Positions 1 through 64,000 of a stretch of DNA of 64,000 nt are shown here, one piece after another. Where the stretch lies: assembly GCF_028641065.1 (NCBI RefSeq), contig NW_026576818.1:1-64000 (forward strand). Reading direction: 5' to 3'. Each line of letters opens with the position of its first letter. Position 1 is the first letter of the stretch. A model generated the notes under the pieces. It searched no databases. It saw only the letters and a list, made by a program, of their open reading frames with translations, and was not told the DNA's origin. The stretch comes from Leucoraja erinacea. Its lineage: Eukaryota. The position numbers were made by a program, and so were the translations under genes.

Positions 1-3000
1 TGGGAAATAATCTGTATTATCCTCTGCGGTTTTCCTCAAAGCGAAATTCGCACAACTTGGAGATGACACTGCTCCGAAAAGATGTACTTTCATTCGGTAA
101 TCAACAAGGTCTTGCTGCACATCCCCTTCAGGCCACCATAAGAATCGCAGATAATCAATATGTTTACCAGTTCATTTCACTTGATAAAACATTGCTCTGA
201 TATCAGCCATCAAAGCTATCGGTTCTTGCCTAAATTTGATGAGAACTCCAAGGAGCGAGTTAGTAAGGTCTGGACCTTGCAGTAATTCACTGTTAAGTGA
301 TGTCCCTTTAAAGACTGCCGCGCAGTCAAAGACCACCCTCAATGTCCCTTTCTTCGAGTGGTACACCCCATGGTGCGGAATATACCAGATCTCTCCATCA
401 TCTCGATATAGTTGATTCATTGGTATCCTTTCAGCATAATCATTATTAATCATATTCTGTAAGAAGGATGTATATTCCTCTTGGAATTTCGTGTTCTTAA
501 CAAATTTACGTTTCAAACCATGAATACGCTGTTCAGCCATATAGCGATTATTTGGTAAATTAACACTTTCTTTCTTGAAAGGTAAATCCAAACAATAATG
601 TCCATTTTTCATCTTAACTGAATGGTTCATAATATCTAAGAATTTCAATTCTTCTCTAGACATTTCTTCATGTTCTTGGCTGGTACTTTCATTGAAGTCA
701 TGATTATATTGCTTCATTAACAGCTTTTCCAATTTACCTGTAGATATTTGGTTAACAGCAACAGCACGGCAATTCATTTTGCTGGTTCTTTCCTTATTCT
801 TACCCAAGGAGCCATAAATAACCCATCCTAGTAGGGTCTTCATAGCATACGGTCCATCCCCTTGGCTCCTAATTATCTGTACAGGTTCTAATGCTCTCAG
901 GGCATTCGTTCCAATAAGTAAGTCAATATCAGAATTTATCTTTGTTATTTTGACTTCTTTCAGGTAAGGCCATTGCTGTAAGTCTTCACATCTGGGTACA
1001 TTTTGACGACCAACAGGCATTGTTTCATGTGTGAAAACCTCTGAAATTGGAATAAAATTATCTTCATCCAAACTGGATATCTCCATATTTGTTATATAAT
1101 AACTCTGGTAATCCTTTTCTTTATTCATGGTACGCATTTGAATTTTAACTTTCTCTCCAGTAATGTCCAACCTTCTCATCAAATTCTCTGTGCAAAAAGT
1201 AGCTGAACTCCCATGATCCAGAAATGCATATGTTTGCAACACTACATTAGTTTCCCTATTTCTCACTTGTACTGGTAAAATAGAGAAAATGCATGCTTTC
1301 TCTCCGGCCCCAATATGTGCGGTTACTTGAGGCGAGGTGATAGCATTTACATCCGCTGACTCCTTTTTCTGCTCAGTAAGATCTGGCTCTTTCTTTACAG
1401 TATGAAGCACATCAGGATGATTCTGCTTACATTTGTCACAAACTATTGGACACTTACAGTCTTTTACCATGTGCCCCTTCTTTAAACATCCATAGCAGAT
1501 TCCATTCCTTTTTAAAAAGTCCATCTTTTTTTCATATTTCTTTTCCTTAAATTTACGACACCATCTTATGGTGTGACCTACTTCATCACAAAATGGACAG
1601 AATTCATTCTTTCTGGTCGGTGCATCCTCTTTGGCACCACCCAACACCTTCTCAGGTATTATATTGGTAGCAAAATTGCTTTTATTAGGCCCTGTCTTTT
1701 GTTTAGTTTTGACATAGGTAGAACCCTTATAAATTGCAAGTGGCTTGGCTTCTTCAATAATCCCGCTGCATGAATCTGACATGTACCGTACTTCTCTTTC
1801 TAAATATTCCACCAGGTCTGGTAGCCTGGCTACTTGTTTGCTCTTATCACGTATTTCACCTGCCCTATCTCTCCACTTTTCTCTCATTCTTCTGGGCAAC
1901 TTGCTAATGATGATTCTCATATTACTTGAAAGATTAATTTCCTCCATATAGCCAAGATTTTTCATCGAGCTGCAACATCTTCTCAGAAATATTGCATATT
2001 CACTCAATTTATCTACATCTTCTGGCTTGATTTCTCTCCAATCATGGGCCCTTTCAATGTATGCATTCGCAATCCTCTGTTCATCACCAAAACGTTCCTT
2101 CAATAATCTTCTCGCCTTTTTATAGCCCTGGTTGCCTGGCTCCATCTGACAACTTTCCACAAGCCCTTTCACCTTTCCTTGTGTGTACTTCACCAGAAAC
2201 CGTAAGCGCTCTTCTTCATCCTCAACTTTCTTCTCTAATACCTCTTCCAGTGCCCTCACGAAAGTTTCATATTCTAAAGGATCTCCAGCATATGTAGGAA
2301 TTTCAACTGGTGGCAAAATGAGAGATTTATTTCGTCGAGCTATAATCTCGTTGAATTCAGATTGCTTATGCAGCAGTGCCAATATACCAACCTGGCTCCC
2401 TTCTCCTTGGTCCACTGGTCCTTCTCGAGTTTGTACGGATGTTCTTATAGTAGCTAGTTTCGGTCTAGCACCCATTTGCTGAGCTGAAGGTTCACTCAAC
2501 CTATTTAGGTTTTCCAATCCAAGGTATCCTGTGGACTTTGACCGTGGAATCGATTCAACTGCCAATTCACTCTGAGCAGTTTTGGCTCTCTGTCTAGAGC
2601 TTATCGCCTTTGATGATCTAGAGCTGCATCTAGACCCTTCACTTTCCAGTATGTCCCTTCTGGCTTTAGCCACCTTCAACTTTGTATCTAATTCCAGTTG
2701 TTCCTGACATCGCGCCATTTCTTCTTGCTGTCGCTTTGTCTCATCTTGCTGTCGGGCCATCTCATGTTGCTGTCGGGCCATCTCATCTTGCTGTCGGGCC
2801 ATCTCATCTTGCCGTCGGGCCATCTCATGTTTTTTCTTCATAGCATCCGCTTCTATTGAGAGCGCTGCTAACTCAGCCTTCTCTCTCAAACGAGCAGAAG
2901 CCCTCGAAACCGAACTGGCTAAGCTACCAGATTTACGGCCTGATCTTTGTGAAGATACATTTGAGATACTATCTCCCGGTTCTATTTCATCACCTTCTTC

Positions 3001-3426
3001 TTCTGGCTTAGTATCTTCTTTTCTGCTACCTTTACTTTTGCTAACTTGCTCTAACCATCCTTCTACAACTTCTTTGGATTCATCATAATACTCTTTATTT
3101 TCACAATCCCACTTTAAATGTCTTTCACACTCCTCTTGAGAACGCTCTGCCTCCAGCAGTATGTCCTGCTTCTCTTTCAGCTCATGGTTAAGGCTACTTA
3201 TCAGGCGTAATTTCTCTTCCACCTTGTCCTGGTTCTCTTCTGATTCCATGAGTGTCTTCACACTTTCAAACAGCCTTCTAATCCTCTTCCCCAACTTGTT
3301 CCTATCCAATTCAGCCTCCTTGAGAACATAACTTCGACCTTTCTCAGTGAGTTTAAGTTGTCTGGCTGGTCTTTCTTCACCACCATGTGGCTCTTCTGGC
3401 ATAGCTCTGCTCTCATCTTCCTTCAT
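1..3426 (-). pseudogene. BEL/Pao gag-pol polyprotein with an in-frame stop at 172-174
   Basis: ORF 172..3426; the same frame continues past the TGA as [17 protein letters not shown]...[18 protein letters not shown] (RT). Confidence 0.9.
2700..2830 (-). repeat. 21-bp tandem repeat encoding (EMARQQD)n heptads in Gag
   Basis: Repeated cgggccatctcat(c/g)ttgctgt units; protein EMARRQDEMARQQDEMARQQHEMARQQD. Confidence 0.85.
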
Positions 3427-4059
3427 GATTTAAAAGAGGTCTTGGCAGATTGCCAAGTCTTTAAATTAGTCGAAAAAAAAGTCTCTGCTTCTGAGTGACT
3501 TTGTTATTATCAACAATTTCTTCCAAAACTAAAACATACTGATAATGTAGAGAACCTCTCTCTAATTCCAGGTGCAAAATAAATGATGCTAATTCCAATG
3601 GAATGCTCCTTTATCTCTTTGATTCAAAACAATCCAAGGTCGGTCTGCCTTTCCCAGACACGCTGGAGAAAACAGCTTGTTGAGCTCTATTACAGAATTC
3701 TTTCAATTAAAACCGTAATTTTAATTCAAAAGGTAATAATCAATTCGTACTCACAATCCAGTGATACGTCTTCCGATGCGTTCCGATGCTGTCGATAGAC
3801 CTCAAGGCTCTTCCTGGCCGAGATCTTCTTCAGTTCCACGATTGGAACCAATCTTCTTTGGCTGCACCTCTCCTAGGTCTTAGCCTTCGTCCTGCTCTGG
3901 CCGCACCTTTCCTAGGTCTTAGCCTTCGCACTTCGATCTTCTGTCCCTATCTCAGGGACTGGTATTTACCCCCGCCGGAGGTTCGCTTTTACTTATCTTC
4001 TTCTGTCCCAATCTCTGGGACTGGCAATTACCCCCTGCCGGAGGTATCCTTCGACTTAA

Positions 4060-4615
4060 TGTAGCGGCAGATTTTTCAGATCTTTCAGGAAATTAACTCC
4101 CTAGCCACTAATTGGGTGAGAGGGGATAAGGGAATATCTTCGGTACGCATGCAAGCTGCCTCAGAGAATTTCAGAGCTTCTACTTTCATAAAGCTTCAGC
4201 ACACAGTCTTTTAATGAATATTTTCTTTATTGTAGATATAAAACAGTAAGATACATCCAAGGTTTTCCGACTTGTTCCAGCAATCTTCTTCGAACTCCAG
4301 CGCATTGCTTCAGATACTAGAAAACTCCTCGTGTCTTCTTCTTCACATGAGGCTTGACATGCTTGACCTGGCTTGACATGCTTGACCTGCTTGACATGCT
4401 TGACATGCTTGACCTGTGACATGGTCGAAGGATAAACCTTCTCCCTCTCCTGTCCAAAACGAATCCCCAACTAAACTAACACGCAAGCAGTTAAGCTGCA
4501 TAAACACGCCCCAAGACACGTCATAAAATTCCACCCACATTATAACGGGCTGGCTAAAATTTAAAGGAACATGCCATCCACAATGACATGCAAAATAGGC
4601 CAAATGGCCACTACA
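4060..4615 (-). repeat. 5' LTR of the BEL/Pao element
   Basis: Minus strand begins TGTAGTGGC and ends GCCGCTACA (terminal inverted repeat); AATAAA near 4226-4231; internal 9-bp gcttgaca(t)/gcttgacc(t) repeat at about 4352-4420. Confidence 0.85.
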
Positions 4616-5969
4616 CCAGGGTCTGGTTCCCATGAAACATAGTTAGATATCTGGTTGTTTAGTCTGGACGCGAAAAGATAGATATCTGGTTTTCCGTATT
4701 TTGCTGTGATTTCAGCAAACACTGTTTTGTTTAACATCCATTCGGTGTTTTCATTAAATTTGCGTGACCTGGTGTTTGCCACTAAATTTAGTCTCCCTGG
4801 TAGGTAAGTGGCTGAATTCCAAATATTTCTCTGGATGCACCATTGCCAAATTGAACTAGCGAGATTGTCACATGATATCGATTTGTTGCCGCCCATGTGG
4901 TTGATGTATGCTACCACAGTGGTATTGTCTATTTGTAATCTAACATGCTGGTGGTGTGTTTCTGTACAATATGACTTAAGTCCATGAAATGCTCCCAACA
5001 TTTCCAAGTAATTTATACCCAGTGTCAGTAAGAAGGATGCCTCCTGCGCTGTCCATCTACCTCCACAGCTGGTGATGGTATTTGGTGGCTCCCCACCCTA
5101 GTGCACTGGCATCAGTTTGTAGTACCATCGAAGGGTTACTGACAATGATAGGGTTGGAACAAAGCCAGATGTTATCGATCCACCATTTTAGCTCCGTTCC
5201 TGTAGCTGGTTCAGTGACATGTAGTCAATGCTTGCTGCAAGCTTAGGCTCCAGGTTTGCCCCTGTTTGGTCTGGCTGCATGAAGTTTGCCACCATATCCA
5301 GCAAATTTTCTTTCCCCTGCACCCCATGCACACTGGTGTTTTCTTCCGCGGTCCCCTCTTCCAAGTCAGCCCAGAACTGACTCGAGGTGCTCCCCTCTGA
5401 TAAGGTGGAGATATTGTGCAGCCTTTGAAAAGGTGCTGCTGTGGGTTTGATATAGGGCCCACAGGGATCTGACTCCAAATTGCGGAGCCGGTCCCACTGG
5501 AGTAGATGCTCCAGACACTGTTCCATTCGGGTCCAGTGCTATTCATTACTGGTCTCCCGCGGTGTATCAGAGTCGGACTCCTCCGAGTCCACGACTCTGT
5601 TTGTCTTGTGTTTTGCCTTTCCGTCCGGCCGCGTTGATTTGGCCGGTGCTCCGACTACACAGGGCACAAATGATCCCACTACGGGTGATCTAGGTGCCGA
5701 CGGCTGCTTTGGCTGGCCGTCCGCTGCTCCGCGGTCCTCCCCGGCCAGCTTTGTTGCAGCCCTCTTTGATTTTCTCCTTTTCTCCATTCTCTGTAGAGGG
5801 AAAAAAGTTTGCACAGTAAATTCTTACCTGCGATTGCGGCTTTTAAATTGCCGCCACGGGGGAACGTCCTTCCACCGCTTCTGACGTTTGCAAATGGGTG
5901 TAGCACAATGACATGCATGCGTCCTAGCGGGCTTCTTCACGTAGTCACTCACGTGACTCCGAAGTAAAA
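4616..5969 (-). mobile_element. DIRS1-like element A, internally deleted and truncated by the BEL insertion
   Basis: Terminus TTTTACTTCGGAGTCACGTGAGTGACTACGTGAAGAA identical to DIRS B; gag fragment (5188-5814) joined directly to the RT end/RNase H (ELKWW...TDASALGWG) and MT region (IDNTTVVAYINHMGG, DIYLFASRLN). Confidence 0.9.
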
Positions 5970-5998
5970 TGAGACCAGTCAGGCGTCAGTGATAGGAT

Positions 5999-6231
5999 GG
6001 GCATGAACATCGAATTCTCCCAATTTTGTTAGTCCTTGCTGTCTCATCCCCTTCCTCAGTCCCCCTGCTGTCTCCTCCCATCTCCCAGCCTTCGGGCTCC
6101 TCCTACTTTTTCCTTTCTTGTCCCCGCCCCCGATCAATCTGAAGAAGGGTTTTGGCCCGAAACGTTGCCTATTTCCTTCGCTCCATAGATGCTGCTGCAC
6201 CCGCTGAGTTTCTCCGGCTTTTTTGTGTAAC
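5999..6231 (+). mobile_element. Penelope-like element 3' fragment with a 15-bp target-site duplication
   Basis: Matches the 3' end of the Penelope at 28353-28610; flanked by cgtcagtgataggat at 5984-5998 and 6232-6246. Confidence 0.85.
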
Positions 6232-6506
6232 CGTCAGTGATAGGATACTTGATAGTCAGGGGAAAAGAAGGAAATTCTGTGAGGATGGGACAGATGAATG
6301 CATGGTGGAAAGGTTGGAGCAGGAAGTCAGATTATTGGATTTTACTTCGGAGTCACGTGAGTGACTACGTGAAGAACCCGCTCAGTGCGCAGGCGCGGCA
6401 TTAACGCCAGCAGTGCAACAGCGGCGGCAGCTGGAGTCCGGCTCTCCAGCTGCAGTTTAAAAACGGACCGTCAGGTGAGTATATTGAACAGGAGAAAAAA
6501 AAAGAG

Positions 6507-7757
6507 TTGAGTGCGACCAAAAATGAGTTCACGCCAAAAACGACTCAAAGAGAACTGCCCCCTGCCCGACTCCACCAGAGGAGGGTTCAATATCAGGCGG
6601 CAGGACTGCTCTTGGAGCGCTCCACTATCCCCGAGGCCGAGCCAAGCCAAGTGCCACTAATACCTGAACAGCGGACAGGGAGGAAAGCCACTAGGAAAAC
6701 AAGCCGGCCGGTCATTTCCGATTCGTCGGAGGGGGAAATGTCTCCACCAAAACGGAGGAGAGACAGCCGCCTGAGCTGTATTCAACAGCTCCTGGAGCAA
6801 ATACTCCAGCGAGATACGCAACCAGAGCGTTCTCATGGAAGTAGGTCAGTTGCCTCCTCTACAGTGTCTTGTGCACTGCCCTCTGCTCCCTCATTATTAG
6901 AGGCTAGCACAGGTGACCAGGGCTGGGCTGGTCTGCAACAGGGGCTGGCGGACGAGTTCGGGTGTATGCAAGGGGAGCAGGAGCACGAAGAGCTGCTGGG
7001 TGTCGTGGACCGCTATGCAGCAACCCCACGCGCAGGAAGATCGCTGGAACCAAAGATGGTGGCCAGCATAAACCACCTCTCCAACAAGGCCTTACAGGAG
7101 AAAGTCCTTTTGGAAGCCTTGGAAGAATACACAGCACCAGATAACTGTGAGGCACTCAAGGTAAAGAGTGTGAATAACCAAATTTGGAGGCAGCTGGGGC
7201 AACAGATTCGGAACCAGGAATTAAAACTGCAGCGGATCCTAAGGCTCCTGACGTCGGCCATCACGGCCTTTGCTCATTCCACGGAACACATAGATATGGG
7301 TAAGTTCCAACAGGATGTGCTAGCACTGATGTGCAACACACAATTCGAGACTAACAATCTCCGGCGGGACAACATAAGACCTGCCCTCAATCCCAAATTT
7401 GCGGGGTTATGCAAAACCCCTACAGCAGAAACAGATGCACTGCTATTTGGGAAAGACCTCAACAAGAGATTGAAGGACATGGAAGAGGCAGCAAAACCTT
7501 TCGGCCTCATGAGGGCAGGCCCGGGAACGAGCAGGACAATGCATCCGACACCCAGCCGGCAGCACCCCTCGGCATCCACCAGTCGACATCCACAACCAGG
7601 GACTGGTGAAAGCTCGAGGACCGCTTATTACTACCCCCAAAGGTCTTTTTTAGATCAGGGCCCAGAGCGGACCCCATGGAAAATGCGCCGCCCCCCAACA
7701 TCGCAAGCATATCAGGCAAACAGAGCCTACAAGAAAAAGCAGAGAAAACAACAATAA
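6507..7757 (+). CDS. DIRS ORF1 (gag-like); true start uncertain
   Basis: 416-aa ORF with a DIRS ORF1-like core (PDNCEALKVKSVN..IW, RRDNIRPALN, LLFGKDL) upstream of RT. Confidence 0.75.
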   Translation: MSATKNEFTPKTTQRELPPARLHQRRVQYQAAGLLLERSTIPEAEPSQVPLIPEQRTGRKATRKTSRPVISDSSEGEMSPPKRRRDSRLSCIQQLLEQILQRDTQPERSHGSRSVASSTVSCALPSAPSLLEASTGDQGWAGLQQGLADEFGCMQGEQEHEELLGVVDRYAATPRAGRSLEPKMVASINHLSNKALQEKVLLEALEEYTAPDNCEALKVKSVNNQIWRQLGQQIRNQELKLQRILRLLTSAITAFAHSTEHIDMGKFQQDVLALMCNTQFETNNLRRDNIRPALNPKFAGLCKTPTAETDALLFGKDLNKRLKDMEEAAKPFGLMRAGPGTSRTMHPTPSRQHPSASTSRHPQPGTGESSRTAYYYPQRSFLDQGPERTPWKMRRPPTSQAYQANRAYKKKQRKQQ

Positions 7758-7759
7758 CC

Positions 7760-9694
7760 ATGGAGGTAGGTGGGTCTGGTTCCTGCCAGCATATAGCGAA
7801 CAAGGGTGCTCTACTAACAGGGGGGTGATTACACTTGTTCAAAAAAGCATGGGGTACTGTCACAAGTAACAAGTATATACTCAACAGTATTAGTGGATAC
7901 AAAATTGAATTTAAATCAGAGATATTGCCGCCAGTTCAACATTGGCCCCAAAGGGTATTTTCTCCCTCCGAGAAAGAAAAGCGGGAGGGACAAGCTGAAC
8001 AGGAGAGGCTTATTGCAAAGGGGGTCATTGAAAAGACCAAACATGAACCTTTGGAATTTGTATCAAATATATTCACTAAAACCAAAAAAGATGGTGGATG
8101 TCGCATCATCATTGACTTAACATCACTAAATAAATTTGTTGAGTATATACATTTCAAGATGGAGATGTTTGTTACTGCCAGACAACTGATCTCCAAAGGA
8201 TACTTTATGGCAAGCATTGATATTAAAGATGCTTACTATCTAATACCCATACACAATGATCATTGCAGATACCTAAAATGTATCTGGTTGGGGCAGCTGT
8301 GGCAGTATAGAGCATTGCCCAATGATCTAACTTCAGCCCCTAGACTATTCACAAAAATATTAAAAGTAGCCATGGGAATACTGAGGAAACAAAAGCATAT
8401 AGTCATGGCATATCTGGATGATATCCTCATAGTAGGAAAAATGAAGGAATTGGCTGTGGCAGCAGTATTAGCTACAAAACAGCTCCTTGAAACACTGGGG
8501 TTCGTACTACATCCAGATAAATTTAGGTTGAAGCCATCTACTACCATGGATTACCTGGGCTTCACTATCAACTCAATCCACATGACTGTTACTTTGCCAA
8601 GAGAAAAAATGGTTGCATTAGCACAATCATGCAACAACTTAATGGTCAACAAACGACCAACTATTCGACAAGTAGCTAGAGTGATTGGGATAATTGTAGC
8701 AACAATTCCGGCTACACAATTCGGACCTTTGCACTATCAAAATCTACAAAGAGCAAAGGTACATGCACTACAACGATATTCGGGTCACTATGACCGAATC
8801 ATGAAATTACCCACTGAAGCTATATCAGAGCTATAGTGGTGGGCAGAGAATGTTTGGCACAGTTTCAGCCCTATCATCATCACCAACCCTACTTTAGTTA
8901 TTAAAACAGATGCCAGTGCTCAAGGCTGGGGAGCAACTAACTCCATATCCAGCACAGGTGGCAGATGGACTAAACCAGAATCATCTTTACTACACACACT
9001 GGGCATCAATTATCTAGAAATGTTGGCCGCCTATTATGGTTTAAAAGCATATGCATCTAAAATGCAGCACTTGCATGTGCGGTTACGGATTGATAATACT
9101 ACGGTGGTGGCTTATGTTAACCATATGGGGGGCATAAAATCATTATCATGCGACAAATTGGTCAATGTGATCTGGCAATGGTGTGTTGAAAGACATATTT
9201 GGCTATCAGCTGCCTATCTACCAGGTAAGCTAAATACAGTGGCAGACACCAGGTCACGAAAATTTAATGATAACATCGAATGGATGTTAAACCCTAAAAT
9301 CTTTGCTAAAGTTATTAAGCAATATGGAACGCCAAATATCGATTTGTTTGCATCAAGACTGAATCACCAGTTACCTATGTATGTGGCTTGGGAACCAGAC
9401 CCAGAGGCAGCAGCGGTAGATGCCTTCACGCAGGATTGGGGAAATTTCTTCTTCTATGCTTTCCCTCCCTTCTGCCTCATCAGTCGGGTATTTCGAAAAA
9501 TACAGATTGACTCTGCTTCTGGGATTTTGATCATGCCCGACTGGCCTACCCAGCCATGGTTCCCAGTCCTTCACGACATGGTGGTCGAGTCACCTATGGT
9601 TTTCCTTAGTGACCCACGGTTGTTGACTCACCCAGTATCTGGCATAAGCCACCCATGCCATGAACACATCAAACTCCTGGGTTGTAGGTTTTGA
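7760..9694 (+). pseudogene. DIRS ORF2: RT, RNase H and methyltransferase-like domain, with two in-frame stops (7826, 8834)
   Basis: ATG 7760 is in frame with ORFs 7835..8836 (DIKDAY, YLDD) and 9020..9694 (IDNTT, IDLFAS, FPPF); TDAS lies between them. Confidence 0.9.
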
Positions 9695-9714
9695 ATAGAC
9701 CTTACCAGGGACTG

Positions 9715-10169
9715 TATCAGAACTGAACAAGGAGGAGGACACAAATGCAGGCTCAGACACAGGGCAGATCAGTCTTCAGAGTTTAATCGGTCCAAGTCGG
9801 TACACAGGTAAGCAAAACAGAGGCAACAGTACAATCTAGGAGCAGGCAAAAAACAGAGGTCGAAAAACAGGCAATGGTCGAGGTCACAAGATTTCTAGAG
9901 CTGGAACGAGGTGATACCAAGTAGCATACACAACAAACTGGCAATGAGAACTAAAACACAAAGGGCTTAAATACAGACTAGCAGGGGATAACGAGACACA
10001 GGTGAAACACATCAGGGCGGGGCCAATAATCACATGAGGGTAAACGACCTGACAGGAAATGGGACCTGAAACAAGAGGAGATGCGAGACACCAAAATAAA
10101 ACAAGAATGCACACTCTAATACTAAAAAACAATAAGAAACAGAAACTAGATCAAACCCGAGACCTGACA
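9715..10169 (-). repeat. Complete 3' LTR of the Gypsy (partial copies at about 11979-12152 and 13962-14136)
   Basis: Minus strand TGTCAG...CTGATA, preceded by the PPT. Confidence 0.85.
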
Positions 10170-13100
10170 GTACCCCCCCTCCACGGCCGGCTCCCGACGG
10201 CCCAGGATCTTCAGGATGTTGGCGCCGATATTCCCTGATAAGTTCCGGGTCGCATATGTTGCGAGCCGGCACCCAAGACCGCTCCTCAGGTCCATAACCC
10301 TCCCAATCCACAATGAAATGGACCATCTTAAAAAATCTGTCCACCACAGTCATGACTGAGGTGTTACCTTCAGAAGAGGGCAAGCCCGTAACAAAGTCCA
10401 TGGAGATGTCTGACCAGGGGCGTGAGGGGACAGGCAGCGGATTCAGGAGGTCAAAGGCGGCCCGACGTGAGGTCTTGTTCCGAGCACAAATACTGCAGGC
10501 GGCGACGTACTCCTTAATCCCCCTCTCCATGGAAGGCCACCAAAACCTTTGTTTGGCCACAAACAGGGTTAGGCGGACACCGGGATGACAGGAGATCCGA
10601 GACGTATGAGCCCAGTGAATCACCAGTGAACGAAGAGACTCGGGAACAAACAGACGATTAGAAGGACACCCTTGCGGAGACTGAACACCAGCAGTAGCCT
10701 CGGAAACTCTCTTCTCAATCTCCCAAGTAACTGCCCCAACAAAACAGGAAGCAGGCAGAATGGGAGTTGAAACCTTAGGGGACGGGTCAGGATCAAACTG
10801 TCTGGAGAGAGCATCAGGTTTACCATTCTTGGCACCAGGGCGGTAAGACAGTACAAAATCAAATCGATTAAAGAAGAGAGCCCACCTTGCTTGGCGCGAG
10901 TTGAGGCGTTTGGCTGACTTGATGTATTCCAGGTTCTTGTGGTCTGTCCAAACTAGAAACGGCTGCTCTGTGCCCTCCAACCGGTGTCTCCATTCCTCCA
11001 ACGCTGTTTTAACCGCTAACTGTTCACGGTTACCCACATCGTAATTTATCTCAGCAGGAGAAAGTTTCTTTGAGAGGAAAGCGCAGGGATGTAATCGACC
11101 ACCTGTGGAGGATTTCTGGGAGAGTACGGCAACGATGCCCACACCCGAGGCATCCACCTCAAGCACGAACTGGAGTGACGGGTCAGGGTGAACCAGGATG
11201 GGGGCTGAGGAGAAGCTCCTCTTGAGTCTCATAAATGCAGTTTCTGCTTGAGGGGACCAAGAGAAAGGCACATGGGGCGAGGTAAGAGCATGAAGTGGTG
11301 CAGCAGTGACACTAAAGTTCCGGATAAACTTCCTATAAAAATTAGCAAACCCAAGGAACCCCTGAAGTCGCTTACGACTGGAGGGTGTAGGCCAGGTGGC
11401 CACAGCACTGACCTTGCTCGGGTCCATCTGTATACCAGCAGGTGATAACCAAGGAATTGAACAGTGTTAACATGAAATTCACATTTCTCAGCTTTCACAA
11501 ACAGATCATTCAGGAGCAAACGTTCCAGCCCTGGTGTACATGCTGCACATGGGACGTTTCGTCTGGAGAAAAGATCAAAATGTCATCAAGGTACACAAAC
11601 ACAAATCTGTTCAGCATGTCCCGTAATACATCATTAACCATTCCTTGAAAAACTGCTGGAGCATTAGTAAGACCAAACGGCATGGCCAGATATTCATAAT
11701 GACCACTGGGTGTGTTAAACGCAGTTTTCCATTCATCCCCCTCCCTTATCCTCACCAGATGATATGCATTTCTAAGATCTAACTTGGTGAATACCTTAGC
11801 GTCTTTTAACAGTTCAAATGCAGAGGAGATAAGAGGAAGAGGGTATCTGTTTTTAACAGTAATGTCATTGAGTCCTCTGTAGTCAATGCAGGGCCGAAGT
11901 GTACCATCCTTCTTATCCACAAAGAAGAATCCAGCTCCTGCAGGTGAAGAGGAAGGTCTGATGATCCTAGCAGCAAGGGACACAGGTGAAACACATCAGG
12001 GCGGGGGCAATAATCACATGAGGGTAAACGACCTGACAGGAAATGGGACCTGAAACAAGAGGAGATGCGAGGCACCAAAATAAAACAAGAATGCACACTC
12101 TAATACTAAAAAACAATAAGAAACAGAAACTAGATCAAACCCGAGACCCGACAGTACCCCCCCTCCACGGCCGGCTCCCGACGGCCCAGGATCTTCAGGA
12201 TGTTGGCGCCGATATTCCCTGATAAGTTCAGGGTCGCATATGTTGCGAGCCGGCACCCAAGACCGCTCCTCAGGTCCATAACCCTCCCATCCACAATGAA
12301 ATGGACCATCTTAAAAAATCTGTCCACCACAGTCATGACTGAGGTGTTACCTTCAGAAGAGGGCAAGCCCGTAACAAAGTCCATGGAGATGTCTGACCAG
12401 GGGCGTGAGGGGACAGGCAGCGGATTCAGGAGGTCAAAGGCGGCCCGACGTGAGGTCTTGTTCCGAGCACAAATACTGCAGGCGGCGACGTACTCCTTAA
12501 TCCCCCTCTCCATGGAAGGCCACCAAAACCTTTGTTTGGCCACAAACAGGGTTAGGCGGACACCGGGATGACAGGAGATCCGAGACGTATGAGCCCAGTG
12601 AATCACCAGTGAACGAAGAGACTCGGGAACAAACAGACGATTAGAAGGACACCCTTGCGGAGACTGAACACCAGCAGTAGCCTCGGAAACTCTCTTCTCA
12701 ATCTCCCAAGTAACTGCCCCAACAAAACAGGAAGCAGGCAGAATGGGAGTTGAAACCTTAGGGGACGGGTCAGGATCAAACTGTCTGGAGAGAGCATCAG
12801 GTTTGCCATTCTTGGCACCAGGGCGGTAAGACAGTACAAAATCAAATCGATTAAAGAAGAGAGCCCACCTTGCTTGGCGCGAGTTGAGGCGTTTGGCTGA
12901 CTTGATGTATTCCAGGTTCTTGTGGTCTGTCCAAACTAGAAACGGCTGCTCTGTGCCCTCCAACCGGTGTCTCCATTCCTCCAACGCTGTTTTAACCGCT
13001 AACTGTTCACGGTTACCCACATCGTAATTTATCTCAGCAGGAGAAAGTTTCTTTGAGAGGAAAGCGCAGGGATGTAATCGACCACCTGTGGAGGATTTCT

Positions 13101-14136
13101 GGGAGAGTACGGCAACGATGCCCACACCCGAGGCATCCACCTCAAGCACGAACTGGAGTGACGGGTCAGGGTGAACCAGGATGGGGGCTGAGGAGAAGCT
13201 CCTCTTGAGTCTCATAAATGCAGTTTCTGCTTGAGGGGACCAAGAGAAAGGCACATGGGGCGAGGTAAGAGCATGAAGTGGTGCAGCAGTGACACTAAAG
13301 TTCCGGATAAACTTCCTATAAAAATTAGCAAACCCAAGGAACCCCTGAAGTCGCTTACGACTGGAGGGTGTAGGCCAGGTGGCCACAGCACTGACCTTGC
13401 TCGGGTCCATCTGTATACCAGCAGGTGATAACCAAGGAATTGAACAGTGTTAACATGAAATTCACATTTCTCAGCTTTCACAAACAGATCATTCAGGAGC
13501 AAACGTTCCAGCCCTGGTGTACATGCTGCACATGGGACGTTTCGTCTGGAGAAAAGATCAAAATGTCATCAAGGTACACAAACACAAATCTGTTCAGCAT
13601 GTCCCGTAATACATCATTAACCATTCCTTGAAAAACTGCTGGAGCATTAGTAAGACCAAACGGCATGGCCAGATATTCATAATGACCACTGGGTGTGTTA
13701 AACGCAGTTTTCCATTCATCCCCCTCCCTTATCCTCACCAGATGATATGCATTTCTAAGATCTAACTTGGTGAATACCTTAGCGTCTTTTAACAGTTCAA
13801 ATGCAGAGGAGATAAGAGGAAGAGGGTATCTGTTTTTAACAGTAATGTCATTGAGTCCTCTGTAGTCAATGCAGGGCCGAAGTGTACCATCCTTCTTATC
13901 CACAAAGAAGAATCCAGCTCCTGCAGGTGAAGAGGAAGGTCTGATGATCCTAGCAGCAAGGGACACAGGTGAAACACATCAGGGCGGGGGCAATAATCAC
14001 ATGAGGGTAAACGACCTGACAGGAAATGGGACCTGAAACAAGAGGAGATGCGAGGCACCAAAATAAAACAAGAATGCACACTCTAATACTAAAAAAAATT
14101 AAGAAACAGAAACTAGATCAAACCCGAGACCTGACA
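9715..14136 (-). mobile_element. Chromoviral Gypsy (sushi-like) LTR retrotransposon, internally deleted and tandemly duplicated
   Basis: RT (YLDDILIFS), RNase H (VDAS, TDHKNL), IN zinc finger and chromodomain ([13 protein letters not shown]); PPT GGAGGGGGGGTAC; 5-bp TSD GACTG (9710-9714/14137-14141); unit of about 1983 bp present twice. Confidence 0.95.
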
Positions 14137-14168
14137 GACTGGGATTATCCGAATGAACTATCACCACC

Positions 14169-15092
14169 ATGGCGGCATCCCTGCGAACATCCACCAGGAA
14201 GCAGTATTTAACCTACATCAAAAAATGGGAAAAGTACCGCCAGGAAACAGGGACAACATACGAAACTGCCACAACCACCGACGTGCTGGAGTTCCTGGCC
14301 CATCTACACCATGACGAAAGGATCAGTTACAATGCCATCAATGCAGCACAAAGCGCCCTGTCTGCTTACCTAAAACCAGCAGGACAGCAGGCCATGGGAT
14401 CCCATCCACTGGTGGTAAAACTCATGAAGGGCATTTTTAATATTAAGCCCCCTAAACCCAGGTATACCCATGTTTGGGATATCAGTGTGGTATTGACATA
14501 CCTCAGGGGATGGCCACCAGCTAGATCCCTCAGCCTCGAGCAATCTACATTAAAAACGCTCATGCTAATAGCACTCGTATCTGCTCAGAGGGTCCAGTCG
14601 CTGCACAAATTAAGACTGGACAACATGGTGATCACCCCAGACCAGATTACGTTCATCATTCTAGGTCTGGTGAAACAAAGCAGGCCAGGAACGCCCAATC
14701 CACTGGTGGTATTCCGGGCCTACCCACCAGAGCCAAGGTTGTGTGTGGTGACCCATCTACAGCAATACCTAGACACAACCCACAATCTCAGAGGGAGTGA
14801 AAAAGCCTTATGGGTCAGCCACAAGAAACCTCATGGACGGGTAACGAGCCAAACCATTTCACGGTGGCTCAAACAGATGCTGAAAGCTGCTGGAATAGAC
14901 ACTAATACTTTTAAATCCCATTCAACTAGGGCAGCATCGACAACAGCGGCTGAACGAATGGACGTCCCGGTTGACCACATTCTCAATACGGCAGGATGGT
15001 CGAGGGAAACGACGTTCAGAACATTTTATAATAAGCCGTTGATGAAGCCTGACTTGTTTGCAGACAGAATATTACAAACTGCAAATATTTAA
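14169..15092 (+). CDS. DIRS tyrosine recombinase (N-terminus at about 9691-9714, separated by the Gypsy)
   Basis: Catalytic motifs AQRVQSL, HSTRAAS, AGW and TFRTFY; removing the Gypsy restores the frame PYQGL|GLSE*TITTMAAS. Confidence 0.9.
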   Translation: MAASLRTSTRKQYLTYIKKWEKYRQETGTTYETATTTDVLEFLAHLHHDERISYNAINAAQSALSAYLKPAGQQAMGSHPLVVKLMKGIFNIKPPKPRYTHVWDISVVLTYLRGWPPARSLSLEQSTLKTLMLIALVSAQRVQSLHKLRLDNMVITPDQITFIILGLVKQSRPGTPNPLVVFRAYPPEPRLCVVTHLQQYLDTTHNLRGSEKALWVSHKKPHGRVTSQTISRWLKQMLKAAGIDTNTFKSHSTRAASTTAAERMDVPVDHILNTAGWSRETTFRTFYNKPLMKPDLFADRILQTANI

Positions 15093-15258
15093 TTTAAGCC
15101 CGGGGGAGCAATTTATTTTTGTTATTGTTAATAAACACCTTTCTGTTTCTTGAAAAAACAGATTCTTTGGTTGATTACGATAACACTTCCTCCCTCAAGA
15201 ACTTCGGCAATGAGTGAAATAAAAACTGTTACACGGTTTGAAATCACAGACCTTTGAA

Positions 15259-15599
15259 GTCTTCACGTATTCACTCACGTGACTCCGAAGTAAAATAGTA
15301 AGATTAAACGAGAACTTACCAGTTCGAGGTTTGATCTGTATTTTATGAGGAGTTACGATGAGGGATTACGTGCCCTCCGCTCGCACCCTCATTATATAGA
15401 TCAAACTAGCAAACTGATGTCTCCTTATCTTTACTATGTTTACTTCAAATAACTGTGTCTATCTGTGATTCCACACCGCAGCTTGGAAGTATGCCGCACC
15501 TGCGCACTGAGCGGGTTCTTCACGTAATCCCTCATCGTAACTCCTCATAAAATACAGATAAAACCTTGAACTGGTAAGTTCTCGTTTAATCTTACTATT
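15259..15599 (+). repeat. DIRS internal complementary region (about 15259-15373) and right ITR plus extension (about 15490-15599)
   Basis: ICR = complement of the left end (cacgtgactccgaagtaaaa) fused to the complement of the right end (tagtaagattaaacgagaacttaccagtt); 15492-15526 is complementary to 6366-6400. Confidence 0.9.
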
Positions 15600-15629
15600 A
15601 TAGCATTTAAGAAGGAACTGCAGATGCTG

Positions 15630-16450
15630 GAATTGGATTATAGGGATCTTTTTTGCGGCAGCAGTGACCTGCACAAGAGGGATGGGTTACACTTGAACTG
15701 GATGGTGACCAATGTTCTGGTGGACAGATTTGCTCACGACACCAGGGAAGATTTTAAATTGATTGGCAGTGGTGTGGGATCTAAAGCAGTAGTGAGGCAA
15801 GTGGAAGCTGCAGCTTGATTGCAAAGTCAGCAACACCAAGTTCAGTATATATGTCATGCAGCAACAGGGCAGGGAATGAGCAAAGGGCGTCAGATTAAAT
15901 GACATTTACTTCAGTAAAAGAGGCCGGACAGGTGAAGTCATCGAACACTGGACGCGAATAAGTACATGGCATTGGGATATTATAGCTCCTGCAGAAATAT
16001 AGTTAATGGAGGGTCAGGCTGGTAGCTTAATGTTCCAGGGTACCAGTGCAACAGGCGAGATGGAGCAGGAGAAAGAGAGGAGAGGTAGTTGAATTTATGA
16101 TGGGGGGAACATCACGCAGTTATCTAAAATGAAAGTATTGAGGATTAATGAATGGAACATTGAAATATAGGGGTGATCTTGTTGTGAATTAGAGGAGCAA
16201 AGATGCAGCATGATTGTATTGTATTGTATTCAATTTATTGTCATTATCTTATATTAGAGACAACAAAATGAATTTTCCTTACAGTTAAGTATCATAAAAA
16301 ATGGTACTTGACTGTAAAAACTGGATTGGAGAAAGTTGCAAGAATAATAAAGGCTGTGAAGTGGATTTTACGTTTCAGGATATAGACATGGACAGCCATG
16401 GTGCAAAGGGCTCAGATGAGGTCGGCAAAGCTTAACCTATTCGTGTTAAA
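15630..16450 (+). mobile_element. Highly degraded CR1 (end of ORF1 and endonuclease region)
   Basis: DLF..SDLHKRDGLHLNW resembles the CR1 ORF1 end at 48285-48617; continues from 6247-6339 across DIRS B. Confidence 0.55.
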
Positions 16451-16589
16451 ACTATAGATGGGGAGGCACTTTAGTTCTATTTGTGTTGATACAGTTATGG
16501 TAAAATGCAGAACTGCTCCTCAAGCTAAAGTTATAAACTGAAACTAGACAAATGTTAACAGTATATGACAGAATCTTACAAAAATGATA

Positions 16590-17207
16590 GGAGTATAGAA
16601 GCTGGGATGTAATGTTAAAATTGTACAAGGCATTGGTGAGGCCAAATCTGGAATATGGTGTACAATTTTGGTCGCCAAATTATAGGAAGGATGTCAACAA
16701 AATAGAGAGAGTACAGAGGAGATTTACTAGAATGTTGCCTGGGTTTCAGCAACTAAGTTACAGAGAAAGGTTGAACAAGTTAGGGCTTTATTCTTTGGAG
16801 CGCAGAAGGTTAAGGGGGGACCTGATAGAGGTCTTTAAAATGATGAGAGGGATAGACAGAGTTGATGTGGACAAGCTTTTCCCTTTGAGAATAGGGAAGA
16901 TTCAAACAAGAGGACATGACTTCAGAATTAAGGGACAGAAGTTTAGGGGTAATATGAGGGGGAACTTCTTTACGCAGAGAGTGGTGGCTGTGTGGAATGA
17001 GCTCCCAGTGGAAGTGGTGGAGGCAGGTTCATTGGTATCATTTAAAAATAAATTGGATAGGCATATGGATGAGAAGGGAATGGAGGGTTACGGTACGAGT
17101 GCAGGCAGGTGGGACTAAGGGGAAAAAATTTTGTTCGGCATGGACTTGTAGGGCCGAGATAGCCTGTTTCCGTGCTGTAATTGTTATATGGTTATATGGT
17201 TATATGG
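16590..17207 (+). mobile_element. CR1 LINE 3' end
   Basis: ORF LYKALVRPNLEY...LRGDLIEVFK...FFTQRVV..WN; (tatatggt)n tail. Confidence 0.9.
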
Positions 17208-18133
17208 AGTATGTTGTTTGAGTATAAAGGAACGTCTGGAAAGTGAGATAGTGAGCGGTCAAGTTCTGAATATTCCTGTTGGTGTGAAGGGCAGGGCCAG
17301 CAGGAGGAGGGAGCTCTGGGATACAAGAGGTATGGAGGCTCTGGTCAGTAAAAAGGAAGGTGTGTTCAGGTACAGCCAGCTGCTATCAAGTGATCACTGG
17401 ATATGTACAGGAGATGCAGTAGTATGCATGGGAAGGAATAAGGGAGTTAAAAATGGGGGAACGAGATGACTTTGGCATAGAAGTTTTAAGGAGAACAATG
17501 GAAAAAGTAACTGGTCAAAAAGTATCCGTTAAAGACCAAAGTCCATGTGTGGAGCTGCAGGAGGTTGGCAAGGACCTTGGAGAGTATTTCTCCTCTGTTT
17601 TGAATATATATAAAAATACATGAAGGTGACGGAATGAAGAATTCACGGGGAAGTCTTCAATATGGTAGAGCAGGTGCTGGATGTATAAAGCAGATCATTC
17701 TTTAAGGACTTTCAGAAAGAACTGCAGGTGGTGGAAAAATCGAAGGTAGACAAAAATGCGGGAGAAACAGCAGGTGAGGCAGCATCTATGGATCGAAGGA
17801 ATAGGCGCCATTTCGGATCGAGACCCTTCTTCAGACTAATGGACTGACCAGCCATATTCAAGGATACTGTACAAAGCTGGGGAAGAAATTACATGAACCC
17901 AAGCTGAGATTTATCGATCATGATTCCACACGGGTGAGGTTCTGGGACACTGGATGTTGGTGTCAAGTTGGGAAAAGGAGAAGTACAACGGGATCTAGAG
18001 GTCTTTGTTCATCAGTCAATGAAAGTAAGCATGCAGGTAGAGCAGGCAGTGAAGAAAGTGAATGGCATGCTGGCCTTCATAACAAGAGGAGTTGAGTATA
18101 GGAGCTAAGAGGTCCTTCTGCAGTTGTATAGTA

Positions 18134-19153
18134 GGTATGTTCCAAAACCTACCTGAATCGTCGTTGAGAATCTGCCCCAGCCCGTGTGTGTGATTTTGGC
18201 GCTGTTTAGAGGGGGCGGGTTTAAAACGCGATTTTTACTAGGCTGTTACAATCGAAAATGTTCAGCCTAGTAAATCATTAACGAAAAATCGCTGAAAGAC
18301 CCCGTCGCAAAAGGTATTATTAGTTTTTATGGCCTTGTATAATAGTTATAGTAGTTTAAAAATCACTCTCTAAATCCGCGACCTCTCGCAGCCCCAGGGT
18401 TTTATAAAGCAAACAATTAAAGGTTTATTTTTACATTAAAAAGGATTTCTTTAGAACCCTTTATACAAAGTTACTAATGCGAGTAGCTAATTTTGGGCTC
18501 TTTATATCCCGCAGTATTTTTCTGGGCACTAATCCAGCGCAATGTGAACGTTCTAAACCAGCGCGTTCACAGGAACCCACTAGAAAGCTGATTTAAAATT
18601 GACTTTAATTTACAGCAATTGAACACTAAATTCCTTCCATTTGGCCTATAAATTAATGTAAATGAGATTTCAAAATCATGTTTTATTGAGAATTATTTAT
18701 GAATATTATTTGGACACTTGGGCTATTTAAAAATGTTTATCATTTATTAAGAAATGGTTAGAGAGTTTAGATCTAGTAATTGAAGTTTGAAATTAGCTAC
18801 ACTTGGGTAACTAACTAATTATATGTTTTAATTTCAGGTCATCCAAGTAAGATTATTTTATATTTGTTTCAGAATAGTTCAATCTATGATAACTGAAAAT
18901 TTCATTCAGTTCTCTTAATTTTTAAGAAGGTTATGGCCTTTTGACAGCACACGATCACAGCTTTTTTGTTATGTCCATAGAAAATCAATAGGGAACAAGA
19001 TGCTAATTTCCGAGTATGAAAATGGCCATAACTTTTTAAATACTTGAGATATGAAAGTGAATTAGGTGTCAAATTAAACTTCTTTTTATGCTTTATCTGA
19101 TGGGATAAATTACAGACTTGATTTTTTAAATCTCAAAATGTTGTAACATTGCC
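18134..19153. mobile_element. Putative non-autonomous DNA transposon (superfamily uncertain)
   Basis: Imperfect TIRs GGTATGTTCCAAAA / GGCAATGTTACAAC; AT-rich non-coding interior; interrupts a CR1 fragment at about 17965-18130. Confidence 0.5.
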
Positions 19154-19814
19154 CTAGAAAGCTTTATGCATGGGCCAGATATATTGTCAGTGCAGAGGGG
19201 CTAGGAGCAAGGGCAAGTGTGCATCCAGGTTCAAGGTCTGGAATAGTACTAGGTGTGCAGTCAAAGCTGGGACAATGGGAGTGTTCAGCACTGGGAACCT
19301 AAGCAGGTAAGCAGATATGATCAGGGAAGAATAAGGGGCCAGGTGCAAGGCTGAACTCAGGGTCATGAATGAGAGAAGGTATGCAACCGGAGTCAGGGTC
19401 AGGAGTAGTACCAGGTGTGCAGTGAGACCCAGGATGGTCAACTTGGGCCAAGTGCTTGATTATAATCTGATTTCCATACATGAATACACGGAGATCATTC
19501 ATGTGCTGCATCTGTTGATCACAGTCTGGCTCTACTGTGGAATGTAATTTAGCCTAACCTTATTCATAGCTAATCCAACTTAAAGCATAAATATTGCATT
19601 CAAGTGTAGGTTAAAAGACTAGCTGCAGTATGCACCAGATTGCACAATTTCAAGCTGAAAAAATGCAAGAGCTCCATAACAATGGGTGGGAGACACCCCC
19701 CTCCCACAGTCTAACCCCATTCCACCCCCCCCACCCCCTCGGTGGCTACGCTCCCTCGGGCTTTGTCTCTCGCAATTTCTCACTCCCAACTCTCACCCAA
19801 TGTTTACAGCCCTG

Positions 19815-20065
19815 CTATGAGTCAGAGTATAGAAGTGAGATCGACAAATTGACCAGATGGTACCAGCACAATAACCTGGTTCCCAATACCAGTAAAATCA
19901 AGGAACTGGTTGTAGACTTTGGCAGAGGAAGGATGAGCACCCACAATCCTGTTTAAATCAATGGGACGATCGTGTAGAGAGTAAAAAACTTCAAATTCCT
20001 GGGCATGCATATTTCTGAAGATCTTTCTTGGACCCAGCACACTAATGCAATTATAGAGAATGCAC
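19815..20065 (+). mobile_element. Rex1/Babar-like LINE RT fragment
   Basis: ESEYRSEIDKLTRW..HNNL..NTSK.KELVVDF followed by VKNFKFLG.HISEDLSWTQH. Confidence 0.75.
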
Positions 20066-20074
20066 ATCAGCGTC

Positions 20075-20303
20075 TCCACTCAAGTCCTACTCTACTCTCT
20101 AATTTTAGATAGCCCTTGCTTTCTCCGTCCTTCCCCTCCCCCTTCCCAGCTCTCCCAAAAAGCCGACTGTCTCCGCCTCTTCCTTTCTTTTCCCCCCCCC
20201 ACCGACATTGGGCTGAAGAAGGGTCTCGACCCAAAACGTCACCTGTTCCTTCTCTCCATACATGCTGCCTCACCTGCTGAGTTTCTCCAGCATTTTTTGT
20301 CGA
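20075..20303 (+). mobile_element. Penelope-like 3' fragment
   Basis: Same pyrimidine-rich UTR and ctgaagaagggtctcgacc...gctgagtttctccagc motif as the other Penelope ends. Confidence 0.75.
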
Positions 20304-20604
20304 CCAGTCAAAGTGGATTGGGAGCAACGGCTAGAGGGGGAAACGATCTGGTGTGTGGGACGCATTAAACAATGAGGGAGTACAAGGTCTGAGTCAGCAG
20401 GTCCCTGTGAGATAAATAAGCAAATGTGCTTACCTTGGTTTAGTTCTGACTCTCTCTCCATCCCTCCCCCACCCTAATTCTCCGACTAGTTTCACTGTTG
20501 TTCTGATAATTTTACTGATTTTATGCCTCCATGTCACCTTAGCTAACAATGCGCTGGGCCCGGGATATTAACACTGGTGGAACATCTCTAGAATTTCATG
20601 GAGC

Positions 20605-21470
20605 TTTATAGCACAGAAACAGGCCGCCTGGTTCACCTTGGCCATGGTGACCATGTCTGCATTCTGGGTCAGTTCCACTTGCCCACATTTGACCCTTGGC
20701 TTCTAATCCCTTCCTGTCCCAATGTTGGTCAAAATATATTTTAAACATTGTAATTGTACCTGTTTCCTCAACAGCTCATTCCAGATATGAACTACTCTCA
20801 GTTAAAATGTTGCCCTGAGGTCCCTCTTCAATCCCTCCTCTCACCTTGGGCCAATGCTTCTAGTTTTAGAATCCTTTATCCTGGGGAAAATAAACTGAGT
20901 GTTCAATATCCATGCCCCTCATGATTTTTCACACTTTATTTAGGTCACCCCTCGGCCTCCTATGCTCCCAAATCAATCCTTGCCTATCCAGCCTCTCCCT
21001 ATAATTCAAACACACGTCCCCAAAACATCTTGGTAAACCTCTTCTGCACCCTTTCCAGCATAATGGCATCCTGCTACAGCTGAGCAACTAGAACTACATA
21101 CACTATTCCAGGTGTAGTCTCACCAATACAAAGCTGCATCATGATATCCAAATCTTTGTATTCAATACCCTTCCCATTGAAGGCAAACATGCCAAAGAGA
21201 TCTCTCTTCTGCAACACTCTCCAATGTTCTACCATTTACTGTGCAAGTCCTACCCTGGATTTGCATATCAGTGTGCAACACCTCACATTTGTCAGTGTTA
21301 AATTTTATTTGCAATTCATTGCCCCACCAAACCAACTGATCTAGATCAACAATGTTGGTGTCATCTGCAGAATTACTCACAATGTTACCTGCATTGTCAT
21401 CCAAAACATTAATGTAGGTAACAAACAACATTGAATTCTGCACCGACACCTGCAGCACAGCACTGATTAC
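20605..21470 (-). mobile_element. Degraded CR1 3' region
   Basis: ADDT, FNTDKCEVLH on the minus strand; CR1-type 3' UTR. Confidence 0.6.
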
Positions 21471-21649
21471 AAAATACAACCCTCCATTTATCTTGTGGAC
21501 CAGGGGTTCCCAACCTTTGTCGTCCCTTTGACCCTTCCAACTTTAATTGCACATAGCAATGTTATTTCAGTTATTTATTAACAACTAATGGTGAACAACA
21601 ATTGTATACCAGAACCAAACACAGTTAGTCAATGAGAAAAAATATGTAC

Positions 21650-22445
21650 AACAATACAATACAATACAATACGGTTTATTTGTCACATTGCACATAAGTG
21701 CAAGTGAAATGAATACGTCAGCAGCGGTACAATTGTAAAGAACACGCACAAAAACACAATAAAAATTTAACATAAACATCCACCACAGCATTTATCACTG
21801 TGCTGGAAGGCACACAATTTGGCCAGTCCTCCTCCATTTCCCCCCGTGGTCGGGACCTCATCCCTGCGCAGCCGTTGCTGAGGGCGTCCAGATGGTAAAA
21901 GGACAAGGTACAAGTCCAGGTAAGTCCAGAGTCGGCTCTTCCCCACCGGAGACAGCGGCTTTAAGTTGGTGTAGGCCGCAGGCTGGCGGTCGAAGATTTA
22001 AAGTCCCCGCCGCGCCGCAGACAGAAGCACCGCAGACTGCAGGGTCGGCGGTCGAAGCACCCCTCCAGGGGTGATGTTAAGTTCACGCCGGGCCCACGGT
22101 AGAAGTTGGCCGCGGGCCGGCAGTGATGGCTTCTTCTTCTCCCGGGTCCCCTACGAGGGATCCCGGGCTGTGGACGCCGCGCCAGCTGGATCTGTGCAGA
22201 CCGTGCGCGACTTCAGGCTGCCGGCTGCCCCGGGCCAGCGAAACGGAGCGCTCCCCTCCAGCGAGCCCCAGCGAGGGCTCACCTGCTCCACGCCGAGAAT
22301 CCACGCTGCGCCCGCCGCTGAAGTCCCGAGCGCGTCTCCGGGAAAGGCCGCGCCAATCCTTGCTGTTAGGCCACGGGGGAGGCGACCTGGAAAAAGTCGC
22401 CTCTCCATGGAGGAGGCGGCCAAAACGGTTTCCCCCTGGAACCCT
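21650..22445 (-). mobile_element. Probable LINE 3' UTR with (ATTGT)n tail; family not identified
   Basis: aatac repeats at 21650-21672 followed by tttatttgtcac; GC-rich non-coding body. Confidence 0.35.
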
Positions 22446-22994
22446 TGCTGTGGAATCTTCCCAACCAGCCAATGTGATGTGGGTCCCACCCTCTCCCACC
22501 TATTCAGTGACTTCCTGACCCCACCGTCTTCTGGGTAACATTTATCTTCTCCCCTCTTCTTTTCCCCCACCACCCCACCCCCCATCTATTAATTATGCAT
22601 CTCTGTTCTTTGGCTCTTTACTTCCCACTGGTAGCAGGGTGCCCATTAGTAAATGAAGACAGATTAAAAGTTGCAGTAAACTCCAGCGCGTCAGGCAGCA
22701 CCTCTGGGAAAAATGACCCCAGGTTGACGTTTCGGGTCATGGCCCTTATCAGACGATATATTAGGAGGCGTCTGAAAGGACAGTCTGGGTCCCTGTCTTC
22801 TGGTGAACATTTCATTCTGAAACCGATTTACCCCCTCTTCATTTGCTCCTCCGGTATTTGACAGTTTTGGCTTCTGGGACCTATCAGTGATGCTGAAGTG
22901 TTCGCCAACACTCTACACTATCTCCTCAATTAATCGAATCAACTATGATAAATGAAAATCAGAAAAATGTTCCCACCCGAAAACATCGTCTGTC

Positions 22995-23270
22995 CGTGGT
23001 GTGCGGTAGATTTGCTGTCTTACAGCGCCAGAGATATGGGATCGATCCTGACTACGGATCTTTGTACGTTCTCCCCGTGACCTGTGTGGGTTTTCTGTGG
23101 GTGCTCGGGTTACCTATCACATTGAAGACGTTCAGGTTGGTAGGTTAATTGGCTTGGTACGGTTGTAAATTGTCCCCAGTGTGTAGGATAGTGCTCGTGT
23201 AGGGGGGTCGCTGGTCGGCTAGTATTCGGTGGGCAGAAGGGCCTGTTTCCGCGCTGTGTCTCTAAAACTA
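22995..23270 (+). mobile_element. tRNA-derived V-SINE (HE1-like)
   Basis: tRNA-like head, V-domain-like gttctccccgtgacctg.gtgggttt, CR1-like tail gggcctgtttccgcgctg and taaaac repeats; paralog at 46586. Confidence 0.8.
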
Positions 23271-23464
23271 AAGGATGACAAACGACAGCTTTCTGGGCTT
23301 TCTGCAGCATTAAACAGCAGCGGTCACTGCACCAAGGTAGCCACTGGGCCAGAGCGGCCACTGGGCCAGAGCGGCCACCGGGCCAGAGCCACCGGGCCAG
23401 AGCAGAGTGACCGGGACAGAGCACAGTGACTGGGATAGGACACGGAACAGTGAGTGAGAGCAGC

Positions 23465-23615
23465 TTCTGATTGGCGGAGCGAGCGATTATGATTAGATAT
23501 CCAATCAGAACGTTCACAGGAGAAGTGTCATTAAACATCTCACCGACCGTCCAATGACGATCCGCTCCTGCTCCATCCCTCATTAGCATAGGGTGACGCC
23601 GCTGCCTATTTAATC
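23465..23615 (+). promoter_or_regulatory. Histone H2B promoter
   Basis: Three CCAAT boxes (ATTGG about 23470, CCAAT 23501 and 23551), TGACG motifs, octamer-like CTCATTAGCATA (about 23579-23590), TATA-like CTATTTAA (about 23606). Confidence 0.8.
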
Positions 23616-23690
23616 CGAGCGCCGAGCGGTTTCTGGTCACTTTTGTGCAAAGAACATTTTTTGCTTTTGTGTTTGAAATCCACCGAGGAA

Positions 23691-24083
23691 ATGCCTGATC
23701 TGCCGAAAACAGTCCCCAAGAAGGAAACAGCCGCCAAGAAGGGCGCAAAGAAAGCTTTGCCGAAATCCGCAGGCAAAGGGGGCAAGAAGCGCAGGAGGTC
23801 GAGGAAGGAGAGTTACTCCATCTACATCTACAAAGTGATGAAGCAGGTTCACCCAGATACCGGCATCTCCTCCAAGGCCATGGGCATCATGAACTCGTTC
23901 GTCAACGATATTTTCGAGCGCATCGCGGGCGAGGCTTCCCGCCTGGCGCATTATAACAAGCGGGCGACCATCAGTTCCCGAGAGATTCAGACCGCCGTGC
24001 GCCTGCTTCTTCCCGGGGAGCTGGCCAAGCACGCCGTGTCGGAAGGGACAAAGGCGGTGACCAAGTACACCAGTTCCAAATAA
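23691..24083 (+). CDS. H2B: Histone H2B (130 aa), replication-dependent, intronless
   Basis: MPDLPK...[27 protein letters not shown]...[11 protein letters not shown]. Confidence 0.97.
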
Positions 24084-24121
24084 ACATCCACACATTGTAG
24101 AAAAAACACCGAAAGCCCAAC

Positions 24122-24163
24122 GGCCCTTATAAGAGCCACCCACATTTTCGCAGAAAGAGTTGT
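24122..24163 (+). terminator. Histone 3' stem-loop (variant) and U7 HDE of H2B
   Basis: CCCAAC-GGCCCTTATAAGAGCC-ACCCA followed by AGAAAGAGTTG. Confidence 0.85.
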
Positions 24164-24339
24164 ACTAATGTTTCAACATTGAATCGCAGCAGAATTTTTT
24201 CAGGATATTTCTGTTTGGCGAATTATTTCCCATTCCATTTAGTGATTACATGTTCCAATATACGCGGGATATTCCCGGTATCCATGTTGCGTTCTTGTCC
24301 ATCAAACAGAAGTAAAACTCCTTTCCACTTTTCAACATA

Positions 24340-27300
24340 ATTGTATAAGGGGCAATAATTGTATAAGTGTTGTAAAAACAAGCCTAAAGGCTTTGTGTCT
24401 CAATGCAAGGAGGATTCGTAATAAGGTGGATGAGTTGAATGTGCAGATAGCTATTAATGACTATGATATAGTTGGGCTCACGGAGACATGGCTCCAGGGT
24501 GACCAAGGCTGGGAGCTGAACATCCAGGGATATTCAATATTCAGGAGGGATAGAGAGAAAGGAAAAGGAGGTGGGGTAGCGTTGCTGATTAGAGAGGAGA
24601 TTAACGCAATGGAAAGGAAGGACATTAGTTTGGAGGATGTGGAATCGGTATGGGTAGAGCTGCGAACACTAAGGGGCAGAAAACGCTGGTGGGTGTTGTG
24701 TACAGGCCACCTAACAGTAGTAGTGAAGTTGGTATCAAACAGGAAGTTAGAAATGCGTGCGACAAAGGCAAAACAGTTATAATGGGTGACTTCAATCTAC
24801 ATATAGATTGGGTGAATCAAATTGGCAAGGGTGCTGAGGAAGAGGATTTCTTGGAATGTATGCGGGATAGTTATCTAAATCAACATGTAGAGGAACCAAC
24901 GAGAGAGTAGGCTATGAGACGTGAATTGGCCAAGATTGACTGGCAATTAATTCTAAAAGGGTTGACGGTGGATATGCGATGGAAGACATTTAAAGACTGC
25001 ATGGATGAACTACAAAAATTGTTCATCCCAGTTTGGCAAAAGAATCAATCAGGGAAGGTAGTACATCCATGGATAACAAGGGAAATCAGGGATAGTGCCA
25101 AAGCGAAGGATGATGCGTACAAATTAGCCAGAAAAAGCAGCATACTGGAGGACTGGGAGAAATACAGAGACCAGCAGAGGAGGACAAAGGGCTTAAGTAG
25201 GAAAGGAAAAATAGATTATGAGAGAAAACTGGCAGGGAACATAAAAACTGACTGCAAAAGTTTTTATAGATATGTGAAAAGAAAGAGATTAGTTAAAACA
25301 AATGTAGGTATCTTGCAGTCAGAAACAGGTGAGTTGATCATGGGGAACAAGGATATGGCGGACCAATTGAATAACTACTTTGGTTCCGTCTTCACTAAGG
25401 AAGACATAAATAATCTGCCAGAAATAGCAGGGACCGCGGGTCAAAGGAGTTGGAGGAATTGTGTGAAATCCAGGTCAGCCGGGAAGTGGTGTTGGGTAAA
25501 TTGAATGGATTAAAGGCCGATAAATCCCCAGGGCCAGATAGGCTGCACCCCAGAGTACTTAAGGAAGACGCTCCAGAAATAGTGGATGCATTAGTAATAA
25601 TCTTTCAAAACTCTTTAGATTCTGGAGTAGTTCCTGAGGATTGGTGGGTAGCACACGTAACCCCACTTTTTAAGAAGGGAGGGAGAGAGAAAACGGGGAA
25701 TTACAGACCAGTTAGTCTAACATCGGTAGTGGGGAAACTGCTAGAGTCAGTTATTGAAGATGGGATAGCAGCACATTTGGAAAGTGGTGAAATCATTGGA
25801 CAAAGTCAGCATGGATTTACGAAAGGTAAATCATGTCTGACAAATCTTATATAATTTTTCGAGGATGTAACTAGTAGCGTGGATAGGGGAGAACCAGTGG
25901 ATGTGGTGTATCTGGACTTCCAGAAGGATTTCGACAAGGTCCCACATAAGAGATATGTATACAAACTTAAAGCACACGGATTTGGGGGTTCAGTATTGAT
26001 GTGGATAGAGAACTGGCTGGCAAACAGGAAGCAAAGAGTAGGAGTAAACGGGTCCTTTTCACAATGGCAGGCAGTGACTGTGGGGTACCGCAAGGCTCAG
26101 TGCTGGGACCCCAGCTATCTACATTACTAAAACTCAGTTCTTGACCGCTTTTCCCGATCTGTGCTGCGATTTCCGAGAGAACGCCGCCATCTACGGCCGT
26201 CATTTTTGGCCACCTCTCTCAGAGCCCCCCTCGGCCTCATGTGTGCCGAGGATTTTTCCCCTCGATGAAATATGAGCGAGATATTAATGTTTTAAAATCA
26301 TTCCCCATTCTCTCTGCTGCCGCTGGCGGCAGGGGAGGGAGCGGCTATAAAACCCGGAAGCGTCCCGCTTCAATCACTTTCTTGCCGGCCACGAAGTGAA
26401 AGGGTCACGGCTCACTGAGCTGCAGCTCTGCTCCAGACTTCACTGCCAGCCCACGAGCCTTGAGGTAGTGAACTGCCAGCCCACCAGCTGTAAGTGACTG
26501 AACTGCCAGCCCAATAACCCATTCAGTCCACCCTCTTCATCCTCCTCTCTTACAGTCTCACCTGTTTTGGGCAGAATTTCTGGCAGTTTCTCAGCCGCCA
26601 GCCTGCCAGGTCCGAGTGATTGTACTGAGCTGCCATCCCTCAGTGACTGAGCTGCCAGCCCTCAGTGACTGTTCTGACAGCCCAAAAATCCATTTGGCCG
26701 ACAAATTTCCATACTAGCCCTCTGGAAATCAGTACCTTCGGCCCACAACACTCATACTAGCGCAACAGAAAACCCCTTCCCACTGGCCAGCAATGTTGGA
26801 ATTGCTGCAGAGGTGGAATATTGTGTTGGGTGTCCAGCCCTCCCGTGTGAGGCCAGGACCCAACGGGTCCCACTTAGTCTAGTTTACAATCCTGATCTGG
26901 ATGAGGGAATTGAAGGCAATATCTCCAAGTTTGCGGATGACACTAAGCGGGGGGGCAGTGTTAGCTGTGAGGAGGATGCTAGGAGACTGCAAGGTGACTT
27001 GGATAGGCTGGGTGAGTGGGCAAATGTTTGGCAGATGCAGTATAATGTGGATAAATGTGAGGTTATCCATTTTGGTGGCAAAAACAGGAAAGCAGACTGT
27101 TATCTAAATGGTGGCCGACTAGGAAAAGGGGAGATGCAGCGAGACCTGGGTGTCATGGTACACCAGTCATTGAAAGTAGGCATGCAGGTGCAGCAGGCAG
27201 TGAAGAAAGCAAATGGTATGTTAGCTTTCATAGCAAAAGGATTTGAGTATTGGTTTTGGTCGCCAAATCTGAGGAAGGACATTGTTGCCATAGAGGGAGT

Positions 27301-27795
27301 GCAGAGAAGGTTCACCAGACTGATTCCTGGGATGTCAGGACTGTCTTATGAAGAAAGACTGGATAGTGGATGATCCGATGATAGACTTGGATTATACTCT
27401 CTAGAATTTAGGAGATTGAGAGGGGATCTTATAGAAACTTACAAAATTCTTAAGGGGTTGGACAGGCTAGATGCAGGAAGATTGCTCCCGATGTTGGGGA
27501 AGTCCAGGGCAAGGGGTCACAGCTTAAGGATAAGGGGGAAATCCTTTAAAACCGAGATGAGAAGAACTTTTTTCACACAGAGAGTGGTGAATCTCTGGAA
27601 CTCTCTGCCACAGAGGGTAGTCGAGGCCAGTTCATTGGCAATATTTAAGAGGGAGGTAGATGTGGCCCTTGTGGCTAAGGGGATCAGAGGGTATGGAGAG
27701 AAGGCAGGTACGGGATACTGAGCTGGATGATCAGCCATGATCATATTGAATGGCGGTGCAGGCTTAAAGGGCCGAATGGCCTACTCCTGCACCTA
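24340..27795 (+). mobile_element. CR1 LINE (ORF2 EN-RT, frameshifted, with deletions), interrupted by a Helitron
   Basis: NARRIRNK, GLTETW, MGDFN, SPGPD, NYRPVSLTS, YLDFQK, KFADDT and the CR1 3' tail ctatgtttc. Confidence 0.93.
26118..26882 (+). mobile_element. Non-autonomous Helitron
   Basis: 5' TCTACATTACTAAAA; 3' hairpin GGACCC-AAC-GGGTCC (26856-26870) then CTAG; inserted between A and T with no TSD, and removal restores the CR1 sequence ccagcta|tttacaat (compare about 35267-35281). Confidence 0.88.
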
Positions 27796-28352
27796 ATTTC
27801 CATGTTTCTATGTTTCCCTTCATGTCAACTTGTCCCAGACATTATAAGTTGTGCTCACGGCCTGCCGACTAGTGCTGCCGTTACTGTTTTATTTGGCGTT
27901 TATGAACTCCTGTCTTCATCTCTGTAACTGTTCTGAATTGCATTTCGTCGAGTTTTTCCAAGGAGGAACGTTTCACACTTTCGCCCATATTCCGATATTT
28001 GTGATAATGAACCAGATGATAATCCGACACCGTTTACATAGTGACCGATCGCTAATTGATGGCCAGGATCGTAATTTTTTTGTAATCGGTTACCGGCCTA
28101 AATGAATCGTAAATTAAATGTGTTGTGCTGTATTGCCCGGGGTTCAAGGTGGTCAATAATCAATAGTATTTAATTGTCATATGTACCGTGAACGGAACAA
28201 TGAAATTCTTACTCGCAGCAGTATAATTAACATCTTAACGCAAGTACATTAGGTAAAAAATGATAATCAAAAAAGCAATGATTATGTGATGTAGCAAATT
28301 GTATTGACATACAGATTTATTGTTTGGCGGCTATTTCAAAGTTCGAGTTTTG

Positions 28353-29630
28353 GAGGTACACAAAAATGTTGGAGAAACTCAGCGGGTGCAGCAGCATCTA
28401 TGGAGCGAAGGAAATAGGCGACGTTTCGGGCCGAAACCCTTCTTCAGACTGATGGGGTGTGGGTGGGGGGGGGGAGAAGGAAGGAAAAAGGGAGGAGGAG
28501 GAGCCCGAGGGCGGGGCGATGGGAGGAGACAGCTCGAGAGTGAAGGAAGGGGAGGAGACAGCAAGGGCTAGCAAAACTGGGAAAATTCAACGTTCATGCC
28601 ATCCGGACGCAAGCAACCCAGGCGGAATATGAGGTGCTGTTCCTCCAATTTCCGGTGTTGCTCACTCTGGCAATGGAGGAGACCCAGGACAGAGAGGTCG
28701 GATTGGGAATGGGAGGGGGAGTTGAAGTGCTGAGCCACCGGGAGTTCAGGTAGGTTATCGCGGACTGAGCGGAGGTGTTCGGCGAAACGATCGCCCAACC
28801 TCTGCTTAGTCTCCCCGATGTAAATCAGCTGACATCCAGAGTAGCGAATGCAGTAGATGAGGTTGGAGGAGATACAGGTGAACCTTTGTCGCACCTGGAA
28901 CGACTGCTTGGGTCCTTGAATGGAGTCGAGGGGGGAGGTGAAGGGACAGGTGTTGCATTTCTTGCGGTTGCAACGGAAAGTGCCTGGGGAGGGGGTGGTA
29001 CGGGAGGGAAGGGAAGAATTGACAAGGAAGTTGCGGAGGGAGCGGTCTTTGCGGAAGGCAGACATAGGGGGAGATGGGAAGATGTGGTGAGTGGTGGGGT
29101 CACGTTGGAGGAGGCGGAAATGACGGAGAATTATTTATAGTATTTGCCGGCTGGTGGGGTGAAAGGTGAGGACTAGGGGGACTCTGGTCGATGAAGAACC
29201 GGAGGGCTTTGAGGCCATCCTGGTGGGGGATGGAGGTGTAGAGTGACTGGACATTCATGGTAAAGATGAGGGGGTGGGGGCCTAGAGAGTGGAATGCGCG
29301 GAGGCGGCGGAGAGTGTCTGAGGTGTCTAGAACATAGGTGGGAGGGATTTGACCAAGGGGGATAGTATGGAGTCAAGGTATGTGGAGATGAGTTCGGTGG
29401 GGCACGAACAGGCAGAGACAATGGGTCTGCCGGGAGAGCCGGGTTTGTGGTTTTTGGGGAGAAGGTAAAAACGGGCCGTGCGGGGCTGGGGAACGATGAG
29501 GTTGGAAGCTTGGTCGGGCAGGGCGTGGGAATTGATGAAGTCGGTGATGGTGCTAGAGATGGTGGCCCGGTGCTCGTCAGTGGGGTCATGGTCCAGGGGT
29601 AAGTAGGAGGAGGTGTCCGAGAGTTGATGG
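28353..29630 (-). mobile_element. Penelope-like retroelement (RT fragment, GIY-YIG endonuclease, 3' UTR), internally deleted
   Basis: FYLLPK.HK..SPGRPIVS (RT); NLIYCIR...YIGET..RL.DRF.EH (GIY-YIG). Confidence 0.9.
28420..28447 (-). ncRNA. Minimal hammerhead-ribozyme-like motif in the Penelope 3' UTR
   Basis: CTGAAGA-A-GGG-TTTCGG-CCC-GAAAC-GTC: conserved core boxes, helix II and NUH triplet. Confidence 0.6.
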
Positions 29631-29684
29631 TCCAAGAGAGTTTTGGAGGGACTGGCAGTTATTTTCATCGCTTTTCTGTTGTGG

Positions 29685-29795
29685 GTTCTGATTGGTAGAT
29701 AAAACAGTTCTCTGATTGGGTCATTCTTTACACCAATGAGATTCCTTTTTCACCAATCACCAGCGGTTCTGTGGATTCCTCAAACAGGTATAAGA
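29685..29795 (+). promoter_or_regulatory. Histone H2A promoter
   Basis: Four CCAAT/ATTGG boxes and TATAAG at about 29789, upstream of the H2A ATG. Confidence 0.75.
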
Positions 29796-29813
29796 AAGGC
29801 GAGTCCGTGATAA

Positions 29814-30314
<501 letters not shown>

Positions 30315-30640
30315 TATATATATATATGTTTGTGTGTGCGCGCGCGCACGCGCGTATATGTGTGTGTGTGAGAGAGTGTGTATGTGTGTGCGTATATGTG
30401 TGTGTGTGACAGTGTGTGTGTATATATGTGTGTGTGAGTGTCTATGTGTGTGAGTCTGTGTGTGTCTGAGAGTCTGTCTGTGTGTGTGTGTGAGAGAGTC
30501 TGTGTGTGTATGTGTGTGTATATCTGTGTGTGTGTATATATGTGTGTGAGAGTGTCTGTATGTGTGTGAGACTGTGCGTGGGTCTGAGAGTCTGTGTGTG
30601 TGTGTGTGGGTGAGTGTCTGTGTGAGGTGGAGGGTGTGTG
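30315..30640. repeat. (TA)/(TG)n microsatellite
   Basis: Direct inspection. Confidence 0.95.
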
Positions 30641-30801
30641 TACAAACGTCGGACGTGACTCCAGAAGTCGGGCATAAATCAGTCAGTCCACAAGCTGTGA
30701 TTCAGTCTGTCAGTCCAGAGGCCATGAGTTAGTCAGTCAGTCCAGAGGCCATGAGTTAGTCCCAAGGCAGTGAGTTGGACTCACTGCACTCACTGCCCAC
30801 C

Positions 30802-30834
<33 letters not shown>

Positions 30835-31219
30835 ATCCCCACCTCAAGACGCTGCCCTCTGCCTGGCTATAGGATGCTTCTCCTCCTGAAGCCGCCCCCA
30901 TCCCCCCCTGCAGGACACCCCCTCCCCCATCAGCCCATGAGAGCACCCGACTAAAGCCGCCCTTTCTCTCGGCTGCAGGACGTTTGCCTCCCCCGGGGTG
31001 GAAGATTGCAACCTTCACGTGGTCCGCCCTGTTTCGACTAATGTAATCAGCTCGACGTGCACAAACAGAAGATCAAATAGAACAAGCCACCCCCACCCCA
31101 CCCCGACAGCCCCCGCCTCAAAAAATGTTTTGCACAAATTCTTCAGTGAGTCGAGAGGATTGAGAATTACAACAAATTACAACCGCTCAATCTCTCTATA
31201 TTAAAATTGTCTCTTTTTT

Positions 31220-34200
31220 TTCCAACAGCAAATAGCCATCAAGAGGCAGTGAGCAGCAGAACACAACTAGAGACAACAAGAACCGCACCTGAGGCAACAT
31301 CCAATAGAGTCATCCAGCATGTCAAAGACACCCATACGTCCACCATCATCCCAGTGTGGGTGTCAGCCACAAGTGAGCCTAATCGTGAAGTTCTTGTGTA
31401 TGCACTTCTGGATACACAGAGTGACACAACCTTTCTCCTCGAAGACACTGCAAAAGCTCTACACGTGAAGAACGAACCATTTCAGCTAAAGCTCTCCACA
31501 AGGACTTCAAGAAACACAGTTGTGTCCTGTAGGAGACTGACTGGTCTACAAGTAAGAGGATTTTACTCAGACAAGATAATCCAGCTGCCAGTGACCTACA
31601 CCAGATAATTCATACCTGCAAACAGAGATCATATTCCCTCACCAGAGACTGCAAAGGCATGGCCTCATCTCGAACACATCGCAGATGACATAGCTCCACA
31701 TCAAAGCTGTGACGTCGGCTTACTAATTGGCTACAACTGTCCTCAAGCTCTCGTCCCAAGACAAGTGTTACATGGTGAAGAAAATCAGTCCTTTGCACTG
31801 AAAACCAACTTGGGCTGGAGTGTAGTGGGTTATGGCAACCTATGTCTCGATTATGGAGATGCTATTGGAGTGAGTCACCAGGTTATCATGAAGCAAGTGA
31901 TATCAGGTATTCAGTCCACTTCAAACCTCACAAGCGAAGTGCATTATGTCTGTAGAACACAGATCAAGGAAGTAGCCTCACCTGCAGCTGTCATCAAGGT
32001 GCTGGAAGCTGACTTTGTGGAAAGAATTTCAGAGGAAGGCAACATCGCTCAAGAAGACCTCCGATTACTGTCAAGGATGGAAAAAGGCATCAGGCTCAAG
32101 GAGGATGGTCACTATGAGATGCCACTGCCGTTTAAGAAAGAAAGACCCAGCTTACAAGATATGTGCCATCCATCATCTCAGGTGCCTAGAAAGGAAGCTG
32201 AAAAGAAATGAACAGTATTACAAAGACTACAAGACCTTCATGGACGAGACCATAACCCGTGGAGATGCAGAAAAGGTCTCACAAGAAGACATCCGTAAAG
32301 CTCCAGCATGGTACATTCCCCACCATGGGGTGTATCATCCGCAAAAGCCTGGGAAAATTCTTGTCGTTTTTGACTGTTCCGCGAGGTATCAAGAGACAGC
32401 CTTGAATGATCATCTCCTGACAGGTCCAGAGTTGACGAACACCTTGTTGGGAGTCCTTTGTCGTTTTCGTAGAGGTCCAGTGGCGATCATGTGTGACATA
32501 GAACGCATGTTTCATCAGTTCCATGTAAAGGCAGAAGATCAGGATTACCTACGTTTCCTATGGTGGGAGAATGGAAATCTTGAAGCACAACCCTCCATCT
32601 ATCGGATGAAAGTCCACTTGTTTGGTGCAGTTTCCTCTCCTGGCTGTGCCAACTTTGGACTCAAACACCTGGCCGCTGAAGGACGAGGACGCTTCAGTGA
32701 AGACACCATCCAATTCATCCAGAAGAATTTCTATGTGGATGATGGCTTGGCAAGTGTAGCATCTGAAAGGCAAGCAATCAAACTAGTGAAAGAAGCGAGA
32801 GAGCTATGTAGCACAGGCAAACTTCGGCTACATAAGTTCATCTCTAACAGCAAGGAAGTCCTAGCCACAATCCCTAAAGAGGAATGTGCTGAAGCTGCCA
32901 AGGACCTGGACATGGCACTGGGAGAACAACACATGGATAGAGCACTCGGTGTCCAGTGGTGTGTGGCTTCTGACGAATTCCAGTTCAGGGTAATTGTCAA
33001 AGAAAATCCATTCACCCGAAGAGGAGTCTTGTCCACGGTTGCCTCAGTGTATGACCCGCTCGGATTTGTGGCACCCTTCATCTTGGTAGGAAAGCAGATC
33101 TTGCAGCAGATGTGTCGTGACAAGCTCAGTTGGGATGACACCTTACCAGATGACCTTCTACCCCTGTGGGAATCTTGGCACCAAGACCTGAAAAACCTGG
33201 CTGGTGTGAAGATCTGGAGATGCTACGCTCCACCAAGTTTCAATGTCCAGCACTATGAGCTCCACCATTTCTCCGATGCCAGTGTGACGGGCTATGGAGT
33301 TTGCTCATATCTCAGAGCGGTCAGCACATCAGGTGAAGTCCACTGTACCTTAGTAATGGGAAAGTCAAGAGTCGCCCCTACTAAGGTGACGACCATACCA
33401 AGACTAGAGCTGTCAGCAGCAGTGGTAGCTGTCCGCATCAGTGACATGCTCAAGAAAGAGCTCGAAGTAGAATGCTGTCAAGAAATCTTCTGGACTGATT
33501 CAAAGGTTGTACTTGGATACATCAGTAATGAAGCCAGAAGATTCCACGTGTTCGTAGCAAACCGCGTGGAACGCATCAAGCGAAGCACAGAGTCTGCGCA
33601 ATGGAGGCATGTAACTTCTGAGGAGAACCCAGCAGATCACGCCTCAAGAGGTCTCACAGCAGGACAACTTATAGCCTCCAAACCGGTTCACCTGGAGAGA
33701 CCCATAGTTAGATAATATTTTGAACTAATATTTTATATGCAGTATGTATGTCTCTAAGTTGTTCTAAGAAATCACATGTGATTTGGTGGGAGTGTAACTG
33801 CCCCACATCGGCAGTTAGTTAAATTCTGAACCTCACGGTTTTTGGTTCCTACCTGAAATAGTAGCGTTCCTAAGGGGGGAACTAATTGCCGACTTAGTTT
33901 CCGGGGGGCACGGTTGTTGGCGCACACAGAAGCCATGACTAAGAAGAAACCAAGAAATACCTCTTAAGTAGTAAGCAGTGGACGAGGTATGTTGTTTATT
34001 TGCTTGGTTAGTGTGGTGTTGTGTTGCTGTATGGACGTACATGCATGTATTTTGTAAACTGCATTTTTATTTTGTTTGTTTTGTTTTTTGTTGCCTTGTT
34101 TTTGGCTCAGTTCTCACGGGTTGGTTGGAGCCGAAAATAAACCCCGTATTTAACCACGATCTCGGGCCTCGTGTACTACTTGGGAGCTACAGTTACAGTT

Positions 34201-34239
34201 AATACATCATGGTCATACAGCAATTAAACCACATCAACA
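31220..34239 (+). mobile_element. BEL/Pao retrotransposon 2: 5'-truncated, frameshifted, integrase deleted, 3' LTR present
   Basis: YALLDTQSD (PR), WYIPHHGV/FYVDD (RT), HHFSDAS/FWTDS/NPAD.ASRG (RNase H) joined to the C-terminal KPVHLERP; PPT TTGGTGGGAG. Confidence 0.93.
33793..34239 (+). repeat. 3' LTR of BEL/Pao 2
   Basis: TGTAAC...CAACA immediately after the PPT; AATAAA at about 34136. Confidence 0.8.
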
Positions 34240-34242
34240 GGG

Positions 34243-36013
34243 GAATGGAAGGCATTTAAAGACTGCATGGATGAACTACAACAATTGTTCATCCCAGTTT
34301 GGCAAAATAATAAATCAGGGAAGGTACTGCATCCATGGATAACAAGGGAAATCAGAGATAGTATCAAAACAAAAGCATACAAATTAGCCAGAAAAAGCAG
34401 CCTCGTAGGAGAAATTCAGAGGCCAAATGGCTTAATTAGGAAAGAGACTGGCAGGGAACATAAAAACTGACTGCAAATGTTCTTATAGATATTTGAAGAG
34501 AAAAAGATTAGTTAAAACAAATTTAGGACCCTTGCAGTCAAAAACAGGTTAATTGATCATGGGGAACAAGGACATGGCGGACCAATTGAATAACTACTTT
34601 GGTTCTGTCTTCATTAAGGAAGACTTAAATAATCTGCCGGAAATAGCAGAGGACCGGGTGTCAAATTAGATGGAGGAACTGAGTGAAATCCAGGTTATAA
34701 GGGAAGTGGTGTTAGGTAAATTGAATGAATTAAAGGCCAATAAATCCCCTGGGCCAGATAGGCTGCATCCCAGAGTACTTAAGGAAGTAGCCCCAGAAAT
34801 AGTGGATGCAGCAGTGATATTTTTTCAAAACTCTTTAGATTCTGGAGTAATTCCTGAGGATTGGTGGGTAACTAATGTAACCCCACTTTTTAAAAAGGGA
34901 GGGAGAGAGAAAACAGGGAATTACAGACCAGTTAGTCTAACATCGGTAGTGGGGAAACTGCTAGTCAGTTATTAAAGATGGGATACCAGCACATTTGGAA
35001 AGTGGTGAAATCATTGGACAAAGTCAGCATGGATTTATGAAAGGTAAATCAGTGGATGTGTTATATCTGGACTTTGAGAAGGCTTTCGACAAGGTCCCAC
35101 ATATGAGATTAGTATGCAAACTTAAAGCGCACGGTATTGGGGGTTCAGTATTGATGTGGATAGAGAACTGGCTGACAGACAGGATGCAAAGAGTTGAAGT
35201 AAACGGGTTCTTTTCAGAATGGCAGGCAGTGACTAGTGGGGTACCGCAAGGCTCAGTGCTGGGACCCCAGCTATTTACAATATATATTAATGGACGAGGG
35301 AAGTGAATGCAACATCTCCAAGTTTGCGGATGACACGAAGCTGGGGCGCAGTGTTAGCTGTGAGGCGGCTGCTAGCTGACTTGGATAGTCTGGGTGAGTG
35401 GGCAAATGCATGGCAGATGCAGTATAATGTGGATAAAGGTGAGTTTATCCAGTTTGGTGGCAAAACATGGAAGTAGACTATTATCTGGATGGTGGCCGAT
35501 TAAGAAAAAGGGAGATGCAACAATATCTGGGTGTCATGGTACACCAGTCATGGTACGCCAGTCATTGAAAGTAGGCATGCTGGTGCAGCAGGCAGTGAAG
35601 AAAGCGAATGGTATGTTAGCATTCATAGCAAAAGGAAGTTTCACCAGACTGATTCCTGGGATGTAAGGACTTTAATATGAAGAAAGACTGGATAGACTCG
35701 GCTTGTACTCGCTAGAATTTAGAAGATTGAGCGGGGATCATATAGAAACTTACAAAATTCTTGAGGGGTTGGACAGGTTAGATGCAGGAAGATTGTTCCC
35801 AATGTTTGGGAAGTCCAGAACAAGGGGTCATAGTTTAAGGATAAGGGGGAAATCTTTTAGGACCAAGATGAGAAAAACATTTTTCACACAGAGAGTGGTG
35901 AATCTCTGGAATTCTCTGCCACATAAGGTAGTTGAGGCCAGTTCATTGGTTATATTTAAGAGGGAGTTAGATGTGGCCCTTGTGCTAAAGGTATCAGGGG
36001 GTATGGAGAGAAG
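34243..36013 (+). mobile_element. CR1 LINE ORF2 fragment (same subfamily as 24340-27795), 3' tail missing
   Basis: Near-collinear with 24975-27705; GVPQGSVLGP. Confidence 0.92.
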
Positions 36014-36034
36014 GCCTCTCACTCTCTGCGTATC

Positions 36035-36447
36035 TCGGGCAGGTCTGGGCTCTGCGTATAAAAAGAGATAGCACCAGTTAGATTATCACTGAGCCGCGAC
36101 TCGAGTGAAACATCATCGTATCTGGTCGAGGGAAAGGAGGCAAAGGATTAGGCAAAGGCGGGGCAAAGCGGCACCGCAAAGTGCTTCGCGATAACATCCT
36201 GGGCAAAGATAGCTCTGCTATAGGATCTTTGCTGGGCATCACCAAGCCAGCTATCCGCCGCCTGGCTCGGCGTGGTGGGGTCAAGCGGAACTCGGGTCTA
36301 ATCTACGAGGAGACCCGCGGGGTGTTGAAGGTTTTCCTGGAGAATGTGATCAGGGACGCGGTCACCTACACCGAGCACGCCAAGCGCAAGACGGTCACTG
36401 CCATGGATGTGGTGTACGCTCTGAAACGACAAGGTCGCACTCTCTAC
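36035..36447 (+). pseudogene. H4: Histone H4 pseudogene with core promoter
   Basis: TATAAAA at about 36057; ATG lost (atc gta tct); [21 protein letters not shown] from 36121; 33-nt in-frame insertion; ends at GRTLY with no GFGG or stem-loop. Confidence 0.93.
36204..36231. mobile_element. Putative DNA-transposon excision footprint in H4
   Basis: CAAAGATAGCTCTGCTATAGGATCTTTG flanked by duplicated CTGGG. Confidence 0.7.
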
Positions 36448-37045
36448 CAAAGATTATATAGGATACGCAGAGAGTGAGAGGCGGGGAGAGGAGGAGACAA
36501 AGAGACAGACAGCTTCCTCTCATATTCCAGCTCCACGTCCCAGATTCCTGAAAACATTTTTCAAACGGTTTGCCCACAAACCAACCGAAATTTAGCGCTC
36601 CGGCCAAACTTTCAGACAGACATTCCGTGGTAAAAGTCAGTCAGTGATATTACCGCTGTCAAATTAATTTGTCTCCTTCCGGTTCATCCCCGGAGCCCGT
36701 TCCCTCTGCCGATATCGCCCACCCCATAGCGTTCAGCAGCTTTTAACACGGACGATTTGGCAATATTACTGAGTTGATGCATGGGCTCTGAGGCGGGGAT
36801 TTTGTCAGTGTTATTGTCTCACTGACAAGGAAACGGGTTTGAACTCAGCTTGAAACCAAACGTATGCCCAGTCCGAGTGAGGTTTAGCCCGGACATACCA
36901 TTTAGTTGTATTCCATATACTGGATACCGGGGGGAGGGGTGGGGGTGCAGCGAGTGTCAGCGAGTTACAAGGAACCCCCGGCAATTTAAACGAGTCCCCA
37001 TTGGCACTGAGCTTGTCTTGGGACAGGGATCGCTTGAGTCTGGAT

Positions 37046-37086
37046 CAGCTCTTTCCTGAGAGATGTGGGTGGCTCTGAGAAGAGCC
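37046..37086 (-). terminator. Histone 3' stem-loop and HDE of H1
   Basis: CCCAAC-GGCTCTTCTCAGAGCC-ACCCA followed by GGAAAGAGCTG. Confidence 0.92.
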
Positions 37087-37122
37087 GTTGGGTTCAGGTG
37101 TTTACAATGTGCGCTTTATAAT

Positions 37123-37782
37123 TCACTTTTTGGTCATTGCCCTCTTGGGTTTCGCCGATTTGGTCTTCGCCTGGCCTTTTACCGGCTTCTTGACCGCCTT
37201 CGCCTTTTTGACTACGGCCTTTTTTTGTTTTTTCGGCGCCGCGTTCTTGGGCGATGATTTCTTCGCCGCCATTTGTTTAAGCGCTGGTTTCTTGGCCACA
37301 ACTTTCTTGGTGAGAGATTTCTTCATCGATGATCTTTTGGTGGTAGATTTTTTTGCCAGTAATTTCTTGGTCGGGGTTTTCCTGGACGTTGATTTCTTGT
37401 TCTTGGATGTTTTGGCTGCTGGAACCGCTTTCTTTGCCGACTTCACGGCGCCTTCTCCCTGACCGGTCTTGAAAGAACCCGAGGCGCCCACGCCCTTGAT
37501 CTGAACCAGGGAACCGTTTGCTAATTTCCTCTTGATGCCCGTCTTGATCAGGTGGCGGCACTTCTCCACATCCACACCCTTGGCGGCCAGTCCCTTCTTT
37601 ATCGCATAGAAAGACATCCCTCGGCGATCGTGGCAATCCGCCACAATGTTGTCGATCTGGTCGCCCAGCTTCGGACCGGCTGCCTTCTTCCGGGCGGGCG
37701 CCTTCTTCTTCTTTTTGGGAGCCTTGGTTTGGGCGGCGGGGACGGTTTGAGGAGCCGCTTCAGCTGCTGCGGTCTCGGTCAT
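37123..37782 (-). CDS. H1: Histone H1 (219 aa), replication-dependent, divergent globular domain
   Basis: MTETAAAEAAP N-terminus, winged helix ending LVQIKGVGASGSFK, Lys/Ala/Pro-rich tail, stem-loop. Confidence 0.93.
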   Translation of the reverse strand: MTETAAAEAAPQTVPAAQTKAPKKKKKAPARKKAAGPKLGDQIDNIVADCHDRRGMSFYAIKKGLAAKGVDVEKCRHLIKTGIKRKLANGSLVQIKGVGASGSFKTGQGEGAVKSAKKAVPAAKTSKNKKSTSRKTPTKKLLAKKSTTKRSSMKKSLTKKVVAKKPALKQMAAKKSSPKNAAPKKQKKAVVKKAKAVKKPVKGQAKTKSAKPKRAMTKK

Positions 37783-37854
37783 GTCGGTGACTCTGCACAA
37801 ACTCTCTCTGACACTCAGGATTGAGTGAGAAATGAAGCGAGAGGCGGCGGCACA

Positions 37855-37935
37855 GCGCAACTTAAAGGCAGCGAGCGGACGGGGCGGAGACATCCTGCTC
37901 TCAGATCACGGCCCCTGCCTCGCTGTGTTTCTCTG
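37855..37935 (-). promoter_or_regulatory. Histone H1 promoter
   Basis: H1-box AAACACA (37925-37931), GC-rich element, TATA-like TTTAAG (37861-37866). Confidence 0.65.
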
Positions 37936-39044
37936 TCCTCAAAAACTCTCCGATTCCAATTAAAATCAGATAGCTCGGAGACCTAAATTGGCCTCGGTAC
38001 ATCTCTGAGACCGGAATGTTTATTGTCCAGTAGATTTGATAGGAATTAAAGGCAGCGCTTTCCATTTCGCCCGGTTTCACTGCTGCACTGAGGGCGTTCT
38101 CTGCCCCGATCGCTGACATGCTCGCTGCTTATCGTCAGAAATATCGAAACCAACGTAAACTTTCCGGTTAATTCCAAGTTCAGGACTGAGCTGGGAAGTG
38201 GGGCGATCGCGTGCCACTGATAGCTTTACATTTTTCACCAGAGGGGCTGGGAAATCCGGCAAAGTGTTCGGACCCACAAACACATTGACATCAGCCTGAG
38301 CCGCCCGCCCCTTCAACACACTCTCTGACACAATGTTCACATCTACACATTCACAGCTCAGACAGGTGGCCCGTTGCACAGTTCCCAGGGTGGAATTACC
38401 TCGACGATCGACCCGTGCTGTGGATTCTCGGGGGTTACGTGCAGTTTTCCAGCTCAGTAACTGTTAAACTCGTTGACTCCGCCGCTCCTCAGAGTCTCTG
38501 ATCCCTGGAATCGGATTCGTCTCTTTCATACATGAGCGATCCTGTATTTTTAAACAGTCCAACACCCGACACAGACTCCAGTTGTGGTATCAACTCACTG
38601 TATGTCTGAAATGTAATTTATTTACTTGTTTTTTTTTTATTAAACTGAAATAATTATCAGTTGATGTTTCAATGTTAATCATGGTCACTGGCTCCCCACT
38701 GATACTTCAGTCACTTGCTCTGCCTGATTTACCAATAGGAGGCCCAGTGTCGCCTCCTCTCTGTCAGGCCCTTCCACATATTACTTGAGAAATCGTTCCT
38801 GGACGCATTTAACAAATTCCACCCCGTCCACATAGCCTTGAATCTATGGCAGACCCAGTCAGTGTAACGGAAGTTGAAATCACCTACCTGTTATACATAC
38901 AGCCTTCTGCAAACCCACCGCCTAACATCAGGTTACCTGTTAAGTTCACCAATTATCTCTGCGTCTGCATGCGAGAATCATGCACCAGGACCCCAAGATC
39001 TGTGTAAACCTCAGGCCTTTGTCATCTCTTGTTTTTTGGAGTTG

Positions 39045-39650
39045 ATTTATTATTGTCACATGTAGCAATGTACAGTGACAAAGTTTATTTTGCATGTAAT
39101 GCAGGGAAAATCGTTCACTCATTCAATACATTATTGCAAACATAAAATATAAAATAAAACAAAGTGCAAGGGGGCACAACAAGGTGGATTGGAAGATTGA
39201 AAACATATGAAAGGTGTCAACAGTCTGATAACAGCGGGCAAATAGCTGTTTGTGAATCTGGTGGTAGTGATTTGAAACTGTCATAGTTTCCACCTGACAG
39301 CAGAGGAGAGGAAATAGAATGACCAGGTTGTGAGTGGTCCTTGGATTATGTTGGGTGCTTTCCTGAGGTAGCTTGAAGTGTAGTTGAAGTTGATGGAGCA
39401 GGCTGGTTTGTGTTGGACTGGGCTGTTTCCACAACTCTCTGCATTTGTTTGCAAACCGGACAGACCAGCAAGCTATGATGCTGCTGGATAAATGATTTCT
39501 ATAGTGGTGCATAAGCAGACATAGATAGTCACTGGAGAGCCGCTAAAATGCTATGTTATACTGAAGAAGTAGAGGCGCTGGTGTGGCACCTTAGCCCTAG
39601 TAACAATGTGGTTGTATTAGGACAAATAGTTGGTGATATGTTTGGAGAAT
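39045..39650 (-). mobile_element. Degraded Rex1/Babar-like LINE 3' region
   Basis: tttatttattattgtcacatg tail and weak similarity to the Rex1 C-terminus. Confidence 0.45.
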
Positions 39651-39699
39651 CTGCTTAGTTTCCCCACCAAATATGATCATTTTATATTCAGATGGATAA

Positions 39700-41240
39700 A
39701 GTCGTAAAGCCAATAAATGGAGCCTTTGTCCCACCACATTCATGCTGATCTTTTTGCCCATGTATATTAATCTCATTTGCTAGCATTGGGACTTCATCTT
39801 CTATGCCATACCGATTTATCCATCTGTCTAAATATCTCTTAAACACGGTGACTGTATCCGATTCCACCTCCTTCTCTGGCATATGATTCAGACATCAATC
39901 AATCCCTGTGCAAAAAAATCCCTTCAGATTTCCTTTAAAATCCACGTGCCTTACCTCATACCTGACCGCTCATGTTTTTGAAATACCGACCATGGGAAAA
40001 CAATATTAACTATTTACCTATTGAACTATTTACCCTTCCATGTGTTTCATAACCTCATATACATACAGCCATGTTATTCCTCAGTCTCCTTCGCTGCAAG
40101 GACAACAAGACCAGCCTCTCCAAGCTCCCCCCATGACTAAAGTCCTCCAGTCCAGGCAACATCCTGCTGAATTTCCTTTGTACTCTCTCCAGCAAAACCA
40201 CATCCCTCCTGTAGTCTGGTGACATTTACTGTTCAGCCAAAATGAAACACTGTGCACTTGTTCAAGTTAAATTCCATCTGCCATTCCTTGGGCCTCTGTC
40301 CCAGCTGATTTAAATCCTGTGGCAATCTTAGATAACCTTATTCACAGTCGACTGTACCACTAATTTATTATTCATCAACTAAGGCAATCGCATACTCATG
40401 CAAATCATGGACGTAGATGATAATCAACAGTGGACCCAGCACTGATCCCTGCAGCACCCCACTGGTCATAGGCCAAACTCTAAAACAGCTCGACACAACC
40501 ACGTCTATAGCCAGTTTTCTATCGATTGAATAGCTCACCCTGGATCCCTTATGGTCTAACTTCTGGACCTGTGTACCATACATGACCATGTCAAAGGCCT
40601 TGCTAAAGTCCATGTGGCAACATCTACTGCCCTTTCCTCGCCAATTTCCATGGTACCTTTGTCGAAAAACCCAGGTCAAATTCTTGAGGCATGATTTCTC
40701 ATGCACAGAACCATTATGACTGTTCCTCCTCAGTCCTTGCCTTTCCAAGTGCAAGTGGATCCACTAGTAACTTTCCCACCATGAACATTAGGCTCACTGT
40801 TCTGTAATTCCCTGCATTTCCCGAACTGTTTTTCTTAAGTAAAGGCACCACATTAGTCTTCCGGTACATCAGCCTTGCCTAACAGTGATACAAATATCTC
40901 TGCAGAGCCTCTGCATTTTTTTCCCTGGTTTCACACAATGTCCAAAGATAGCCTTGATCAGATCCCAGGGATTTATTCTTCTTTATGCAGTATAAGACCA
41001 CCAGTACCTCTTTCCAGATTGAACGTAGAACAGTACGGGTCCTTCAGCCCACAATGTTTGTGCCAAACATGATGCCTAATTAAACTGATTTCATCTGCCT
41101 GTACATGATCCACACTTCTCTATTCCCTGCACATCCATGTGCCTATCTAAAATCCTCTTATACACCACTATTGTATTTGCCACCACCAACCCAGGCAATG
41201 GGAACAAGACCCCCACTATTCTTAGTAAAAAACTTGTCCC
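39700..41240 (-). mobile_element. Degraded CR1 fragments
   Basis: MDFSKAFD, SGVLQGSVLGP and CR1-type 3' UTRs on the minus strand. Confidence 0.7.
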
Positions 41241-41649
41241 ACATAGTCCTTTATGCTTTCTCCCTCATTCTCAGGTGACTTTGTCTGTAGGGATATTTCT
41301 CACTATCTACACTAACTCTACCCCCATAATCAGTCAGTTTTATTTAATCTCACGTTTACTGTTTACACAATTCTGACTGGCTGCATCTCTCACCTCTCTC
41401 TTTGTTCTTTATCTCTTTCATGAACTTTCGTTGTTCTTTTTCCATTGCTTCTGCCTCAGAAACGATATTATATTTTGTTCACTTTTCTATCGCAGTTAGT
41501 TTCTAATTCATTTCTCCAGTTGCAGATTTTACAGCGAAACGTCTCTGTGATTTGCTTGTGCGCAGTGACTGCCCACGGCTGCGTCTCTGATGGACAGCTC
41601 TCTCTGCCCCTCCCCCCGGGCTGCGGCCGCCCCTGTCACGTGATGCAAG

Positions 41650-42710
41650 ACAACTTCACTGAAGAATCCAAGTCCAAGGTGTAGCTATGGGCACCCGCAT
41701 GGGCCCCAGCTATGCCTGTCTCTTTGTAGGGTACGTTGAACAATCCCTGTTCAAGGCATACACTGGTCCTATCCCCGAACTCTATCTCTGTTACATTGAT
41801 GACTGCATCGGTGCTACCTCCTGTATTCATGCAGAACTCATGGACCAACTTCACCACCAATTTTTATCCTGCACTAAAATGTACTTGGACCATCTCCGAC
41901 ACCTCCCTCCCCTTTCTTGATCTCACAGTCTCCATCACAAGAAATAGACTGACTGACATCTATTACAAACCCACTGACTCTCACAACCATCTCGACTACA
42001 CTTCTTCCCATCTTGCTTCTTGTAAAGACTCCATCGCTTACTCCCAATTCCTGTCTATGCCCGTCCATGCATCTGTGCCCAAGATGAGATGTTCCATCCT
42101 AGAACATCCGAGATGTCCTCATTCTTCAGGGAATGGGGGTTCCCCTCTCCCATCATAAACGAGGTCCTCACTCGTGTCTCCTCGCTACCCCTTGTTCTGA
42201 CCTTCCTCCCCCTCTCCAAGTCACAACCGAGACAGAGACCCCTGGTCCATACCTTCCACTCCATCAACCGTCGCATACAACACATAATCCTCTGAAATTT
42301 CCACCACCTCCAACGGGATCCCAGCACTAGCCACATTTTCCCATCTCCATCCCTTTCCGACTCATGCAGAGACCATTCCCTCTGCAACTCCATGGTTAAC
42401 TCATCCCTTCCCACCCAAAACACCACCTCCCCAGGTACCTTCGCATGCAACCGCAGAAGATTCAACATCTATCGCTATACCTCCTCTGTCGACCCTGTCC
42501 AGGGACCCTGACAGTCCTTTCAGGTTAGGCAGAGGTTCATTTGCACCAACTGCATCCTCATCTACTGTACCCGTATTTCAAGATGTGGACTTACAGGCGA
42601 GACCAAACACAGACTGGGCGATTGTTTCGCGGAACACCTTCGCTCAGCTCACATGAACCAACCTGATCTCCCGATTGCTGGACACTTTAATTCTCCTTCC
42701 CATTCCTTAA
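41650..42710 (+). mobile_element. Degraded Penelope-like element (RT to GIY-YIG)
   Basis: MGTRMGPSYACLFVG, YIDDC, DIYYKPTDSH; the EN region matches 28568-29065. Confidence 0.88.
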
Positions 42711-43357
42711 AATCTTTTAATCAATTTGCCAGACGGGAGTGGCGAGATCTACAAAGAGCACACACGTTGCTCAGTGCTTCTCGGGCTCCACTCAAAGAAC
42801 AAAGGAAAGTTAGTGTAATTATACATTTTCTTATCAATAAAACACACCTTCTAAATCTGAGTGAAAGATCCGTTATCTAAGGGAAACAAGGGAGTTTGCA
42901 ATGTCAGCCTTATTCTCAAATCTTGGCACAGCTTCAGTACAGCTGCCCATTCCGGAAGGACAACTAACTCCATTTTGTTTTCAAATGACCATCTTGGTTC
43001 CAGAATGGGCATCCGTCTGTGAACTAAAACAAGCTTGTAAGACTTGGATGAAAGCCATTACCTTGTCCTTAGATGGGACAGGCAGTTCAGACAGATATCT
43101 AATATGGTGCTGTGCCCAGACAATACATCTCTATGTTAATACATTGTTTCAATGATTAGTATAAACCAAGCTTCCAAGATATTCCCAGACTTTATTTTAA
43201 ATTTGACTGCTTTCTGTTTTTCAGCAAATCTCCATTTTTAATTTACGAACCAAACCTGACCAAATTAAACTCTTTCACAGTGAGGTCAGGATAAACTTGC
43301 TTTATTTATTACGTAATGCGTTAAAACTTTCTTTAAAAAAACACTTTAAAATGCCGA

Positions 43358-43787
43358 AGAAAGAACAGCAGATGCTGGAAAATCGAAGGTAGACAAAAAT
43401 GCTGGAGAAAGTCAGCGGGTGAGGCAGCATCTATGGAGCGAAGGAAATAGGCAACCTTTCGGGTCGAAACCCTTCTTCAGACTGATTTGAGGGTGGGGCG
43501 GGAAGAAGAAAGGAAGAGGTGGAGCCAGTGGGCTGAGGGAGAGCTGAGAAGGGGAGGAGAAAGTAGGGACTACCTGAAATTAGAGAAGTCAATGTTCATA
43601 CCGCTGGGGTGCAAACTGCCCAAGTGAAATATGAGGTACTGTTCCTCCAATTTACAGTGGTCCTCACTCTGGCCATGGAGGAGGCCCAGGACAGAAAGGT
43701 CGGATTACGGAATGGGAGGGGGAGTTGAAGTGCTGAGCCACCAGGAGATCAGGTTGGATATTGCGAACCGAGTGGAGGTGTTCGGCG
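43358..43787 (-). mobile_element. Penelope-like 3' end
   Basis: AEHL.SVR...VAQHFNSPSH and the shared 3' UTR. Confidence 0.85.
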
Positions 43788-44160
43788 TGTGTGCGTGAGA
43801 GTGAGAGTGTGAGTGAGTGTGTGTGAGAGAGAGTGCGTATGTGGGAGAGAGTGTGAGAGGGATTGTGAGAGAGAGGGGGGAGTGTTGTGTGTGTGAGAGA
43901 GCGGGAGTGAGTGTGAGAGAGCAAGATAGAGGGTGTGTATGTGTGTGAGAGCGAGTGTGGGTGAGAGAGGGAGTGTGTGTGAGAGAGGGTGTGTGTGTGA
44001 GAGAGCGAGAGAGGGTGCGCACGAGAGCAAAGGAGAGGTTGTGTGAGAGACAGCAAGAGAGCGGTGCTTGTGTGAGAGGAATTGTGTGTGAGACAGGGAG
44101 TGGGTGTGTGATAGAACAAGAGAGGGAGTGTGTGTGCATGTGAGAGAGAGGGACAGTGTG
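43788..44160. repeat. (GA/GT)n low-complexity repeat
   Basis: Direct inspection. Confidence 0.9.
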
Positions 44161-44162
44161 GA

Positions 44163-44330
44163 TAACATAGAAACATAGGAAATAGGTGCAGGAGGAAGGC
44201 ATTTGGACCTTTGAGCCAGCACCGCCATTCATTGTGATCATGGCTGATCGTCTCCAATCAATAACCCGTGCCTGCCTTCTCCCCATATCCCTTGATTCCA
44301 CTAGCCCCTAGAGCTCTGTCTAACTCTTAA
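44163..44330 (-). mobile_element. CR1 3' tail fragment
   Basis: aacatagaaacatag...ggtgcagg...gatcatggctgatc. Confidence 0.8.
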
Positions 44331-44691
44331 ATAGGAGGGGCACGAGAGGGTGGAGTGGAGATAATTTGTGTCGGAGTGGGTGGAGGAGGGGAGAGAGGAA
44401 TGTATATATGCAGCTTTAAGGGACATTGGTCAGATAGCATTTGGAGTATTGCATACAGTTCTGGTCACTCCATTACAGGACTGATGTGGAGGCTTTGGGG
44501 AAGGCGCAGAGATGGTTAACCAGGATGGTTTAAAAACAAGCAACTGCAGATGCTGGTTTACAAAAATGACACAATGTGCTACAGTAACTCTGCGGGACAG
44601 GCAGCATCTCTGGAGAGATCAAATGGGTGACTGAAGAAACACCCAGACACATTACCCATTCCTTCCACCATTTTGTGTTTACGCAAGGCCT

Positions 44692-46484
44692 TTACCTGGA
44701 GGAGCGGGCAAAGGCCATGCCACAGATCGGGCAGGTGAAGGGGCACTGGCCGCTGTGGTCTCGCCGGTGCTCCAGCAGGTGGTCAAGGCGGGTGAAGCCC
44801 TTACCACAGGACGGGCAGGCGAAGGGACGCTCACCGCTGTGGGTACGCCGGTGCTGCCACAGGCTGGACATGCGGGTGAAACCCTTGAACACTCAGCGCA
44901 CACAAAGGGTCTCTCTCTGGTGTGTATCCACTGGTGCTCCCGCAGCCCCCGTGCTCTCGTCACAGTGGGAGCAGCTGCTCGGTGGCGTGGGCCCGCCGGT
45001 GCTGCCGCAACGCCCGCGGGCTGTCAAACCGCTCACTGCAGTACGGGCAGTCGTAGGGCTGGCCACTGGTGTGCACGCGCTGGTGCGACAGAGCGTGGGA
45101 CGCCCTGGCAAAGCGCTCTCCACACACCGGGCTGGGGTAGGGGCGGTCGCCAGCGTGCACCCGCTGGTGGTACAGCAGATTGGAGGGGCGGGTGAAGCCC
45201 TTGCCGCACTGCACGCACGTGTAGGGGCGCTCGCTGGCGTGGTTGCGCTGGTGCTCCAGCAGTTGACAGGACCGGGTGAAGCCCTTGCCGCACTGGGCGC
45301 AGGTGAAGGGGCGCTCGCCGGTGTGGGTGCGCTGGTGCTCCAGCAGGTTGCTGGACCGGGTGAAGCCCTTGCCGCACTGGGCGCAGGTGAAGGGGCGCTC
45401 GCCGGTGTGGGTGCGCTGGTGCTCCAGCAGGTGACTGGACCGGGTGAAGCCCTTGCCGCACTGGGCGCAGGTGTAGGGGCGCTCCCCGGTGTGGGTGCGC
45501 TGGTGCACCAGCAGGTCATTGGACTGGGTGAAGCCCTTGCCGCAGTGGGCGCAGGTGTAGGGGCGCTCGCCGGTGTGGGTGCGCTGGTGCCTCAGCAGGT
45601 TGCCGGAGCGGGTGAAGCTCTTGCCGCACTGGGCGCAGGTGAAGGGGCGCTCGCCGGTGTGGATGCGCTGGTGCACCAGCAGGGTGCTGGAGCGGTGAAG
45701 CCCTTGCCGCACTGGGCGCAGGTGTAGGGGCGCTCGCCGGTGTGGGTGCGCTGATGCACCAGCAGGTGCTTGGACCTTGTGAAGCCCTCGCCGCAGTCGC
45801 TGCAGGTGTAGGGGCGGTCGCCGCTGTGGGTATGCTGGTGCTTCAGCAGCTTGCTGGAGCGGGTGAAGCCCTTGCCGCAGTCGCTGCAGGTGTAGGGCCG
45901 CTCCCCGGTGTGCACGCGCCTGTGCCTCTTCAGGTCCGTGGAAGACTTGAAGTCTTTGCCGCAGACAGAGCAGGTGAAGGGCCGTACACTGCTGTGCACC
46001 CGCAGGTGCTCCCGCAGCCCCGACATCCGGGCAAAGCTCTTGCCGCAGGTGAAGCAGCAATAGGGCTTCTCGCCCGTGTGCAGCCACCAGTGGGCCTTCA
46101 GGTCATTTGTCGTCTTGAAGCTCATGCCACAATCGGGGCAGGTGAAGGGCCTCTCGCACGGAGTGCACGCGGTTGTGCTGCAGCAGTTTGTCGTAGCGAG
46201 TGAAGCTCATGCCGCACTCCGAGCAGTCGAAGGGGCGTTCTCCCGTGTGCACCCGCCGGTGGGCCTCCAGCCGGCTCGGCTTCTGGTAGGCCTTGCCACA
46301 CACGTCGCACTCATAACGCTTCTCCTTGTTGTGTCCCGTCATGTGGTCCTCCATCGATGCTCAGCCCCTCGAAGCTCAACCCGCACACCGAGCAGATGGG
46401 GGGGGGGGGCTCACCGGCACCCTGGCCGCCCTCAATGGCCGCTCACGTCCCCGTCTCTCCGTCCACAGCAACGGCTCCTAAACC
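44692..46484 (-). pseudogene. Tandem C2H2 zinc-finger gene of about 19-20 fingers, frameshifted as assembled; no KRAB domain seen
   Basis: Repeated CxxC-HxxxH fingers with TGERPF/Y linkers across ORFs 46103..46354, 45592..46125, 44960..46087, 44679..44963 and 44692..44892; putative splice acceptor ctcctgcag at 46485-46493. Confidence 0.9.
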
Positions 46485-46585
46485 CTGCAGGAGGGGAACA
46501 CAGAGGGTCAACAAGCTGGCAAACAGGACATTACTAGCACATATTGGGTGCGTTTATGGCTGAGGAAACCATTATATAATTCTGC

Positions 46586-46887
46586 GCGGCACAGTGGCGC
46601 AGCGGTAGTTGCTGCCTCACCGCCAGAGACCTGGGCTCGATCCTGACTGCGGGTGCTGTCTGTGCGGAGTTCTCCCTTTGACCTGCGTGGGTTTTTACTC
46701 CGGGTGCTCCGGATTCCTCCAAAATTTCAAAGACGTTCAGGGTTGTAGATTAATCGGCCTCTGCAAAATTGGTAAATTGTCCCTAATGTGTGTAGGATAG
46801 TGCTAGTGTACGGGGTGATCGCTGGTCGGCGCTGACTCCGTGGCCGAAAGACCTGTTTCCGCGCTGCATCTCTGAACTAAACTAAAC
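46586..46887 (+). mobile_element. tRNA-derived V-SINE (HE1-like)
   Basis: gcggcacagtggcgcagcggtag A-box head, B-box-like ggctcgatcc, V-domain and taaac tail. Confidence 0.85.
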
Positions 46888-47005
46888 CAAAGGGTCTCAA
46901 CCCAAAATGTCACCCATTCATTCTCTCCACAGATGCTGCCTGACCCACTGAATTACTCAGGTACTTTGTGTCTATCTTCTCCACAGATGCTGCCTGACCC
47001 GTTGA

Positions 47006-47183
47006 NNNNNNNNNNNNNNNNNNNNNNNNNNNNNNNNNNNNNNNNNNNNNNNNNNNNNNNNNNNNNNNNNNNNNNNNNNNNNNNNNNNNNNNNNNNNNNN
47101 NNNNNNNNNNNNNNNNNNNNNNNNNNNNNNNNNNNNNNNNNNNNNNNNNNNNNNNNNNNNNNNNNNNNNNNNNNNNNNNNNNN
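47006..47183. other. Assembly gap (others at 54870-54999 and 56906-57049)
   Basis: Runs of N next to CT-rich microsatellites. Confidence 1.
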
Positions 47184-47249
47184 TCACTATCTCTCTCTGC
47201 CTCTCATTCTGTCCCTCTCTCTGTCCCTCATCGTCTGTCTCTCACTTTC

Positions 47250-47975
47250 GAAACATAGAAAATAGGTGCAGGAGGAGACCATTCGGCCCTTCGAGCCAGC
47301 ACTACCATTCATTGTGATCGTGGCCGATCATCCCCCATCAATAACCCGTGCCTGCCGTCTCCCCATATCCCTTGACTCCACTAGCCCCTAGAGCTCTATC
47401 TAACTCTCTCTTAAATCCATCCAGTGTTTTGGCCTCCACTGCCCTCTGTGGTTCCTATACTGAAATACTCTTGTTATGAAAGCCAACATTCCATTAGCTT
47501 TCTTCACTGCCTGCTGTACCTGCATGGCAACTTTCAGTGACCGGTGTACATGGACAGCCAGGTCTCGCTGTACTTCCCCCTTACCTAACCTAACCCCATT
47601 GAGATAATAATCTGCCCCCTTGTTTTTGCCACCAAAGTGGATAACTTCACATTTATCTATATTATAATGCATCTGCCACACATCTGCCTTCTCACTCAAC
47701 CTGTCCAGGTCACCCTGCAACCTCCTAACATCCTCTTCACAGTTCACACTGCCACCCAGCTTTGTGTCATCCGCAAACTTGCTAGTGTTGCTCCTAATTC
47801 CATCTTCAAAATCATTAATATATATGGTGAACAGTTGCGGCCCCAACACCGATCCTTGCGGCACTCCACTCACCACTTCCTGCCATTCTGAAAAGGACCC
47901 GTCACTCCTACTCTTTGCTTCCTGTCTGCCAACCAATTTTCTATCCATGTCAATACCCTACCCCCAATACCACGT
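47250..47975 (-). mobile_element. CR1 RT/3' fragment
   Basis: SGVPQGSVLGPQLF, KFADDT and 3' tail. Confidence 0.9.
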
Positions 47976-48009
47976 ACTCATAGTCATTAATAGCTATCTG
48001 CACATTCAA

Positions 48010-48660
48010 CTCATCCACCTTATTACGACTGCTCCTTGCATTGAGACACAAAGCCTTCAGGCTTGCTTTTACAACACTCTTACCCCTTATCTAATTATGT
48101 TGAAAAGTGGCCCTTTTTGATATTTGCTCTGGATTTCTCTGCGTGACACTTTTACTTTTCACCTTGCTACCTATTGCTTCTACCCTCATTTTACACCCCT
48201 CTGTCTCTTCGCTCACACATTTAAGAAACCCTTTCCCTTTAACTCTATCCTCGACTATCCCATTTGACAGCCCACCCCCCTTATTCAGTTTAAAAACACC
48301 CGTGTAGCAGTGGCAAATCTGCCTGCCAGAATGCTGGTCCCCCACCTGTTAAGATGCAATCCGTCCCTTTTGTACAGTTTCCCCTTACTCCAAAACAGAT
48401 CCCAGTGATCTAAGAATCTAAATCCCTGCCCCGTGCACCAGTTCCTAAGCCACACATTCAGGTCCCGTATCTCCCTGTTCCTGTTCTCTAGAACTGGAAG
48501 CAAACCGGAGATAACAACCGTGGAGGTCCTGCTTTTCAACATTTTTCCGAGCTCTCTAAAGTCACACAGCAGAATATTCATCCCCTTCTTTCCGGCATCG
48601 TTTGTACCGGCATGCACTACAACTTCCGGCTGTTCACCTTCGCCCTTGAGGATTTTTGCA
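48010..48660 (-). mobile_element. CR1 ORF1 (SGNH esterase-like) fragment and inter-ORF region
   Basis: HAGTND...VVISGLLP...FLDHWDLFW...RDGLHLN. Confidence 0.8.
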
Positions 48661-48666
48661 CTCTGT

Positions 48667-49245
48667 GAGTTCCCTGTGTCAGTTGGTACTGAGACTAACT
48701 ACCCCTATTCAGTTAAACCCTATCCAGTTAAACCCTGATCAGCCTCAGATCAATACTGATCCCCAATCACCAGTTAGAGTGAACCAAATTATCAAACCAT
48801 GTAAAGAAACGTATTTGGAACATTGGGATAAAGAAACCAAAAGCCAAAGCCGATTAGAATGTTACTGTTCCCTAAAAAGAGACTATAAATTGGCAGACTA
48901 TCTCTCAACTGTTAGAGACATAAAGCAGAAACAGATCATCACCAAATACAGGTTAAGTGACCACTATTTGGCAGTTGAAAAAGGAAGACAGAAGAGATTC
49001 TGGCAACCAAGAGAAAATAGAATATGCGGCCACTGTTTGACAGATGAGGTTGAAACGGTAGAGCACTTCCTCCTAAAATGCAAAAAATTTACAAAACAAG
49101 GAAAACATACCTTGACAAACTCAGTCTGGCAACCCTTGAATTTAAATGATTAGATGATACATCAAAACTAAGAATTATCCTTGGTGAAGGAAATATGGCA
49201 CATCTTGGTGCACAATTACATAACAGCATGCGATAATGAGGGACG
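48667..49245 (+). mobile_element. C-terminal part of an L2-group (Crack/Daphne-like) LINE ORF2
   Basis: KYRLSDH.LAVEKGR...ICGHC...VETVEHFLLKC zinc knuckle. Confidence 0.65.
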
Positions 49246-49254
49246 GGGAATGAC

Positions 49255-49950
49255 TAACCAGCAGCAATGATGGTGGAACAGCAATGGCAGGAATTTATCG
49301 GCATAATCTGGAAGACGCAGGATAATTTCATTCCCAAAAGGAAGAAAGATTCTAAGGAGAGTAGGAGGCCACTGTGGCTGACAAGAGAAGTTAGGGATAG
49401 ATTAAAACTAAAAGAAAAGATGTATTACACAGCAAAGTGTAGCCGGAAGCCAGAGGATTGGGAAACTTTCATAGGACAACAGAAGGAAACAAAACGGGCA
49501 ATACGGGCCGAAAAGATGAAGTACGAAGGGAAGCTGGCCAGGAATATAAAGAAGGACAGTAAAAGCTTCTCTAGATATGTTAAGGGAAAAAGAGTAGCAA
49601 AGTCAAATGAGGGTCACTTGAAGGCAGACACGGGTGAAATTATTATGGGGAATAAGGAAATGGCAGAAGAGTTGAACAGGTACTTCGGATCTGTCTTCAC
49701 TAAGGAAGACACAAACAATCTCCCAGAAGTACTGGAGGACAGAGGATGTAAGGGGTTAGAGGAACTGAAAGAAATTTTCATTAGGCGAGAAATAATACTG
49801 GCTAGGCTAATGGGACTGAAGGATGATAAATCCCCTGGGCCTGATGGACTGCATCGCAGGATCCTCAGGAAGGTGGCTCTAGAAATAGTGGATCATTGGT
49901 GATCATTTTCCAATGTTCAGTAGATTCAGGATCAGTTCTGTGGATTGGAG
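49255..49950 (+). mobile_element. CR1 ORF2 fragment (different subfamily)
   Basis: NRYFGSVFTKED, KSPGPDG. Confidence 0.85.
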
Positions 49951-50693
49951 GACCTTTCTATTGCGTTAATCTCCTCTCTAACCAGCAACGCTATCCCACC
50001 TCTTTTCCTTTTGTCTATCCCTCCTGAATATTGAATATCCCTGGATGGTCAGCTCCCAGCCTTGGTCACCCTCGAACTATGTCTCCGTGATCCCAAGGGT
50101 AGAGCTGCGAAACACTAAGGGGATGAAAACACTAGTGGGAGTTGTGTACCGGCCACCTAGCAATAGTAGTGGAGTTGGGGGTGGCATCAAACAGGAAATT
50201 AGAAATGCGTGCAACAAAGGTAAAACAGTTATAATGGGTGACTTCAATCTACATATAGATTGGGTGAATCAAATTGGCAAGGGTGCTGAGGAAGAGGATT
50301 TCTTGGAACGTATGCGGGATAGTTTTCTAAACCAACATGTAGAGGAACCAACGAGAGAGCAGGCTATTCTAGACAGGGTATTGGGTTAGTTGGCAGTCTT
50401 GTTGTGCGTGGCCCCTTGGGCAAGATTGACCATAATATAGTTCAGTTCTTCATTAGGATGGAGAGTGACATTGTTAATTCAGAAACAAGGGTCCTGAACT
50501 TAAAGAAAGGTAACTATGAGACGTGAATTGGCCAAGATAGACTGGCAATTGATTCTTAAAGGGTTGACGGTGGATATGCAATGGAAGGCATTTAAAGACT
50601 GCATGGATGAACTACAACAATTGTTCATCCCAGTTTGGCAAAATAATAAATCGGGGAAGATAGTGCATCTGTGGATAAGGGAAATCAGGGATA

Positions 50694-52812
50694 CAGGTGC
50701 ACAACCTTTTATCCGAAGATCCAAATAACGAAAACCTCCGAATAGCGACATTTTTTCGGTCCTTGAAGAAAGGTCCTTGAAAACGTTCACCGAGGGCGGC
50801 CCGCAGAGGTGACAGCGGAACCTCCGGTCGGTCCTCGAAGAAAGGGGAACTAAATCCCCATTCATAAAAGAGAAGGTGAGGGTATATTGCGCGGGAGGGT
50901 TAATAATTGACAATATGCTGCTACCTGCCAGCTGAGTTTAAAACTTCCCACGGTAGACTCACGATACACAGTGTATCGTGAGTCTTGCGTGGGAATCTTT
51001 TAACTCAGCGTGCAGGCAGCAGTAGATTGTCGCTCCCTTCAGTTTCACCCCACCTACACCCCTCTGCTTCCCGGCCATGTGTGTGACCCCTTCCCTCCCC
51101 TCTCCAGCTCCCCGCTCATTGCACCGGCGCGGGGGCTTTGTACTGTCTTCACGTCGCGATGCTAGCAGCACAGTGCCAGTCACCAGAGACGTCAGGACCA
51201 ACGGAACACCGACCCCCAGGCCCACTGCAAGCACGGAGATCCCAGATCAGCAACTCCAGCCCAGCCCCGTTCCAACTCCAGTGGAACACGCTCCCCGTAT
51301 GGGCAGAAGCTGATGGTGTGCAAGGGGTACGTCTTGTTCTTGGGGTGGCGCAGCTCGGGCTGTGGGCGAACTGCCACTTGTCGCCATAGCGGCCCATCGG
51401 GGAGCGGATTCCTCTGGAGTTGGAGGGGGAGGGGGGTATTGTGCTGTTTGATCGCCCCCTACTATTCCAGGGACAGGGAGACAGGACGTTCACCGAGGGC
51501 GGCCCGCAGAGGTGACAGCGGAACCTCCGGTCGGTCCTCGAAGAAAGGGGAACTAAATCCCCATCCATAAAAGAGAAGGTGAGAGTATATTGCGCGGGAG
51601 GGTTAATAATTGACAATATGCTGCTACCTGCCAGCTGAGTTAAAACGTTCCCACGGTAGACACGATACACAGTGTATCGTGAGTCTTGCGTGGGAACTTT
51701 CTAACTCAGCGGGCAGGGAGCAGCAGATTGTCGCTCCCTTCAGTTTCACCCCACCTACACCCCTCTGCTCCCCGGCCATGTGTGTGACCCCATCCCTCCC
51801 CTCTCCAGCTCCCCGCTCATCGCACCGGCGCGGGGGCTTTGTACAGTCTTCACGTCGGCGATGGCAGCCAGCAGGCTAGTGCAGTCACCGGAGACGTCAG
51901 GACCAATTGGATGTCGACCACCAGGCCCACCGCAAGCACGGAGAACCCAGAGACCCACAGCCTGCAGCAGCCCAGCCCAGCCCCGCTCCAACTACAGAGG
52001 AACCTGGGTTGCGGATGACGGGGCGCAGCTCGGGGCGTCGTAGGGGCCCATCGGGGAGCGGGTTCTTGTAGGGCCTGACGTCTCCAGCCACCTGCTATCC
52101 TCCGGGAACTGTACCGCCCTTGCAGGAGAGTGTGGTTGTTTGCAGTTGCAGAGGGAGGGGGCAAGGGCGGTACAGTTCCCAGTCTCAGCTCCAGTCCAGG
52201 GGGGCGGAGACGTCAGGACCAACGGGACAGCGACCCCCAGGCCCACTGCAAGCACGGAGATCCCAGAGACCCACAGCCAGCAGCAACTCCAGCCCAGCCC
52301 CGCTCCAACTCCAGAGGAACACGTAGGGGCAGAAGCTGATGGTGTGCAAGGTGTTCTTGGGGTGGCGCAACTCGGGCTGTGGGCAAACTGCCACTTGTCG
52401 CCGTAGCGGCCCATCGGGGAGCGGATTCATCTGGAGTTGGAGGGGGAGGGGGGTATTGTGCTGTTTGATCGCCCCCTGCTATCCCAGGGACAGGGAGACA
52501 CAGCGGCGTTTTAGACTGGTGGGCAATCACTTCCAAAGTTCTGCCCACACAGTCAGTACACCTCTCCTACACTGCATTTCATACAAACATTTATTCTGCA
52601 TGAAAAACCGACATTGAAGACTCAAACTCGCGACCGAATAACTGCCGGGATCAAGGCGCAAACTCGCGACCTTGCGGATATGAGCCGAGCACTCTACCAC
52701 TGAGCCAGCCATTAAAATCTACGCTAAAAAAATTCCATTCCGAAGACCGACAAATTCTGAATTACGAAAAGTGTCTGGCCCCAAGGCTGTCGGATAAAAG
52801 GTTGTGCACCTG
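50694..52812. mobile_element. Non-autonomous Tc1/mariner (Tigger/pogo-like) element
   Basis: Perfect 23-bp TIR CAGGTGCACAACCTTTTATCCGA; TA TSD; the empty site restores CR1 cagggaTAgtatcaaaac; internal duplication of about 700 bp. Confidence 0.92.
52645..52711 (-). other. Degenerate tRNA-like (Met, CAT) sequence inside the MITE
   Basis: TGGCTCAGTGGTAGAG A-box/D-arm, CGG-CTCATAT-CCG anticodon arm, AGGTCGCGAGTTTG B-box-like; acceptor stem not evident. Confidence 0.55.
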
Positions 52813-53883
52813 TAGTATCAAAACAAAAGATGAAGCATACAAATTAGCCAGAAAAAGCAGCCTACCAGAGGACTGGGAAACATTCAGAGTCCAGCAGAGG
52901 AGGACAAAGGGCTTAATTAGGAAAGGGAAAATAGATTATGAAAGAAAACTGGCAGGGAACATAAAAACTGACTGCAAAAGTTTTTATAGATATGTGAAGA
53001 GAAAAAGATTAGTTAAAACAAATGTAGGTCCCTTGCAGTCAGAAACAGGTGAATTGATCATGGGGAACAAGGACATGACAGACCAATTGAATAACTGCTT
53101 TGGTTCTGTCTTCACTAAGGAAGACATAAATAATCTGCCGGAAATAGCAGAGGACCGGGGGTCAAATGAGATGGAGGAACTGAGTGAAATCCAGGTTAGC
53201 CGGGAAGTGGCGTTGGGTAAATTGAATGGATTAAAGGTCGATAAATCCCCAGGGCCAGATAGGCTGCATCCCAGAGTACTTAAGGAAGTAGCCCCAGACA
53301 TAGTGGATGCATTCGTGATAATTTTTCAAAACTCTTTAGATTCGGGAGTAGTTCCTGAGGGTTGGAGGGTAGTTAATGTAACCCCACTTTTTAAAAATGG
53401 AGGGAGAGAGAAAACGGGGAATTACTGACCAGTTAGTCTAACATCGGTAGTGGGGAAACTGCTAGAATCAGTTATTAAAGATGGGATAGCAGCACATTTG
53501 GAAAGTGGTGAAATCATTGGACAAATTTACAATATTTATTATTGATTTAGCTGTAAGGAGGATGCTAGGAGGTTGCAAGGTGACTTGGATAGGCTGGGTG
53601 AGTGGGGAAATGCATGGCAGATGCAGTATAATGTGGATAAATGTGAGGTTATTCACTTTGGTGTCAAAATCAGGAATGTAGACTATTATCTGAATGGTGG
53701 CCGTTTAGGAAAATGGGAGTTGCAACGAGACCTGGGTGGCATGGTACACCAGTCATTAAAATTAGGCATGCAGGTGCAGCAGGCAGTGAAGAAAGCGAAT
53801 GGTATGTTAGCATTCATAGCAGTTATTGAGGCCCTTGTGGCTAAAGGGATCAGGGGGTATGGAGAGAAGGCAGGTATACGATA

Positions 53884-54303
53884 ACCATATAACCAATTAC
53901 AGCACGGAAACAGGCCATCTCGACCCTTCTAGTCCGTGCCGAACACCTAATCTCCCCTAGTCCCATATACCTGCGCTCAGACCATAACCCTCCATTCCCT
54001 TCCCATCCATATAACTATCCAATTTATTTTTAAATGATAAAAACGAACCTGCCTCCACCACCTTCACTGGAAGCTCATTCCACACAGCTACCACTATTTA
54101 AGTAAAGAAGTTCCCCCTCATGTTACCCCTAAACGTCAGTCCCTTAATTCTCAAGTCATGTCCCCTTGTTTGAATCTTCCCTACTCTCAGTGGGAAAAGC
54201 TTTTCCACGTCAACTCTGTCTATCCCTCTCATCATTTTAAAAACCTCTATCAAGTCCCCCTTAACCTTCTGCGCTCCAAAGAATAAAGCCCCAACTTGTT
54301 CAA
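53884..54303 (-). mobile_element. CR1 3' end (subfamily of 16590-17207) nested in the other CR1
   Basis: Reverse complement of about 16770-17200 with a taaccata tail. Confidence 0.88.
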
Positions 54304-54366
54304 CTGAGTTGGATGATCAGCCATGATCATATTGAATGGCGGTGGAAGCTCGAAGGGCTATGTTTC

Positions 54367-54865
54367 TTTTCTGGGCTCCCCTCTTGTGTTTTAAGGGCTT
54401 TAAACTGGAGGGTATCTGGGGAGTATTTAAGGTGATCCCTAAAATTTAGTGCTCTTTTCTGGATATTTATTATCAGTGGGTACCTGCTAATTCCGCCCAA
54501 CATGCGTTTGTTGGTGTTTTCCTTTGGATACGGAGGATGTTCTGACAAAATTCCGCATGCATTGTTGCATGTTTCTCCCTTTCAGTATAGCTATGGTGAC
54601 TGAGCGGACCCCATAATTCACTACCATAAAGTGCAATTGGCTGGATTACACCATCAAATATTTATAGCCAGATTTTAATTGGAATTTGGATGTTGTACTA
54701 TCTTCTTTTTATTGCATACAGAGCTCTTTAAGCTTCCTCTTTTAGTGCATTCACTGCCATATTGAAGCTCCCTGATGCTGCAACCAAGGTAAGTATAGGC
54801 CATAGTGTGTTCGATAATGATACCATTGAGAGTAAATTGGTATTTATCTTCCTGACATCTGGGTC
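54367..54865 (-). mobile_element. L2-group LINE ORF2 fragment, immediately upstream in protein order of 48667-49245
   Basis: RYPLIINIQKRALNF..HLK.SP...KALKTQE.SPEK. Confidence 0.6.
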
Positions 54866-55244
54866 TCTCNNNNNNNNNNNNNNNNNNNNNNNNNNNNNNN
54901 NNNNNNNNNNNNNNNNNNNNNNNNNNNNNNNNNNNNNNNNNNNNNNNNNNNNNNNNNNNNNNNNNNNNNNNNNNNNNNNNNNNNNNNNNNNNNNNNNNNT
55001 TGGTATCTTTGTCTCTCTCTGTCTCTCTCTCTGTTACTCTGTTACATTACTTTGTCTCTCTTGCTGTCTCTCTCTGTGCCTGTCTCTCTCCCTCTCTCTC
55101 TGTGTCTGTCTCTCCCTCTCTGTCTCTCTCTGTCTCTCTGTTTCTGTATCTCTCTCGCTGTCTCTCTCTCCCTCTGTGTCTGTCTCTCTCCCTCTCCGTA
55201 TCTGTATCTCTCTCGCTGTCTCTCCCTGTCTCTCTTTCTCTGTC

Positions 55245-56705
55245 ATAGAAACATAGAAAATAGGTGCAAAAGTAGGCCCTTCGAGCCCGATTCAATATGA
55301 TCATGGCTGATCATCCAACTCAGTATCCTATACCTGCCTTCTCTCCATACCCCCTGACACATTTAGCCACAAGGGCCATATCTAACTCCCTCTTAAATAT
55401 AGCCAATGAACTGGCCTCAACTACCTTCTGTGGCAAAGAATTCCAGAGATTCACCAGTGTGAAAAATGTTTTTCTCATCTCGGTCCTAAAAGATTTCCCC
55501 CTTATCCTTAAACTGTGACCCCTTGTTCTGGACTTCCCCGACATCGGGAACAATCTTCCTGCATCTAGCCTGTCCAACCCCTTAAGAATTTTGTAAGTTT
55601 CTATAAGATCCCCCCTCAATCTTCTAAATTCTAGCGAGTACAAGCCAAGTCTATCCAGTCTTTCTTGATATGAAAGTTCTGACATCCCAGTAATCAGTCT
55701 GGTGAACCTTCTCTGTACTCCCTCTGTGGCAAGAATGTCTTTCCTCAGATTAAGAGACCAAACTGTACACAATATTCCAGGTGTGGTCTCATCAAGACGC
55801 TGCACAACTGCAGAACCTCCCTGCTCCTATACTCAAATCCTTTTGCTATGAATGCTAACATACCATTCGCTTTCTTCACTGCCTGCTGCACCTGCATGCC
55901 TACTTTCATTGACTGGTGTACCATGACACCCAGGTCTCGTTGCATCTCCCATTTTCCTAATCGACCACCATTCAGAAAACTTTCCTGTTCTTGCCACCAA
56001 AGTGAATAACCCCACATTTATCCACATTATACTGCATCTGCCATGCATTTGCCCACTCACCCAGCCTATCCATGTCACCGTGTGTTTTAAGTTTGTATAC
56101 TAACCTCTTATGTGGGACCTTGTTGAAAGCCTTCTGAAAGTCCAGATATAAGTCCATTACTGGTTCTCCCTTATCCACTATATTAGTTACATCCTCGAAA
56201 AATTCTATAAGATTCGTCAGACATGATTTACCTTTCATAAATCCATGCTGACTTTGTCCAATGATTTCACCACTTTCCAAATGTGCTGCTATCGCATCTT
56301 TAATAACTGACTCTAGCAGTTTCCCCACTACCGATGTTACCCAAACGGGTCTGTAATTCCCTGTTTTCTCTCTCCCTCCCTCTTTAAAAAGTGGGATTAC
56401 ATTAGCTACCCTCAAATCCTCAGGAACGACTCCAGAATCTAAAGAGTTTTGAAAAATGATCACTAATGCATCCACTATTTCTGGGGCTACTTCCTTAAGT
56501 ACTCTGGGATGCAGCCTATCTGGCCCTGGGGATCTATCGGCCTTTAATCCGTTCTTTACCTAACACCACTTCCCGGCTAACTTGGATTTTACTCAGTTCA
56601 TCCATCTCATTTGACCCACGGTCCCCTGTTATTTTTGGCAGATTATTTATGTCTTCCTTAGTGAAGACAGAACCAAAGTAGTTATTCAATTTGTCAGCCA
56701 TGTCC
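55245..56705 (-). mobile_element. CR1 ORF2/3' end with deletions
   Basis: NYRPV, QHGFMKGKSCLTNL, LRGDLIETYK and tail. Confidence 0.9.
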
Positions 56706-57194
56706 TGTATCTCTCTGTATCTCTCTCTCTCCCTTTCACTTACTCTCTCTCTTCCTCTGTCTCTCTGTCTCTCCCCCCCCTTTCTCTGTCTCTGTACCTC
56801 TCCAACCCACTCCCTCTCACTCCGTCTCTTTCTATGTATCTCTATGTCTCTCTCTCTCTCTCTCTCTGTCTTTCTCTTTCTCTGTCTCTCTCTTTCTTAG
56901 TCTCTNNNNNNNNNNNNNNNNNNNNNNNNNNNNNNNNNNNNNNNNNNNNNNNNNNNNNNNNNNNNNNNNNNNNNNNNNNNNNNNNNNNNNNNNNNNNNNN
57001 NNNNNNNNNNNNNNNNNNNNNNNNNNNNNNNNNNNNNNNNNNNNNNNNNTTGTCTTTCTCTCTCCGTCTCTCGGTCTCTTTATCCCTGTTTCTCTCTCTG
57101 TCTCTCTCTCTTTGTCTCAGTACCTGTCTCACACTGTACCTGTCCTTCTCTTTTTCTCTCCCACTCTCCACTCCCGCTCCCCTCATCCCCGACA

Positions 57195-57355
57195 CTACCC
57201 CCACCAAATGGGGGGGGGGAGAACGACTCACCGGCACCCTGGCCGCCCTCAATGGCCACTCACGTCCCCGTCTCTCCGTCCACAGCAACGTCTGCTAAAC
57301 CCTGCAGGAGGGAACCACACAGAGGGTCAACAAGCTAGCAAACAGGACATTACTA
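57195..57355 (-). pseudogene. Paralogous copy of the ZNF splice acceptor and exon start, with no finger array following
   Basis: High identity to 46385-46536 (caccggcaccctggccgccctcaatggcc...aaaccctgcaggaggg...aacaggacattacta). Confidence 0.75.
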
Positions 57356-57589
57356 ATTTGTCAACATTACTGGTATTTGAAGGGGGGAGAGGGGAAGGTG
57401 GAGTGGAGTGGGTGTCAGTGGGGGACGGGGCATGAAAGGGGGGGAGAGGTGTGTGAGTGGGGGGTCAGTGCTGGGGTAAGGGGAAGGGGGGTAAGGGGGG
57501 GGGGGAGGGGGAGAGTGGGGCTCAGTTGTGGAGTGACGGGGAGAGTGGGGGTCCGGTGGTTTGCGGGGGAGTAGGGAAGGATAGGGGTT

Positions 57590-57992
57590 GAAGGGGTCAT
57601 TAGGGGTGAGGGAGGGGTCAGTGAGGGGGGTCAGTGAGGTGTGGGGTCAGTGAGGGGGGGGGTCAGTGAGGGGACGGTCAGTGAGGGGGGTCAGTGAGGT
57701 GGTCAGTGAGGGGGGTCAGTGAGGGGGGGGTCAGTGAGGTGGGTCAGTGAGGGGGTGTCAGAGAGGGCGGAGTCAGTGAGGGGGGGGTCAGTGAGGGGGG
57801 GTCAGTGAGGGGGGGTCAGTGAGGGGGGGGTCAGTGAGGTGGGTCAGTGAGGGGGTGTCAGAGAGGGCGGGGTCAGAGAGGGGGGGAGTCAGTGAGGGGG
57901 GAGTCAGTGAGGGGGGGGGAGTCAGTGAGGGGGGGGGGGAGTCAGTGAGGGGTGAGGTCAGTGATTGGGGGTCAGTGGGTGGGGTCAGTGAG
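57590..57992 (+). repeat. G-rich minisatellite (G)nTCAGTGA
   Basis: More than 20 units of ggggtcagtga with variable G-run length. Confidence 0.9.
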
Positions 57993-58076
57993 GAATTTTG
58001 CTTGTCAGGTGGCTGCTGCCCAATTGTTTGCCTTGCCTTTTTATAACGTTTGTGATCACAAAATGAATTTTGCTTG

Positions 58077-59257
58077 CAGGGCTCGAAATTAACGGTTGCC
58101 CGGGTGCCACTGACCACTCAAAGCGCCGCCGGGCAACCTAAACACCGAGTCATTTTGCCCGGCATAGCAATCAGATACTGGTTTGTACCAAAGATAGACA
58201 CAAAAAACTGGAGTAACTCCGCTGGTCAGGCTGCATCTCTGGAGAAAAGGAACGCTATGTTTTGTGTCGGCGGTGCCGGCTGTAATGCGTGGGAAAGATA
58301 CTAGGTGCGGGGTTTGGAAGTGTCGAAGCGAATGACGGGCCCCAAATCAAACCCTCCTCCTCCCGCGCCCCCGCCCGCCCTGATAGCGGCCGCTGATTGC
58401 AAACCCGCTAACGGCGCTTGCAAAACAAGTCCTCCCGCACGCCGAGCAGGGAGGAGGGAGGGAGGGGGAGGCCTCGGCATGCGCCGTTAGCGGGTTTGCA
58501 AGCCGAGGTCTTTATCAGGGCAGGCGGTGGGCGGGAGGAGGAGGTGATGGAGCTGCTGTCGCAGCAACAGCTGCTCATATGCGGGACCCGTCATTCGCTC
58601 CGACCCTTCTGAAGCAGCTGTACCAAAGATACTATAGCTATAGGATCTTTGAGCTGCACCGCTCGGCCCCGCACTTTGCTGTTGGCTGGCGGAGGAGGTG
58701 GAGGCGGTGGCGAGGAGATCCTAACGGCCAAGGCAGCGGGGCGGTGCGATGTTGACCGAGGAGGCCAAGGCAGCGGGCCGATGCACGATGTGCGCTGACC
58801 TTCCTTCCTCCCCCTCCCCTCTCTCTCTTGTACGCTCCCCTTATCCCGGGACCCCTCCACTGATCCCCATTCCCGCCTCTATTCAGTCCTCACTGATATC
58901 CCCTCTGCTCCCCTCCCCATCACCCCCCCCCCCCAATCTATTCATCCTGCACTGTTCACCCTATCCACCACGCATTGATTCTCCTGCCACCCCCCGTCCA
59001 TCCTACGCTGGTCCCCCAAGTCATCCTATACTTACGCCCATTCCCCTCCATCCTGCAGTTCTCCTCCATCCATCCTGTACTGATCGCCCATCCATCCTGT
59101 ACTAATCCACGCATTCATCCAGAACTGACCCACCCTCCATTTACCCTGCACCTTCCCCTCATTCATCCTGTAGTGATCCCCCATTCATCCAGCACAGACA
59201 CTCCGATCCACACTGTACTGACTCCCCCCCCCCCCCCCCAATCATCCTGCGCTGATC

Positions 59258-59291
<34 letters not shown>

Positions 59292-59570
59292 ATCCATCCT
59301 GTACTGATCCTCCCATTCAAGAAGAATGGGGGGAACAGTCTGAAGAAGGGTCTCGACCCGAAACGTTGCCTATTTCCTTCGCTCCATAGGTGCTGCCTCA
59401 CCCGCTGAGTTTCTCCAGCAGTTTTGTCTACCCCCATCCATCCGGTACTAACACTCCCCATTCAACACCACTGACATCCCCCGTGCTCTCCCCCTCGCAA
59501 TTTTATCTACTCCAACCAACATGTACTAATTCATCTGCCTCAATCCATCCATTCTGCACCGACTGCCTTC

Positions 59571-59608
<38 letters not shown>

Positions 59609-61841
59609 TATCCACCCCGCACTGACACACACCCCCTCCATGACCCTATTGTCCTGGAAATGTCTTCAGAGCGAACATTGACTATGTTTGATAACGGAAT
59701 GCAATCAAATGTGTTTTAATTCCCAATTATATTATTTGTTTTAATCCATAAAAATGGATTAATTAAATTGTGAACACGTGAAACATTAAAACCGCAGTGT
59801 TCGATTGTCACTGCTGCCGTTGACACGTTATTACAGAATTCATTTTGCGTCTAGCTTGGCAACCAGATACTGGTTTGTACCGAAGATAGACGCAAAAACT
59901 GGAGTAACTCCACGGGTCCGGCAGCATCTCTGGAGAAAAGGAAATCGAGATTTTGTGACGGTTGTAATGCGTGGGAAAGGTACTAGGTGCGTGGTGACGA
60001 AGGGTCGAAGCGACAGCGGCTCCATCTAATCCTCCCGCACCCCGCCCGCCCTGATAAGGGCTGCTGCTTGCAAACCTGCTTAACGGCGCACTTTCAAAAC
60101 AAACCCTCCCGCACGCCGAGGCCGGGAGGATGGAGGGAGGGGGAGGCCTCGGCGTGCGGGAGGGTTTGTTTTGAAAGTGCGCCGTAAGCAGGTTTGCAAG
60201 CATCGGCCGCTATCAGGGAGGAGGAGGAGATGGAACCGCTGCTGCCGCTGTGTGGGACCCGTCAATCGCTGCGACACTTCTGAAGCAGTTGCACGATAGA
60301 TACTATAGCTTTTGGATCTTTGAGCTGCACCGCTGGGCCCCGCACCGTGTTGTTGGCTGGCGGAGGAGGAAGCCGGTGGCGGTCAAGGCAGCGGGGCGAT
60401 GTCCGAGGAGCGCTGACCCTCCTTCCTCCCCACCGCGCCCCCCCTCTCTCTTGTACGCCCCCACCCCCCTTATCCTGGGACCCCTTCTCTACATCTAGCA
60501 CTGATCTCCATTCCCGCCTCTATTCAGTCCTCACTGACATCCCCTGTGCTCCCCTCTCCCTCTCCCCAACCACCCCCCCCCCCAATTTATTCATCCTGCG
60601 CTGATCACCCTATCCACCTCGCATTGATTCTCCTGCTACTCCTGATTCCCCAATTCACCTTGTACTTGCCCCTTTCCCATCCATCCTGCACTTCTCCTCC
60701 ATCCATCCTGTACTGATCCCCCATCCATCCTGTACTAATCCACGCATTCATCCCGTACTGACCCACCCTCCATTTACCCTGCACCTTCCCCTCATTCATC
60801 CTGTAGCGATCCCCCATTCATTCTGCACAGACCCTCCGATCCACACTGTACTGCCACCCCCCCCCAATTCATGCTGAACTCCTCCCCCCCCACCCATTAA
60901 TCCTGTACTGATCCTCCCATTCAAGAATGGGGGAACAGTTTGAAGAAAGGTCTCGACCCGAAACGTTGCCTATTCCCTTTGCTCCATAGATGCATCCTCA
61001 CCAGCTAAGTTTCTCCAGCACTTGTGTCTACCCCATCCATCCCGTACTGAACCCCCCCATTCAACATCACTGACATCCCCTGTGCTCTCCCCTCACAATT
61101 TTACCTACTCCAACCAACATGTACTAATTCACCAGCCTCAATCCATCCATTCTGCACCGACTGCCTTCTAGCCCCCCCCCCCCCCCCCCCCCCCCCCCTC
61201 CCCTGACCCTATTGTACTGGAAATGTCTTCAGAGCGAACATTGACTATGTTTGATAACGGAATGAAATCAAATGTGTTTTAATTCCCAATGTTATTATTT
61301 GTTTTAATCCATAAAGATGGATTAATTATATTGTGAACATGTGAACACAACATTAAAACCGCAGTATCAATGCTCTTAATATGGAATATCAGTACTGTAG
61401 TTATTTAATGAGCAACATTCACAACTATACGTACGCATATATGTTACCATGGTCCAGGATTTGTTGACACAGGTTGATCATACGCTGAATAATCCAACCA
61501 CATTTTTGTTTGGAAGTTGAAAGAACTAATAGAAATTGCATTAATTGCAATGTGTAAAAAGAGTTGAGATACTGTCTTATAATTTTGCTGTATATAATTG
61601 TGGGATATATCATGTCTTGATTGGTGAATGTTTAGTTTGTGACTTTATTTGAAGCAGAAATAATATGTGAATGCTTCATTGAGTATAATTCCGACTGGTA
61701 ACTACACACTTCGTCCGAGCTTATTATCGCACGCGTCATGCAAGCCATCTTAAATGACCACCTAAACTGTCATTTGGCAACCTAAAAGCTGCCAAGGTTG
61801 CCCGGCTGGCAACAGGGAAAAAAAGTTAAGCGAGAGCCCTG
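58077..61841. mobile_element. Putative non-autonomous hAT-like element containing a diverged tandem duplication of about 1.6 kb
   Basis: Termini CAGGGCTCGAAATTAAC / CAGGGCTCTCGCTTAAC with ttgcccgg/ggcaacc subterminal motifs; units at about 58170-59797 and 59862-61365; TSD not matched. Confidence 0.6.
58624..58651. mobile_element. Putative P-element-type excision footprint (diverged duplicate at 60295-60322)
   Basis: Near-perfect palindrome CAAAGATACTATAG|CTATAGGATCTTTG flanked by the 8-bp repeat AGCTGTAC/AGCTGCAC. Confidence 0.7.
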
Positions 61842-63160
61842 TAAATGTGAGGTTATCCACTTTGGTGGCAAAAACAGTAAGGCAGATTATTATCTGAATG
61901 GTGTCAAGTTGGGGAGAGGGGAAGTACAAGGAGATCTGGGATTCATCACTCATTGAAAGCATGCAGGTACAGCAGGCAGTGAAGAAAGCTAATGGCATGT
62001 TTGCCTACACAACAAGAGGAGTTGAATATAGGTGCAAAGAGGTCCTTCTGCAGTTGTACAGGGCCCCAGTGAGACCACACTTGAGGCAGGAAACATGTTC
62101 CCGATGTTGGGGGAGTTCAAAACCAGGGCCACAGTTCAAGAATAGTTCAAGCCAGTTGAACGAAGATGAGGAAAAACGTTTTTACCTATAGAGTTGCAAA
62201 TCTGTGGAGTTCTCTGCCTCAGAAGGCAGTGGAGGCCAATTTTCTGGATGCTTTCAAGAGAGTTAAATAGCGCTCTGAAAGATAGCAGAGTCAGGGGATA
62301 TGGTGTGAAGGCAGGAAAGGGGTACTGAATGTGGATGATCAGTCGATGTGGCTCGAAGAGCCGAATGGCCTTCTCCTGCACCTATTGTCTATTGAAACCA
62401 CTGGAACCCCTGGGAATATCAACATAGAATGATCCAGCTGGAAAACAGGCCCTTCGACCCAACTCACCATGCTGATTAAGAATATAATCCAACCAAATCC
62501 CATTTCCTCTTATTTGACCCATATCCCTCTAAACCATTCCCATCCATGTACACATCCAAATACATAGATACATAGACAATAGATGCAGGATAATTTTATA
62601 TGCTTCTATAACATCCCCTCTAATCCTTCAAAATTCCAGTGAATACAAGCCCAGTTGCTCAGTTCTTTCATCAGATGACAGTCCCGCCATCCCATGAATT
62701 AATTTTGTGAACCTACGTGGCACTCCCTCAATAGCAAGAATGTCCTTCCTCAAATTAGGAAATGTCCTAATGTCTTAAGTCCTAAAATGTCTTTAAATAT
62801 TGTGATCGTGCCTGCCTGAACTATTTCATCAGTTAACTCGTTCCCTATACCATCACCCTCCACGTGAAAAAAATGGCCCTTGGTTGTCTATTAAATAATT
62901 TCCCGTCTCACTTCAAATCCATGCCCTCCAGTTCTTAATTTTCTGGCAAAAGGACTACATGGGATCACCCTCTCCAAGTCCCTCAGAATTTTATAAAACT
63001 CGAAGACCAATTCTCAGATTTCAACGATCTGAGAAATAAAGTTAGTCCAATCTCACCCCATAACTTCAGGTTCAGAAAACATCCATGTAAATCTCCTCTG
63101 CATTCTTTCCATTTTACTGGCATCTTTCATTTACCTTGGTGACTAAATCTGAACACAATA
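61842..63160. mobile_element. Degraded CR1 fragments (+ to about 62395, then - strand 3' ends)
   Basis: MQVQQAVKKANG and CR1 3' UTR motifs. Confidence 0.7.
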
Positions 63161-63940
63161 CCTTGGCAGCATTCTTTCCTCAAAAGCTGACATCGAATCT
63201 GAGATCAACCATTGCCTGAGTTGTTCCAGCAGAGCCTACACCAGACTCAGGAAAGGTTTTTGAAGACCGAGACCTAAAGGTTCAAACAAAACTGTTGGTC
63301 TACAGAGCCATTGTCCTCTCCACTCTGCTGTATGAAGCCCAGTCATGGACCACCTACAGCAGGCACCTGAGAGCCCTGGAACAATACCATCAAAGATCCT
63401 CACAAAAGATTCTGAGTATCAGCATCAGCATTTTGGAGGAAGCAAACATGACCAACATCACCACCACAATAATGCAGCACCAACTTCGATGGACTGGCCA
63501 TGTCAACCGCATGTCCAACTCACGTCTCCCTAAACAAATCCTGTACTCTCAATGAAAGGAAGGTCGCCGAACCCCCGGCAGGCCAAAGAAATGCTTCAAG
63601 GACAACATCAAGAACAGTCTGAAGAAATTCCACATCACATCGAGCAACTGGGAGCACGTTGCACTGGACAGGTGCTCCTGGAAAAATTCCGTACAGGAAG
63701 GAGCTGCACGTCACGAAATAGAACTGTGCAGTGTCGCAAAAACAAAGCGACAGCACCGTAAGGAGAGAGAGAAGGGGGCTCGACGACTACCAACCACTGC
63801 CAGACTCCACTGCCCGCGGTGCAAAAGGTGTGTGGATTGCGGATCGGCCTCTACAGACATCTGCAGACCCACAAGTAGACGACCAAATGGAGAGAGGACA
63901 GTCATACTCGTTTCGTGTGACCACTGATATGATGATGAGA
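63160..63940 (+). mobile_element. RTE-clade LINE 3' end
   Basis: VYRAIVLSTLLY...QLRWTGHV.RM..SRLPKQILY; gatgatga-type tail. Confidence 0.85.
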
Positions 63941-64000
63941 TGGGGAAAGAGGTGGGCATGCACACAGAGGGCCAATGTTTCCCTTTCTGGGCTGCAACCT

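Follow-up and report, generated by a model that had tools for sequence, protein, structure and literature searches.

The window analysed here, a stretch of 64,000 nucleotides from Leucoraja erinacea, contains a 28-bp palindrome that is framed by 8-bp direct repeats (58616-58659) and that is probably the scar left at the donor site of a cut-and-paste DNA transposon, most likely one of the P superfamily; excision, depth of cut and superfamily are what we infer from the geometry of the ends. The same end motif recurs, as had been claimed, at unrelated sites: in the repeat that hosts the scar, in a histone H4 pseudogene and in another contig of animal DNA (L002). The host is, as expected, a vertebrate, a rajid skate.

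Structure of the probable scar and its empty site

58616-58623, + strand: left copy of the 8-bp target-site duplication, AGCTGTAC; with the C found at 58621 in contigs it is identical to the right copy
58624-58651, no strand: 28-bp double stub, CAAAGATACTATAG CTATAGGATCTTTG, two inverted element ends head-to-head with no spacer
58652-58659, + strand: right copy of the 8-bp target-site duplication, AGCTGCAC; loose ends of empty-site contigs join 58608-58615 directly here
58480-58743, no strand: GC-rich high-copy repeat segment hosting the scar, with filled and empty subfamilies (tested range 58480-58800)
60287-60330, no strand: decayed paralogous copy of the scar, part of a tandem duplication of 1.6-1.7 kb and no event of its own
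58077-61841, no strand: 3.77-kb unit, non-coding, whose inverted ends of 17 bp are imperfect; both copies of the scar lie in it

In the window itself the two 8-bp repeats are alike at seven of eight bases and the arms of the double stub are complementary at 13 of 14. Contigs from public runs remove both imperfections: a C at 58621, which accounts for more than 99% of the aligned depth in all four runs, makes the 8-mers identical, and a C at 58631 (63-81% of the aligned depth) makes the arms perfectly complementary. With the full geometry defined as 14-bp arms with at most one mismatch, a length of 28-42 bp and an 8-bp direct repeat with at most one mismatch, the window contains a single instance and 60 simulated windows (dinucleotide-Markov) contain none, which establishes the arrangement of two 14-bp inverted stubs between 8-bp repeats as real. 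Close inverted arms taken by themselves were found four times in the window and 21 times in the 60 simulations; a looser generic scan of the window returned the site at 58616 and nothing else. The loose count of the end motif in the window is not significant (nine with up to three mismatches, 6.2 expected; 22 of 100 shuffles reach nine); the weight of the observation lies in geometry and recurrence and not in the motif count. DNA folding (z = −3.2, −3.5 and −7.6; +0.5 for the decayed copy) merely restates the palindrome. A 122-aa open frame across the scar was dismissed as a gene, having neither relatives nor a Pfam match, and so was an RNA family, since Rfam gives only a histone stem-loop at 37046 in the window.

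Contigs from four of 24 public runs (X1, X2, X20 and X7, under three organism labels) were aligned to 58480-58800. The numbers of aligned contigs, 338 for X1, 781 for X2, 1012 for X20 and 1060 for X7, identify the segment 58480-58743 as a high-copy repeat. Gapless alignments across the stub are common among these contigs. Among the loose ends listed, six contigs of X20 carry the letters of 58608-58615 and then a single 8-mer before 58652, and the same is seen before 58654 in 12 contigs of X20 and 21 of X7; all these groups continue from the single 8-mer into the right flank. Stub and one 8-mer are missing from these contigs, and filled and empty form thus differ by 28 + 8 bp. The upstream flank type of the empty sites is also seen together with the stub, both among the loose ends listed before 58608 (13 contigs of X2, 17 of X7) and in X7 records 31-32, which cover 58608-58698 without a gap. 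Since the upstream flank of the empty forms departs from that of the window beyond 8 bp, they show up as loose ends only; a joint skipping 36 bp was not listed in the contigs aligned to 58480-58800, and an empty form with the long flank of the window itself was not seen in them. Taken together, this shows that the palindrome is a true 28-bp insertion with an exact 8-bp duplication, and the 8-bp target-site duplication of the original prediction is confirmed at this event. Whether these empty forms are ancestral or arose by precise reversion, the duplication measures 8 bp.

The diverged duplicate reported at 60287-60330 was recovered by alignment. It lies in a tandem duplication (58150-59798 versus 59840-61365, 77% identity in self-BLAST), and independent local insertions at 58616 and 60287 are rejected; both are inherited copies of one old event. 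The scar at 58616 is a passenger of the high-copy repeat. It likely arose once elsewhere, in the master copy of another repeat, and would then have been multiplied with that repeat, which may be the hAT-like unit described below or a smaller one nested in it, before the sampled organisms split; the event itself likely predates their divergence. With this, and with the other two ends located within one H4 pseudogene, neither three or more hits within these 64 kb nor a preference for GC-rich or genic sites is supported. Promoter targeting was likewise rejected as unsupported.

The 3.77-kb unit around both copies has ends that are alike at 13 of 17 positions; a duplication flanking it was not found, nor was a Pfam match in its frames. 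From its termini we take it to be hAT-like. It contains repeated subterminal words and a GC-rich internal palindrome (58368-58530 and 60083-60185).

Related ends in a histone H4 pseudogene and in another animal contig

36118-36447, + strand: pseudogene of histone H4 that lacks its start codon and last four codons and has an in-frame insert of 11 codons
36204-36231, no strand: second, independent double stub; it belongs to the 33-bp class, its left arm having lost 5 bp
36448-36461, + strand: lone 14-bp stub of an end at the very point where H4 stops; on the inner side it continues into inverted upstream DNA
36462-36482, − strand: inverted duplicate of 36014-36034 (21 bp of H4 upstream DNA), a rearrangement junction adjoining the lone stub

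The 11-codon insert of the H4 pseudogene is the double stub at 36204-36231. Only 5 bp are duplicated at its flanks (CTGGG; 36199-36203 and 36232-36236), which is compatible with, but no proof of, an 8-bp duplication trimmed by 3 bp. The lone stub matches the end at 12 of 14 positions, and the chance of at least 12 of 14 at one given site is 3.2e-6. It may record a break inside a terminal repeat that was healed as an inversion. The related stubs reported at 36204 and 36448 are both real; they belong to a single H4 pseudogene, and the one at 36448 is a single end. From 36014 to 36482 the pseudogene appears inverted, with a 21-bp inverted duplication, and a LINE on its left is truncated at 36015 with a 2-bp overlap (microhomology).

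A pattern of 20 bases from the end had four matches in metagenome contigs. Only in L002 does an inverted partner follow directly behind, giving a 33-bp double stub (chance 7.7e-6 per match); the other three have no partner and were taken as chance. Aligned with the H4 stub over its whole length and spacer, the reverse complement of the L002 stub shows a single 5-bp gap and a single substitution, and the best BLAST match of L002 in the window is the stub at 36204 (24/25, E = 9e-5). Besides the stub, no further similarity of L002 to the window was found. An Ig-domain exon identifies L002 as animal DNA, and in a weak search of 30 candidates from a database with skate proteomes this exon had no named relative. 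A non-skate, probably invertebrate animal is suggested as the host, not established. The flanks of the L002 stub match at seven of eight bases with a 3-bp offset. In L002 (2941-3005) a 9-bp tandem duplication precedes the stub, and the target duplication is blurred by arms that reach 3 bp beyond the stub into the flanks.

Probable excision by a P-type transposase and alternative origins

Terminal inverted repeats of the P superfamily start with CA (CANRG-type), and imprecise excisions of Drosophila P retain about 15-17 bp of each end. All ends seen here start with CAAAG, except the decayed one at 60295, and thus have the CA start of that superfamily. Its 7-8-bp target-site duplication is found at the flagged event; over the three double-stub events the 8 bp are intact in one, the host repeat (58616 and 60287), reduced to 5 bp in H4 and to the offset match in L002. 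Altogether three double-stub events and one lone end of 14 bp were seen, with two centre lengths (28 and 33 bp) between the same ends. Members of the P superfamily have subterminal repeats and internal THAP binding sites; subterminal DNA is absent from every copy of the scar seen.

Drosophila P transposase, whose insertions carry 8-bp duplications, cleaves one strand at the element boundary and its partner 17 bp further in, within the repeat; homologous repair or end joining then closes the break at the donor site (PMC7776569). The 17-bp overhang is stated again in PMC11368186. With this geometry, up to 17 nt of the element end are kept per flank, and the stub lengths of the four events (28 and 33 bp, and 14 bp for the lone end) would fit a long staggered cut of the P type, with two overhangs of about 17 nt in the double stubs. 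Insertion of the element would have used an 8-bp stagger. When the element left, a cut in one strand about 17 nt into each terminal repeat would have kept element sequence on both flanks as 3′ overhangs, which end joining would then have fused. The 28-bp class may then be the sum of 15 + 15 or 16 + 15, joined at a microhomology of 2-3 nt, and the 33-bp class, which has 15-bp arms around an asymmetric centre of 3 bp, that of 17 + 17 with an overlap of 1 nt or of 17 + 16. Either sum for the 33-bp class requires that the two ends are not alike at positions 16-18; identical ends would mean a stub of at least 18 nt on one side. At 36448 a broken end bearing a stub would have been joined to nearby DNA in inverted orientation.

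The original prediction that the window lacks a transposase agrees with the Pfam scan of its stop-to-stop frames of at least 70 aa: none was found in the 274 of 296 frames scanned, the 22 left out being duplicated gypsy and simple-repeat frames, and the matches were to retroelements, histones and zinc fingers only. In viral contigs neither the double-stub pattern nor a degenerate P-transposase motif had a match. A 19-mer of the end matched there once, inside a phage ORF and without a partner, and a 15-mer matched at 45 loci, none of them with a convergent partner; four of these have a look-alike with two mismatches about 5 kb upstream, in the wrong orientation. Prokaryote genomes gave no match, and a long element with these ends was found in none of the viral, metagenome and prokaryote collections. 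The defining feature of the P superfamily is a transposase with a THAP domain, an RNase H-like DDE core and a GTP-binding insertion. Since the window offers no transposase and these collections no full-length element, the assignment to a superfamily rests on geometry; on the sequence at hand the family is filed as P-like, not as a proven member.

Duplications of 8 bp also occur in superfamilies such as Merlin and Zisupton. The stubs could accordingly be remnants of internal deletions, by aborted gap repair or by deletion between the ends, in an element of another superfamily with 8-bp duplications (hAT, MULE, Merlin or Zisupton), and no transposase ties the ends to P. Several superfamilies share such duplications: Ds is an example (PMC1978519), and the MULE Muta1 makes 8-9 bp and occasionally leaves remnants of its ends (PMC5225508). 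End stubs are therefore not unique to P: in some excisions of Muta1, as much as 13 bp of the end stays behind (PMC5225508). We nevertheless regard such an origin as unlikely. All seven ends keep about 9-20 nt and none is longer, whereas aborted gap repair would be expected to leave varied and mostly longer remnants. Ds scars are without ends (PMC1978519), and about 90% of Muta1 excisions from a duplication-bearing site are precise (PMC5225508). For hAT, the 8-bp duplication is present at the flagged site, but hairpin excision leaves no ends at the donor site (PMC1978519) and both are kept here; this mismatch bears on the reading as a scar, not on that as an internal deletion. For MULEs, a duplication of 8-10 bp fits; their terminal repeats are usually longer than 100 bp (PMC5225508), and stubs like those seen here could come from repeats of any length.

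A shade less probable still is that the units of 28-33 bp were themselves mobile micro-MITEs, with 15-bp repeats and a spacer of 0-3 bp, inserted with an 8-bp duplication by a transposase acting in trans. The same 33-bp form, spacer included, in the skate H4 and in L002 speaks for this, as does the failure to find a longer element in the viral, metagenome and prokaryote collections searched. The two centre lengths and the lone end broken inside a repeat are, by contrast, what the repair of broken ends would give, and for P transposase the repeats do not suffice, as it also needs binding sites further inside the element (PMC7776569). An origin without any transposon, through chance or a local error of replication such as a template switch or a hairpin duplication, is very improbable and largely refuted. 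In its favour are the loose motif count, which is at chance level, and the flagged site being one ancestral event; against it, the insert bears no relation to its flanks, H4 and a further animal contig carry it too, and its geometry is missing from all simulations.

Relation to known elements and other features of the window

With Drosophila P the preferred reading, excision by a P-type transposase, shares the 8-bp duplication (PMC7776569), the CA...TG ends and the retention of both ends as stubs, whose summed length (28 or 33) would fit two overhangs of 17 nt. The skate differs in that the sequence of the repeat is unrelated, that the scars are natural and fixed instead of induced, and that no transposase, internal binding sites or full element were seen. 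P is among the superfamilies with traces in the human genome (PMC5753468), and P-like elements in vertebrates are already known: zebrafish Pdre2 is a P-like element that was mobile, with 13-bp repeats that start with CA and with 8-bp duplications, and zebrafish THAP9 excises but does not integrate in cell assays (PMC10983969). The Pdre2/zfTHAP9 system resembles the skate family in its vertebrate host, its short terminal repeats starting with CA and its 8-bp duplication; it differs in the sequence after CA and in excision assays that gave flanking deletions, and genomic double stubs are not mentioned in the excerpts of PMC10983969. P-MITEs of Anopheles (PMC1562414) and BuT5 (PMC3698922) are non-coding derivatives of P ends with duplications of 8 bp (8-9 bp in BuT5), but they are mobile and 200-2450 bp long, unlike the skate units of 28-33 bp without subterminal DNA. 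The footprints of Ds and Muta1 have in common with the skate scars a duplication in the range of 8 bp and repair by end joining (PMC1978519, PMC5225508). Ds scars differ in being derived from the flanks, with no element ends at the donor site (PMC1978519), and Muta1 in being excised mostly precisely, with at most 13 bp of an end occasionally left behind (PMC5225508).

In the literature searched, with Repbase and subscription papers outside its scope, we found no description of this end motif or of natural P-like double stubs in skates; the supplementary files of PMC12361510 that were searched do not mention P elements or THAP9, and PMC10824691 does not mention fish or shark terms. New are the skate family, apparently undescribed, its natural scars and the possible sharing of a family with a distant animal. 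It is tempting to speculate, and we do so tentatively, that a single P-like family, recognisable by its shared 20-bp end and 33-bp scar, was active both in the germ lines of skates and in the distant non-skate animal behind L002, that it probably spread by horizontal transfer, and that scars across the genome are a fossil record of its cleavage geometry. If so, the scars would show either that the 17-nt stagger of the P type acted naturally in a vertebrate, a long staggered cut that has been described for the Drosophila P transposase, or, should both ends be symmetric, that the enzyme cuts deeper (at least 18 nt) than Drosophila P. Natural double-stub scars would then give access in vivo to the cut depth of a cartilaginous fish's P-like enzyme and to end joining in the germ line, and they would hint at a transposase that is compatible with vertebrates and has integrated in one. 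Their small size hides such scars from repeat annotation, yet they disrupt genes, here one H4, and mark the site of an inversion.

Several other features of the window were observed. A DIRS-like element (4564-15092) has a gag-like region (6405-7757), RT (7829-8836), an RNase H-like region (8837-9694) and a tyrosine recombinase (14157-15092); it is interrupted by gypsy/chromovirus fragments in a tandem pair that is 99.6% alike (9995-14137), and an inverted DIRS fragment lies at 4619-5194. Two inverted-repeat units, at 15291-15602 (82-bp arms at 96% around 148 bp) and 5907-6402 (64-bp arms at 83%), have no clear flanking duplication and are possibly DIRS termini or MITEs. Two fragments of BEL/Pao retrotransposons were seen at 175-3429 and 31150-33715 (Pfam DUF1759; Peptidase_A17 and RT). 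Histone genes are dispersed, with an H2B open frame at 23592-24083 and a batoid-type H1 with its 3′ stem-loop at 37046-37785; the H1 is 92-94% identical to those of Amblyraja radiata and Leucoraja erinacea. A frameshifted array of C2H2 zinc fingers occupies 44682-46360, and a 120-bp palindrome occurs twice, at 50909-51031 and 51612-51732, with identical flanks within a local duplication.
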